Part shown: positions 1 to 64,000 of the stretch, piece after piece
Numbering within the stretch: position 1 is the stretch's first letter
How the letters are laid out: every line of letters starts with the position of its first letter
Notes under the pieces: generated by a model
Seen by the model: only the letters and a program-made list of their open reading frames with translations
Database searches by the model: none
What the model was told of the DNA's origin: nothing
Made by a program: the position numbers and the translations under genes
NCBI GenBank assembly: GCA_973895155.1
Contig: OZ316897.1
Coordinates: forward strand, 4,248,211 to 4,312,210
DNA: 64,000 nt
DNA from: Marsupella aquatica
Taxonomy: Eukaryota > Plantae > Marchantiophyta
Direction: 5' to 3'

Positions 1-149
1 AGACTGAAGCAAGCCCTATATAGCAACTCGATTCAGGTCGTCGACCCACATCTAGACAGCTTCAAATTTGTAGCACTCAAAGGATTCGGGTTATAATCAT
101 CTGCAGTTGCGCACCGGAAGTTTCTTCGCAGACTAGACTAAAGCAAAGG

Positions 150-3100
150 ATGCCTGCGCCGGGATGGAAAAAGAAGACCAAGAGTCCGTCTGGGGTTGGA
201 TTAACGCTCTTGAACATTAGAAAGGCTGCTCACAAGGCATATATCGATGCGGAAGATAAAGCTAGCAAGGATGTCCTGGAATCCGTTCTAGAAGTCCGGG
301 ATTTGGATGAGGTGATGGAGCAGGCGGAACTGGCTGGCCGTCTCTTCGCAGCCAATAATCCTCTTCCGGACCTTCTTATTAGCTCGTGAGTTTCTGATCA
401 CTCTCCTAATGCTTTCCTTTGCAAGGGTGCTTGCTTTCTTCTTCTGCTCTTGGACTTCATTGACATAAAAAGTTGACCTAAATACTTTTCGAATTGTGCA
501 GGGAGGTCAATCAGGAGAACCTCACTCCTTCAGAACAGAGAGAGCAACGGCATGTCGAGGAAGCCCTTCACAGAGCCAGCCTTGTTGTGCCCAGAAGGTT
601 CGGCTTGCTAACAGTCCGCACTCCAGTTTCTTTGTCCCCAGACCTTCTTTCATTCATATGATCACACAATTCGACCCGGAGACGTAGGGAATTTCTTATT
701 TGCGTACTGGGATTGAAAATGATCGCACTCATAAAGGCTAGTTGGATTTGCAGACCTAAATGGATTCCTGGAATGACAGCAGAGGAACTCGATGTTGAGG
801 AGCGAAAAGCATTTTTGAGCTGGCGTCGAGGACTAGCTCGGTATTGATTCGCACCTTTGCAAGACCTTTCGGGCAAAGTCTGCTTAGTTTAGGGTTTCTC
901 GACAGCTCTCTTACACTTGTTTTTCACCCTGGTGATATTGATTTTGTCAGGACTTGCGTTGACAGATACCTTTAATGACTGCACTTAAATGAGGGAGATG
1001 ATGTTAGTGCCTCCGCTGAGTCTCTAAGCTGAGTAGGAGGACATGTCACAGCTCTGTAGCTGCTGTTGACGTTCTCTGCTAGGACCCACAGGATTTGATT
1101 TAATGGGTTCCTTGTGTTGAGGCAGGTTAGAAGACAATGAAAAGCTTGTCATTACTCCGTTTGAGAAAAACCTTGACATTTGGAGGCAACTTTGGAGGGT
1201 TCTTGAACGAAGTGATTTGGTAGGATTTGTCTCCATTCGATCTACCCTTGGCCTCCTGGGGGAACATGTGAAATATCTACTGTGGTCAGAACGAACATTC
1301 TTGTATTTTTGGCGTATGCTAGGTAGGTTAGTCAGAATGTCGGTGTAGATAAGTACTGTCAGATTGCCCTTAATGTTCTCATGGGTTCCAGTTTCTCATT
1401 TTCTTCAATCCCTTTTGGTGCAGATTGTTCTGGTAGTAGATGCACGAAATCCCCTATTCTACCGAAGCCCTGATTTGGAGGTAATTGTTTTTTGATGAGC
1501 ATCCATTTTCCTTTCCAGTACGAAATCGTCGTTTCGACTGTAACGTCAGCTGAATTTAGTGCTCAAACCGATGAAGTATGCGATTTGTTTTCTAGTCATA
1601 TTTTGGGGCGTGGTGTCGCGTGGCGTGGCGTTGGCTTCCATTTGTACTTTCCAGGTAGGGGGAGTTATGAAGCATCAGGCCAGAGTTGCTAATCTGTTTA
1701 CTTTCTGGCAAAGTCAACAGGCTTATGTGCGGGAGCTGGATGCAAACAAAAAAGTAACGTTGCTTTTGAACAAAGCAGATTTACTGACAAGCTCTGCAAG
1801 GTATGAAACTACAGATTCACTTCGCAGTGGGCGAAGAAATTCTTCATGGCATCACGAAGTGTTGTTATTTAAACGGTCGCTTGTACCTACTCAAACGATT
1901 CTTAGAAATTTGAATTACATGGATACCCGGACTTACGCATATGTCACCTGTGTTGTACACACGCAGGCAAGAGTGGGCCACATATCTTCAATCGCAAGGA
2001 CTACCATTTTTTTTCTGGTCAGCGAAGGCAGCTACAGCAATCCTTGAAGGGAAGGCTGAAAGCTCCACAAATGTCTCGCTTCAGCAAAGTTTGGGAGTGG
2101 AATCTGATGATCCCATTCATGTCCTTGGGAGAGAAGAGCTTTTACAAAGACTTCAGAAAGAGGCAGAAGCTATAGTCTGTCGACAGAGAGAGGCTTCACG
2201 AACTGCATTGTCGAAGCACGTGAGTGGGAAGTCTCTTGACATAAATGGAGACGTAGCAGATGAAGGCCAAAAGGGACCAGCTGAAATTAGAGGAGACTTG
2301 GGAACTTCGAGGAGGGTGGTCGTAGGGTTTGTTGGTTATCCAAATGTTGGAAAAAGTTCCACAATCAATGCTTTAGTTGGGGAGAAAAAAACTGGAGTTA
2401 CGTCTACGCCTGGGAAAACAAAGCATTTTCAAACGCTCATCATAAATGAGAAGCTGATGCTTTGTGACTGTCCTGGGTTGGTTTTTCCATCATTCTCAAG
2501 TTCGAAGTCAGAGATGGTGGCCTCCGGAGTCTTGCCGATTGATAAGTTGACTGATCACAGGGGTCCAGTTCAAGTTGTGGCAGATAATGTACCTAGGGCA
2601 GCACTAGAGGCTACTTATGGAATCTCTTTACCAAAACCCAAGCTGTACGAAGATCAAACTCGGCCTCCATCAGCTGCTGAGTTACTTTTCGTCTTTGCTG
2701 TTTCTCGGGGGTATTTTGCGAATGGTGGTTTGCCTGATGAGACACGTGCAGCACGACTGATATTGAAGGATTATTTAAGTGGGAAGCTTCCGTATTGTCA
2801 TTCGCCACCTAGTAGTTCTGATGTTAGTGTTTCAGAGCCCAACGTAGATGCCCCAAACTATGAGGAGTCATCGGAAGATGACCTTGAACCAGCCAAGGAC
2901 TTAACAGGAGAGGACGTAGGAGAAGAAACAGATGAAGAAGGTGAGGAAAGCGTCAGTGCATTGAGTAGGATCTCACTGAAGGAGCAGGAACCGGAGAGCA
3001 TGCCATCTCCTAAAGATGTAGAACCAGCTGAAAGTTCTGCCCACTTGTTAGGAGTAGTTGATTCCACAGGTGCTAACATGGCTCGAGTATTTGAGGATTT

Positions 3101-3314
3101 GGATTCAAGCGTGGGCAGTGATCTGAAAGCGAATAGTGGCAAGGGTCAGAAATCCAGTAGTGCCTCACACAAGTTGCACAAGAAGGCTGCTAGAAAGAAG
3201 GATCGGTCCTGGAGAGCTGGTGGGAAGCAATCTGTCATACCCCAAGTAAGTGGTGTTCAAATCCCCGTTAGTCACGGTGCTGCTGACCGATATCAAGTGC
3301 AAGTATTTGAGTGA
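150..3314 (+). CDS. LSG1: Large subunit GTPase 1 (circularly permuted YlqF/YawG-family GTPase), 7 exons (~150-385, 502-597, 754-841, 1126-1219, 1424-1480, 1721-1800, 1967-3314)
   Basis: Spliced exons give the LSG1 motifs WRRGLA, TPFEKNLDIWRQLWRVLERSDL, VVDARNPLFYRSPDLE, LLNKADLL (G4), GYPNVGKSST (G1), TPGKTKHFQT and DCPG (G3). GT-AG boundaries are visible; exon edges are approximate. Confidence 0.95.
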
Positions 3315-6300
3315 AGGTCCATTCGTTCCGACCAATATGTAGTTGAGATCGAAAGAAAATCATCTTAGGGGGCAATTCTTACCTCTACTTAAAATTCACT
3401 CTCCCTACTTTTAACAGCTTGTAATTAAGAAAAAAAATTCTTGAGTAGTCCACGACTAGGCTATGTGAAGTGGTCTCAAATTGGTCTGTTAGTCATCCTT
3501 CTTTTTCTAAACCATTTCGGGAGTCGGTGAAATTTTGAGTATCTTCCCTCCTGCTGAATCTGCTTGCCAAGCGCACACCGTCTCCCCCCTCGCCATCCGT
3601 GCCAGCCGACTTCGCTGCTCTTGCAATTCCTTTGCAATTTCTTTATGATGTCATCTCGTGGCCCGCACTGGGTGGGTTTCACCATATGGGTTTCATTAAC
3701 CATCAGTCTTGTGGTTCAATCCCGGCATGTAAGACATCGGCCATTTGACGAACTGTTCGACCACAGACCATCAACTACCAACTTCTGAGTAAGAGCTCAA
3801 TAGTTTATGTGGCTGTTGAGGAGTTGAATTGAATTGGACATTCTTGGTGCAAGTAGCATCCGTCAAACTCCAGAACCTGTGCAATGAATTGCTTAAGCTC
3901 AACTACCTATGCTTGGGCTTTACTGTCAATTATGTTTTGGCTCATCTCACGGTTAAGCCCAGCAAGGGAAGGCTTGGACTCTTTAACCCACCTGATCCTC
4001 AAGGATATCTCCCCGAGCTGGACGCACTGGGTTTTTATGCCACATTGCTTCTCATAGAGTAAGATGATGGTCTGTTAGTACATTGATGGCTGCTAACCCG
4101 TGCGCTTTGGCTGGGTTGAGCGTCTTGGGTTTGGCTGGGTTGAGCGTCTCCACCCGGCTTTGCATTCGTGTGTGCATGAAAGCCTTTGAGCACTTTATGT
4201 GAAACGTCTTCTTTCTGGATGTTGGGAAAACGGACGAGACGGTTTACCAGTTTAGAGAGGAATATCCTTATTTTGAACCTTTCTAATAAGTCAAAGGCTG
4301 TCACCTCGTTTCATGGGACAGACGTTTTCACATAAAGCCTTAAACCCTAAAACGTTTTTATGCAGTTGCCAAACTCTGGCTGGTGCCTCAGAGGGGCTTA
4401 ATCTGCCAGCATCAACTGTTGTCATCCTTCGTTGGCATGGTGCCTCTCCTGAGAATCCCTTCCCACGTAATATATCCATGAAGCATTGATAGGTTGCCCA
4501 GATAAACTAGAAGTCCTGAGCAGGATAAGTCGTCAGTGGTTTCAGAAGTTTTATCATGGGATTACAAGGGTGATGGTAACCACCATTGTAGTTTTCAGCG
4601 TCCCCCGTTTGAACTAATGGTGATAGCATCCCACAATGAGGCGAAATATAACTCATTCGAGACAAGAAGCGGCTATGTTTCCTCGTATTTATGTGTTATT
4701 TATGTTTATAAATAACTCCGTGACATAGCTTTCTCTCAATAACACAAAGAATCCAAGAGAAGAAAACCGGTCACTATTAAAATCACTGTCACAGCCTTAT
4801 CAGACTCATTGTCCTGCTCCTGGCTAGAATAGCAGATCTCTCTGAGTTTAGGACCCTACAGTTATCACTCTATTGTGAAATCAATGACACAATCTCCAAT
4901 CAAAAGTAAGGACCAATCTTCTCTATAGTATCTGTAAAAGAAAACACAAAGAGCCTAGCATCCATTCATCACATCCTAGCCCGAGTTCACATTTGAGCGG
5001 AGGTAGCCACATATACCCTGAAAATACTCGCCATGCCAGCTCGTAAAGACAACAACGAACTCACGAGGGTCATTTTGCATTTGACAATATCATTTTGCAT
5101 AGCTGCCACAATTTGTGGGACTAAGAAAAAGCTGCCTCCGTTTTATCCGGGTCTATCTCAGGTTTCCTGTCCCACCTTCATCCTTTCATACAAAAAAACC
5201 CTCTGAATCCAGCTCAAGGGAACTTTGCAAGAAACTCCTTATTCCTGCTGCGCAGAGACCAAAGATTCCTGACCTACATGTATATCTTCAAGCACACTGT
5301 CCTATATTGACAGTAGTAAAAACCTTTGACTAAACTAGTACCTGACGGTATGGCCTAAATCTTTTAGAACATCCGATCTCTAATATACAATTCATAAAGA
5401 AGGTTTTTCCACTCTCTACTGTACAGAGACTCATTGTGTCTCTCATCCCTTGAGAGGCTGACCACGCTCCAGGCTAGACGCTCCAGAAGACTGCCCATTT
5501 TTAGTAGTCTTAGTATCATTCTGGTCACAAGGTTCAGCGATGAAATTATCAGATCTGTGCCTAACTGAATGCATTAGGGACTCTTTACAACCACAATCAC
5601 CGGTCTGGATGACACAAAGGGCACGCCAAACCCCGAGTTAGAAGGCGTATCAGAGATTGGCAACCGGCCGGCGTCATGACCGATTAGTGCACTTAAATGA
5701 ATGAGATGTTCAGGCCTCAAATTATCAATCTATGATCTGATGGCCACCAAAACTTGCTCCGGCCCGTCTACTCCGCGCTCTCGTCCCTAAACATCACACC
5801 TGTAGATTAGATAGGAAGCTGATTAACTTTCACAAACATACAAATCTGACAAACTTCAGGAGAAAGCCTGTAGGGTATACCAGCGATCAACACGAGTTAA
5901 ATCGATACAACCAGATCAGTTCCTTACATTGACAATGTTCCAATCACTAGAATGACCAACGTCGCGAAAACCGTTCGTCCGGAAATTCTATTTCTAACCA
6001 GTTGTAAGCAAAAATTCAGAAGGCCAGAGTGACCCTCCGAGCAGCTAACTTACAACAGTAGCACTAGAATTGTAACTCAAATGGAAACCCTATATTTCAA
6101 GCATCATTAACCCGCCACGACGTTTAAAGCTTGTTAGATCTGCTCCAAAATAAGAGACACGAGAAGAGATAGCCTGAGCGTCATCGACTCTCAAAGAACA
6201 ATCGAACACCGAAGAAAGTGCATGCGTATTCCAGTTGTACTTGCTGGGAAACAGAAAATGGAACAAACAGACCTTGGTGGTGGGAAGTGACAAGGGATAA

Positions 6301-6385
6301 GAGCATTACACGTCTGGGTCCTTCACTAGAGTGGTAAGGTGGCTCTCAGCTGGCTGCAGGTTGCCATATTTCTTAATCGCGAGTC

Positions 6386-6803
6386 TCATAGAAAACCTAT
6401 GACGAAAGGTGAAGCGATAGTCCAACCCAGAAAGGCGTGCCATAAACCAAGTACCACGTCCCATGAGCTCGTCCAGTCACAGCTTTCCAGAGAGCGTCTT
6501 TCAATAACAGTAGATGCCTTCCCCAACAACACCCTCTCCAAGACGCAAGAATGGAACCACTGGAGTCGCAACAAGGTTAGCAATCAGCATAATAGGCGCG
6601 TTGCATCGAGATCCCAGTATCCAAATAGCGCAAACACCCATCAAAGCTGTCACGCCATATATAGGAAAAATACCCAGAGTGACTCCCAAAGCTGCAGACA
6701 TAGCCAGTGTCTTCGGTTCTGCCCCCCTCCGCATGACGGAAACCAGTGGCTCACTTACATTTTGGCGTAACTAGTTTACTACCCAATTATTGCCCCAAGC
6801 CAT
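6386..6803 (-). pseudogene. Intronless pseudogene of a plant DUF2062-like membrane protein
   Basis: RRGAEPKTLAMSAALGVTLGIFPIYGVT...NAPIMLIANLVATP..PFLRLGE..SWDVVLGLWHAFLGW resembles plant DUF2062 proteins. There is an in-frame TAG at codon 11 after the ATG at 6803, frameshifts near 6520 and 6465, and an early stop at 6386. Confidence 0.7.
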
Positions 6804-8129
6804 TGCTAGACACTGACTCGAGAAATTCTTACCACTGCTTATCGGTGAAAGCCCTTCTCTGGCTTACTTGTACCCTCTTAGAGGGTCCAGAAGTTCTAAC
6901 CCCCTAGCAAAATTTCCAACCGGTGCAATGACTACGGTGACAGCGAATGGCAGACTCCGGCGAAGAATTCAGGAGAGGATCATGCCAACCTGGCCGGACT
7001 AAGTCATTGTGCAAAGAATCACTTCAGCCCGCATGTATATCGATAATTAGGTCTGATCCTACTCCGCTTTCGAGCAAATCTCTCGAATAAAGATCTCTCT
7101 GCTACCGTGTGCTCTGCTCTTCAGCCCAATCGTTAATCGATTTGTACAAACCCTTGACTACTTTCGTGAAGCCCCAGACTTGAAATCCAGACACCAAATC
7201 CCAATTAAATCCCGTCTTTTTGACCTGCGACCTCTAACGTTCGTCCTCGAGGTAACCGGTTTTCGGCAGATCTTAAACAAGAGCAGTGCCCTTGCAGACT
7301 ACTGCATGTAGTGATAACCCTTCTGAGCTCTCATCTGAGCAACAAAACTAAGCAAGTCACCCAATGACGTTTCCACACGCTCAATTTGGTCTTCTCTGTG
7401 TTACTCAGTAGCAATTTTCTGCTTCCCTTCCCTTCCCTTTCACCTTCACCCTCAGTAGCTTCTCCCTTCGCCAATTTTTAGCCATCAAACGCCATCATGG
7501 GAAATTTTGACCACTTTGGCACTAGCCCTAAATTGCTTTAATAAAACATGAAGCTAGACAGTCCTCCACTCAAGCTTTCTCTAAATTAAACCACACACCA
7601 ACCGCTGTCCAAAACCTTTCTATCCCCTGATCAATGCAGCCCTGAGGAAGTTTTCCAATAAACGAAGGATCGCATTCAGAGAGCCCTTTGTAGATTCACT
7701 CCATTTCACAAGGATCATTGTATCTATTTCACGCCATCCTCCATCAATCTCCATCCTTATCACAGTAGCACACTCCTGGTCAGAAGGACGAGTTGTAGAA
7801 CCCAAGAGCAGAAAAACAGTGAAACAGTAACAAAAACATCACGCTTTAACAAGCCACACTCTGCTGTTGTCGAGTGCCCGGAAAGTGGAAAGCTCGAGGC
7901 CGCACTCCTGCTGTTGATTGCTTCACCTCCCACCTCCTCCGCTTCCTCCCTCGCAATCAAGAGCTTCTCTCGAGTCTCGACGACGCGCCCTCCCACAACT
8001 CTCAGGGCTAAGTCACACTGAGTACCAGAGCCAAATGGTAACTACTTGGTGAAAGGGCGCACATGGGAGCACCATCATCAAGCAGGATCAAAGACTAGCA
8101 CGGTTAGCATTGCAGAGCATCAGCCGTCA

Positions 8130-8450
8130 CTTGGAGCAAAGTGAGATTTTTCTCCCCTGCACAAATCTGGTTTGATGCTTATCGACTAGCTTCGGTACAA
8201 TAGGACGGACAACACCATCAAATGTCTCCAATCTGTCGAAAAGATGGACGGAGGCTCTTTTGGTACGAGTAATACGACACCTCGAGCTGCGTTCACAGAA
8301 AGTACTCTGATCATGATCATGTTAATGCAGGCCATGCTAATGAATCCCCATCCTTCCTGTAAAATCTCATATATAAGCTCGTACAGCCGAGGAGACTTTC
8401 TCGTTAGCGGACGCAATCTTGACTATCTCCTCTTCGGTTGGAACCACTAC
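8130..8450 (-). mobile_element. Degenerate LINE (L1-like) reverse-transcriptase fragment
   Basis: Frameshifted pieces PTEEEIVK, KSP..LYEILQEGWGFI, RGVVLLVPK..DWRHL and PIVPKLVDKHQTRFVQGRKI match the N-terminal blocks of non-LTR RT. Confidence 0.65.
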
Positions 8451-9002
8451 CAGATTGGCATTATCGTAGTCCAATACCTTTGCTGTAATAGGCTCTAATA
8501 CTCGCTCCTGTTCCAATTTGGTGCTATCCACTTTGGTATGTGAAGTAAGATACTTTGCCTAGTGTGTAGCTCAGCCATTATGGGGTGTCTCACGGTCGAA
8601 AACGGTGCCATCTGGAATTTAAAGCTTTGATCGTCTCATTAGCGTGGTTCACCTCCATCAGTGCCAAAAACGCTGGAAGGTGCATCCCCAGCTTTCATCC
8701 ACCTCGTCCGACTACCCTACCTCCATCTTACCGCATATGCACGGTCCTCCTTCCACAGCTTGTCTTCCAGCTCAACAACTCTTAGACCCACCTCTTAGTT
8801 CGCCTCCGCCATCTAGATACGCAAGGATTTTAGAAGTTGTAGTTACTCAATCTTTAATTTCCCCTACGTCTGAAGGACATCTTCGCTCTCAGATATAACT
8901 GAAGAAGCGCCAAAAATTAATTAACATGTGTGAAGGTATCCACAAAGTTAGTGAGAAAACTGACTGACGTTCACGTGAGTAAGCTTCATACGGAGGCCTT
9001 AC

Positions 9003-10172
9003 CTATTTTTTCTTTTTCCCACTCTTTCCAGATTTCCCTGCGGTTGCACTGGCCCCTGCAGCTGCAGACGCATCTCCATTTTTTTTGTTCACGCGGCCTT
9101 GATGTTTGGGAATCAGTTCAGCTACCTTGAGCATAAGAGCCGTCCCTGCAGAATTTCACCCATCAGGTGACTATCGGTTGGGTCATCTATCGATTGATAA
9201 GCACCTTCACGTTGACGATGCTTTTATAAGTCGAATTCAGCTACCGTGCAGTAAATAAATAAGGAAGACATACTTGTAGGAACGGCTGAATTCATAGGAA
9301 GGCCATCCTCTCTCTTCAATTGAACTCGTACTCGTCCTCTTTGCATAAAATCCCTAGAGTAGGCTTTCGTAAGCTGCATCCAGCAATACAAAGCGACATT
9401 GGTATGAGCTTGAGCTTACTCGGCTCCAGCTTAAGTACGATTTCAAATAAAAGTGAATTTAATCCATGATTGAGCTCGGGAAGTAAATCGTCCTCTAAAC
9501 TTATCAATATCCTCGGTAGCTCGCTTGAGAGAAAGATCAGTCGGGCTGGGACTTGCATACCACTAATAAATGAGGCGTCATAACACAAAAACATGAAGGG
9601 GGGCCAAAAATTGAGACACTGTTCAGTACCTCCCCAAAGCGACGGTCAGGCATGGCTAGGAATTATGTCGATGAAGTTCAAGCAGGAATCGATCAAAACG
9701 TAACCCTAACACAAAAACACTAATGCAGGCATGAAAGCACAGAGGATTTAACTCGTAATGCAGCAGTGAGAAAAAAGGAGAAATGGCACACTAGAATCAG
9801 ACAGAGAGGCTTTAGGTGATTCAGGGAGGTCATGCCCACATTTCGAATCTCAACACCATAGCTACTTTAATAAGGTTCAAGTCATAATCGAACAAGAGCT
9901 GACCGTGGAAAACAAACCTAACACACCAATCAAAGCATATGGAACTCAATACGAAAACAGCAATGAGAGAAGGGAACGTGCAACACCTCAACGAGACAGG
10001 GCAGCTTCAAATAATTGCAACAGTCGTGAATTTCTGCCACGTTTGGATTCTGAACACCTTGGCTACTGCTGATTCGCCTTCCCTCCGCAATCGTTTTCTT
10101 AGAATTGATATAAATGGGGTAGAAGATCACCCATCGCGTCACATCCGCGGGTTCTGAAGAAATGCAGGCCAT
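9003..10172 (-). CDS. SRP19: Signal recognition particle 19 kDa protein, 3 exons (10172-9987, 9373-9274, 9145-9003)
   Basis: WVIFYPIYINSKKTIAEGRRI / KAYSRDFMQRGRVRVQLKREDG / LMLKVAELIPKH...GKKKK*, with canonical splice sites. Confidence 0.95.
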
Positions 10173-10809
10173 GGTGTCGATCGACAAAACCCCTCCGTAG
10201 CTAACAGGCAGCAACTTTAACCCCTTTCGCGTCGGCACATCAGTGCACGCGAACAAATTTTGGACCTAGGAACTTATTCTCGCAAGTCACAAATCAGCGC
10301 CAACAAAGTGCCACTCACACGCAGAACAGAACCGATCTAGTTCGGACAATTTGTGTTGTCTGTAGATCGATGCAAAGGGAAACACACACACTGATTACTC
10401 CTCGATGAATCAGGCGGTAGATGGGACTGGAGCTTCAATCAATCTCTCGACCTTTTGCATCGATGACTTTGGATCACACCGTAGACTTACCACACCTTGG
10501 GGAAGCACACCTACAACTCCCACACCAACCAGCTGGGACGTTGAATTCACACTTAACACAATAATGTTTGCAGAATTCGGACTCGCTTTGCTGTTCTGTA
10601 GTGAGGTGCCGAACACTATTTATGATGAGTTTGATTTGATTTGAAGCTACGAATTTAATTCTCTTTCGTCTCTTTCGACTGTATATCCTACGATTCTCGA
10701 ATTCCAATCGGACCTACTTCCATGGAAACTGCCAATGTACTCCCACGCCAGACAAGAAAGGGTCAATGACAAAGATGGTTGACTGGAGCATCATTCCCGA
10801 TTCCTTGAA

Positions 10810-11290
10810 ATTTGTTTTGGCTTTATATATATGCTGTGGAACCCCACGGAAAAGGGGAAACAAGCAGCCCGGCCAAGGCACCAGAAACACAAAACAAACC
10901 GCAGCCCAGGGCAAAACCCCCCGGCCCACCACAGACATCACACCTCACCCAAATGGTAGGCCCCAAAAGCAAGGGGCCAAGAGTCACACCTCACCCAAAT
11001 GGTAGGCCCCCAAAAGCAAGGGGCCAAGAGCCAGCTACCAACCTGGCAGCACAAGCCCACATCAAACATCTATAACATAACCACTATGGTGAGATCTCAG
11101 CCAACTCCTACGCTGGGATGCAATCTAGTCTTGTGCAGAGAACAAACGCAACTGTTTCTTATCAAAGGGAAGTCCCCAACCCACGCCAAACAGATTGTCT
11201 ACCACCTCAGAAAGCACAAGCCCGCAATCAAAGGTCCTCACCGGAGCATCATTCCCTATTACTCTGGTGGGGACCAGATATTCTCTGCTA
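10810..11290 (-). mobile_element. 5'-truncated LINE 3' end; contains a ~46-bp tandem duplication (10939-11030)
   Basis: The minus strand ends GCTTGTTTCCCCTTTTCCGTGGGGTTC plus an A-rich tail, matching the 3' end of the LINE at 18989-19040. Confidence 0.55.
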
Positions 11291-11666
11291 GTTTATAGAA
11301 ATAAGCAAACTCAATTTTGTCTTTCACATGAGTGAGAAAGAAAGCCAAGATGGACCAAGGTTGGTTGTGAAACCCAGATGGATTTGCAAAGCTTGGATGG
11401 ACTAGTTCAGACCCTCTAAATAAACTTGGGTGGCATTTTTTATGGCTTTAACTGAAATTTGACTTGTAAACTGGCTCTTTCCAATTTGCAATTGGTTTTA
11501 TTTAGTTCACCTAGTGGTAAGTTGCTCTTCATGTCCATTCTCTAGGTGACCTTGACAAAACTGTAAAGTAGTTCACAATGGTGGTAGTTTGTAGCTCATG
11601 CCGGAACTACTCAAAAAGTCTTTCACAAAAGCAAAGCGTTCGTTGGTAGTTAGTTTATAACATTTT

Positions 11667-12126
11667 TGTAGGATCAAAACGGACAGTATAACGTCTCATT
11701 ATCACTCATATAGCACTCAAGTATACCGACACAAAGGTACGTGGTTCACCAAGTCAAGGCTACATCCACGGCCACACCAAGAGCTTCAAAAGTACATATC
11801 ACCATAGTGTGGGGAGAAATCAGATCAGGAAAAACACTCCAAACATACATGTGCTCTATAGTTTCGTGGTTTGCCTCAAGGTCGACTACGTCCACGGGAA
11901 GACAAAGCTTTATTAACGGTTGTCTCTACTCAAGCATCACCATAGCTTTCATCTCTTCAAGCCCTCATCTCTTGCTATATCCCTATGTTCTCTCTTGAGA
12001 ACTCTCTTGTGTGCTCTCACACCACAATAAGGATCAATCTCTTCAACTAGGGTTAGAGCAAACCCTAGTTAACATACTGACCATAGTTCAACCCAAGACT
12101 GAGTTAACCTCTACACATAGCTCCAT

Positions 12127-12165
<39 letters not shown>

Positions 12166-12310
12166 ACTAAGTGCTCTCACTCCATGGGATACAAATAGGG
12201 TTATCCCTTCATGAGAGTCTAGTCAACTAATGTTAACTCCGGTTAACTTACTCTAGTTAACCTAACCAAGATTGAGTCAAAATCCTAACAAACTCCCCCT
12301 TCCCCCTTGA
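11667..12310 (-). mobile_element. LTR (11667-12290) with adjacent polypurine tract
   Basis: TGTAGGAT...ATCCTAACA imperfect inverted ends. On the minus strand GGGGGAAGGGGGAGT directly precedes TGTTAGG. Contains a (CT)n run at ~12128-12162. Confidence 0.6.
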
Positions 12311-14179
12311 CTCTTACCTTGAGCTAGCTGCTAGCAATCTGAAGCTAAGATCTACAATGAATTGCAATGTCTTGCAAAATCACCATGGAGGATTTAACGA
12401 TGCAAGCAAACAGGAAAATAACTATTTTTCCACTTATTTAGAGGCCATGGCTTCCCTTGACAAGCCGAAATAGATATAAGCAAAAAAATCTATTTTTGAG
12501 GATTTATTTTTGCTGTTAACACAATTTTTTATCTTAGTTGTCTTGCTAAGAATATACTCACATGTTTCCTTTAAACCAAAAAAAGTTTTGTCCCCAAAAC
12601 TTTGAGAGAATTGTGCATGTTTCCCTGCATGTTTAAAGGATAATATTATTACTCGCTAATTTTGCTAGCAATAAGTTGATGAAATAGTGATTTTAGGCTC
12701 ATAAATGGATTTTTTGATTATTTGACATTGGTAGTGAGTCTCACCATCAATAGTTTGTGAAGTGTATTTTGATGAGTATTTTTTCCAATGAGGAAAGTTG
12801 GTGTGAAATAACCCTAAACTTAAGTTCGCTAGCAATGTTTTTTCTCACTGAAAATATAATTGTTTTTTCCTATTTACTATTTCTTGTTTACTCACATCCT
12901 TAAAACCCTCGATCCTCAAGCCAATCAATTTTACTCAAGTGCTCGGTAGTGAGTTTGGTCACAACGCCAAAAATGGGTTGACAATGAGAGGCCACCATAT
13001 CTAGTCCTTGTTGTGTTACTTGCAAATCAGGAACCATAGGACTGTGAGAGTTGATAGGTGCAATAAATCCTGATGTGCCCTCATAGAATTAGTCATCCGT
13101 CCTATTTCCACTCTCCAAGTTTGCCAAGTTTGTAGTCGACAAATTCTAGAGAGAGGAAAGCTTGAAATTTCAAAAATCATGCATTCAAAGAGTGAGACAA
13201 TTCTCTACACACAAAGTTAGCGCACCCAAACAAAAGCAAATAAGTTCAAATCCACACTGCACGGGCATAGCTTAAACTGGGGTAAGTCCATGTTCAGGAG
13301 GGCTACTTGCCGTCTCAAAGTTCATCCCCCTTTTGTGCATGAACAAAAAGCCAAAGTCGGCCATCATCTCGGGCAGGATTTTTGGGGGTCAAGTGTCCAA
13401 ACGCCTGTCGCAACTTGAGAACTTTGAGACATCGCCCTATTGGTGCAATCAAGGTCGCAAAATTGAAACAAATTACTCCATCTTATTGACAAGATATTTT
13501 GACAAATCCACCTTGACACCCTTCATCATTGCAAATTTGAGATTATCATTGTGATTGAAAGTTGAGACAAAAAACTCTTGCACAAGAAAAGTAGAATGTG
13601 TTATATGCCCATAGCTTTGGAGAGATGATGATGAGAGAGATGTATTTATCAAATGATGAATCAACATTTTATATAAGGTTATCTATAGGTTTGTGGTAAC
13701 CTTAGTTAGTCTAGATCTAGTTAATTCTAGTCATGTTACAATACTCTCACATGACTATATAGTGATAACTATGTAGACAATGAACTCTAGACCTACATTT
13801 GATTACCATGCTTATAGATTGCTCTTGATATAAGTACAAGTGAGGAGTATTTGTCTTGTTAAAACCTCGGGGGGTCACTCTATGAAGGGTCATACATCAC
13901 ATGCGACGGTTTGGGTCATTTATGACCCCCCTAAGTCACTTTCTATAAAGTTGTATGGCACCAATCATGTGATGACATGTATGCATTTTAAAATTAAACA
14001 ACCCTATATTTCCATAGAAGACTTAATAAGTCTTTCGCCAAAACCATTTAAATGGCCCTATACTTCGTTGCACATGATATGCCACTTCCATGAAAGTGAT
14101 CCCCCAAGGTTAAAACCTTTAGCATTTTTTGTGATGTAAAAATAACTCTATCATTATAATAGAGAAAAGAAAAAATTAT

Positions 14180-15500
14180 AGGTTCTAAAGGAAAAAGAGT
14201 AGAGTCCTGGAAATCCTCCTTGCTGAAATATCATTAGTGGTAATCATGTAGTAGTGATCATCTCCAAAAAATGTCATTGGTAGATAATAGTAGTATCAAT
14301 ATCATCAATTTATTATGTCTTGGACACCAACCATTGTAAACTCCAAAGTCCAATCACATGGCAATGTTGTTGATGAATAGTAAGAGTCAACAACTTTGTT
14401 AATATAAGAGATCGGTACGGTTGTCATCACGCGATATCTGTATCACGTTGATCTCTTTTAATTACCATGTAGTTCATGAGTGTAGAAGAACTTTGGTGCT
14501 ACATGTTTCACAAGATCACATTTCATAAATCCTCGTGTGATCTAGGTGAATACAACTTGTGTTATCCTAAAATATATTTATAGGTGTGGTTAGTATGCCA
14601 AAACCGCATTTAACTTGGATATGATTGATGAGTGAACATAACCATGATTATGGCTTCTCGACTAGCTTCATGAAGTGCAAAGATTTTTTAGTGGTTTGAG
14701 ATGTTGCAGCTAAGGTTTGTTTAACACTCAAGTTCCAAGAAAAAGTAGTACCATTGATAAGAAAAACATAACATGTTTGGGATTTAGCAATGTTAGTATC
14801 AAAAATATAACCGGCATCCGCATATCCTATAAAGTCATGATTAACATTACACGGAAAAAATAGTCTTGTATCTATATGTCCACGCAAGTAACGAAATACA
14901 AGTTTTATCCCATTCCAATGTCTGGAAGTAGGACTAGCAATATGATGTGCAAGTGAATTAACCGCAAAAGAAATATCTAGTCGAGTTTAATTTGTTAAAT
15001 ATAATTAATGCCTCAATTTCAAAAAGATCAATACGGGGTCTCCAAACTTAATATGGATTCATTCTCTAACTTTCCTTTTCCCAAAAACATCATTGTTATT
15101 GTCTAACAATCTTACAACCATTGGGGATATATGAGGGTGAGCAAGTTTTATATTTAATTGTTTAAGTATTTTCTTAGTATATGTAGTTTGGTGCAATAAG
15201 ATGTCAACAGACAATATTTCAAGTTATAAATTAATAGTGTTATCGAGATCTTTCATCTCATAAGTGTTATTAAGTACGTGTTTTTATGGTATTCTTGATT
15301 ATTGTTGGAGTACAAAAAATATTTAAATCATCAACATAGATAGCAATGATGACAAAGTCATCACCAGTATGTTTAATGAATAAACATGATGTTATAGCAT
15401 CATGGAATAAACCCATTATAATCATCTTATAAGTAAATTGTTGGTATCATATTCTGCCATTTTGTTTCAGACCATATAAGGTCTTCAACACGTGGATAGC
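14180..15500 (-). mobile_element. Ty1/copia (Bianca-like) RT-RNase H remnant
   Basis: IIAIYVDDLNI, RHWNGIKLVFRYLRG, GYADAGY, AKSQTCYVF and KHVAPKFFYTHEL, with many stops and frameshifts. Confidence 0.8.
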
Positions 15501-17014
15501 TAGTCTGTGGCGAGTATATTGTACAGTAGACATAGTGGTGTCTAAATATGTATTATTCATGTCATTAACTAAATATGATGAATTAATAATGAGTTTTTAT
15601 AAGCAATAATATGTGAAATAGCTCCTTGAACTAAAGCACGTTTGCATGCTTCTAATTTTGCTGATGCATGCATGTATTTAGTGTCCCTTAAAGGTATATT
15701 TTTGCAATATCCATTTGCCTCATTTTCAACTTGTGAAAAATGGCAAAATAAATCAAATATAGGAAAAAGATGCAATCCATTACTGGTGAGTAAGTCTTGC
15801 CATAGTGGAGACTAGGCTATTTTATAAACTCTTTTCAAACTAAATGAGCCTTGTAGCGGACTTCTTGGTGGATTGCAAGATCGAGGGGTCCAAAAGGACG
15901 TAGAAAAAATGTCATTGGTAGAAAAGTAGTGCTCCACCTTAACCTTGTCTCCTTGGCCTTGGTTTTGTACTAGCACACTTTTTCAAGCTTCAACAAAGAT
16001 TACACTCTAGCATGGACTCTTCTCTTGCTCTCATACACTTCAAATGCACTCACACTTAATGGTCACAATAAAAATTGGCAAGTCTTCTTTTATTGCATCA
16101 TCTTTACAATAAAAGTTCACTACACATTCTCCACACTAAGCATGGATCATCTCTCCCTTCTCAAGCTTAGCCCTACCTTGGCAAGGTAGAGATTCTACTT
16201 AAGAGATGAGATTCCACTTAAGAAATAAAAACTATCTCCTTTTATACTATTCTCTTTCCACATCACACCAAGCTTGACTTGGGGTCCAACTATACCTCCC
16301 CCAAATCCTCCTAACACACAAAGTCCAACTTTATGGTTCATAGCCCACCCTACTACTTGTTATTTTGCCTCCTTCCAAGCCCTGGAATATGCCACACATG
16401 ATTTACATGCTTTGACCTCCAAATCTGCTTCCACTTATAGTCCTCCTCACCAGATTTCCAACCCACTTGAAAGCTTGCAAAGAGAGTGAGTGAGTCTCAA
16501 GTTATACCTAGTCAAAGTTGACCTTATTTTATTTGTAACCCTTTTACTACCCTAAGTAAACTACCCCACCCTTGACCAAAGGTAAGTACCCTTCCCTAGA
16601 GCCTAACTAAAGTGGTATGGGTGAGAGAAAGGTCTCTTCAAATTTGGTCTTCATTCGCCTATGTCGGCTCCGGTTTGCAAGCTATCGGGACCCCTCCTGG
16701 CCTTGGCTAAAAACATATTTTGGTGATTTTTTCTCTGGATTTACACCTTCACCAAGGGGTGCCTTACCTTCTCTTAACTCAGCACAAAAATATTTGGGCC
16801 CCAACGGATATCCCTAGCCAAAGTTATGTCCATTCTCCCAAGGCCTATTTTTGGTGTAAAGCGGGTGTAAGCGGCGACCCAATTATACTTACTCTTTACA
16901 CGCCCCTTATGGAGATTCCAGGTGTCACCAGGGCCACGATTCTCATAAGGACCATATTTCTTATCATTTAGGGTTGAGTTTACTAAGGAGATGACCCGTT
17001 TCTTCTCACAGCAG

Positions 17015-17110
17015 GAACATGGATGAAGTAGCAGCATGAATGAAGAAGCACCATGGATGAAATAGCAGCATGAATGAAGGAGCACCATGGATAAAGTAGC
17101 AGCATGGATC
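17015..17110. repeat. Approximately 3 copies of a ~33-bp tandem repeat (GCAGCATGAATGAAGAAGCACCATGGATGAAATA-like)
   Basis: Repeat units are directly visible. Confidence 0.6.
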
Positions 17111-18294
17111 TTGTGTTATTGGTCAGCAGCTTACCATAGTCCTCCATAGTTTGTAGCCAGCAGCTCAATTCTTAGCTCTTCTGGTCAATTTTGCAGCTAT
17201 CCATAGCTTTTTCAATTCATAGCTCATAGATTGATTTGAGAGGCAAAAATTCTTCTAATTGTTGTATAGATCTTGAATTCTATAGTTGCACCCTCAATTA
17301 GCAAGCTGTCTATAGCAGCAGCCACATCCCATCAATTCATAGCTAGCTCTCTATCTTCCTTGCAGTCGGTCCTCCTGATTTGCTACTACATTCAATCAAT
17401 TCACTAGTAACCTGGGTCTATTCTCCAACAGCCAGTCATTCAATTTTGTAGCCCATCATGTTCACAGCCAGCCATCCATCTCCTGATCAACAGCAACCCA
17501 TTTTCTCCATAACAAGCAGCTTGATTCTAGTCAACAGCATCAAGGCAGCCAAGTCAATTCAAGCGGACCTTCCTTCAATTCACTACTGGTCTATGACCTT
17601 TATAGCATCTCGTGTCCTAATCAACCAGCCAATATTGTAGCCCACCCATAGCTTCAATTTTCCACTCAGCTATGAAGCATCACATGCTTATTGCTTGTCT
17701 CGTCGTCATTTTGTAGTAGTTGCGTCGACCGTCTTAGAAAAAATATCATTTTTTTTGGAAAAAATAATATTTCCAGGCCATTTTGGACAGCCCCTAAAAT
17801 TCACACATGAGTCCAAAATAATTTATGAGTAGATTTATAGATTCTCTAGACATAGGCTATGTCGTGGTTTACTAATATCTACAAAAAACCTTATAAACTA
17901 TTTTCTAAAATTAGGTAAAGAGGGTTAATTCTTATGTTTTCCAAAAGAAATGATTGCACCTTTAAGTTGTATATTGATAGTGAGACTCAAAACAAAAACA
18001 AAGTTTAAATCTTTAAATGTATTAAAATATAATATATGAGTTCTACCAATTTTTGTACTATTATTCATGTTGGATGACTAATCATACCCTAAACTCTAAA
18101 TCATATGCTAAATCCCAAATTTCAAAATAATCATATATTGTTTATCATATCATTTATCAATTTTGGTTATTCAAATGACTACTAACATTAATAAACACGA
18201 ATATTTATATATTTATTTTATTAATCATTAACTGCCATCATTGTTTGAAATGACTTTTCAAATATAAACCACTAATATAACAAATTTGAAATTG

Positions 18295-19040
18295 ATAAGT
18301 CTGATGGGTCCTGCACCCTTTGCTCGGAAATAGTTGAAACTATCCCTCATCTTTTCTTTCAGTGCAGGTTTGCACGTTGCTATTAGAGAATTACTTGGGG
18401 ATGGATGAACGGGCAGATCATTGGCCCCGATTTGAGCTTACTTGAGTTAATACGGTCTTGCAAAGGGAAAAATCCCCTGAACACATTGTGTTTTGTTATG
18501 ATTTATGAGGTTTTATTGAGCATCTGGCTAGCTAGGAATGGACAGACTTTTAACTTGGCAAAGAAATGAGTTTTTGATCAGGTTTCGATCTTCTCTGCTG
18601 CACTAGACTTTCTGGCTGCTGGTGCGGCGGCCTCAAAATCCAGTAGGAAACACTTGCGCCTTGTTTGTGCAACTGCCCTGCTGGAAGGATAACGGAGTAA
18701 GATATTGAGAGATATTAGAGGCATAGTATCTTTCTAAGAAGGAACCGGTTGCTGATTATGTAGTGAGAACTAGTTGAGTCCCTACCTGTTGGACATTTTT
18801 TGGCTCCTTGAAAAACTGGGCCCTTTTGTTTCCCCGTTACATCATATAGTGTCAATGTTAGATTTAGGATACCAGAAGGTGTTTGATAGAGACTGGGGTT
18901 TTAGACCTAGGTACTAAGTTTTTGGCATGGCTGCTACGCCACATGTTTTCTGCTTTGCCCTTTTAGGGCTTTTTTTTGCCTTTGGGTCTGCTTGGTTCCC
19001 CCATCCGTGGGGTTCATGCGGAATAAATAAAATTTAAAAA
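18295..19040 (+). mobile_element. 5'-truncated L1-like LINE (zinc-binding C-terminus, 3' UTR, A-rich tail)
   Basis: DGSCTLCSEIVETIPHLFFQC (CCHC, zf-RVT) and SIWLARNGQTF; ends AATAAATAAAATTTAAAAA. Confidence 0.8.
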
Positions 19041-19639
19041 TATATATATGTATAATAAAGTTTTTTTGATGGAGACTATACAAAATGATTGTAACTCACC
19101 AATGTTGTCATTATAGCAGTCAAAGTCATTTAGCTCAATACTTTAAATGATATTATTACAATTATTAGTCATTTTTTACTCTATTGTTTTATATAGTCAT
19201 TTAAGTGTCATTTATATCATGTTATTAAAATATTTTGTCATTTGGGTGCAAGTTATATGTATCATAATCATAAAAATTCTATTTTTACTAGTTTCTTCGT
19301 TGTTTGATATCAGATTATTCACCCTTGTGTTTCAACATTTAACCATTTTTCTAGTCTGATTCTTCACCTAAGCTCTCCATTTCTTAAAAAATGGATAAAA
19401 TATAAGATTTACGCGTCATAAAATAAATCCATGAAAATGTTGAGTAATCATCAATAAAAGATACATAATACAACTTTCTACAGTGCAAAAGAGTTAGGGA
19501 TGATACCCACACGTTCCTATGTCTGTATTCAAAAATTATTTTAGAATGGTGAGTTTCAACATAAAAAACATAATGATATTATTTTTAAAGAATCTAATAT
19601 TCACAAAAATTTAATTTACAAGATTACAAATCAAAAATG

Positions 19640-20290
19640 ATTTTTTTTTGTAAGATAGTCAAACTTTTCTTATTGATATGGCCTAGTCGTGAATGCCTCA
19701 ATTGAATCATCGTTTTATGAGACTTGGTTATATTGGTTTTTTCACATACCATATTGCCTTACAATATTATTTTGTTTACTCTCATTCAAAATCATTATCT
19801 CTCCCGACATGACTTGAAGTTTATCATCAATAACACATCATTGATAACCATTTGAATCTCACACATCAAGAGAAATCAAATTCTGACGCATGTCAGGTAC
19901 ATATATGAGTTCAAAAACTATGTTCATAGCATCATAGAAATCAACTTTTTCATCAGCCCTAGTCATATTGGTTGATGAAGACTTAGTTGTCTTGCGCTTA
20001 CAATCTTATTTGAAATTATCAACCTTGTTACACTTCTGGCATATCACTTGCCTTTTATCCGGGGATTTTTCCCTTGACTTAGATCTAGATTTAGATCAAA
20101 AGGGCACTATGCTCTCAAGTTGGTCGCTGCAAAATCATCTCATAATTAATATTGAAGGCAACATCAATTGACAATAAAGATTGTGACAATATTTGCATCT
20201 TTTGTTGAAGATCATTAATAAGCAGAGAACTTATTACCTCATTTTCGAGATGGTATTCTTATCACGACTGGTAAAATATAAGAAAAATAT
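19640..20290 (-). mobile_element. Highly decayed copia gag/protease remnant
   Basis: Zinc-knuckle-like CQKCNKVDNFK*DC and YVPDMRQNLISLD, a copia protease-adjacent motif. Confidence 0.5.
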
Positions 20291-21707
20291 ATATTTGAGA
20301 TAGAGATACCGATACAAGAAACAATAGTGATCACACGAAGTCAATGGGGCGCATCAAACACTGTGTCAATTTCTAAGAAGATGAGAGTAGATAAAATAAT
20401 ATTGCTAAACGAGATTATAGGGCCAATCATAAAGTTTCATAATAATAAGTTGTCAAAACCGGAAGCAACAACAAGAAGATAAATTTTGATGTTGGAGAAT
20501 TGACTATAAGAAATAAAAGCAAAGATTACAAATAAAAAATAAACAAAATCAGTAAAACAAAAGAAAGTGGAGGGACAAGAAAAACAACAATAACAAATAG
20601 ATAAATTGGTGAGAAAATTAGCCAAAATGGTAGGAAAACATTCAATTAAAATAAGTAATTTGATTAAGACATTGTAGATGTTGGAGACTGTGCAACAAAA
20701 GATGAATAAATAAATAAAATTGTAAGTAATATTGTAAGAAGAAAACCCAAAGTAATGAGACATGAAAAAACTCACCTTTGCTTGGTTGTTTATATTCAAG
20801 TGCATTTCATTTGGGCTACAGAATGCACCAAGTGAATGCAGACAAATGATTGAAAGATGTATAATAATCATTGTGGAAGAAAAATTAAAACTAAGGAATC
20901 TACCACAACAGATTTAGAAATACTCTTTAAAAAAATATTAGTTAACGGTTCCAAATGAAACTTAACCTTTAATCCAGGTGAGATGCGAACTTGCGATCAG
21001 TGAAAATTGGACCAACATCTTGAGTAATTGCACAAGTCAACTTTATCTGATTGTCAAAAAGGTTGGATATCAAGCCAAATGTGCATAAAAAATAAATCAA
21101 ATTGAGACGATATAATATTTAATCGATAAACAAAATAGCATTAATGAAGTTTGAAAGTATGTTGGATGGTTAACCAAAAGATTTGGCTAATAGTCAACTC
21201 CAATATTTCATATTTTTGGCAACCATATTGAGGAATGTTGATTAAGGGTTCTTCGATTGAGAAAGCTACTAATGCTTATAACCCAAACCTGAATCAAGAA
21301 ATGAGAAGAAAATTATAATATAATATAATAATGGAATCAAGAACTGAATATTGAACGTTATTTTTATTTAACGAGGATAAAAAACTATTGGTGATAAACA
21401 CCTTAAAAATAAATGAGAATACAATGCACTGATTAGAGAAAAGATAAAAACAAAAAGAGATAATTAAAGTGATATTACTAATTCACAACTCCCCTATGTA
21501 TACAAAGTTGACTATTAAGGAATTACAAAGAGAAAATTGAAAATAAGTACGACAAGCAAAATACAAGAAATGATCAGGAGGGAACCAATTTGTTTGTGGT
21601 CAACATAACGATAAACAATTCAAGGAAGGCATCGTGTGTGGCAGTGAGATCACCCAGCGAAAGTAAGGATTTGGGGAAAATCTTGATCGTATGCATATGG
21701 TAGACGT

Positions 21708-22457
21708 TGTCGCGAGGACTAGAAGTTGGGGGCTCCTCAGGTAACCTGCGCATTTCTGGCTACGACTGGGACAAGCGACAAGCACTTTTCGGAGTGAACT
21801 CTCACTCCTTTTTTCTACTTTTCTCTCAATGGTTACAATGGGTGCCCTCGAGTAAGCTTGCCTGCAAGAGTCTGATAGCTGGCCCTACGGCGGGCCGCTA
21901 CCTCTAACTTGTCGAGCTGAACTCCTCGAGTGGCTATCTACTCAAAATCTGACAGAAAAACTCTCCTCCTTAGCTCACAAAAGCAAAACTTGACTAGCTA
22001 CTCGACTAGTCCTAACAGCTCACAAGAAACTCAAGCCTGGACCAACAAGGCTCCAAGCTCGAGAACCAACACCGGATCCAACACTCGCACAAAATACCAA
22101 AATCGCCGCACAATAGTTGAATTCCGTAGAACGCAATGGAACTCATAGAACGGAACACACTAGAACTCAATAGACAATCACCAACCTCAATGAGCCAAGG
22201 CTCAAGTCTTAAATAGTATCCAAAAACCAACCTTCTAGCCTGAGCCAACTGCCATCAGCGAGGCTCATCCAAACTCCAAGCCTGGTGACTCACCCAAACA
22301 CCGAACCTGGTGACGACGAGTCACCCAAACATCAAACCTCAATCCATCCAACCAAGCAACCCCTCCGAGTTAGCATGCATGCAATTGAACAAGGACGCTG
22401 CATTGCCCATCATCCCCTATAAAAGCCAATCCTCGAGCCAAAATCTTTGGCACGACA
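21708..22457 (-). repeat. 3' LTR of Ty3/gypsy element 1
   Basis: TGTCGCG...CACGACA inverted ends. The minus-strand PPT GGGGGAGGA (22458-22466) abuts the LTR. Confidence 0.85.
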
Positions 22458-25400
22458 TCCTCCCCCAATAAACCTGAGCAGCCTCCGGTCTGCTCCAATC
22501 CATCAGATTTCCTCTAAGTCTCAGTCTGAACTTGAGCCATGTGCCTGGACCACTTCCTCCTCAAGAAACTCAAAACCAAAGCCTTCAGACTCAGCCTTAG
22601 GCACTCCACTTTCCAAAAACTCAAAATCCAACTCATCCGAATCAGAACCAGTCAAGACCCTTTCGAAACTCAAGTCCATCGGATGCGCCTAGACCAATGC
22701 CTCGTCTTCAAATTCACTCAAGTCGAAACTTGAGTCCATTCCCTTCTTGATCCTCCTCTTGAAGATCTTCACCCTCTTCCCTGCGTAAGGTACTTGGTGA
22801 ACCGTTCCATCCAACTCCCGAATAGTATAGGTTGCATTTGCATGAACATCAACCACCACATACGGACCTTGCCACCTCCGAGAAAACTTGTTTCGGCTCA
22901 AGTGTTGCTCGTCCAACTTACTCTTGTAATCAGAACCCAATCCCCTTCCTTAACCAAGACAGGCCTCAACCGATGAATCCTGTCAAACCTGCCCTTGTTC
23001 CTTAACCTCGCCATCTTCAGTTGCTTCCAAGCCACCTCAATATTTGCAGGTAACAAGTTGAAGTGTTCGATCCTTCAAACCAGCAACCCCTCTCTCGAAA
23101 CTTCATCTTTCCAACCAATCAGTCGCCAGCTACAAACATCTTCCTCCAATGCCATCATCGGCAAGTGCCCAGTAAGTAGCTCAGCCAAAACGTATCCGGT
23201 CACTGAGCTACAAGTCATCCAATTTGCTAACAGAGCAAGTGGAAGAAGACTCAACAACTTGCCCAAGTCCCCATCACAAGCCCTAGCCAAAGCGCTCACA
23301 ATCTGAATATGCCCCCTTTCGGATTTCCCATTGCCTTCCGGATTGTAACGCGAAGTCGGCTTCAGTTTGATATGGTATTGGTAAAAAAACTCTTGCGCTT
23401 CTTTGGAGCTGAGCTCCCCCCTATCAGCCCTGATCCTTGTAAAGCATCCATGCCTTGCAATGATGTCCTCAAGTATAAGCCGGCAAATGGCAGCAGTAGT
23501 GTTCGAAGCCAATGCTCTCCCTTCCACATAAGAAGACAAGTCTTCTCTTGCCAAAACCAAGTACCTCGCCCCATTGCTCTCTCTCGGCATGTACATCACA
23601 TCAACAGCCCATTAAAAGTGTAGAGCCACGGGGTAAGTCAGAACCAATCCATCCCTATGTTGGATCCTCGAGTAAAACTGGCAAATCTCGCAAGTCTCGA
23701 CATAGTCTCGAACGGCCAAGTATAAACCTGGCCACCAGTACAGCTTCCGAACCCTCTCATAAGTCAAATGCACCCCTTTGTGCCCAGCCATGTCAGCATC
23801 ATGGCACTCTTTGAGAATTCAATCTTTCTCATCCTTAGTATCCACAACCCTCTGTAACAATTGACTTGGGTCCTTATGCCTTCGCCACAAGTAGCCCTCC
23901 CTCAATAGGAAATTGTAAGATCTCTTCTGGATCTTGACAAACTCTTGGTACCTCCACTCTAGTTGCTTCTCCAAAGTGCTAATGTAACGCCCGATATCCA
24001 GCAACTCTCCCGAGTAGAGTTCTTCCTTGAACTCTAGACTTCCAACGCTTTCGGTTCCGGTCACCTCGCCAACTCTCGTCGCTACCTGGTTTCCAAATTT
24101 TGCCCTTGACAGCATGTCGGCAACCGGATTATCCTTTCCCGCAATGTGACTTAGCTCAGGGTTGAACATCCGAATGAAAGCGATCCACCTGAGCATTGCT
24201 ATGTTAGGCATGTCACAATTCGCGATCATTCCCAGCAGCGATTGGCAATCAGTCTTAACCACCACCGGCGCCCAATCATATAGTTCCTCCCCTGATGGAG
24301 TGCCACTTTGGCACCCAAAGCTCCCTCTTAACTTGGGCATATCTCCTTTGCCTTTCCGTAAAAAAATTTGCCTCAAATCTGATAGCATACCTTTCCCCAT
24401 TCTCGTCATCTTGCCCAACAGCCCACCTGGCTGCGAATGGACTCGCATCAACAGTCATGATCAGTGGTCACCCACTCTCATAGTCCGCAGCTTGGAGAAC
24501 TGACGGGCTCATGAGAGTGCTCTTAAGCTTGGCCATTGCTTCACTATGCTCGGGTAATCATCTCCACTTAACCTTCTTTCTCAATAGCTCATAAAGCGGG
24601 TCCGCCAGGTGCGAGAAGTGAGGGATCCAGATCTTGTAAAAGACACAAGCACCCAAAAACCTCCAAACTTTTGGCACCGATTCACAATCCTTCATCTCGC
24701 TAATAGCTCTCACCTTGTCCATGTTCGGCTTCCTTCCATAAGATTTGCACATTTGCCCAACGACTTTCACCTCTTTCATCCCAAATTCAGACTTCGCCCC
24801 CAAAAGAGTGACTCCCACATCAATCAGCTTCTTGAGAACCGCCTTAACATCAGTAATGTGATCCCACACAAACTGTCGGATCTCATCACTCCTCAAAGTC
24901 TCATCCTTCCCTTCAGCCAAGCAACCCTTAATCGGGACATCATCAATGAACGGCCTCGCCTTTTTCGGAATGAACGGCTCCAAGATTTTACTCATTGTAT
25001 TTTGCATGTGCGCTACCAAGTTTGTCGCCCCTTGAGAAAGAGTGCACATCCTCAAGAGGCCCATCGGGGTCCTCATAGTCGTAATGTCTCGGCTCTCTTG
25101 TGCCAACTAGAACTGGTCGTAACCCAAAAACAAATCACCCATGGAATAGATCACCCTCCCAACGAACTCCTCCGCAAACTCATCCACGAGTCCCACATTC
25201 CTAATGGTCACCTTATTCGGAGGTTGCATATCCTGAATGAACCTCAAATTTCCATTTTCTTCCTCACTATAAACCATCTGTTTGGGTAGGGAGTATCAGA
25301 CCTCTCAAAAATCCTAGCACTCAGTTTCTCCTTAAGTAGTTCCACAAGCTTTGGAGCCAAAGCCCACGGAACGGAAATCGGTTTCAGATCCCACAAAATA

Positions 25401-26289
25401 TGAGGGACAGTAAAGATGACCATCGGTGTCACCTTACTCGGATCCGCACAACCAATTGCCTCAATCAAAAACAAGAATGCCTTACCATGCTCCATTATCA
25501 TTTTCCGAAATGCTACTTGCTCCACCTCCGTAAGTAACCCATCCGAACCAATCTTAAGCTTTGCCAAACTCTCTGGAGTAAATTTATGCCCTATCCGATC
25601 AGTTGGCCTCAGCCTCGGTTCCAATCTCGCTCGATCCATAACCTCTATCGCATCATCCGGCAAAGGTATCACCGTCGACCTCACCTTCTTGTCGACCGTC
25701 TTGTATTTGGTACTCGAGTATAAAAGCACAATCATAGACGAGTACTGCCTTTCCAATTCTTCCTCCAGCTTGTCCCTTCCCAAGTTAGACTCCGCACATT
25801 TGAGTGGCTCATCCTCTCCATTATCCATCGTATTTTCCCTTTCACAAGGAGCTAAGGAACGAGCACTCCACCGGTCCACTCTTTTCAGCAAAGTGCCATG
25901 TTGTTTTCCAGGACCTGGACCAGAGTCGGCACTCTCAATCCTCAACCCCTTTCTATTCCTCTCGTTCCCAGGTAAAATAGCCGGAAATTGAACCACTTCT
26001 TTCCCATCTTTGCTTCAAACCTTCACCATGAAGGTAGTATCGTCCAGAACCTTCGCCTCCATCCTCCATTCAATAATGAACGACATGCCCAATATCACCG
26101 GAAATGACAAGTGCTCGTGAACAAAAATGTTACAAGCCTGCTGACATTCTCGAACTTCACCGTCACATTTGGACATCTGCCCCAAAGATAGTCCTTCATC
26201 AAACTCACCGAGTTCACACTCCAAAGCAACTCATTGTCCACCGGCCAATTCCCCTTTTGAAACACCTTTGGATCCATCAAGTTGACTTT
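21708..26289 (-). mobile_element. 5'-truncated, degenerate Ty3/gypsy LTR retrotransposon (protease-RT-RNase H-integrase-LTR)
   Basis: Protease tail (NLMDP..FPVILGMSF), RT (RPFIDDVPIKG), RNase H (TVDASP, KTDCQSL, DNPVADMLSR), integrase (LAREDLSSYVEG, RADRGE, NGKSERGH) and WQGPY. The gag and 5' LTR are missing. Confidence 0.9.
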
Positions 26290-28137
26290 GTAGCCAAGCT
26301 GTGTTGTGACAACTTTGGATACTTTAGACCACGAGTCTGAAAATGTACTAGCTCCTCATTAGGCAACCCATGCATGTCGGCAATTTTATGGACTAAGACC
26401 TCCTTCTTGAGGGTTGAGTATCCTCTCACTCCCTGTGCTTTCAACCAATCTTGCAACCTCTTAGTAGTAATTGCTTGGAGCTAGGAACGAGACATGGCAA
26501 CATCGATGTCAATAGTAACAGTGTATATGACACTCAACATCTTATCCACAAACTTTTTGACCAGGTTCTTTGCCTTATGTCACAAGTCTTTTTGGTTCCT
26601 AATCCCCATATCCTTCACAATATTATTGATAGTGGCTTTATCATCATGAATGACCTCGATGATAGATATCCCTACCTCTCTCAAGCTATCTAATGCCTTT
26701 TTGGTACCCCTGTCCTCCATATACCAGGCATTTCCCTCCTCCCTCCTCAGAATTGTGACCATGTCAATTACTCTGTTATTCTCAATGTTGAAAATAGATG
26801 TGGTACCATGAAAACCGCTCCTAGATGAATCCCATCGGGTATCTAAATAAACTACTAATCCAGGATCTGTCATAAACCAAAGAAAGTAGACAATGTAAGG
26901 AACATCAACCTGGTCAAGCCAAAAGTCATTGAGCCTCAAGTACCATAACAAAACTCATCACTAACCTGTCTCAGTCGTCCACCTCCGATCAATTAATGTT
27001 GTCTTTCAACTCCTCCCACATGCGTCTTTTACTTTGAACCCACTCTTTTTTGACAACTGCTATCCATCCACCTCGTGGTCGCCCATGGCCACTTTGAAAG
27101 TCATGCCAATGAGCCGCTGTAGGGACATGTAATCCTAGATGTGAGGCAACAATAGCCAAGAAGGTGTAAGTAAGACCAGAGCAAAGGGTGGAATGGTACA
27201 ACCTAGGTGTAATCATAGGAGAACTCCTCCCAGGCCATGTATATGCCACCGAGGGAGTAGCCGATCAACAAATATACCCAACAACTCACGATCAAAGAAC
27301 AATACTCTAGCTGGCATACGGGATGTTGCTCTATGAGTAGACTGTGGGTCCAAAGGTCCTATAGACTGAGAGTCAAGAATATTAGATGGCCCAGTTCTGG
27401 CCAATGGAGATGGTGTTGGGTTTGCCTCTTGCAATGGTCCGGTAGGCTGGGAGTCTGGCACATTGAATGCCTCCTGACAGAAGAACCCCACAAATGCATG
27501 TTAGACATTGTGTAATTTGTAGTCCAAGTCAATTTGGCATTAAGACGCAAGAGTCATACCCCCGTTTCCTCATCCACAATGTCATTTGCTCCCAAAGCTG
27601 TAAGAGCATCTGTGTCGTGACATATAGTATCATAGCCATAGTGTATCAAAAACATACAAGGCACCGACAATGCACATATGCAAGCTGCTAGCAACCAACA
27701 TGCATAGAAAAAATCCCATCACATTTACAAGTGCCAAGAAAAAGCAAATGAAGTGGTATGTACATAGTGGAGGTGTAAACCTCTGTATATAAAAGGCGTA
27801 AAAGAAAAAATTGTACTAAAATCAAATCAAAACCCGACGGGATGCCAAGATCGGCCAAGAGCATCTAACGAATCACTGTGTGAATCCCGTGTACAGAACT
27901 GACGAGCACTGTTTGAGCTCTGTCAATAGCGATTCAAGAAGAACTGAAAAAACAAAGAAAGACATGCCCTAAGCAAGCAAAGTCCTGGCGTCACACTAAC
28001 AAGCGCATTTTCTTCAAGAACATCTAGAATTTGCTATAAGAACATGTTGTTAACTCAACTAGTACACTAGCCTCAACTACATACCTAGCGGGCATGCGAG
28101 GGACATGTCGATGTGCACAAGAGGCACTGTCCCTTAG

Positions 28138-28496
28138 GAGGTATTTACAAACGACAGCAAACAACAAACAGTAACAGCAAACAGAAACCGGTAACAGGAA
28201 ACAGAAACTGTTAACAAACAAATGAGTGGTAATTTTTTTAGAAATTTTTAGAAATTTTTTTTGGATTTTTTTTTTTGCTGAAATTGTTTTTTGCCAACGC
28301 CCGGCGCTGGTAATGCTAGCGCCCAAAGCTAGCCAAAAATTGTTTTTATTTAATTTTTTTTGGAAAATGTGACTTTTTTGAAAATATTTTTTGATTGTCA
28401 TTTTTCTTGGTAATAGTAACTTTTTGCTTGTAACAAGAAAATTTTTGCTGGTACCAGGAAACCTGTTTCCTATTTTCTGTCACGGGTGCCATACCC
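28138..28496. mobile_element. Small non-autonomous insertion (MULE-like MITE) inside repeat A2
   Basis: Absent from A1. Flanked by GTCCCTTAG / GTCCCTTGG, with imperfect inverted ends (GAGGTAT..GACAG..AAACAG vs GGGTAT..GACAG..AAACAG). Confidence 0.6.
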
Positions 28497-28514
28497 GTCC
28501 CTTGGCATGACAAC

Positions 28515-28690
28515 TGTCGTGACATATAGTATCGTAGCCATAGTGTATCAAAAACATACAAGGCACCAACAATGCACATATGCAAGCTGCTAGCAACCAA
28601 CATGCATAGAAAAAGTCCCATCACATTTACAAGTGCCAAGAAAAAGCAAATGAAGTGGTATGTACGTAGTTGAGGTGTAAACCTCTATAT
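28515..28690 (-). repeat. Split direct repeat B1 (partner B2 at 27613-27790)
   Basis: About 176 bp with roughly 6 differences by eye. On the minus strand it is preceded by the purine-rich GGGGGGATATAGAGG. Confidence 0.9.
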
Positions 28691-28728
28691 CCCCCCAGAC
28701 CACAACCAAAAGGAGGGCTGAAGAATAT

Positions 28729-28881
28729 TCAGGTAGCACGTGGAGCACAACAAGGGCAAAACCATAACCCTTTTGGCACCTGGGTAAGTTCAGGCCAAAG
28801 GCAAAAAAGATGGTACCCTCCATTGCAATTGTCACACAACAGCATCTGGTCAACATCATCAATTCGCAAGTACACTTTGCA
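28729..28881 (-). other. PHD finger at the C-terminus of the integrase
   Basis: CKVYLRIDDVDQMLLCDNCNGGYHLFCLWPELTQVPKGLWFCPCC* is C4HC3 with the second Cys changed to Tyr; it is one frameshift from the integrase frame. Confidence 0.9.
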
Positions 28882-31800
28882 TGGGAATTCACAGGTGGGA
28901 TCCAAGTAGAAGTGACAATGGTGGGATCCAGGTTAGGCAGATGACAAGGGGCGCAATTCTTGGCATTGTCAACAATTGTGCGCCCATCTGCCCCTTGTAA
29001 CTTTAGCACTCTAGATGGTCGAATAGCCTTAACCCTGAGAATAGTATGACTGGTAGAGGTGTCCAGGGTGTCATTAGCTTGCCGCTGCAAATACACAAAA
29101 TCTCCCACTTCAAACTTCCTGACCTTGGGCTGAAAAGTGCCCCACATGTGTGTGCATAACGCAGTGTGTCCCTGTGCTGTGCAATGGCCAAACTCTCCAT
29201 GGCCATGGGCATAACCCTCCTGAATAGGGCAGCTCTCTCAAAGATCACATCAGACCAAGTTACAACTAAATCCAAGTCCACCACCTGAAGCATGTGAGCA
29301 GCAATAGCAGAAGGTGGAACTTGGTGACGACAAAACAACAAAAAGTAGGGAGAAAAGTTAGACAGTGATGCATGTCTAGACATCCTATACCCCATGGCAA
29401 TGTACGGTAAGGCCAGGTCCCAATCCTCCTTGTTTTTGGTGAGGCAAATCTTTCGGAGACCCTTCTTGCATGTCTGAACCATGCGCTCTGCCAAGCCATG
29501 TGCTTGTGGGTGATCTTGTGATGTCTAATGATGATCAATGAGGGCCTGATCAAGTAGCTCCTGGAACTCTCCTCTGAACTCTGATCCTTGGTCAATGAGA
29601 CATTTTGCACAAGCTCCAAAGCGGCTGAGAACTTGTTGAAGAAATGGCTTGGCTGGTGCTATGGGAGGTCTTATCCGGCAATGCCACAAGTTCTATCCAC
29701 TTAGAGAAATGCTCTATCATGATCATGATGTAGAGATTACCCCAAGATGTGAGGGGTAATTCTCCAGCCAAATCACATGACCAACGATAAAACATGCCCT
29801 GAATAGGGAGTGGATGAAGTGTGGGTTGTCGAGATGTGAAAGAAGTCCTTACCCTATCACACTGCTCACACCGGGCAATAACATCTCAAACCTGGTCATG
29901 CATGCCTCTCCAATGATAATGGGGAACCAAGAGGCTGTAAGTCCTCTTAACGCCAAAATGACCAAGCTCATAATGTACCTTACAGATAAGGCCAACCCTC
30001 TCATGAATGGGTGGAACCACCACTTCCTTGTCTGGCAAGCAGCGCACGGGATGATCTCCCTTCCACAAGTAACGCTTGGACCTCTGTTGAATTTGGTCTC
30101 TTTGGGCTGCAGTGACATGTGTGGGGTATTCTCCATGCTACAGAAATCTTAGAGTATCGTTGTCCTCTCATGTCCACCACGGGTGGGTCAACAACGTAGC
30201 ATGGTAGCAAAGCAAGATAGGTAGATGCATGAAATGTAGGCAAGATGGAACCCTAGTCAAACTCCTGCCGTGCATCTAAGGAATCATTAGAGGTAATCAA
30301 AGGGCTGCGAGACATAGTGTCAGCATTCTAATGTATCACACCAGACCTATGAATTACCTCAAAGTCATACTCCTGGAGTAAGAGTGCCCAACGATCAAGC
30401 TTGCCAGTAAGCTTGTCGTTAGTCATCAACCACTTCAAGGGCTAGTGGTCTGTGTAGAGATTAAACCTGGTCCCGTAGAGGTAGGGCCTGTAATGTATGA
30501 CAGCCCACACAATAGCAAGGCATTCACCCTCATAAAAAGAATAATGACTGTCTGTCTGATTGTTGCTCCTGGATGCATAGACAATGATGTATTCCTTACC
30601 TTCCTCATCATGCTGGCCCAGAATGGCACCAATCCCACGGGCACTGCAATCTATGAGTAGCACAAAGACCTTGCTGAAATCAGGTCTTCTCAACACAAGG
30701 TATTCTAAGAGCTTCTCCTTCAAAGTGGCAAATGCTGCCTCAACATCTGTACTCTATGTCCAAGTCACATTCTTTTTCAACAAAGAGTACAATGGGTGTG
30801 CAATGGTACTAAAATCTTTGATGTAGTCCGGTAATAATTGCACAACTCAATAAAGCACCTAAGAGTGTGAACATCAGTAGGAGTGGGCATCTCCAAGATG
30901 GATATCACCTTGGCCCAGTGAGCCATGGTTCCATTTGGAAGAATGCGATGCCCAAGATATACTACTGATTTGACAGCAAATTCATACTTCTTGGGGTGTA
31001 TCTTTAGGTTCACTTTCTTAAGCCTCATGAATAGCTCCTCAAGGTCAAGTAGATGCTGGTCAAATCCTTGTTATGGACCAACACATCATCAATGTAGCAT
31101 TTCAGAAACTCAGCACCTTGAAGAACCTGGTCCATGACTCTTTGAAAGAATATGGGTGCATTCTTCAAGCCAAATGGCATCACTAATCACTCCCATAGTT
31201 GGTTACTACCATGGAAAGTTGTTTTCTTGTGATCCTTTGTAAGCAGCAAAATCTGGTTAAAAGCCTTGCCTTAGATCCACAAGAGTGAAGATGTCTGAGT
31301 CTCCAATGCTATCAAATAGCTCCTTTGGCCGTGGCATGGGGTATCTGTCCTGGGGTGTGACCAGGTTCAGTGGCCTGTAGTCCCCACACATGCGCTTCTC
31401 TGTCCATAATCCATTGGAATCCTTCTTTGTTGGCATCACTATAGCTGCTGCAAAAACTGATGATGGCTGAATAAGACCAGCTTCATAGAGCTCTTGGCAC
31501 CTCTCATCCACCAGCTGCCACTCATGCTTACTCAAACGGTGTCTCCGCCTAAAGATAGGTGTTTCATCAGCCAACACAATGGAGAACTGCATAGTCTTGC
31601 ACTTACCCAAGTCCTTCATAGAGAAAGCAACACGCTAGATCATGCTTGAGGAGCAAATTCAGCAGCTGGTCCTTCTATCTTTTACTCAAGTGGTTGTCCA
31701 TGATGAATGTGTAGTTGGCAACACTAGGAATCGGACCTGATGTACTTGTGCTTGAAGAACCACAAGTGCTAGCCTCTTCACTGTCCAAGCTACTAGCATG

Positions 31801-32069
31801 CTGCTGATAAGGTGATGAGGCCTCTCCAAGGCCAGTTGTATATGTTGCTGTGGTCTGATCCACACCATGAAACTCAGAAATAATGTCAGCCACATTACAA
31901 GGGACCTCCTCCCCCCCAACACGGGCTGAAGCGGTGAGTGTTGAATAGAGGTAAGTGCACCTAGTCTGGATGCCATGTAATAGCACCATGGAGTGGTAGG
32001 GCTGGAACTCCTGATACTGGATGAATCATGTACATCTGAAAAAGGATGCAAGTGACCAGAAGCCAAATG

Positions 32070-33000
32070 AGAGCATTAAGATCCATCACCCTGCCAAGTA
32101 AAGCATTCTTGGCCAGCCTGGTGATTTTGGTGTGGCCTCTAGTATCGGGTTGGAAGCCCATAGCCCGTACTCTCTCCTCAAGACTAGGTTCATCCCATGT
32201 ACCGGTAGAATGTTGATAAACCAAGCTAGGACCATCACCTTGAAAAGCATGTGCACCTGGAAAGGACACAAATGTAGGCCAAGCAGCACGGGGCTCTCTA
32301 ACGGTATTGGTTGGATACCAAGGGGCTGGTTCTTGCCGTGTAACTGGTTGGCAAGAACTATCAAGATCCAAAATTTGGTCCACTGTGAGGTTAGTGTCCA
32401 CTGGATGTGTGGTGAAGAGCTAACTCCAGCAAGGAAGGTGGTGCAAGGTTAGTCCAAAAGTTACAAAGACGATGTGCATAAGAACCATAATGCACTGCAT
32501 CAATGAGAAGGGGTGGTCCCAAGTAGTGTTGGACCACACTGAAATCCTCTTTGACCTGTGGACGCTGTTCAAACTAAGATGGAGTATTCTCAATGATATA
32601 ACCAATAGCAAGGTAAAGGGATTGAGCCCAGATAAGAACCTAAACCAATGCTGTGAAAAGGCCAGAACGAGAATCATGCAGTCCAGCACCGTGACCAGCA
32701 GCTGAAAACCCTTGGCATTCCCAACCAGCTATGATTAAATCAAGGGAGCCAAGAAGGGTTAAGTGTCGGTGCTGGACAAGCTGGATATCTGGGGGAAAGA
32801 AAGAAAATGTAGACTTCCATGCTTTGTGTGGAAACTGCTGGGAAAATTGTTCTGAAAATTCCAGCAGATGGGATTCAGCCACTTGCCTTGCACCTGGATC
32901 AATGTCCACGTAGATGTACTATTTTACCACCATGCCGGACTGTAGGAGAGCTTCCAGGCCTGTAGAAATGCCACCAAAAAGCTCAAGCAATGTAAGGTCA
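32070..33000 (-). pseudogene. Retroelement-encoded C5 cytosine DNA methyltransferase domain (DNMT3-like), disrupted
   Basis: Motif I LLELFGGISTG, II YVDID, III PDI, IV DLIIAGWECQGFS, V LHDSRSGLF, VI IIEN, VIII DAVHYGSYAHRLCNFWTNL, IX EERVRAMGF, X KNALLGRVMD. Stops at 32919, 32640 and ~32575, and a frameshift near 32400. Confidence 0.9.
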
Positions 33001-36000
33001 TCCGGAGTAGGAATCCATGTAACTGGTGCACTCAAGATTGGAGTTGTTGGCTGTCCATTGTGCTGCCCAAGGTCTTCAAACTTGCGCAATGCAACCACCA
33101 AAGGTCCATGGGCTGCTTGGAGCCGTTGTACCACCTCTGGTTGATGATCCACGTTGCTAGAAAGTGCTGCTATATATGCAACAACATGTGTAGCAGCCAC
33201 CTCATTGTCATCCTCCTCAATCCAATCCTGCAATGGATGGTTGACGTAGGTAGCTGTGTGCACTTCTTTCAACACATAATGGTGAGCCATGGGTGTATGG
33301 GCACCATGTAGATCAAGGGGAATATAGCCCAAGTGCGAGCTATCAGTATGCCAATCAACTCTGTAGTATGCATGCTCATGCCAATTGTCAATGGTGAAAC
33401 CTGGTGAGAACAAAGCCTCATGATCAATGGAGCACATTATACGTAGTGGCATTAATTTTGTAACCAAACATCTGACTGGGAAATGAAGTTCCTGATCTGT
33501 ACCTCCATTAAAAGTGAGGGTGAGTAAAGTAGAACTCTCACCCAACACGTCCTCCACAGTGCCACTAGCAGTCCGAATGTGCCACCTGGATTGCTGTAAA
33601 TGATCAGTCAATAGTCCCATCTTCTTGGCAAACTGAATGCCCAAGATCACTGGTTGAGTGTCTGTGTCTAGCATGACCACTTGAGGAGTGTGACCCTCCA
33701 ACTTGACCGCTGAATTCCTGTTGTCAACAATGACAATGGTGGTGGAAACTGAAGTCCTGTTACTAGGCACCACTTTTGGCAAATGATGAGGTATTTTGTG
33801 AAGGGAGTTAGTATCCACGGTCTTCCCACTCAACAGTATAGTCAAGAAAGATGGTCCCATAACCAGAATCAAGTGTGGCTCTAGTCACACAATCTGCAGC
33901 AATACTGTCATCTCTACCACTGGAAATTGGTACTTGGATAGCCAAACCAGTGGAAGCATGTAATGGAGAAGAAGGTCCAGTATGTATATGAGATTGGACC
34001 TCCAAAACCGGTGTCACAGGGGCTGATGATGAATATAGTGAGCCCTCTAGCGCTCTGATGATAGCTCTAGCATCCAGTTGTAAATCATGGCAACTGAAAA
34101 GTGGAGTTGTAAGAATCCTTTGTGCCATACTGGAGATGAAATGCTCAAACAACTGAGGAGAAACAACTCCCTGTGAAATGTCAGCAACACCCGGTGGTGG
34201 AATGGATGTAGTTGTAGCTCCCTCCCACCTCGCCAACAAGGTGCGCTCTTTAGCAAGCATGAGTGGCTGAAAAGATTGGGGTATAACAGCCCAAGCTCAT
34301 TTGGCTCTAGTCATAGGACCGGCAGCAAGACCATTAGCCTGTACAATGCGGCATGTGGGAGCAATATGGGAGGCAGCATTGGCCTGCTAGTAAGCAAAAT
34401 AGGATGGGCAGAATGAATCTGAAAATTCTGCTGTAAGACCAGGCTGTATAGCAGAGGACAACAAACACTCACCCATATGAGCATCAAATGGCAAGCCATA
34501 GAAAGAGCGGGGTAGAGGTGCTAAACTATCAGTGGTGCCTGGGCCAGGGATGAGTTGCACGTGACCAGCCGGTTGAGAAGGACCAGTAGAGGTAGTTGAC
34601 TTGCCTTTGATGTTGGCAAGTTGGGCACGTAAGGATTCAACCTCATGAGTTAGAGATTGAAGTTGAGTTGCCTGTGTGTTGTGAGCCTCCTTTTGAGCTG
34701 GTTGCTTCTGTTGCAGCTTGGGCGATTTGTTGGCACCACGTGCTTTGCCACTGGAAGGAGGAGCAACTGAGGCAATAGGAGCCCTCCTAGCTGGTGGGGG
34801 AGTGGAAGCAGGAGCAAGATGAGTGGCTTGCTGTTGTAGCTACTTTCTCTCTGGGAATTTGGCAAAATAAACTACCTCCAAGTGGCCCTCTTTCTCGCAA
34901 AAATCACAAGACAGATCCTCAGTAACAATGTCACATTCATTAGCCTTGTGATTAGGGTTACCACAGTAGTTGCAAGATGGCAGCATGTGCTGGCTTGGTC
35001 TTGGAATAATACTGTGGCACAAAAAAAAGATGGCTAGTGTAGGGGCAACAGCCTGGTACCTAGATTACGGTGGATGCGCAATACTGGCCTCATAATGTGC
35101 ATGGGCCAACTCAAGTTTCTCAGCAGTATCATAGACATTGAGCAATGTGTAGCTGTCTCCAAACTCTAAGAATACTTGTTGCAACACTTGCAAATAGAGA
35201 GCTGTGTGCCTTTCAATGCACGAAGATAGCGATGAGCAGCCTCCAAGTCTGTGATGCTCTGAGTGTCCTACTTCAACTTGAGAAGCCAACAATATATCAT
35301 CTTCAATGTTTCATCGCGTTGTCTCACAAAGGTGGCCAACTGCATGATTTTGTCAGCACTCTTGATTGGAAATTCCAATTCAAGAACTTGGAAAAACTCA
35401 GCCACTGGATCAACAAAGGCAGGGGAATCAATGGTGGGAGAAATGCCTGATGTAGCTTGTGCCAAGATAGTGAAAGTAATTGGTGCAGTGGTAGGAACTA
35501 GAGTAGGAGGGGAAGTGGTAGGAGCAGTAGCATGGGCTGCAATGGCATTCTGTAATGCCAGTTGTGAGGCAACCGCAATTGCACTAGCATAGACAAGGTT
35601 AGGCAATTGCGTGACAGCAACCAGCCATTGAGAATGCTGCTCATACACATCCAAAGCCTCATGGTGCACATACTCGACTAGCTGCTTAAATGCAAATGCA
35701 TTTGTGAAATTGCTGCCGTACTTCAAATCCAATTTGTAAATGACAGTAGAAAGTGGATTTGAACTCACGCAAAGAAATAGTGCTTGGCCGCCCGCTGAAA
35801 CGCTCAATGCGACCAGATGAGTGGCTGGCATCCATGCTGTATGTCGGTGAAGCAGGGACAACCACTGATGGAGAAGGAGTAAAGGGCAAAGAAGCAATAG
35901 CAGGCTTTGGGGTAGTGGTATGGGTGTTGCTACTATCTGTTGACGTCGTCAAAATTTTTGAGACTCCAATGAAATTGGCACCAACGGTCGTGGATCACTC

Positions 36001-37807
36001 CGCAAGTGGTACTTGGGTGTCGGTGGTGATGAGCTGCTACGACTCGGCTCCTCTGTTGACATGGTGCATGCTCACCTGGGGTGCCGATGGGAAAGAAACT
36101 GACAAGAAAAAGAAATGGCAGCCCCAAGGCTAGGAAATGAAATCCACAAAGGAAACAAACAATGCGAGGCAAAAATGTGTAGAATGTGTAAGCACCAAGA
36201 AACCGTCAAAGTCTATGCAGATGACATGTGGCGACAACAAAGAAATCCGGAAGAATGGGCCCTTGAAAACGTGAATAGGGGCCCCCCTTAAGTGTATACA
36301 CATCGGACCTAAATTGCCCCCGTTGTGTATACATATCGCGCGTCAGAATAAGCGACCGAGTGGGGACCGGCGCACACGGCCCTATGCAGAGTGTTGCCCC
36401 GTGTAGGTTGCGCAGTGAATGGCGACCATGGCCGGTAAAAGAAAAGTCGATCGGAAGTAGGTCACAGCCAGAAAGAAGTAGGTCACGGCCCGAAGGAAGT
36501 CACAATTGGGAAAAATGTTGGAATGGAGTCGTGGGGAGTGCACGCGGCCCTATGCACTTCCGTATGTGTATACACAGGGGAGCGGGTGGCAGGGAGAAAG
36601 ACAATGACAAAAAAGGGAGGACCAGGCACAAATGACAAGGCAAAAAGAAAACAAAAAAGGTGAGGCAAGCAAAAAGAAACTGGCCCCTTAATGGGGTCGA
36701 GCCCTGCATAGGGCTTTGCACCCCCCCTTGCAAGCTTCCAAAGAGGAGCTATGAGCCCCCTCCCCTCTTTTAATGATTCCTTTTGGGCCTCATGCCCTGG
36801 CAGGAGGACTCCCGTGAGATGGGAGTCAAATCTCTCCCCACTCTCCTGCTTTAAATGCCCTCCTTGAATGCCTGGCAAAAGGACTCTTGAGGGAAGGAGT
36901 CGTATGTACTCCCTCCTCTTAATGCATCATAGGGCCTTGTGCCCCCTCCTTGCACTCATGCCTTGGCTGGGGGTGAAAATCTACTCTTGAGAGAAGGGAG
37001 TCGCTCCCCCTTTCCTCTTAATGTTGTATAGGGCTTTGTGCTTTTTCCTGGCACTTGCTTCCCCCTCCCTTTTTTAATTTGCCATAGGGCCTCGTGCCCT
37101 CCATCTCGTCCCGCTAGCTTGTGCTCGGCCACAGGCAAAATCTGGCAACGGTAGGAAACTAGCAGCGGCAGGAAAAGAGGAAAGAAAAATGTCAAGGCTG
37201 GCAAGGCAAAAAGGAGAACAAGGGGCAAAAGAAAATGGGCACGCAGCCCTATGCAGTCAGAAGGTGATTGCGCGGTGGCCGAGGCGAGCGAGCGAGCCTA
37301 GGTAAGGCGCAGTGGCAGAGGTTGCGGCTGCAATCGGAAAGTAAAACTTTGGCCCCTTGTTGCCTATGTGTATACACATGCATTGCCGCAAGCCGTCGGA
37401 AAGGGCGCACGGCCTTATGCATTCAAGAGGCCAGCAAACACCAAAAAATGGCCCAAATAAGCACCGAAAAAGGTCATGGATGGGTTGCGACAGTCGGCAG
37501 TCGATACAGCAATCGACAGCTTATAGGTTGCGGCCAGTAAAGAAAAACTTGGGCTGCTGAAAACACAAAACCTCCCGGAAATGAGAAGCGCTCCCCTTGT
37601 CTCCTCCTGGGTGTACTGCGCCAGTCCGAGAGTTTAAGTGTATACACATAAATGATGTGTATCCAAAGAAAAATCTAACTCTAACCCCATCGCCTGATTT
37701 TTCTTCAAGAAATTCCACTAGCTTTGACAAAAATTGTCTAAACCGACATGAGTAGCTGAGAAGCACAACGTCTCCAATCTTCTTCCCTTCACCAGAGTTC
37801 TTCTTGA

Positions 37808-38201
37808 ATAAAAGGTGCAAGAGAAACAATCGTACTGAAATTGAATCAAAAACTGGTGGGATGCTCCCGGCCGATCTTGGCACTTGGCATCCCACCAGTT
37901 TTCGATTCAAGTGGGAGCAAAGTTCGCTTGCTTAGGGCATGTCTTTCTTTGTTGGTTTTTAGTTTTTCTTGAATGGCTGTTGACAGAGCTCAGACAGTGC
38001 TCATAAGTTCCGGACACGGGATTCAAGTGGGAGCAAAGTCCTGGCGTCACACTAACAAGCACGTTTGCTTCAAGAACGTTTGGAATTTGCTATAAGAACA
38101 TGTCGTTAACTCAAGTAGTACACTAGCCCTAACTACAATACCTAGCGGGCATGCGAGGGACATGCCGATGTGCACAAGAGACACTATCCCTCGGCATGAC
38201 A
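37808..38201 (-). repeat. Split direct repeat A1 (partner A2 at 27789-28512)
   Basis: 38030-38201 aligns with 27975-28135 plus 28497-28512, and 37808-37864 aligns with 27789-27845. The middle part is inverted between copies. Confidence 0.85.
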
Positions 38202-38479
38202 TCTGGGCCATCATCTCGATAATGTGCTTCATTTCCTGCATCTGATGCATATTGCTCAACAATAGGCTCCTCAGGGTCAACATCAAATTCAAGATCTAAA
38301 TCCAATGCAGTCTCGCATGCAACCTACAAATTACAAAAAATAGATAAAACCCTAAACAATAATATATAGTGTATAAAGAATGATGGTAAAAGCAATCATA
38401 CTAATAATTATGAATAAAAGAGTATAGAAACCAGAGTACTTAGACCAGAATACCATATTTTAATTTTATTCATATATCT

Positions 38480-39035
38480 GGTTGTGAGTAGTCTGGGTAA
38501 ACTTTACAAGAAAAAATCCAAACCCTAACCAATAGTTTTGCATGCAAAAGAAATAAATATTACAAGAATTTTTGGCAAAACAAAAACCCGAAGCAATAGT
38601 TTTATATTTAGGAAGGTAGGTTTATATTTTGTTTTGTCATTATTGGATGTGAGTAATATGAGGTAAATTTACAGAAATGAACAGAAACCCTAAGCAATAG
38701 TTTTGCATCTAAAACAACATAAACCTAGTAGTTAGATCCTATGAACATTTAGGAAAGTAAATTCATAATTATTTTTGTCATTATTGGATGTGAGTAGTAT
38801 GAGATAAATTTACAGGAATGAACAGAAACTCTAAGCAATAATTTTGCATCTAAAACAACATAAACCTAGTAGTTAGACCCTAGGAATATTTAGGAAGGTA
38901 AGTCTATATTTTATTTTGTCAGTATTGGATGTGAGTAGTATGAGGCAAATTTACAGGAATGAACAAAAGCCCTAAGCAATAATTGTGCATGTAAAACAAA
39001 ATGAACCTAGTATAACTTACATCCTAAACATTTAG
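38480..39035. repeat. 141-bp tandem repeat, about 3 copies plus a degenerate one
   Basis: TTTTGTCA(T/G)TATTGGATGTGAGTA recurs at ~38632, 38773 and 38914. Confidence 0.85.
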
Positions 39036-40739
39036 CAAAACTTGGGGAAATGAAGTAGTGCCCCAACCTGAAGTGGTGGTTGTGAAGCCTGGCCCCCGTC
39101 TCTCTCTTGTTGAAATTGAGCAGCATCTGCTGCTCACCATGTGCGGAGCTCCTGAACTCTCGGTTGGGTAGAATTTAGTAACCATGTCATAATAGTAGAG
39201 TGTGTGATATCCTATCATAACAAAGATCTAAGCTCCTCCCACTCATCCCACTTTTTAGGTGGAACCCGGATTTTTGGCTTGGCATCCGGTCTCCATCTCT
39301 TCTTATAGTCTATATCATCACTCAGATGCCTCTGTCTAGGTGGACCACCCCCTCTCGGAGGGCATTTCTGCCTCCCGTGTGGAAGATCAGGAGACTGGCC
39401 CCATTACTCATACTACTATACCCCAAAGCCTAAACCCTATATATGTAGAGCCTAGCTAGAAAAAATCTAACCTAAAAATCTAACCTAAAAATGGAGATTG
39501 AATGCCAAGCCAAACCCAGTGATTGACCAAAGATTGTCACTCACATGAAGAAAATTACAAAACTATAGCAAAACAAGAAATCTAACCACCAAATGGATAG
39601 AATAAGGGTTGAGCAACAATAAAAATAATCTAAGAAGCAATGAAAGCAAACACCAAAAGACAACTGAAGGTGGTAAAGATAGATTGTGTACAAAAATGGG
39701 GAATGAAGAATGAGGCAAAGTTGCTCCTCCTTGTACCTTCCCTCTACCCCAGGCCGTTGCCCCATGGAGCAAGGTTGTGACCAGAAACCATGGGAATTAG
39801 GGTTATAGTACGTAAACCCTAAATAAATTGGCCGCCATATACCTAATTGATTTACAAATAGTTCCCACACAAGACAAAAATAACTGCATAGTTGAACCAC
39901 AATGTGCAAGGTTTGAACACAAGACCTGTTTCTTCGGAGGCAAAGGTACTAACCAATGGCATAGGGAGACTCTTCGTTACCAGCGAACCAAGAACTATAA
40001 TTGAACATACAACTACGCAATAGGCCAGGGTATTCTTGCGCCCTCAACCAATGCAGCTCGCTCAACGCCCGCTACCCCCGTTGCCCCCTTACCTTTCACC
40101 CGCTAGTTCCACAAGCTACCTGTCCCCTGCCCGTCCTGCCCGTCCTGCCTGGCCTGCCCGAACATTTGAAATTCAAATTTCCTCTCTAAACCAATCAGAA
40201 TGCTTCATTTGTTTTCTTGTTTTTCTAGCTCATTTTTTGTGCTTTTTGAGTGCTGGTTTTTGTCAGACGTAGATCTTTGAAAGAGCGTCATTTTGAGTCG
40301 TATATCGCCTGATTTTGTGCATGGATGAGATGTTTGTGAGTAACAATTGGAGGGTCATGGATGAGCGCCCGTTCGCAAACGCGACGATTGTATTTTTTGT
40401 ATGTTAACTCCGGGTCATTCGAAGTTTAAATATAATTAGTTGTGGTTTAAGAGAAGAAATTCATCTTTGCCAATAGAACAACGGATGTACATTTTTTGGT
40501 AGACAATAATAAATAAGGTACTCTTATTAAGTAAAGGGGCATGTATATTTGAAGAGTTCATTCAATTTGATTTATTAAATTTATATTTTCAATTAATTTG
40601 ACACATTTGAGGATCTATTGAAGAAAATTTTACAAAAGCAAGATGTCAATTGTGCAACCATTTTCAATTGGTATGGAGTTAAAGTTACTGAATTGGGACT
40701 CATATGATTTAACAACTCAATTTTAACCACTTGCCAATC

Positions 40740-41110
40740 AAACTCCCCAACCAAACTCTCTATACTCAACCCTACAACACACCACTCCCAAACTCCAAAC
40801 TGTCCCACCCAACTCTCACAAACCTCACAAACCACCCCAACCCCTAACACACCCCCACCACAATCAACCCTGTAACACACCACTCTCAAACTCCAAACTG
40901 TTTCGTCCAACTCCCACAAACCCCACCACCTCAAACCCCTATGTACCCTCAACCCCCACCACTCTCAACTCTGCAACACACCACTCCCAAACTCCAAACT
41001 TGCCCAACTCCCAACACACCACTCCCCAACCAAACCTCTCAAATCCCTCAACACACCATTCCCCCACTCGCCAACCAAAATCCCCAACCAACTCTCCACC
41101 CTCAACCCTC
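40740..41110. repeat. C/A-rich degenerate tandem repeats (ACACCACTCCCAAACTCCAAACT, ~97-bp spacing)
   Basis: The motif recurs at ~40779, 40877 and 40977. Confidence 0.6.
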
Positions 41111-41319
41111 ATTGGAATTTTACATGTTAAATCAATTTTACATTAAATCAAAATTCCAAAATGATAAACATTGAAAGTCTTGATTTTTTTTTGAAAATAA
41201 ATAAAATATTAAAAAATTATCTTTCTTAAAAATTAAAAATGTGAAGAAAGTTACATATTTGTTGTCATTTAGTTATGTTTGGAGTTCATGAGGCGAAGGT
41301 GGCTACATCTTCTTACACC

Positions 41320-41990
41320 GGATATTTTCCCCTCAACATCTTTTTCTCACCTCAAGATCTTTTCTCATCTAGCTTCACATCTTTTTCTCACATTGACACC
41401 TTTTCTCACCTAGACACCTTATCTTTTCTCATTTCCTCACTTTTTTTCTCACCTTGACATCTTTATTTCATCATAATATCTTTCCCTCATCCTCAATATA
41501 TTTTCTTTCATCAACATCTTTTTTAATCTCAACATCTTTCTCTCACTTCAACATCTTTTGAACATTCAATGCATAGGCATTGGGCTTGATGCTTGACATC
41601 TTGCCCTCTCCTCGACATCTTTCCCTCTCCTTAATATCTAGCCCTCACATTGACATCTTGCCCTCACCTCGACATCTTGCCCTCAACTCGACATCTTTGC
41701 CTCACCTCAACATGTTGCCCTTGCCTTGATATTTTTTTGTCTCCTCGAAATCTGTCGCTCTCCTTCACATCTTGCCCTCTCCTAGACATCTCGCCCTCTC
41801 TTCAACATGTTGCCCTCGCCTTGAAATCTTGCCCTCATCTTGACATCTTGCCCGTGCCTCAAAATCTTTCCGTCAGCTTGGCATCTTGCCCTCATCTGAG
41901 TGACATCTTTTCCTCTCTCCTAGACATCTTGTCCTCTTTTGGACATCTTGTCATCACCTTGAAACCTTGCTATCACCTCAAAATCTTTTG
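41320..41990. repeat. Degenerate ~20-bp minisatellite (consensus ~CTTGACATCTTGCCCTCTC)
   Basis: GACATCTT-type cores are spaced every ~20 bp across the interval. Confidence 0.85.
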
Positions 41991-43650
41991 TGCTACACTA
42001 GCAGTGGGTTAGGTAGTTACTAATTAACATTAATAATATTAATTTAAGAATAAGCCCCCAAAATTTGGGCTACAAAATCAGTTTTACCAAGGCTATTGCA
42101 CTCCAGTCTGAGTTATCAAAAGTTGCTTTACATATTAAATTATAATTGCTACTCTCCACTTTTCTCTTAATTTCATTTTGAGAGATTGAATTGATGCTTA
42201 AAGAAGCACAGTTTCCGTTCGCGCAACATTCATTCATGTCACTAAATAATACACTACTTAATGCCATGTTTTAATGCTCCACTGGGAATGATTACACTGA
42301 CAGTACGTGAGTACGTCCCACCGTATGTCAGGGTCGTGAATTTACTGAGCGCGAATTAATTAAGGCCGTATGTGGATACACTCGACTACTCGAGTGGGGT
42401 ACCCGACAAAACCGCAATCTCGGCCCTCGGCGGTCGGCCCCCTCTGCCTCTGCTGCCTGCGGCCTGCCTGCCTCTGCCTCTGCATACGCCATACGGGAAG
42501 GTACGTCCGTATCTTACACAGTACTGTACCGGCCAGATCGACAGGGCACGTATCTTACAGTGTATGGCGGAATTTCGGACCGGCTTACATGTGCGCATAT
42601 GCGTGCGCGTGAGTGCTTCCAGTTGCCGACGGATCCATAGGAACTGAGGAACGAGAATGACGAGCTTTCCTCTTGTTCATGCGCGGAATTTGATCGATCG
42701 ATTCATTTTCGATTCGACGCCTTCTTTCCATTTCCATTTCCCAGTGTACCGTAGATACGTTTGAAGATTTTTCTCCGTTGTGTTGAAGAACAGAAGTGAT
42801 TGATCGATCGATTCGAGGCCCTCTTCCTTAGTTGTTCCTCGTCGTCCATGCTCCCGTGTCGTCGTTCTGCTTTCGTGTACTGCGGAATTTAGCCTGGAGT
42901 GCGCTGAGTCCCCTCATGTCTTGAGGCCGCGCCATCGCATTCTCGTCGTGTAGACTACAAACCATTTGATCATCGTTCTTCTTCTAGCCATGGCAATTGA
43001 CGTCGTCTGAAGTCTCTTTTAGCAGTAGTAGAGCAACTCCCTCGATTCTTGTGCATTGGGCGATTTTGAATATCAGCGTTGAAGTTTTTCCTCTGCGGAG
43101 GGTTTTCGCTACTTTCCAGAGGGTGCGATACGTTTGATGGTGGTGGCAGACGGAGTGTTTTAACGCGTTTCGGGTGTATTGAATTTTGATCGGGGATCAT
43201 TTGATAAATGTAAGGTCTCTGCTTAGTGCGTCCATTGTGGATGAATTAGTTGTAGAGGTCGCCATTGCTTATCTGGTTTGAGTATTATTTGCTCTCGTGG
43301 AGTGACGAGGGGCGTCTTCGTTTTGGTCAGTAGTTGACTGTGAATGTTGGTCATGTCGACGAGTGACGCAATGTTGGCCGCTCAGCTCTGCTGTGGCGCA
43401 TGGGCGTTCCGTTGGCTCCCTTCTGTTCGCGGAGTCCTTGCGCGTGCCACCCTCTAGCCACCCATTTCATTCGACGAGAAAGGGTTGGTTATCAGTTGTC
43501 GCAAGGAACATCGTTCACTTTTTGGCCTATAGGCTGACACAGAAGAGTTTCGTCAGAGGGTTGTGGTGTACAAAGTGTGCAGTATCATAACGCCGTTGGG
43601 TTGTTGGACGAGTTCGAGGCCTCTGGCTTGGAGCGGAGAATTGAGCAACG

Positions 43651-46600
43651 ATGTCTATGTTAGTTGCTGCCATGACTCGCACGAAGAACAGTTTCACAAG
43701 TTCGCTATATAAATCCGAGCCAAAAATGACTTCGGGAGAGAAGCTAGCGGAAATAAATCCGCCGTCAACAGCAGCTGCAACAGAGGTGAGCGTGGCAGCT
43801 GCGCAGCCCGCAGGACCGTCTGAAGCGGAGGATACATTTCCGACAGGGCTTCAAGGACAGTTTAGCACCTTTTCCTGCAACGAATCGGAGGACGAGGAGT
43901 GCGAATCAGCTCCCGTTGCTGATGAGTCCGTTTTGGGAGGATTAGGGACCTTGGTGAGCCTCAAAGAGCAGCTCGATAAGGATAAGGTAGGTTCCCGTCC
44001 CTCCACCATCAGGCATTGTCCAGCAGATAATTATAGAGTATGTCCAGTCAGTGAAATGATCGCCCGGTTTTGTGATGAACATCGGATTTTAATAGCTTGC
44101 AATCGTTTTCGTTAGTCTCAAGCCTTTCGTCAGTCTTAAGCCTTTCGTACGGCATATTCACATGATTACGTGTATGTTTTGGAGGTATTTCTTGCACTTC
44201 CGGACGAGGCTTGGTTTGTTATGTTTCTCTTTGTTCGAGCTCTGAGGACTATTAATAATTTTCAATTCAAGTCGGTCTTATCGCTGGTTTTCTAAGTCGG
44301 GTCAACAGTCTAAGGGCAAGCATCAAAGATGTCAGAATAATGATTTTCCCCAACATAAGCAATTAGGCCCTGCAATGCTTTCGAGTGATTATTCTAAGGG
44401 GAAAGATCTATGGAAGCGACGTTTTATATTGTCTGCTGCCACACACGTTTTGCCAGGGATAATGACACTCCGTCCACATTAGGTCTCAGCCCTGAGATAG
44501 AGTTCAGTTCCTCCCCGGTTCTCTATCTTTCTCTGTTGATGGTCTTCACAGGAGGACTTTATAGTCGACAATTTTAAATCCTGTTTGTCGAAGCTATTAG
44601 ATGGTTTCTTAGCGTTTCGCTCGATGACACTTCACGGTGAGTAGTGACTGTTGGTTTTTTGTACTTTTCGGTGTCACTCATTGCAGGAGGATGACAGTTT
44701 GAGGCGATGGAAAGAGCAGCTGCTCGGGAGCAGTGCGCATCTGGACTCCCGTAAGAAATCTTTTCATTCGAATCGATTTGTTCAATTGGATTCTTACGTA
44801 TTTTAGATCATCCTCTATAATGCAACTTTGGCTTTCTTCACCTCCTGCCGCCTTTGTGCTCTCCCGTTTGATGCTCTTTTGGGGCAAGCTCCATTTCTTT
44901 TTATCCTTGTCAGGTTCTGCCGGAGGACTACACGTAATTTACACGTTCTCAGCACAATGAAGTTTACCGCCACAGCGTTAAGCACAGTTTCTCCTCCCTC
45001 GGGTCTTCACTGCAACTAGCTAACAAATCTTGGTCATGTTTTCTGTCATGAGTTCCGATGGCAGTGTTTATATTCTGCCTAAGCTATTTTCCTTGCAATT
45101 TTGGTTCCGAAAGCAGTTTCGAATCATGTCCACAGAGATCAGTTTCTGTTCTTGCGTTTCCGGTCGAGAGAGTAGGCTATTTCCGTAGAGACGTCGGTCC
45201 TTCACTCATGCTGATGGATGTAGTTTTCCGAAATGTCGTGCTTAAAGTTCTATTTCATGACGATCAAGAGCAGTTCCGATCTTGTTCCCCTTTCCTTTTC
45301 GTGCACAATTTGATCCTCGGGCAATTCAGCACATCGTCATCGCCTGGTTATTTTCGTGGATTGTCGGAAGAGAGGACAGTAGGGTGAAGCACACTGGACG
45401 GGGGAATTGGAGGAGCGGAGCTGTATCATTTACAGAGATAGATGTGGTTTCCATTAGCTTCATATTCCCAAGTCCTATTTTATTAAATTTCCTGGGGATG
45501 ATGCAGACGTCGTGGAGCCGGAGGTCAAGTTTATGACGCTGGGACTGACGTCTCCGGGACGACCCGCCATCACCATCCCACTTCCTCTCACGAGCACAAG
45601 AGGAGTCACTTTTTCTTTGAAGGAAGGCTCCGTGTACAGACTCGAGTTCACGTTCACAGTACTCCACAACATTGTCTCGGGACTCAAATACGTCCACACT
45701 GTTTGGAAGGGAGGTTTGCAGGGTAAGTAACTCTTCACAGACACTTGTTGTCGTGTTCCTTTTGGGCGTCAGTAGTTTTTGCAACACATCTTTTGGATCT
45801 TGACAAAGGCCTTCAGAGTTTGTTCTGGCCTGGTTTGAAGTTTTGGTGAGAGTCTTGGCGCGAAATTCGACCTGCGTGGTCTCTTGGCATCCAAGCCAGC
45901 TTGGGACGTGGGAGGGAACGGTTGTACCTCCGTGTGGTGCGTTTCGGAATTCTAAATTTGGCACCGAGTGGGGACCACTTTGGTTGCTGGGGATTGTGAG
46001 CTTGCACACCTCAAGTAACCATTGTAATTGAGGTTAGAGGGACAGGGGTCGTGTCCTGGGATTTTCTGTTGGCGGTGAAAAGGATTTTCTGTCTTTTTCA
46101 CAACTTCCTATCCGTTGACTGAAAGAACTTGATCTCTGATCAAACTACTACTTCAGAGGCGCTATTCAGAACTTTTCTAAAAAGAATTCGTCTAACTACA
46201 GTAGCATCCTAATGATTGGCTGAGCAATATCAGCCAGGTGATGATTTTTCCCAGCTGGTAATCTGTACTGTTACTGTACATTCCCAGATGTAGCGGGCTC
46301 AATCCCGCTTTACATCGTGCGTGTTTGAGGAACATGTACTTTTGGACTGTCCTCAAAAGTTCTTATTTCTCCCCCGTTTCAGTGCAGTCTTCTCTGATAT
46401 CTTTTCGAAGGTCAACACTTCATCTAGACGCCAGAATCGAGTTTGTTGTTGGATTCGACCCCTGGATTCGACCCCTGGTTTATATGCGGCCTATAAGGGA
46501 CCTCATTCTCTTTAACCTTTCTGGCCTCTTTTCTTGTAGTCACATTATTAATAATGCTAGGGTGGTCTTGTGTTCTCATAGCTCAGTGTTCGGCTCACTA

Positions 46601-47276
46601 ATGTGCTCTGTTCCCGACAACAGCCGCCGAAGATGCTACGAATATTGGAAAACCCGATTTAGTTGATTTGTCTCTTTGTTGCTAAATTATGTCGGACGGG
46701 AACGTATTTCACGGATACCTTGATTGGTAGGTACAGTCTGATATAATTAGTGGGACCTCCACTTATGCCGCCCTTCTGACATGGAGGAACCGTAACCTGT
46801 GAATGCAGTGGACCACACCAAGATCATGCTGGGCACGTTCAGTCCACAGCGTAAGCCTTACACGCAGGTTATGGATGAAGAGACAACTCCCACCGGCCTC
46901 CTTGCACGTGGTTCATACACTGCCAAAACCAAGGTGAGAGTCCTGAATATATTTCTATATAATTATGGTTAATATTCCCTGTGGGCAGATTTGTACAACA
47001 GAGTTGGCCGCGGAGCTGGCTTTAAGAAAGAATAGAATTCAAATTTGCCGAATCAAAATGATATGAAGATAAAGTTTGCACACTTTCACTTGGCATTGAA
47101 GGTGGAAACCAATGCGTCGGTTAACATGGCCAATGCTTCTCATGCTTATCCAGTCAATTTGCCTAAAATGTTAATCAGCATAACCCGTGTCACTTGTTGT
47201 GGTGCAGTTTGTAGACGATGACGATAAATGCTACTTGGAGATCGATTACTCCTTCGATATCCGCAAAGAGTGGTAG
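43651..47276 (+). CDS. Rho GDP-dissociation inhibitor (RopGDI), 5 coding exons (43651 or 43726-43986, 44687-44750, 45507-45722, 46809-46933, 47208-47276)
   Basis: LKEQLDKDK/EDDSLRRWKEQLLG/EPEVKF..FSLKEGSVYRL..NIVSGLKY..WKGG/MLGTFSPQ..EETTPTGLLARGSYTAKTK/FVDDDDKCYLEIDYSFDIRKEW*. The start codon is uncertain. Confidence 0.95.
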
Positions 47277-48607
47277 GTCGGACTGGAAGTGGGAGTGGAT
47301 TGGCGTGCTGTCATTGATTGCAGTTGGTTGGAGTGGATTGAAGTGGCTTGGTGGTTTTTTGGATTGGATTGCTCAGTGTGCAAGAATTTAGCACTCGAAA
47401 ACAACTTTTGGCAATTCAACTGAATCTCACTGGCCGCCACTGTAAACTCCTTGACCCACGTATTTGATAGGAGATTTGCGACGTCAGTCTCAGTTCACTT
47501 TGTAGCTTGTAAAGTTAGTATCAGTATTGTCATGTATAGAACTCGTCGCATTCCCAACGACTAAAGCAGTGCGAGCTATAGTGGGTGGTTTTGAACATCA
47601 CGACTTTCATTGGACTGGACAGTCCACGGAGTGAACGAAAAGCTCTTTGAACACTCTCTTTCGTGTCAGTAGGCCGATCCGTGGATGTGAATTCTGTGCG
47701 TCTAGTTTCATATAAGTAGTTAAAATCTCTGTAGGTCAGATATTTGAGCCTGGTACTACGCGTCCTTTCCGACTGACTTCATGAATGAAATTCCCAAGTC
47801 TTGTGCGGACCTTCATATTTCTCGAAGTGGCAGGTAGAGCTAGTGTTCCCTTAATATGATGAAACTAAGTAGGAGCCTAACGTAGCGAGTTGTTTCGACA
47901 CGAGTCTGTTTTCTCCGCGAATCTGCCACCGGTCCGCAGGGTACAAATACGTACATTCGGTTTGATTGTCACGAGCTGCGCAGCAATGCTGGGAAATGGG
48001 GTCCACTTTTTAGCCAACCAAATTCGTCTCTCACGGTCCTTGGTCATTGAGATGGCTACCGGGACAGAAAATTGCAAGTTTACAGTAAAGCAAGTCCTCG
48101 AGAATCCCTGTCACTTTCTTTGCAATTAGTTGGACTCATCATTGTGAACAGAAATTACGAAAGACTACTCCCTACGTGGCATAGGTGAAAAAATTGCAGA
48201 GGCTTTCCGCAGATTGCACGAACATAAATCAGGTCTACAGCTAGTCCTTGTTGATCCAAGATCCTATTTTAGTTTTGATACTAATGTTTACGAAGTACAG
48301 AGACACGAGTACCACCACCCTTGATTCAACAAGACAGAGTACCCAATCTTTGATCCCACTCAGTAATGCGTCTAATGTCTATCCTCCAAAACTAATAGTT
48401 ACAGGAGCTCAGGGTCTTTCCATCTTTGCATACAAAGCCTGCTGGAAACGGAAACCAAAACCAAAACTTTTAGCTTGTGGGAAGTTGAGTATGATCAAAA
48501 TCTAGGATTGGGACAAAATGCTGCACTGCTGGGTTTGTCAGCTTCTCTATGAAGGAAGTCATGTAATAACTACAGTAGAGGACTAGCCAGACAACCCGCC
48601 AACATTG

Positions 48608-48684
48608 GTGTGCCTTAGAAGTATAGGTTAGTAAACCACTTAACGTGGGTGTGCCTTAGTAGTATTGGTTAGTAAACCACTTAC
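48608..48684. repeat. ~40-bp tandem duplication
   Basis: GTGTGCCTTAG(A/T)AGTAT(A/T)GGTTAGTAAACCACTTA occurs twice. Confidence 0.7.
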
Positions 48685-51025
48685 ACTTGGACGCACTCTT
48701 ATATACATACGAGCCCTATGCCAGTGCTTTGCACTGTGCAAGGAGGGCAGGCCCATAAGGATTGGTCGGGGGCATTACGGTGGGGCAGCGGGAAGCAAAT
48801 ACGTGATAGGGGTGTATATTTCTCTCATCAATGGTGAGCAAAAACAGCTAATCAAATCCAACAGCTGTGGATCTTTCCCGCCCAGAAGCTTTTTTGTATG
48901 GGGACGAACGGCGAAACAAGACGGGATCCCTTATTATAGTTGTAGATTGTATCCGACTTGCCATCTAGGCTGAAGGTGTATGGGCCCTTCTGCCACTTGA
49001 GGTAAACTTATTCTATCCTAGCCCCATTTACAAGAACCGGTGTAGGGGGTGCATGGAAGCTCCCCTATATGATCAGACCCTAGATTGGACACCCTTGCAG
49101 AGACCAGCAAGGAATGTGGCAGGATGAGTCTGGGTGCAAACCAACCACAGCTAATCCACTTGATTTGCTAGTGAACTGCTGGTTGGATCAACTAGAGCCC
49201 TGCATGGGAGTCCCATCTCGTGGGTTAAGAGCAAATTACCTGCTCCCTAGCAGACCTTGCCTGTAGAGTTCCTTCCCCCAACTAGTTTTGGTCATGCTTT
49301 CTGATAGGTGATATTAATACTAATTTACTGAAGTATTTGCTGGTCTGAACTTATTATTGATCGACACTGCCGTTAGACCAGGTCTAAAAACCTTTCCTTT
49401 CAAATTTAATTCTGCAAGGCTAACCTAGACATCCTAATTAACTTTCATGGGGTGGTGTACTGGGAATAATTTGTGCCCATTATGGTGAGCCTATAAGGGA
49501 CACCCTCCCCCTTGCCCATATCCTAAGTTTTCCCTAATCTGTCCTGAGGAAATTGTTGAATGTTACTATTTCTCTGCGTGCATACACAACTGATGAGAGC
49601 CAATTTGAACCAAAGTTTTGCACTAAATGATTGCTAGTCATTGTTTAAAAAACAAGGAATCTGACCTTGAGCGAGCCGTACAGCTGGCTTTCAAGAGGGA
49701 ATATACCTGGTTTTATAATTTTTCTATTCTTTTTCATATGACTGCAAGCCGTTGTTGTTGTAAGTCACTTCAGGTCAAAGTTTTCAATTGGATTCCCTCC
49801 CTTTCAAAACGCATATTTCTTATTGAAATTTGCTCCACAAAATGAGGCATGGGTGAAATACTTGCAACAACACTCTATTTTTATGCATGCAGAATGAATT
49901 TTTAGAGTGTCTGCCGTGTGTGACCAATACTTCCAATATTGGATGATTACTAAAAGATTGTTTTATATGAACTTGAATAAGTAAAATCGTGCTGCTTGTA
50001 TGAAAGAAAAAAACAATCTCTCAAGCATGTGTTGAGAAATGAATTCCCTGTCACCCTTCCCACTGCCCCATGAGTTGTAGGATCCCCAAAGTGTGAGAAT
50101 GCGGCCAGCATGATGGCCTATTTCTGATTGAACTAATGTTTTTATTAACTATGCTTCAAATCTACTTTCAGCTGATTTCTATATCGATTAAAAAAATGCA
50201 TCTAATGGCATGAATGTGGTTTTGTTTTGTCACCTCCAGGATTCGTCATAGGAGAGGATGGAGCTTAGGGATATTCTAGGAATGGAGCTTGCCAACCACA
50301 AGGTGCACAAAGTTTGATGAATTTGCACTATTTTTGCAACTCAAGATCGTTACTCTACTTGAGTTGGAAAGAAAGTAGTAATGGGAAAGATCCGTTCATG
50401 CATCTCCTTGATTTCAACAGGCTCAGTGCAAGAGCTCGGCAACAAGCTCGTCAAGGGCCAGGTCCATAGTTGATTAGCCTCTCACATTGAATAAACTTTC
50501 ATGAAGTCTTGGAAGTGTAGGCCAAATAAGACTGAAGTTGAATGGTTTAATAGTTTGAGATGTTGGGAAGCATTCTTTCCAAGGATTTTGAGGAGGCTAG
50601 AGATCAGAGGCAGGCGGCGGATACTCCAGAAGCTAGGCACTTAATAGAATCACCTATAGTATCTTCCACCACCATCTGGAAGTCCTGACATTCGTGGCCT
50701 TGGAGGTCCTCGGATGTGTGAACTTGTATGTCTCTATTGGTTGCTTAGGACTGCCTGGACAGGGACCTGTTTTGGATCTCCTGAAAAAAAGTTGGGTTGT
50801 GGCAGATCTCAGAGGGAGAGAGAGCCTTCATCTAACCCGGCTGTCTATTTACACTACTGCCCTATGATCATTTGTCCATCTATTCTACATTCTTTTCTTG
50901 GCTTGGCAAAACTACACCGTCGAAGCTCAGTGTCTATATACAGGCGCACTTTACAATGTCTGCTACGAGACTATACACAAGGACATATGCAACAAAAAGA
51001 CGACTGCAGTATCGCTTGCTGTATG

Positions 51026-54000
51026 TCATGATCTCCCAAAAAAGGAGAGAAGATTGCTTTGTTTGTCCTGTGCTGGGCGGACGTCGCCCTGCTTGTTAGC
51101 GGTCTTTGGGGACACTGCCAGCCGCTTCCGCTTTCCAGCAGGTGAGTTTTTCTGAATTTGCTTCGCAGGACTGGACAACTCAATCTGGCCCTCCTTGCTG
51201 CTGTTCCTTGTCTGTGTTCTGCTGTTACGACTTGGCTTCTCTGGTGAGACCTCAGATTCCGCCGAATGGGAAATTGATTTAATGTCGTGAGTTTTGACAT
51301 CTCCTGAGACTCTCTCCATGTGTTGCTCATCCTCCAGCTTATGCGTAATATCATGATCAGGCTCCATCCCTGCCAGCAGAGATTTCTTGTCATACTGAGT
51401 TAGAGATTCCTTATCTTGAATGTCTGGAATTTTGCCAGGAGTATCATCTTGTGATGTTTGAAAGCCACCAGCGGCGTGGTGTGCTAACTCGTGCTCTGTA
51501 TTTGAGTCGGTTTCTGAGCTTCTTTTCTCAAAAAGTTTAGCGATTTTGCTGTCGCTGGCTACTTTTGGTTTCATCTGCAAATCCAGTCAAGAACGTATCA
51601 ACTAAGATACTCGAAAACATACCATTCTTCACGACGGTACACTTTTCATTGGGTTCCACCGGAATAGTTAGCAAACATAGCTTGCTGAAGATAGGCAAAG
51701 CCATGCTAAATTGTAGTAGTCTGTAATCCATCTTATGAAGTCATAAAGTGATATCTAGAAAGCGATATACTGTAGCGACTCACCTCCTTCACACATTCAG
51801 GGTTATCAAAGGCAGGTTTACCCATCGCAGGAGTCACAGGGTACCAGACCTGCCGTCATCAAAGAAATATAAATGACCTAACATTATGGATACCTCAGAA
51901 AACTATTTCTTTAAAATTGCAGAGGATATTTGCTTATTCCTCGTAATGCCAAGTACCCTTATTCCTGGAATAGCTCATTGCAGTGGAGGCTCTCAACGCA
52001 TTGCCAATTCTGGCTTACAAAACTTCATCGCTTTAGAAAAGCAGGGCAACGTCAGAATAACAGGGCAACATGTACTAATACACAAAGCCAAGTCAACCAG
52101 AATCTCCTAGCGCAGTTTTCGTGCGCGCAAACACTCTAAAGTGTGGCCAGAGTTGAAAATCGATGGATAAAAAATATCAAAATTTCTATTTCAATGCTGA
52201 ACGAGCAAGAAGCGACAAACGATACCAGATCAGCAGCTTCATAAGGTTGTGTCAATTTGTGAAGTGATGATTCTTGGAGATCGTCGTTCAGCCACGAGTT
52301 GACTGCTGCCTGGTCAGGAAGGATTACTGGCATTCTGTCTGCAAAAACAAGTCAGAAGTGACCCCTCACAATATGTGGGCGAAATGAGGACAAATGTATG
52401 CTCTCAAAATATTTAGAGCAGGCTGACTAGCGAGGTCCAACGTCGTTGTCTTCATGCTGCAATGCTTGCGCTTACCCGGATTCAACAGTCAAACAACAAA
52501 ATACTACAAAACAAGCTAGTTTTTGAAAAACAAAAGGTCCACTGGTTCACTCTGAACATCATATGAGTGTGAATTGCAGATAAAACTTGCGGACAAGACG
52601 CAAACCAACCATGAAGCCAATCCAGTGCCTTTGAAGAGCGTGTCGTCAAGATCGTAAAAGTGTAAAGAATGGTGCCTGTGAAAGATATTGAAGTGGCATT
52701 GTTAGGACGAGTATCTGGTGAGAAGTGCAGATAAGATTAACCTTCATGATTTTGCAACTTATCACTTCTATGCGTGGTGGTCACCCCAGTCCAAATATGC
52801 CACGAAGAGCTCAGGAAGCACATGTAGCCAATCAAGCAACATTTATTATAATCAGGAGCATCTATTATTTGGGACACGAGGAGTCTCTACTTGTCCGTAT
52901 CAACTTCACTTCACCCACAAAACTTTCCTGTTCAGGTATACTACTATATTAAATTTTAATTATGTATGGGATGACGGTACTATGTATTCGACAAATACCT
53001 TCCTCATCCTTCCAAGAGTCGTACAAGCATGCAAATACCAGGGGGCGCCCATCTTTGAAATGTACGTAATATGGCTGCTTCTTAGCACCATCTTTCTTCC
53101 ATTCGTAAAATCTGCTACAATCGGATTCTGTCAAAAGCAAGAAAACCTCCTGTCCCTTCACAAACCCAGCATGCCTCCTTTCATAATTATTGCAGAGCAT
53201 ACACCTTAAACGAAGACACGAAGAAGCCACACAGTGAACATGGAGGACTCTGCTGCCCACAACACCCCGCCACTTCCCACACTTCAAACAGATCTGATAA
53301 CCTGTAATTGAAGTAGCCTACTAGTAGTTCGATTTAAAATTTTGCTAAAAGCAGCGTACCCTTCCACAGTCGTGACACAACGGCTTTTGGGTACCAGGCG
53401 GCAAAATGATGGCTTCAGCTGCACAGACTCTGACCGGGCGTTGAACTGCATACCATACATACCAGAAATCAAAATGGTTGCAATCGATCTTTTCCCGCAC
53501 AAACTGTAAGAACAAGGGAAAGGTGTATCTAAACTGTCTTAGTTGAAACAGACTGGCTGTATGACAAAGGATCCCAACCTAAAGAACTACAGTAACAAGT
53601 GACGGACCAAGATGTAGTGCAAAGATACGCCTCAGACGCGTTAAACGCACGGATAAACTCTCATTCAGCACAACGGGCCAGGTAATGAAAACAAATTGAG
53701 AAATACGCAACGTCCCTAAGATGTAGAATAGAAATCCATCTCTACAATTTGAAAGAACAGAGATTACCGAGACATGATTCTGTGAAAAAGATTCTCCAGA
53801 ACTACAACAAAAATTGTTCGTGTTTAGTTTACCATGCGGAAATGATCAGGCTTCTCATTCTTTTTGGAGAAACTTGGGACAAGGCCCCACTTCATGCAAT
53901 GAACGACAGGTTCTATGGAATCGTCCTTTGCAGCATCTCCTGCTTGCGGCCCGGGAGCATTACGCACAACTGGCATGTACCGACCTGGAGAAACATTATA

Positions 54001-54851
54001 GGATGGAGTGTACCTGCAAAACAGAGCAGGATAATGCCTCAAAACCGAATTTCTTTCCAACCACAGCTTTGCACGAGTAGACTCTCCAATTTTTAAAACG
54101 GACAGACTTCAAGTCTCAATCTCGATAATGGATCATCGGGGACCTGGAAGCTGGGAAACTCCAGGAGAACCTCACAGTAGACACTGGGCATTTGCTTCCT
54201 CTTATTATGGATTTTCTTTATAAATGTAAGTCTGTCTGGATTGAATTCAGGGAATGAAACTTGCTGTTCTCCCTCTCTCAAAAGGGACTTCATGAAGCTC
54301 ATACAAAGTGCATCTTCAGGTCTATATGGAACTCAATTTGCGAGGACAACTTATAGAAGCCAAGACGTGGAGTCAGTATCTGTCAGAAGAAGGGGAAAAT
54401 TGAGTCCTTCCAAAAATTCCTTCACGATGAAACGTCTAACTCTATGGAGCAGTATGTAGTGAAATTAACTCACACATTCGTGAGCTTTCACTACCTAATT
54501 TCGACTGTGTATAAACTCGTCTCTTAAAAGGTACTTACACCCACTTCCACCGCCTTACAATACTGCCTGTTGAATGCCCCGGCTATGGACTTCGAAGCGA
54601 AAAATAAATAAATTCATGCAAGTTTCACACTTTCAATTCCTTCTGCCTCTCCTTGTCCGGTTCAGGTCCAAGTCAGTGAGATGCGCTGCATGGTTATTTA
54701 ACCAACCGTTACTGAAGCAGCCGAGAGAGTGGAAAAAACCGAAATGGGTGAAGAAAAACCTGTCTGAGTCCAGGGTGCGCAAGGGAGCTCTAAACCCACA
54801 GGCACGCCCCACATCGTCCGCCCGCACCGTGCACCTCGTTCTTCCACACAT
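51026..54851 (-). CDS. HMCES: SRAP-domain abasic-site processing protein (HMCES/YoqW homologue), 8 exons
   Basis: MCGR N-terminus (catalytic Cys2), YNVSPG, MKWGLVPSF, FNARSE, RCVTTVEGFYEWKK, KQPYYV, FTILT, WLHDRMPVIL and WYPVTPAMGK, with canonical introns. Confidence 0.95.
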
Positions 54852-55399
54852 TTCCAGCAACTCTTCTCACCAATTAGGAAGATCGAGCAGCTCCAACGTT
54901 CTGGTCTAAAACTTTTCCATGAACCCTCTCAAGGCAAAGATTTATGATTTCCTCTATTCTCGACCTCATCTGCAAAACCCTCCCCGATTGTTCGTGCGTT
55001 TGCTCCCTAGAGCCCCGATCCCAGTCTACTCTTCTGCAGAGGTCACTGAAGTGAAGCTCGAATCTCGAAAAGACCCCTCAGGAAGCCCGTCACAAGTAGG
55101 CACTAGACATTTATACTGTCAAGATGCTCCCACAATCTCCCAGTCAGCTGAAAACGCTGCGAGACTGGAAAGCTACTGGATCAAACAGCAACTACCCAGC
55201 CAGCTTATTAGGCATTCCCATCCTGAGCCGCCAAATTCTGACAGGAAAAAGTTGTTTTCGACACCTGTATGGATTCTTCACCAAGTTCAAGATACGGCGA
55301 TCTTCAATTACATTTGGGATCATCGGTTTGGTTTATATGAGACTGATAAAGGACCAAAAATGCCAAACCGGGATGTAGGTCCCAAAGGTAGAACAATGC

Positions 55400-56370
55400 A
55401 GTAAGGGGGAAGGGAAAAGGGCCCCAAGAAGGCCAAAACAAAATGGGAACAGAAAACAAAGAAAGTACAAAGTAGCTTAAACCACTCACACTCTACTGGA
55501 CGGACAACTGAAAAGCCAGGTAGAGCTTGGGGGTGAACTTGGGGGTGATCTGCATAGAGGGTCCCCAAGTCAAATCTATATAGAGTCCAAAACACCAATT
55601 GCCCCAGCTCTACTAGGGATAATGAAAGCTGGATCCCTTTGAAATGCAATAGACACCTTCTATCTAAAGAAAACATGACGACAGAGACAGGCGATAAGGT
55701 ATCCTCAGTACCGAAAATCTCACAAGTCAGAGAAACTGGTCCAAGGTAAGGTAAAGAGCACCAAAAATCTCCAAGCAAAAAGGTAAAAAAATACCCCAAA
55801 CAATCAAACTACATAAGTCTCCTCCTTTGAGCCACAAAGCCTTTGTTTGGTTTGGTCCTGAATCATTGTTTGGTCATTTGGGATCGTAGGTTTGGTCTGG
55901 TGTATCCCAAATGTATACGAAGATCCCAAATGTATCCAAAGATCACCTGCCCGATACTGCCAGAAAAAGGGTCATCTAGTATACAATAGTACATGCAAGA
56001 CAACCTTTAGGTGTGCTCTCAGCCCAGGACTTCACAACTTTCTTTATGATTATAATAAAAGTCTAACTTTAGTTTCTACTCAACTAGAGAAAAATGTCTC
56101 TTCCATGCTATCTGCAACAGTGCATCTACCTGGTTCTCTTTATACAGATTCTTCTGGTAAAGGGTTTTCAATCTCCAAACAAAAGTTTCGAGGAAGGCTG
56201 AAAGATTTGTGAAACAACAACGAAGAACATACACGGCATTAAGGTACACTTGGTGAAAAACGCCCAGCAAGGCCTTCAGGCACATTTGGTGGAAACTCAT
56301 ACCAATTTGCTCTCGGGTAGCTACTGGCCTTCACAACATGATCACAACAGCGTTTTCTGTCCCATCTCCC
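55400..56370 (-). mobile_element. Decayed LINE 3' fragment
   Basis: TFVWRL..GRCTVADSMEETF resembles a zf-RVT remnant, followed by a T-rich 3' UTR-like tract. Confidence 0.4.
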
Positions 56371-57723
56371 ACCTTCACAATCTTAACTTATTATAAACAC
56401 ATCATGTGACCTAATATATTTTACTTAAACAAGTCATCTATGTTAATCTAAGCATGTAAATTCTATTGTGATTTGGGTTCTTCTAAATATTGCTAACCTA
56501 ACCAAAGTACTCCTAGGATTTTGAATTCTTCCACATATCTTTTAATGTAGAAAATATTCTCCTATCATTTTGAGCACTGTTTAGATCACTTAAAGCTGAC
56601 ACGTGAGCAATTTCCCACAGATTACATCTCATAAAAATGAACCGCACATTATGCGGTCTGCAGCCTATGATTTTGCCTGCGGGGTAACTACACTGTCCAC
56701 CGTACATCCTTTGAGTATATGACAAGTGTGACACCAAAATTAGAGTGACTCACATTAAATTGTGTGAACATATTTTTCTAGCTCAAATCACAGTAATTAA
56801 GCATGTTACGTCACACTATTGACTTTGTATTGAGACTCTGCTCTAGTCTCAATTTTATGCCTACTGTAGATTCTTGGTGTGACTATTGTGAACTCTAATT
56901 AGTGTGACACCTGAAATAACTCACCCTATTTTGAGTGAGACTTAAAACTTAAAGGGCTATGCAATTAGTGCAAATAACACTAGTTGCCGAAGAAACTCAA
57001 CTAACTGCTATAGATCTCAGAAACCCCCTTAATGGGATAAAATGCCTTCCAATTAGTTCATGGACCCCTTGGCTAATAAAATCAGGGGGAAGAGTCGATC
57101 TGAGTCGTCTCCATTTCTTATCTCCGGAAATCTCGTCCGTCCATCATAATGGCCAATCTATGGCTCAAAAGAAAGATCTCAAATAGATCTATGGATGGGT
57201 TCTGTCCGTTTTGCAAATGGGTTAATATTTTTCAAATGAAAAATTAAACAAATCCAAGCCTTCCTAGCTGTCGATTTTGTTGACTTTACGATCTTTGCCG
57301 TCCATTTTGTAATGCCTCTAGAAATCTTATTCATCCATGTTAGAAGGCAATCTAGGGTGCAAAAGAAAGATGTCAATGAGATCTACGACTGAGTATTTTT
57401 TGTATTGAGTAAATAGTTTTGAGTATAAAATTCGATGAACTTTAAAGATTCCAGCCATTTCTCCTCCCCGATCCTGGGTTTCTATGTGCTCTTCCCAGCA
57501 TTAATGGCCGTACAATACGAGAGGTCCTTACATACCGGGAGTTGCGGTTTAACAAGGAAGTTATCAAGTTAGTTATTAGTCATTATTTATTATATGAAAA
57601 ATACTTTTTATAAATCTTTTGAATTTAAGTTTTAAAATTGGAAATGTAACTAAAACGGTTACATAGTGACAATTTAACCGTCTTGCTCTTTGCATTTCCA
57701 ATATTTTTACTTTTCTTTTTATG

Positions 57724-57888
57724 GCACGGCATCCCAAAATTTACACCCAAATTGACACAAACACAAATGAAAACTATAAGTTTAATTTACAAAACTGACG
57801 AGTCTTGTTTGTTGCGGTTATTGTTGATATGGCACGCTGTGGTGCCAGGAATTTTGGAAGGGACCTCTAGTGGGGTCCGTAAATATAC
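57724..57888 (+). mobile_element. Helitron-like 3' end (degenerate copy)
   Basis: Homologous over ~165 bp to the reverse complement of 63616-63779, with hairpin GGGACCTCTAGTGGGGTCC. Confidence 0.55.
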
Positions 57889-58482
57889 ACTTCCCAATAT
57901 AAAGATCCACCATATATATGGTCTACTCTATATCCCATTATCAGGGATACCACGGACCCTTATACCAATATACATTATGGGCAATAAATACTCCCTCGAA
58001 AGGCAGGTTAAAGCCCTAAAAGACCCGGCCCATATATACAAAGAGGCTCTTAAAAAGCTTTAGTGACTTGAACACTTGTTCGAGAAAATCAAGAGTTCAG
58101 ATCTGACCATAGTTACATAGATCAGTCAAGTACAGAATTGTTGCGAAGCTTTCTCAACTACAGTAGCCAGAAGTGCCACCTGCCCAAAATCAGGATGCAC
58201 TGGTAGGACGGATGACTGGCTGTCACAATGGAGACCGAGAATTGGCATTGAAGCAAATCGCAGGGGCACTTTTGCGCTTTCCATCCATTCCGGCCCACCT
58301 GGAAAAGCGGGAACCAGCAGTGCCTTCCACGCGAAGTCAGATTCCGTTGAGCACAGCGATTCTTTGATTTCTTTCCTTTCAGATACTACTTGTTGTTGCT
58401 GTGTGCTGCTTGTGGATTCCTTGTCATCAGATCCACCTTTATAACACTCTCGATACTCATTCGCGGCCTTCTACACCAAGAC

Positions 58483-61435
58483 ATGTTAGTGAGCCGCTCG
58501 ATTGCAGTCGGAATTCAGAGCGCCTCTTCTTCTTCTTCTTCGTCGTCTTTGTCGCAAGCTGCTGGTCGCTTTCTGCCTCTCCTCCTCGCTGAAACTCGCG
58601 GCGGTCGTCATTCACTGCACTCGTCTGCAGCAACATCCATGGCGGAGAACGAAGCTGGTACAGTTTGGGTCTACTCCTTTTGTGGGTTGTTGATTCCTTG
58701 ATTTTCTAGTGGCCACAGAGCCTGTGCTGTGCCTCGTGAGGCTGTCCTAGGAGATTCTCTGAAATCCAATGTGTCTATCCGTGGCTTCTCTCCCAGTTAT
58801 GGCCCTATTGCGTCCTCTTGCATGTACAGTTCCAACTTTGTGAGCTTGTCCTTCGACATGCATCCTGGGTTCGAAGAAGTGTCTTTCGATCAGCTACTAG
58901 AGTGTCGTTCAATATTGCATGTGGAGTTTCCGTTGTTTGTTTGTCTTGATATTCGCCTCTGAGCGAATTGTGGGAGTGAATTGGGAACCCCTCTCTTACT
59001 TTATGATTTCCTTGTTACTCCGTTCTCTGAGCCAACTTTTCTAGTGAACTCGGAACCCCCCAATTTCTCCAGGAGTTCCTTGGTTAATCGCCATGCAGTC
59101 CGTCTCTGAGACGATTATACTAGCAGAATTTCGAACCCCTCAGCGCCACTGGGAGCCCGGTGGTTAAGCTGTAGAATGCTGACGATTGTTTAATTGCCTC
59201 CTACACTCGGTTTACATGATCACGTGCTGCATGTTGACTCTTTTGGGTCCTTGTACATTGCTACTGCTGGGGTCAGTGCATTTGAATTTCAGTTGGATAC
59301 TTGCAGGGCCCTATTTTGTGGCCTCTTATTCTAATGTTGTCAGGCTTCGGAAGCTGCAAATGAGTGGTCTCTTTGTTCGTTACTTTTCTGCCAGCCTGTG
59401 TGAATGAAATGTCTCTCTAGAAGTGTGCAAACTAGGGGGAACGATTATGTGAATGTACTAGGGATCTTTCAAGCTCGAGCAGCTCAAGCTTTAAGGTCTA
59501 TCTAGCACTCAATATGAATTTTCGTGTATTCTGTCTGGGGAAATAGTGACGCTGGATAAATGTGAAGGTCATGGCGTGTTGGTTAGCTTGATTTTTAACT
59601 AAAAAGTCTTGCATGCAGGCGTATCCTCACAACAGCCTGAGGCAGAGGCCACTCAGCCAAAGGAGCTCGGAAACTTGGCGGCCAATATTGTACCACACAT
59701 TTTGAACCTGTAAGAGAATATATCTAAACCGTTGTTCGCTCAAAAGTTTGATTTCTCGTATTGAGCTAGTCAACATCTGCTTCAAGCTTTATCTTCGAAC
59801 GTGCTGATAAGGCTTGTTGAGTTCTGCAGATATTCCTTGAAGGCTACTGCTGCTGATTATGAGATCTACGCCCCAAATGCGACCTTTGAAGATCCACTTA
59901 TGAAAGCAAAAGGGTATATTTTTCGTACCTAAGTTAGGCAGAGTATGGTGTTCGAAAGTACTGTTATAGATTGATAGGTTTGAAATGAGCACGCCAAAAC
60001 CTTATCTCAGATGTGGGATGTATGTTGTTAGCACGAGAACTCAGTACAAGCGTGTAGAACTGTTGTGTCTTCTTGGTGCTTTCGCTAGAAACCTCTAGAG
60101 TTTATTTTAGAACGGTCTAAAATTGTAAAATAAATGATCGTCATGAGAGTGAGAAAAGATGATCAGTCCCATTATAATTCATCGTCAGCGCTGGGCTCAG
60201 GGTTTCTCGCTTGGTTTTTCTTTTATGCCCTGTTTACTGATTTGTTCCTTCTGAAATCTAGGGTGAAGCAAATCAAGTCTGCCTTCTACTCCATGCCCAA
60301 GGTAAGCCATACTCGCCGGACTGATAGCCTGGACTGTAAACTGATCTATGGTTGAAGTAGCTTCCTGGGTGAATCGATATTGTGCAAAGGTTGCAAGTAA
60401 CTACAGTTGGACCTTCAATTTTAGTGAATCAAGAGTTTGATCTGTGCAGCAGAAGAAAACTCTCTACGAACAACCGGATTTTTGTCTCTTCACTTTCTAA
60501 GGTCTCGTTTGATCATATGGCAGATATTTAGTGAAGGGCAGTTCTCTGAGTACGATGTGAAAGAGACTGAAACTGCACCTGGATCTGGCGAGGTATTTTT
60601 CAACCAGTGCTGTTAGCATTCGAATGTCTCTTATTCCTTTCTAATCTTTTTGATTTATTGATGTAGGATACCTTGCTTGGGTGTTATCTACGTTATTTCT
60701 TGTGACTCCCATCTGCTTTTTGTAAAGTTTCGAGCCCAATTTCTTACCGTGTGCTGTTACCCTGTATAGATTCTTATCGACAATATCCAACATTACAAAG
60801 TTTGGGGAAAAGGAATTGATATGAAGTCTCTCATTAAACTGCAGGTTGGTTTCCTTAGAAGTTACCGGTTCAGCTTTTGTTCTCCCATTTCACACTGCCT
60901 AGGGGTCACCTCCAGTCTGTTTGGTTCCTTTCTGTTGGCGGAAATATGACATTTCAAAATTCCGGTTTCTCTTTTGATCAATTATAAATCCACGTGCCTG
61001 TTTTATTTGCACCATGTGGTTAGAATTTGGACATGCATCCGATCTACTTGCCAGCTTTCCCTTTACTTTCCAGCCGTTAATTATCACTCCTAACAGTTTG
61101 GTCACATTGAATATCTCGTTAATGCTGCAGGTGGAGAATGGCAAAGTGATCAGTCATGAAGACTTGTAAGTCATTGTGAGGTTTTTCTGGATTTATTGTT
61201 AGTGGCCAAGTAGATATCTGTTATTTTCTTACAGAAGTCGAAAGTTTTTCTAGTAGTGAACGTTTACTAAAGCTTCTTGGATCCCATTTGCAGATGGGAT
61301 AAGCGTCCACTCTGGACAAAAGACACAGTAAGTGTGCCGTTGGTTGGACGGGCTATTGAAGGTTGCCGACGGGTGAGCATGGGTGTTACACACACAATCA
61401 TGGGTTTTGGGAAGGATCCCAAACCAAAGGATTAG
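58483..61435 (+). CDS. NTF2/SnoaL-like family protein with probable organellar transit peptide, 8 exons
   Basis: IVPHILNL/YSLKATAADYEIYAPNATFEDPLMKAKG/VKQIKSAFYSMPK/IFSE../ILIDNIQHYK../VENGKVISHEDL/WDKRPLW...MGFGKDP, with GT-AG introns. Confidence 0.88.
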
Positions 61436-63608
61436 AAGGTAAGGTTCCGAGTTTTAGAAAATGATCTAGCAAGGCGTTTTGCTCTGTCTACACTAAAGAA
61501 TGCCAAGTGAACTTTAACGTAACCCATCAGCGATGTTTTCGCAATTCACCTTGGAACTTTTACACAAATAGAAAGGGAAGTGAGGAAGTGTTAGTAATTT
61601 GAGAGAAGAATGTTTGTCCTTATGTCACTGTCTTGATCGAACTAGAGAAAGTAGGACAATTGCGACGACCTTGCTATATATGTTCTGAAAAATGTTGTGA
61701 CTACTTTACAGGCGAGACTCTGCAGAGGGAACTAAAGGAGCTGACTGAACTGTAGTATGGCTATAACGCAATGTAGATGATCATCCATTGTTCTTGGCAT
61801 GTACCATTTATCGATTGAGGCTGCCAACAATAGGAGTACCTTCTAGACCCATTTCTTTTAGAAACTTCCGAGTTGTAAAGTTCATTCCTAATTTGTAATA
61901 TAAGTTAGGCAAGTGATGAATAAAATACTATAACGTTATAATTCCCCGAGTCGTTTCTGAATCTCAGTATACCAGAGTTACAGCCTCAGGACTATTGGTT
62001 TGTAAAGTTAATCATATACTCGAAAACGAAGTAACGAAAAATTATGAAGTTTCGATGCTCGTCTATTTGAGAAGTAACTTGGTTCAACTTGCTGTATGGG
62101 ATGCATTCCATCATTGTATCACTCGCGGATGGGTACATCATTGACGGTATTGTACTTGCAAAGCGAACTCAAGTAGACTATTAAGGATTGGGTTAGATCC
62201 CACGAAAATGGATGTTCAGAGGTTTTCTTTTCGGCAATGTGGAGCTGAAAGCAATCGGGCTGGTCTTCACTATGACAATTTCTCTTAGCAATCAAATTTC
62301 TGCAAATTTCTCACCGAGAAGAAATCATCAGCAAATTGCAAACATATTTGAGAGTAATTTATCACTCTTGACGTAATTGGTTGAATCCATCCAAGCACTG
62401 TGAAGATGAATGCCCAGGGAGAGTTGGGTACCATATATCAGTTGCTGAGATGCGATTCAGTTCAGTATGTCCCTGCTTTCGCTAATATCCTTGCACTTCC
62501 TGGGATGAAGAATTTTTCGTAGAATTTGATTAGAAATTCGTTTCCACGCTGTCTATGACGAGTTTTTTCCAGTGAAGAGTACCCCGAACTGTAGTTGCCT
62601 ATGTCACACTCGGCTGTAGGAGACGTGTAGTCGAAAGCTGGACTGTCTCGTGCTCGATGAATGAGATGAATAAATCAGTGTAGTTATCAGAGGAGCATGA
62701 GCCATTCAAGTGTGACTGCCTTCATTCTTTCACAGTCTAGCCTCAGCGACCCCTCTATATATTGGCATCCTCCCATCACCTGTGAGTTTTGGGTCTAGAT
62801 TGGAGTTCCCATCCCCTGTGACATTTTTGGATCCAAATCCTGCTACTGTATAAGTAATATTTTCTCCCTCGCACCCTGTCTCATAATTGTCTGACATGCA
62901 ACAATTTGAACCCCTGAAATTCTTTCTAGTTGGTCCACGACTAAAGACTTATCCTTGAAAGTCAAGAAAGGTTTATGCATATTGAACAAAGGATACTCTT
63001 GAAAATTGAGAAAATGTTTCTGCATACTGAAATCTTGCGACCATCAATTCTCATCCTGCTGCTCCGGCCTCTTGCACCAGCAACCTCGTTGCACAAATTT
63101 TCGCAAACCGTAACTTGATTCTAATGAGTCATCCATGTTGTGACATTGCTAAATGAAAGCACTGTTTTAGCATAAATCTCACTTTGTTATTCCTGAACAT
63201 CCTATCCCCACTACACCCACCCATAAGAAACATAACAAATGTGCATGCAATCAAATGAGAGTTGAGCCAGTTTACCGGGAGCGCTTCCAGCTGCCCAGCA
63301 ATTGCTTCATATCTGAATTGCTTTCAATTGCTCAATATCTGAAGATAATATTTCATTTAATTTGATTATACCACTTTGTTCAGTCACGGGACCTGGTGGG
63401 CGATCGGCCCAAGATTCTTGAAGGTGGATGGAAGCCATTTTCTCTACGCAGTGGACACATGAAATCGAATCTGCAAACTACTAGTGTAGTTGATAGAGGA
63501 AGAAGCCAGGTGCTCGAAGAAGGTCAAATCGCACGTCCCCTTTTTAACTCCGTGAAGATGGGGTATCTCATTATATCTTGCACTGTTTTATTGGTCTTAC
63601 TGAGTTTA

Positions 63609-63779
63609 CTAGATATATATTTACGGGCCCCACTAGGGGTCCCTTCCAAAAATTTGAGACTCCAGAGCGCGTCACGTCATCATGACATGTTCCAAACAGG
63701 TATGGATTGGTTTACAAAATAAAATTACTTCACCGTTCGTGTTTGTGGCAGGATTTTGGTAAAATTGAGGACGCCATGC
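63609..63779 (-). mobile_element. Helitron 3' end
   Basis: Minus strand GGGACCCCTAGTGGGGCCC hairpin, a ~12-nt spacer, then CTAG followed by T. Confidence 0.7.
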
Positions 63780-64000
63780 TGTAAACCTTGATGTAAAAAT
63801 GTTTGAAAAATAATCGTTTTATTTACCCTAGGTAACAGACTGTTCGATTAGTAGGAGGCCCACCTTCCGTGTTTTTTACCCTGAGTAACCACTGTCCACC
63901 CGCATTCTGAATTGTGTTTCAATTGAATAATAACTAACTCTCTCTCGACAAGTTGATATGATGACAAAGTAATTGTGACAATTTTCTCGACCTTCTGCTG

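Follow-up and report, generated by a model that had tools for sequence, protein, structure and literature searches.

The split-repeat layout of a Ty3/gypsy-type element from the leafy liverwort Marsupella aquatica, in which two segments are arranged as A..B-nn-A-B (nn, a 2-nt spacer), is a regular property of its lineage and does not result from rearrangement, tandem insertion or misassembly. Textbook LTR retroelements integrate linear cDNA that carries the integrase sites at its ends, and their circles are considered dead ends. In the lineage described here, priming sites and integrase sites would be out of register: the reverse-transcribed LTR is probably B-nn-A, with the integrase sites inside it, and insertion would need cDNA ends that are joined and then opened at a palindrome. 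New in this study are a covarying self-complementary site, a G-run that always lies at B, a conserved palindrome and primer-site prefixes at the joint of A2 and B2. The layout itself has already been published for an alga, in one figure legend that gives no explanation of it, where KnitGypsy-Dnmt3 of Klebsormidium nitens is described by "DIRS-like repeats, Gypsy domains" (de Mendoza et al. 2018, PMC5890265, Fig. 4c legend); the combination that the original prediction did not recognise had thus been stated before.

The window, i.e., the whole 64-kb stretch of M. aquatica DNA that was analysed, contains one old, dead and broken insertion of this type, which spans 27613-38201 (10.6 kb) on the minus strand and is flanked by a TCTG duplication (Table 1). 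No second copy of the element was found within the 64-kb window, nor were tRNA genes or Rfam families. In the sense direction the order is A1, a broken gag-PR-DNMT-RT-RH-IN-PHD region, the G-run, B1, GT, A2 and B2, and the element begins with TGTCATG and ends with CACGACA. Repeat comparison bore out the predicted split repeats within one target site duplication (TSD), the two nucleotides between B1 and A2, and the purine tract before B1, which is the adjoining G-run. B is present twice and at the 3' side only, while the 5' end consists of A alone with no B after A1, as had been predicted. B2 (27613-27788) and B1 (28515-28690) are 96.6% identical over 176 nt (E 2e-80). A2 (27976-28134) and A1 (38032-38191) are 91% identical over 160 nt (E 1e-59) but are not straightforward copies of each other: a segment of about 100 nt in A1 (37923-38025) has the opposite orientation in A2, which also contains a foreign insertion of 361 nt bordered by its own 7-bp duplication AAGGGAC (28129-28135 and 28497-28503). 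Both changes are specific to the window copy, because A1 and A2 of the young copy L003 from Calypogeia fissa are 99.3% identical. The open reading frames of the window copy are broken in dozens of places. A 58-aa stop-free stretch across the empty site weakly favours the suggestion that a host frame is restored when the element is removed, but a second frame is also open there.

Table 1. Positions of repeats, candidate priming sites and coding domains in the window
Feature	Position	Strand	Basis
TSD TCTG, element's 3' side	27609..27612		sequence
B2, terminal B copy; ends ...CACGACA, right integrase end	27613..27788	-	96.6% to B1
A2; begins TGTCATGCC; TTTTATATA at A2/B2 joint	27789..28512	-	repeat comparison
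AGTTCTTCTTGAAT within A2, proposed self-primer / RNA 5' end	27932..27945	-	perfect complement of site after A1
Later 361-nt insertion in A2, foreign to element	28136..28496		comparison with A1
2-nt spacer GT, B1 end/A2 start; palindromic junction centre	28513..28514	-	sequence
B1	28515..28690	-	repeat comparison
GGTCTGGGGGG, polypurine-tract-like G-run adjoining B1	28691..28701	-	sequence and conservation
PHD finger, C-terminal end of polyprotein	28732..28932	-	PF00628, E 3e-9
Integrase, Integrase_H2C2 zinc domain and rve core, several frames	29006..30137	-	Pfam; C. fissa homologue alignment
RNase H	30445..30753	-	PF17919, E 2e-27
Reverse transcriptase, broken	30780..31634	-	PF00078
C5 cytosine DNA methyltransferase fragment	32643..32918	-	PF00145, E 4e-6
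Protease region, longest stop-free piece, 321 aa	32922..33884	-	ORF list and Pfam
gag zinc knuckle	34843..35064	-	PF00098
ATTCAAGAAGAACT at A1/internal boundary, proposed self-priming primer-binding site	37796..37809	-	complementarity to A2 site
A1; begins TGTCATGCC, left integrase end	37810..38201	-	repeat comparison
TSD TCTG, element's 5' side	38202..38205		sequence

The coding region belongs to the Ty3/gypsy type. Pfam matches in the window pieces and in the C. fissa copy gave the pol order protease-RT-RNase H-integrase with a gypsy-type RT_RNaseH and Integrase_H2C2, and the best solved-structure match of the RT-RH-IN region was Ty3 Gag-Pol (E 3e-46). The D, D and E motifs of the integrase are still readable in the window copy, and in the intact C. 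fissa integrase these residues align with those of the Ty3 and PFV integrases. The predicted pairing of a DDE integrase with split repeats was confirmed by the Integrase_H2C2 and rve domains, and no tyrosine recombinase (PF00589) was matched in the window pieces or in the nearly intact C. fissa copy. The TG..CA ends and the duplication, within the 4-5 bp usual for Ty3/gypsy elements, agree with this assignment. As compared to the DIRS order, the split repeats are shared, whereas the tyrosine recombinase is lacking and TSDs are present in the window copy, in L003, in the Sphagnum-like copy L052 and in six A-internal-B copies.

The comparative analysis covered the window copy, L003, a distant relative (L091) and Sphagnum-like copies, the last being DNA from metagenomes. 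Two C. fissa loci (L001 and L092) were left out as scrambled or duplicated fragments with no usable ends, and L002 and L090 as too short or too distant; L009, a GC-rich phage contig, came up in the junction-pattern scan of viral contigs and was rejected as a chance match. L003 has the same layout as the window copy within a CACC duplication, and its B1 and B2 are 100% identical. The series PHD, G-run, B, nn, A, B was found in 22 of 64 independent Sphagnum-like loci, of which L052 is flanked by the TSD ATGT; the remaining 42, on the other hand, stop at B without A2-B2. One solo A|B unit, a form that the original prediction had asked about, was also found. None of the window, C. fissa and Sphagnum-like copies had its internal region between two full-length, identical LTRs, and no copy had A.B directly before the primer site; relatives with two full AB LTRs and a primer-binding site, named beforehand as the finding that would speak against the layout, did not occur among the copies examined. 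The mirror order A-B-nn-A-internal-B was not seen either, with B-nn upstream in 0 of 14 A units preceding the primer site. The A-internal-B copies have 4-bp TSDs (six perfect, one with one mismatch, and one copy without a TSD) and are interspersed among the A..B-A-B copies on the tree, and therefore form no separately replicating lineage. We dropped the A-internal-B form as a replicating form, as it has no 3' A for strand transfer and is scattered on the tree. All Sphagnum-like copies are old (B1 and B2 87-96% identical). The A-internal-B copies show no age trend, which is weak evidence against their later origin by recombination between B1 and B2, because such recombination falls mostly in the period when the repeats are still identical.

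The positions of the priming sites indicate B-nn-A as the reverse-transcribed unit, and not the A.B unit that had been taken as the LTR equivalent. As predicted, no tRNA-type primer site follows A1; instead, the boundary between A1 and the internal region carries 13-15 nt with perfect complementarity to a stretch of A located 117-157 nt before the A end. The match of 14 nt in the window copy was reached by 0 of 2000 shuffles, and the match lengths across lineages were equalled by at most 1 of 2000. Among the window, C. fissa and Sphagnum-like copies, at least four positions have changed on both sides, and the pairing begins at the same AGT. This covarying self-complementary site fits Tf1-like self-priming. 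In Tf1/sushi elements and the plant element Tcn1, a tRNA-type site is likewise absent, and a site after U5 is complementary to an upstream stretch of the same repeat, the proposed RNA 5' end (PMC6317226); those elements have ordinary LTRs and a chromodomain, whereas the present lineage has a PHD finger and the permuted layout. In L091, a search for the self-primer gave two 11-nt candidates, about chance level. Another candidate, TGGTGAAGGG, located 15 nt beyond A1, was discarded as a tRNA-type primer site since neither C. fissa nor Sphagnum-like copies conserve it. In L005, the sequence TATAAAA precedes the putative self-primer site in A by 34 nt; no clear TATA was found upstream of the proposed RNA start in the liverwort copies.

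The G-run adjoins B throughout: in the window copy, in C. fissa, in the Sphagnum-like copies and even in the distant L091. A primer-binding site by the 5' repeat and a polypurine tract by the 3' repeat, as in Ty3/gypsy elements, are present in modified form, as the self-complementary site at A1 and the G-run at B1. The B end and the A start together make a conserved palindrome (ACA-GC-TGT), and the junction ...CACGACA-GC/GT-TGTCATG... has been kept from the liverworts to L091. The spacer is GT in the window copy, GC in C. fissa, and GC, AC, GT or AT in Sphagnum-like copies. The A2|B2 joint, on the other hand, is heterogeneous: beyond the U5 end (the final base ahead of the primer site), it contains 1, 2, 3 or 5 extra nucleotides, each time a prefix of the primer site (A, AA, AAT, and AATTC+A), and it varies between closely related copies, as would be expected if every cycle rebuilds the joint from cDNA ends. 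As this variation falls within an AT-rich run, it may also reflect slippage. Being invariant, the CATGCC...GGCATG stem at the A start is uninformative for or against a structure.

The original prediction had suggested a distinct replication mode, and these sites are consistent with the following one. The RNA 5' end would lie inside A, and minus-strand DNA would begin just after A1, at the site paired with this end in the manner of Tf1; plus-strand DNA would begin at the G-run immediately before B. The unit duplicated by reverse transcription would then most likely be B-nn-A and not A.B, and the integrase sites TGTCATG... and ...CACGACA would stand back to back in the middle of the unit, forming a palindrome with a 2-nt spacer, whereas the natural cDNA ends (the A end and the B start) would not be integrase substrates. 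For a competent copy, whose integrated form is always A, internal region, G-run, B, 2 nt, A and B, the cDNA ends would have to be joined to each other, possibly as a circle, and the integrase would have to open the DNA at the palindrome. The insertion would thereby be circularly permuted and flanked by a 4-bp TSD. Opening at the two palindromes of one cDNA, or use of a one-LTR circle, would give A-internal-B, which lacks the 3' A and therefore should be a dead end; this form could equally stem from later recombination between B1 and B2. A symmetric two-LTR circle should also yield the mirror product, and the count of 0 of 14 has a probability of about 0.003 under equal yield. We know of no demonstration that a Ty3/gypsy integrase cuts an internal junction. 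In the circle junction of bacterial insertion sequences of the IS3/IS30 type, the abutted ends, 2-3 bp apart, are cut by a DDE transposase, and the inverted ends abutted at the 2-nt spacer here may be a comparable DDE substrate; IS3/IS30 are DNA transposons without reverse transcription, and the analogy is only mechanistic. Retroviral integrases do cleave palindromic LTR-LTR junctions: those of PFV and HIV-1 can cut the CA-nn..-TG palindrome of the 2-LTR circle internally (PMC1180852, PMC1905944). That junction arises from joined LTR ends and is a side route, whereas in the present lineage the palindrome is encoded in the repeat unit and cutting it would be the main route. It is plausible, though we put it forward tentatively, that the whole plant lineage has moved its integrase sites from the LTR ends to the inner palindrome and depends on end-joined, circle-like cDNA, combining an IS-like circle-junction strategy with Tf1-like self-priming and routinely producing dead-end A-internal-B and solo A|B copies.

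Of the other explanations, one follows the Ngaro and PAT-like elements: the RNA would run from inside A1 into B2, B1-nn-A2 would serve only as template for the outer ends, the joint would be inherited, and the DDE integrase would insert full-length A..B-A-B. Ngaro, PAT-like and SymbioDIRS elements do have the identical repeat order, A1-internal-B1-A2-B2 (PMC5890265), and such a route explains for free that A..B-A-B occurs and never its mirror. It is nevertheless fairly unlikely, since the G-run at B1 and the covarying site at A1 mark the B start and the A end as cDNA ends, no priming site was found beside the A start or the B end, and an inherited joint would not vary among relatives by primer-site prefixes. 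Those elements also carry a tyrosine recombinase and leave no TSD, in contrast to the DDE integrase, TG..CA ends, 4-bp TSD, G-run and self-complementary site of the window element. A conjectural circle-free route with the LTR B-nn-A, in which the integrase would cut one palindrome in linear cDNA and insert both pieces, the large one and the small B fragment, while host end-joining seals the A end to the B start, would explain the TSDs as well as the primer-site bases found at the joint; we consider it distinctly unlikely, as cutting of the other palindrome again gives the mirror form. Its variant, a plus-strand template jump that extends the right end only, would produce A..B-A-B as well as A..B and solo A|B, and no mirror form, as seen. 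A conventional Ty3/gypsy element flanked by A.B LTRs and altered in this copy by a 5' B deletion with a tandem LTR, by tandem insertion or by misassembly, would suit the TG..CA ends of A.B and the decayed window copy with its inversion and insertion, but is highly improbable given the same order, exact boundaries and TSDs in another liverwort and 22 Sphagnum-like loci, the primer sites at the A1 and B1 boundaries, and the failure to find any copy with A.B followed by the primer site. That a tyrosine-recombinase element of DIRS order merely lies beside gypsy-like genes, as the repeat layout alone might suggest, is practically negligible in view of the missing PF00589 in both copies, an RT-RH-IN region closest to Ty3 Gag-Pol and the 4-bp TSDs.

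If insertion from joined ends is correct, joined or circular cDNA would be a productive intermediate for a eukaryotic integrase, and the young C. fissa copy provides material for direct tests. The lineage ranges over liverworts, Sphagnum-like metagenome DNA, the distant relative L091 and, going by the literature, Klebsormidium. Owing to the permuted layout, LTR-finding software will miss or mis-split such elements in bryophyte genomes. KnitGypsy-Dnmt3 (the 'Gypsy-DNMT3' of streptophytes) likewise has a polyprotein in which a Dnmt3-like C5 methyltransferase accompanies a Gypsy-type pol and, as compared by its published description, shares the DIRS-like repeat arrangement, although its host is an alga and not a leafy liverwort; the text gives no primer sites, TSDs or mechanism (PMC5890265). 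The C5 DNA methyltransferase and the PHD finger of the window copy were absent from the original prediction. Such element-borne Dnmt3-like and PHD domains are relevant to the epigenetic conflict between transposons and their hosts. PF00145 was found in both the window copy and L003, and the best solved-structure matches of the C. fissa methyltransferase, though weak, were DNMT3B, DNMT3C and DNMT3A. In L091, the methyltransferase lies between RNase H and integrase and not before the reverse transcriptase.

The minus-strand element belongs to a kind that has been reported before, Gypsy-DNMT3 with DIRS-like repeats, and is a decayed liverwort copy of it. KnitGypsy-Dnmt3 of Klebsormidium nitens is described by De Mendoza et al. 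2018 (PMC5890265), whose Fig. 4c legend gives it DIRS-type repeats together with Gypsy domains, and a 'Gypsy-DNMT3' of streptophytes is mentioned in a 2026 preprint. No explanation of the split-repeat gypsy layout was found in the literature, and the replication logic of these elements is unexplained in print; the proposed primer-binding site after A1, the palindrome where the end of B meets the start of A, and the A2/B2 joint lead to a specific, testable replication model.

The split direct repeats of the original prediction (A1, internal region, B1, 2-nt spacer, A2, B2) are real and were recovered by self-comparison of window 27000-38800. In minus-strand orientation, it starts with TGTCATGCC at 38201 and ends with ...GTCACGACA at 27613, and both ends are flanked by TCTG. 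B1 is adjoined by the run GGTCTGGGGGG and followed by GT and the start of A2, and unique sequence directly follows A1. The two A copies differ by a ~100-nt inversion in A1, which is edged by a 20-nt direct repeat and has turned around the proposed self-primer site, and by a 361-nt A-rich insertion in A2, which has inverted similarity near its ends, is bounded by a 7-bp duplication, and resembles a short, non-autonomous DNA transposon. That removal of the element restores a host reading frame is plausible only, because a 58-aa open stretch spans the empty site but a second frame is open there too. The coding region is interrupted in dozens of places, and each stop-free piece of its broken ORFs was searched on its own. 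Zinc knuckle, aspartic protease, C5 DNA methyltransferase, RT, RNase H, integrase zinc and core domains and a PHD finger were found, and no tyrosine recombinase was detected in this piecewise search.

Coordinates of features in the window and in related loci
Feature	Sequence	Position	Strand	Remark
B2 against B1	window	27613-27788; 28515-28690	minus	96.6% identity, 176 nt (self-comparison)
A2 against A1	window	27976-28134; 38032-38191	minus	91% identity, 160 nt (self-comparison)
A1 inversion; A2 counterpart	window	37923-38025; 27881-27981		
Direct repeat at inversion edges	window	37904-37923; 38020-38039		20 nt
A2 insertion	window	28136-28496		
Insertion duplication	window	28129-28135; 28497-28503		AAGGGAC
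CATGCC...GGCATG stem	window	38150-38198		
CATGCC...GGCATG stem	L003	6290-6340		
CATGCC...GGCATG stem	L005	6538-6586		
Recurring sequence, four pieces	L003	8082-8297; 11756-12557; 13606-13673; 15486-15639		
Solo A/B unit	L093	11932-12497		393 + 173 nt
Tandem pair of partial elements	L086	2334-5516		each with PHD-B-spacer-A-B end
Distant relative	L091	649-5370		both intervals: DNMT follows RNase H and precedes integrase instead of preceding RT; G8 run and B of ~190 nt kept
Distant relative	L091	5400-5620		second interval of the same locus
Second retroelement	window	~22000-26500	minus	rve 23078-23599; RVT_1 24561-25106
Tandem array	window	38606-39012		141-nt x2.9
Tandem array	window	40764-41000		98-nt x2.4
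Tandem array	window	41592-41988		C-rich 19/57-nt
LSG1-type GTPase	window	1941-3311	plus	457-aa ORF

The split-repeat layout is not a one-off. Relatives of a 321-aa protease piece occur in Calypogeia fissa, Sphagnum species and many peat-moss metagenome contigs. The C. fissa copy L003 is young (A1/A2 identity 99.3%, B1/B2 100%) and runs from A1 (from 6287) through the internal region and GGTCTGGGGGGGG to B1 (end 16194), GC, A2 (from 16197) and B2 (end 16805), with CACC duplicated on both sides, long ORFs and the integrase D, D and E kept. One sequence recurs in C. fissa L003, L001, L092 and L093 as pieces of 68-806 nt, 99-100% identical and in both orientations; four of the pieces lie inside the otherwise young L003 element. 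Solo AB units had been proposed for checking, and one is present in C. fissa L093, nested in another family copy with a perfect target-site duplication (TSD), TACC.

Metagenome contigs scanned with an integrase-end/PHD peptide gave 80 Sphagnum-like loci, 64 of them independent and all old (B1/B2 identity 87-96%). The order PHD, polypurine-tract-like G-run, B, spacer, A, B was seen in 22, and PHD, G-run, B and then unrelated flank in 42, a class to which S. magellanicum L004 also belongs. Two Sphagnum-like copies were complete for A..B-A-B, one with TSD ATGT (L052) and one without (L027); eight were complete for A..B, with six perfect 4-bp TSDs (CCAA, TATT, TTTT, CATG, CACA, TTTA), one single-mismatch TSD and one lacking it. 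A tandem pair of partial elements was seen in L086.

The G-run adjoins B1 in the window and C. fissa elements, throughout the Sphagnum-like copies and also in L091, a distant relative (GCA_027488445.1), and the sequence upstream of it is not conserved; this would mark the start of B as a plus-strand start. At the A1/internal boundary, 13-15 nt (ATTCAAGAAGAACT in the window, ACTGAAGAAAGACT in C. fissa, AATTCTAGAAAAACT in Sphagnum-like L027) are the perfect complement of a site 117-157 nt before the A end, a length reached by at most 1 in 2000 shuffles. Several boundary positions vary from lineage to lineage, each accompanied by a compensating change on the partner side, and pairing starts at the same AGT in all lineages compared; in L005, TATAAAA lies 34 nt upstream of this site in A. 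At the sequence level, the complementarity has the hallmark of Tf1-type self-priming, a mode predicted for two plant lineages, Tcn1 (gypsy) and TAR (copia) (PMC6317226), and it would place the minus-strand start at the end of A. With these two starts, reverse transcription would duplicate B-spacer-A, and the RNA would run from inside A1 to inside A2.

In such a unit the integrase-type ends would be internal. The B end and A start adjoin as ...CACGACA-GC-TGTCATG..., the spacer being GC or a transition derivative thereof in all lineages, and L091 retains CATGACA-GC-TGTCATGCC. A conserved CATGCC...GGCATG stem, its arms ~40 nt apart, lies just inside the left integrase end at the A start; it is invariant and so gives no covariation evidence. 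When U5 is taken to end at the base immediately preceding the primer site, the A2/B2 joint has 1, 2, 3 or 5 extra bases. These bases are primer-site prefixes, and the joint varies among closely related copies, as expected from end joining after imprecise primer removal; a weak point is that the joint lies in AT-rich sequence, where slippage could occur. The joint would then be the meeting point of two natural cDNA ends. A Ngaro-like route, in which the joint is inherited, is unlikely, since it would not give such varying prefixes.

A competent insertion seems to require that the cDNA ends are joined together, as in a two-LTR circle or equivalent, and that integrase opens one palindrome. There is a precedent in retroviral integrases, which can cut palindromic LTR-LTR junctions internally (PMC1180852, PMC1905944). 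A-internal-B would result if a linear cDNA were opened at both of its palindromes, or a one-LTR circle at its only one; this form lacks the 3' A on which strand transfer depends. On the tree, A-internal-B copies are interspersed with the others, and they make up 62-75% of each age quartile, about two thirds overall, which fits by-products of integration; early recombination between B1 and B2 is also possible. A rival route without a circle, with the joint produced by host end-joining or by a template jump on one side, appears improbable. A symmetric circle predicts the mirror order A-B-spacer-A-internal-B, which was not seen (B-spacer upstream in 0 of 14 A units that precede the internal region); if both products formed at equal yield, this absence would have a probability of ~0.003, a weak point of the circle reading. 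A rearranged ordinary gypsy element is contradicted by the recurrence of the layout with TSDs in L003 and Sphagnum-like loci, and a tyrosine-recombinase element by the missing recombinase.

Tandem arrays lie beside the window element. A second, unrelated decayed retroelement in the window has strong negative GC skew, and no LTR pair was detected for it. A leafy-liverwort origin of the window follows from its uninterrupted ORF for an LSG1-type circularly permuted GTPase, which shares 85% identity with the Calypogeia fissa protein and 60% with the Marchantia one.

Follow-up and report, generated by a model that had tools for sequence, protein, structure and literature searches.

Organization of the element

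The window, meaning the whole 64 kb stretch of leafy liverwort DNA analyzed here, harbors on its minus strand a 10.6 kb element of the Ty3/Gypsy type (27613-38191). It encodes, in this order, gag with a CCHC zinc knuckle, an aspartic protease (PR), a C5 cytosine methyltransferase (DNMT), reverse transcriptase (RT), RNase H, integrase and a PHD finger (Table 1). An Rfam search of the window gave no match. An LSG1 GTPase gene in the same window is 85% identical to LSG1 of the liverwort Calypogeia fissa, in agreement with the land-plant lineage proposed in the initial annotation, and the host is accordingly a leafy liverwort close to Calypogeia.

Apart from the methyltransferase, the minus strand shows the Ty3/Gypsy pol order PR-RT-RNase H-integrase, with a DDE integrase and an H2C2 zinc domain (Integrase_H2C2 E 3e-8; rve E 2e-5). 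The active site of the protease reads D-T-D in the window copy versus D-T-G in the Sphagnum sibling copy L005, and the protease is 55-64% identical to the corresponding regions of relatives P0165, P0166 and P0167, two of which carry Pfam protease matches. RVT_1 matches weakly and on one piece of the degenerate RT. The PHD finger mentioned in the initial annotation lies after the integrase, and nearly all long relatives reaching that far have one at this place. The two long terminal direct repeats of Ty3/Gypsy elements are absent here; the window element is instead flanked by split repeats in the arrangement A1...B1-A2-B2, similar to the A...B-A-B repeats of DIRS elements. Sphagnum siblings L005 and L012 display the matching layout, with B1, A2 and B2 abutting.

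Table 1 Features of the minus-strand element in the window, from its 5' to its 3' end
Feature	Positions	Strand	Remarks
Terminal repeat A1, element 5' end	38032-38191	-	91% identity to 27976-28134 over 160 nt
gag-like ORF, 209 aa	35268-35897	-	no Pfam match; called gag from its place upstream of the zinc knuckle
Gag CCHC zinc knuckle	34840-35022	-	Pfam zf-CCHC E 1.3e-4, 22.4 bits (cut-off 20.8)
Aspartic protease	33534-33707	-	Pfam Asp_protease_2 and gag-asp_proteas E 0.008, under cut-off
DNMT3-like C5 cytosine methyltransferase domain, degenerate	31964-32995	-	PF00145 match; motifs I-X linear
In-frame stop TAG after motif I	32919-32921	-	
YIYVDIDP	32918-32895	-	motif read in linear order after motif I
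AGWECQGFS, motif IV	32729-32703	-	
In-frame stop TAG after motif IV/V	32640-32642	-	
IIENTPS, motif VI	32597-32577	-	
In-frame stop TAG after motif VI	32574-32576	-	
AHRLCNFWTNL, motif VIII	32477-32445	-	
Frameshift between motif VIII and target-recognition region	32393-32405	-	frame change between tblastn segments 33011-32397 and 32392-31925
EERVRAMGF, motif IX	32179-32153	-	
LLGRVMDLNAL, motif X	32101-32069	-	
Stop TAG at DNMT domain end	31961-31963	-	CAA at that codon in 65/79 siblings
Reverse transcriptase, several frames and stops	30777-31619	-	tblastn vs L005 RT: 65% identity, 31628-30828
RNase H	30442-30723	-	Pfam RT_RNaseH E 5e-25
Integrase	29592-30068	-	H2C2 zinc domain 29886-30068; start of catalytic core 29592-29795
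PHD finger, integrase C-terminus	28735-28932	-	Pfam PHD E 2.8e-9, 37.3 bits (cut-off 24)
Repeat B1	28515-28690	-	96.6% identity to 27613-27788 over 176 nt
Repeat A2	27976-28134	-	91% identity to A1
Repeat B2, element 3' end	27613-27788	-	pairs with B1

A DNMT3-type domain between protease and reverse transcriptase

The initial annotation had located a methyltransferase at 32070-33000; the domain is indeed found there, although its true extent is slightly wider (Table 1). The 317-aa minus-strand ORF 32919-33872 leads from the protease (VVMLDTDTQ), without a change of frame, into motif I, LLELFGGISTGLEAL, which starts at 32990 on the minus strand, and the remaining motifs follow in canonical order before the RT, which starts at ~31619 after motif X. 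The coordinates thus confirm the arrangement first described. C5 methyltransferase motifs I (F-x-G-x-G), VI and VIII are readable in the window as LFGGISTG, IIENTP and AHRLCNFW. The profile search suggested at that stage, PF00145, matches an 89-aa piece of the window copy (32640-32909) with E 3.7e-6 and 27.1 bits, above the cut-off of 22; on the sibling ORF L005:9380-11919 it reaches 37.8 bits, with RVT_1 and RT_RNaseH in the same frame.

Sequence and fold comparisons were run on an intact Sphagnum sibling domain, to which the window domain is 63-67% identical, and not on the window copy itself. A phmmer search of PDB returned DNMT3A, 3C and 3B as its top 29 distinct sequences (E 2.8e-8 to 1e-4), followed by tobacco DRM and then M.HhaI. 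The AlphaFold model of the sibling domain has a mean pLDDT of 92.3, and among the Foldseek matches listed (to rank 49) all are DNMT3A/B/C, with E ~1e-18 and a target-normalised TM of ~0.8. With these animal enzymes the domain shares motif order I-X, motif VIII (D-A-x-x-x-S-x-A-H-R-x-R-x-x-W-x-N-L) and motifs IX/X (E-R-x-x-G-F ... L-L-G-R); the second Arg of the R-x-R in motif VIII is Cys in the dead window copy and Arg in L005. Unlike them, at only ~21-22% identity, it lacks PWWP and ADD domains, has Glu for Pro before the catalytic Cys in the family and sits in a retrotransposon polyprotein.

Plant DRM1/2 likewise possess a DNMT3-related catalytic domain, and tobacco DRM is a weak match (E 0.0046). 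DRM motifs are circularly permuted, with VI-X before I-V, whereas the order in the window is linear from I to X. In the PDB search the alignment pairs the N-terminal portion of the query with the C-terminal portion of the DRM chain, the pattern that a permuted relative should give. Motif order, sequence matches and the modeled fold together support the reading of a putative DNMT3-type, non-permuted C5 methyltransferase placed in a Gypsy-type pol after the protease and before the RT, as the initial annotation had proposed.

Decay of the window copy

Judged from its reading frames, the window copy is dead, and the enzyme would not be made from it: three in-frame stops, a frameshift and a terminal stop interrupt the domain (Table 1), in line with the first assessment. 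Position 32576 carries a different letter in all aligned contigs of four public runs, and contigs of four runs show a one-letter length difference at 32400. A programmed leaky stop of the form TAG-CAA-YCA between DNMT and RT, in the window copy or in a subfamily, was considered and rejected. This motif occurs five times in the window, always elsewhere than in the DNMT-RT linker, and in frame within that linker it is found neither in the window copy nor in any of the 83 loci analyzed; in L005, DNMT, RT and RNase H form one uninterrupted ORF. The TAG at the domain end is evidently private decay and not a programmed stop.

Stops recur at CAG codons, consistent with decay of methylated CHG sites. 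The CpG observed/expected ratio is 0.23 in the DNMT domain versus 0.57 in the whole window, and where the window copy differs from aligned contigs, it most often has A/T and the contigs G/C. Such transition-rich, CpG-poor decay is as expected for a host-methylated transposon.

The methyltransferase belongs to a widespread and constrained family

A profile from a tight alignment retrieved 449 relatives in JGI metagenome contigs, these being moss metagenome contigs; an earlier metagenome scan with a single 146-aa piece had given zero matches. Named relatives come from Calypogeia fissa, Sphagnum magellanicum, S. compactum, Closterium spp. and Klebsormidium nitens. Across the 83 loci, RT follows DNMT in all 72 with sequence reaching the RT region, and PR-DNMT-RT order also appears in annotated Calypogeia, Sphagnum and Closterium proteins. 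Public runs contain thousands of short, high-depth contigs that are 90-99% alike; the runs matching the stretch are known as contigs only, with no RNA among them. The loci scanned for ORFs, mostly metagenome contigs taken as Sphagnum DNA, include no full-length stop-free copy.

The initial annotation had named siblings without the domain, and a lack of purifying selection, as observations that would speak against its reading. Siblings keep the domain, and its dN/dS matches that of RT-RNase H: the median pairwise value among Sphagnum copies is 0.40 for DNMT versus 0.39 for RT-RNase H, and between the window copy and Sphagnum, a liverwort-moss comparison, both regions give 0.11, a rough value with dS saturated at ~2.5. 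These data also bear on the idea that a fragment of a host DNMT3 was captured by, or inserted into, a single copy, or that the locus is an assembly chimera. Such an origin would suit the finding of this one copy and no further ones within the 64 kb window. It would have to accommodate, however, a domain in frame with the protease, the shared gene order in all 72 of the 83 loci that reach the RT and in annotated proteins, a DNMT dN/dS equal to that of RT, the 449 relatives and thousands of matching contigs in independent runs; we rejected it and consider its chance negligible. Comparison of the copies shows instead a domain belonging to the whole family, on which purifying selection has acted as strongly as on RT. 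The Gypsy-DNMT3 lineage, described once before in a green alga, is on these sequences abundant and long conserved in land plants as well.

Relation to known methyltransferase-bearing retrotransposons

For tree building, the window copy was read through with X at stops and uncovered positions. The DNMT tree places it in a clade with 98-99% SH-aLRT, to which the K. nitens protein and all members with the PR-DNMT-RT order belong; as a group of 26 rows comprising K. nitens P0357, the window copy and all PR-DNMT-RT members, this clade has 98% SH-aLRT in an unrooted, quick search. The RT tree is broadly congruent with the DNMT tree (94% SH-aLRT).

The closest described system is KnitGypsy-Dnmt3 of Klebsormidium nitens (de Mendoza et al. 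2018, Nat Commun 9:1341; PMC5890265). Both elements combine a Ty3/Gypsy pol bearing an intronless, non-permuted Dnmt3-type domain in the polyprotein with DIRS-like A-coding-B-A-B repeats in place of LTRs and purifying selection on DNMT among copies, where Ka/Ks is < 0.2 in K. nitens (PMC5890265). P0134, a near relative of K. nitens P0357, has its protease directly upstream of DNMT, as in the window element. The 2018 study placed the K. nitens members with Dnmt3 and reported no expansion among the land plants of its survey (PMC5890265). The window element, by contrast, sits in a land plant, a leafy liverwort, and has close relatives in Sphagnum and Calypogeia; the window copy is dead. Identity between the K. 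nitens protein and a Sphagnum sibling DNMT is only ~33%, motif IV reads W-E-C in the window versus F-P-C in Klebsormidium-like P0107 and P0134, and the PHD finger goes unmentioned in the text of the KnitGypsy-Dnmt3 paper (PMC5890265). Our literature search found no report of the Gypsy-DNMT3 family in land plants. A Dnmt3-type domain in the pol ORF, A-coding-B-A-B repeats, membership in a shared clade and purifying selection, the features that define Gypsy-DNMT3 elements, are all found here. We regard the window element as fitting the KnitGypsy-Dnmt3 kind in a new host group, and not as a land-plant invention.

A second set of Gypsy-type elements encodes RT-RNase H-DNMT-integrase-PHD and is represented by a Scenedesmus sp. 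PABB004 'pol', a Cymbomonas tetramitiformis protein and many metagenome ORFs. They share a homologous DNMT (33-40% identity, motif IV G-W-[E/P]-C-Q), the type of RT, RNase H and integrase, and a PHD finger after the integrase. They differ in that DNMT lies between RNase H and integrase and not between protease and RT, that they fall outside the PR-DNMT-RT clade in the DNMT tree, and that many of their ORFs are intact, up to 4177 aa. A broader scenario, which we advance tentatively and rate slightly below an even chance, is that of a large and ancient split-repeat Gypsy lineage, shared by bryophytes (leafy liverworts and Sphagnum mosses) with zygnematophyte algae and encoding a putative 5mC writer (a W-E-C DNMT3-like domain) and a PHD histone reader, with DNMT constrained like RT; this lineage would be sister to, or nested in, the chlorophyte RNase H-DNMT-integrase lineage, and DNMT would have moved within pol once near the streptophyte base.

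Dinoflagellate SymbioDIRS-Dnmt3 and SymbioLINE-Dnmt are likewise retrotransposons with a C5 methyltransferase in pol, but on tyrosine-recombinase DIRS and LINE backbones and not on a DDE-integrase Gypsy backbone; the authors view them as independent acquisitions, and SymbioDIRS-Dnmt3 conferred de novo CG methylation in yeast (PMC5890265).

An altered catalytic loop and the predicted function

The catalytic dipeptide of the window copy is Glu-Cys and not Pro-Cys. Damage to this copy was rejected as an explanation, the trait being family-wide: Glu replaces the motif IV Pro in the window copy and in 71/79 siblings, while P, D or S occupies this position elsewhere in the superfamily. Catalysis could be altered by this exchange. 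Some members keep the canonical W-P-C, and Glu is thus not required by the family. The catalytic Cys itself is kept in 78/79 dead copies.

We consider it likely that the window holds a dead Gypsy-DNMT3 copy whose live counterparts encode a predicted SAM-dependent C5 methyltransferase acting on the element's DNA or its neighborhood. In live copies the domain would be made within the Gag-Pol polyprotein and would use S-adenosylmethionine to methylate cytosine-5 in the element's new cDNA, the fresh insertion or its surroundings, while the PHD finger would serve as a histone-tail reader beside the integrase. The element might thereby come to resemble its host in methylation state, or label or select a site in safe chromatin. 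Packaging of the enzyme into particles, and its substrate (cDNA, insertion site or host DNA), we purely infer.

The exchange of Pro for Glu in most members would also suit a conserved domain that does not methylate DNA, either a DNMT3L-like adaptor or a DNA- or chromatin-binding module that recruits or blocks the host methylation machinery or cooperates with the PHD finger in tethering the pre-integration complex. The closest structures, DNMT3 enzymes, do form oligomers with the inactive partner DNMT3L. Against such a role, 25 diverse members show no variation at the catalytic Cys or the motif VI Glu, and in them the Glu-Asn of motif VI, the glycines of motif I and the first Arg of motif VIII are also invariant or nearly so; the W-P-C of some members points the same way. 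DNMT3L has lost such catalytic and motif residues. Published assays cover one clade member, the K. nitens domain, for which no methylation could be detected in yeast; this would favor an inactive domain, but the authors called the assay inconclusive, and human DNMT3B failed in the same assay (PMC5890265). Taken together, we regard a non-methylating role as unlikely, at roughly one in five in our judgment.

A DNMT2-like enzyme acting on RNA, such as the element's genomic RNA or the tRNA primer, might be imagined, as a domain made beside RT would meet RNA and RNA-DNA hybrids in the particle and the altered loop leaves room for another substrate. Sequence and fold are nearest to DNMT3, however, DNMT2 is absent from the phmmer list (E up to 1) and from the listed Foldseek matches, and the family conserves both a motif IX/X region of DNMT3 character and a long target-recognition region, which makes an RNA substrate very improbable. 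A DNA cytosine methyltransferase remains the reading we favor for live copies.

Implications

Retrotransposons with their own DNA methyltransferase invert the usual view of methylation as a host weapon, and the Gypsy-DNMT3 case has until now been based on one charophyte alga. In a lineage present at high copy number in liverworts and mosses, a DNMT constrained like RT, together with a PHD finger by the integrase, suggests a long-standing, successful strategy that made the passage into land plants. Where bryophyte gene sets or surveys of methylation genes contain DNMT3-like matches, these may be copies of transposons and not host genes. The window copy itself is only a fossil; bryophytes, with their genomes, methylomes and transformation, are tractable systems in which the role of the enzyme can be probed. 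If active, it would constitute an undescribed, transposon-borne source of de novo methylation in land-plant genomes.

A retroelement with a methyltransferase domain inside its pol region

A single retroelement occupies positions 27613-38191 on the minus strand of the window, with split direct repeats (A1...B1-A2-B2) in place of two LTRs. As the initial annotation had claimed, the aspartic protease is continuous in frame with LLELFGGISTGLEAL within a 317-aa ORF (32919-33872), and translation of the downstream region located methyltransferase (DNMT) motifs I, II, IV, VI, VIII, IX and X in linear order. The piece bearing motif IV scores above the curated cut-off of Pfam profile PF00145, and the PHD finger proposed as part of the element was likewise recovered.

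Feature coordinates of the window retroelement
Feature	Position	Strand	Basis
Repeat A1	38032-38191	-	Repeat comparison
Gag-like ORF	35268-35897	-	ORF call
CCHC zinc knuckle	34840-35022	-	Pfam zf-CCHC
Aspartic protease	~33534-33707	-	Weak Pfam match; 55-64% identity to protease regions of relatives, two of which have Pfam protease matches
C5 methyltransferase domain	31964-32995	-	PF00145 and motifs
Linker, DNMT to RT	~110 codons	-	
Reverse transcriptase (RT)	30777-31619	-	
RNase H	30442-30723	-	Pfam, E 5e-25
Integrase zinc domain and core	29592-30068	-	
PHD finger	28735-28932	-	Pfam, E 2.8e-9
Repeat B1	28515-28690	-	
Repeat A2	27976-28134	-	
Repeat B2	27613-27788	-	

Adjoining both A copies is an inverted segment, 27881-27981 being the reverse complement of 37923-38025 (88%). 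Tandem arrays lie just beyond the 5' end of the element (38606-39028, three 141-nt units; 41554-41949, ~20 units of 19 nt). A second degenerate retroelement with rve and RVT_1 matches is found at 23075-25996 (minus strand), and GC skew is strongly negative at 22-26 kb. Elsewhere in the window, the 457-aa product of ORF 1941-3314 (plus strand) is a circularly permuted GTPase of the LSG1 type; its identity is 85% to the protein of Calypogeia fissa, a leafy liverwort, and 57-60% to the Marchantia and Riccia proteins. The window thus derives from a leafy liverwort close to, yet distinct from, Calypogeia.

The window copy is an old, decayed insertion

Three in-frame TAG stops (32919-21, 32640-42 and 32574-76) and a frameshift at ~32400 interrupt the DNMT domain, a further TAG at 31961-63 closes it, and RT, RNase H and integrase carry many additional breaks; this copy is dead, as had been proposed. 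Identity within the repeat pairs amounts to 91% for A and 96.6% for B, and the insertion is therefore old. CpG observed/expected falls from 0.57 in the window to 0.36 in the element and 0.23 in the DNMT domain, with TpG/CpA in excess (1.4). Contigs of four public runs aligned on 31900-33900 number in the thousands, and are short, very deep and 90-99% alike, so the family is highly repeated in those organisms. Opposite their G/C the window copy most often has A/T, transitions predominate, and the contigs show a one-nucleotide length difference at 32400, the site of the frameshift. The protease active site (33660-33668) reads D-T-D in the window copy versus D-T-G in the Sphagnum sibling L005, one more sign of decay.

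A programmed stop at 31961 was ruled out, as 65 of 79 siblings have CAA at this codon and the TAG reflects decay; no TMV-type leaky-stop context was found in the DNMT-RT linker of the element's subfamily. A leaky stop may instead be a feature of another subfamily; the related proteins P0170-P0172 (ORFs of 1427-1437 aa), for example, end ~100 residues past the DNMT domain. Among dead Sphagnum copies (L005-L083), particular CAG (Gln) codons of linker and domain are stops in 10-25 of ~80 copies, a pattern that fits either C-to-T change by deamination where CHG is methylated or a common ancestry of the dead copies.

The methyltransferase domain is a constrained family trait

With the 146-aa C-terminal piece as query, HMMER returned 374 matches at E <=0.001 among 1.84 billion representative proteins, 114 of them at E <=1e-10. 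A small alignment used to scan JGI metagenome contigs picked out 449 stretches encoding relatives; 80 loci were retrieved, and 83 loci were analyzed. The bulk of these contigs is taken to be Sphagnum DNA; the best-preserved locus shares 93% identity, over the aligned stretch, with an annotated protein of Sphagnum magellanicum. Wherever the sequence extends to the RT region, RT follows DNMT (72/72 loci). In L005, an uninterrupted 846-aa ORF (9380-11919) holds PF00145, RVT_1 and RT_RNaseH in one frame, shared by the upstream protease region with one stop between; in the siblings the domain is part of the Gag-Pol reading frame. Named relatives comprise Calypogeia fissa (protease and DNMT, 64-75% identity to the window's pieces), several Closterium strains (gag-CCHC, protease, DNMT and RT), S. 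magellanicum, S. compactum and Klebsormidium nitens. Siblings lacking the domain, which would have marked a one-off capture, are thus not what these loci and named relatives display, and the DNMT domain is a family trait rather than an accident. P0330, a 455-aa relative (44% identity) encoded on a 2.4 kb contig, is labelled "DNA cytosine methyltransferase" of a Candidatus Obscuribacterales MAG; it probably stems from a piece of a eukaryotic transposon that was misassigned to the bacterial bin.

Pairwise dN/dS (Nei-Gojobori; codons drawn from tblastn matches to the L005 ORF, stop codons excluded) has medians among Sphagnum copies of 0.40 for DNMT, 0.47 for the linker and 0.39 for RT-RNase H. 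Between the window copy and Sphagnum copies, the ratio is 0.11 for both DNMT and RT-RNase H (dN ~0.29 and ~0.25), a rough value because dS, at ~2.5, is saturated. The copies compared are mostly dead and part of their divergence is neutral decay; constraint in active lineages is therefore stronger than these figures. Purifying selection, the other point on which the initial annotation had staked its reading, is hence evident in DNMT as in RT-RNase H, and DNMT has been under as much constraint as RT. An alignment of 25 diverse members shows no variation at the catalytic Cys or the motif VI Glu, and almost none at the motif VI Asn, the first motif VIII Arg and several motif IX/X residues; 78 of 79 mostly dead copies keep the catalytic Cys.

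A DNMT3-type domain and its possible activity

Searching all PDB sequences by phmmer with an intact sibling domain yielded DNMT3A, DNMT3C and DNMT3B as the 29 best distinct matches, followed by tobacco DRM (E 0.0046) and then M.HhaI. The alignment to DNMT3A spans motifs IV-VIII, and a second, weak segment adds IX-X; the order is unchanged, so the domain lacks the permutation of DRM, in agreement with the initial annotation. An AlphaFold2 model built from 25 family sequences (mean pLDDT 92.3, pTM 0.90) retrieved only DNMT3A/B/C among the Foldseek matches listed to rank 49 (E ~1e-18, ~22% identity, target-normalised TM ~0.8). The domain thus has a predicted DNMT3 fold, and its cofactor motif and catalytic residues are intact.

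Motif IV (32703-32729) reads G-W-E-C-Q and departs from the canonical P-C. Across the superfamily it takes the form G-W-[E/P/D/S]-C-Q, W-E-C being commonest beside W-P-C, W-D-C and W-S-C, with the Cys invariant. Glu in the catalytic loop where Pro is expected speaks against an active enzyme and for a non-catalytic adaptor, as does the negative result of the single assay made of a clade member (PMC5890265), although that result is inconclusive, DNMT3B having failed there too. Given the invariant catalytic residues, we regard the adaptor as unlikely, and the domain is probably a genuine DNMT3-type enzyme of the element that was once functional. The domain is under strong constraint, and conservation extends to the PHD finger next to the integrase. 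Live elements would make an active cytosine-5 methyltransferase acting on freshly made cDNA, on the inserted copy or on the DNA around it, and the PHD finger may read histone-tail state for targeting. Possible gains to the element include host-like methylation, self-damped expression limiting harm, or marking of safe chromatin.

Two layouts of one retroelement superfamily

In KnitGypsy-Dnmt3 of K. nitens, described by de Mendoza et al. (2018), intronless Dnmt3-type domains lie within a Gypsy pol ORF, with DIRS-like repeats (A-coding-B-A-B) and Ka/Ks <0.2 (PMC5890265). Each of these features recurs in the window element. The DIRS-like layout is clearest in the Sphagnum siblings L005 and L012, where B1, A2 and B2 abut; B1 and A2 are ~380 nt apart in the window copy.

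In a maximum-likelihood DNMT-domain tree (quick search, unrooted), every protease-DNMT-RT member falls in one clade (98-99% SH-aLRT). Alongside the window copy, this clade contains P0357 from K. nitens and the related P0134, in which a protease lies immediately upstream. Outside this clade are homologues of 33-40% identity with DNMT between RNase H and integrase. This RT-RNase H-DNMT-integrase-PHD layout (e.g., P0084, P0130, P0144 and P0311) occurs in Scenedesmus sp. PABB004 and many metagenome contigs, and a partial Cymbomonas ORF has DNMT directly upstream of integrase. Nearly all such homologues extending past integrase end in a PHD finger, and these elements may be live, since many of their ORFs run without interruption for long distances (up to 4177 aa). 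The RT tree gives the same split (94% support). There is thus a single superfamily of retroelements in which the DNMT domain occupies either of two places, and the window element has the streptophyte arrangement.

Discussion

The 2018 survey found no DNMT expansion among the land plants it covered (PMC5890265), and a 2026 preprint, citing that work, gives only "streptophytes (Gypsy-DNMT3)". Our full-text literature searches returned no report of Gypsy-DNMT3 in land plants, which is not proof of absence. The observation behind the initial annotation, a methyltransferase between protease and RT, is confirmed, and its interpretation is supported in part. The principle of a retrotransposon-borne DNMT was already published in 2018, and the window copy is a fossil of an already known type of element, found in a group of hosts new to it. 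With this finding an uncommon transposon strategy reaches land plants, where it is abundant and conserved.
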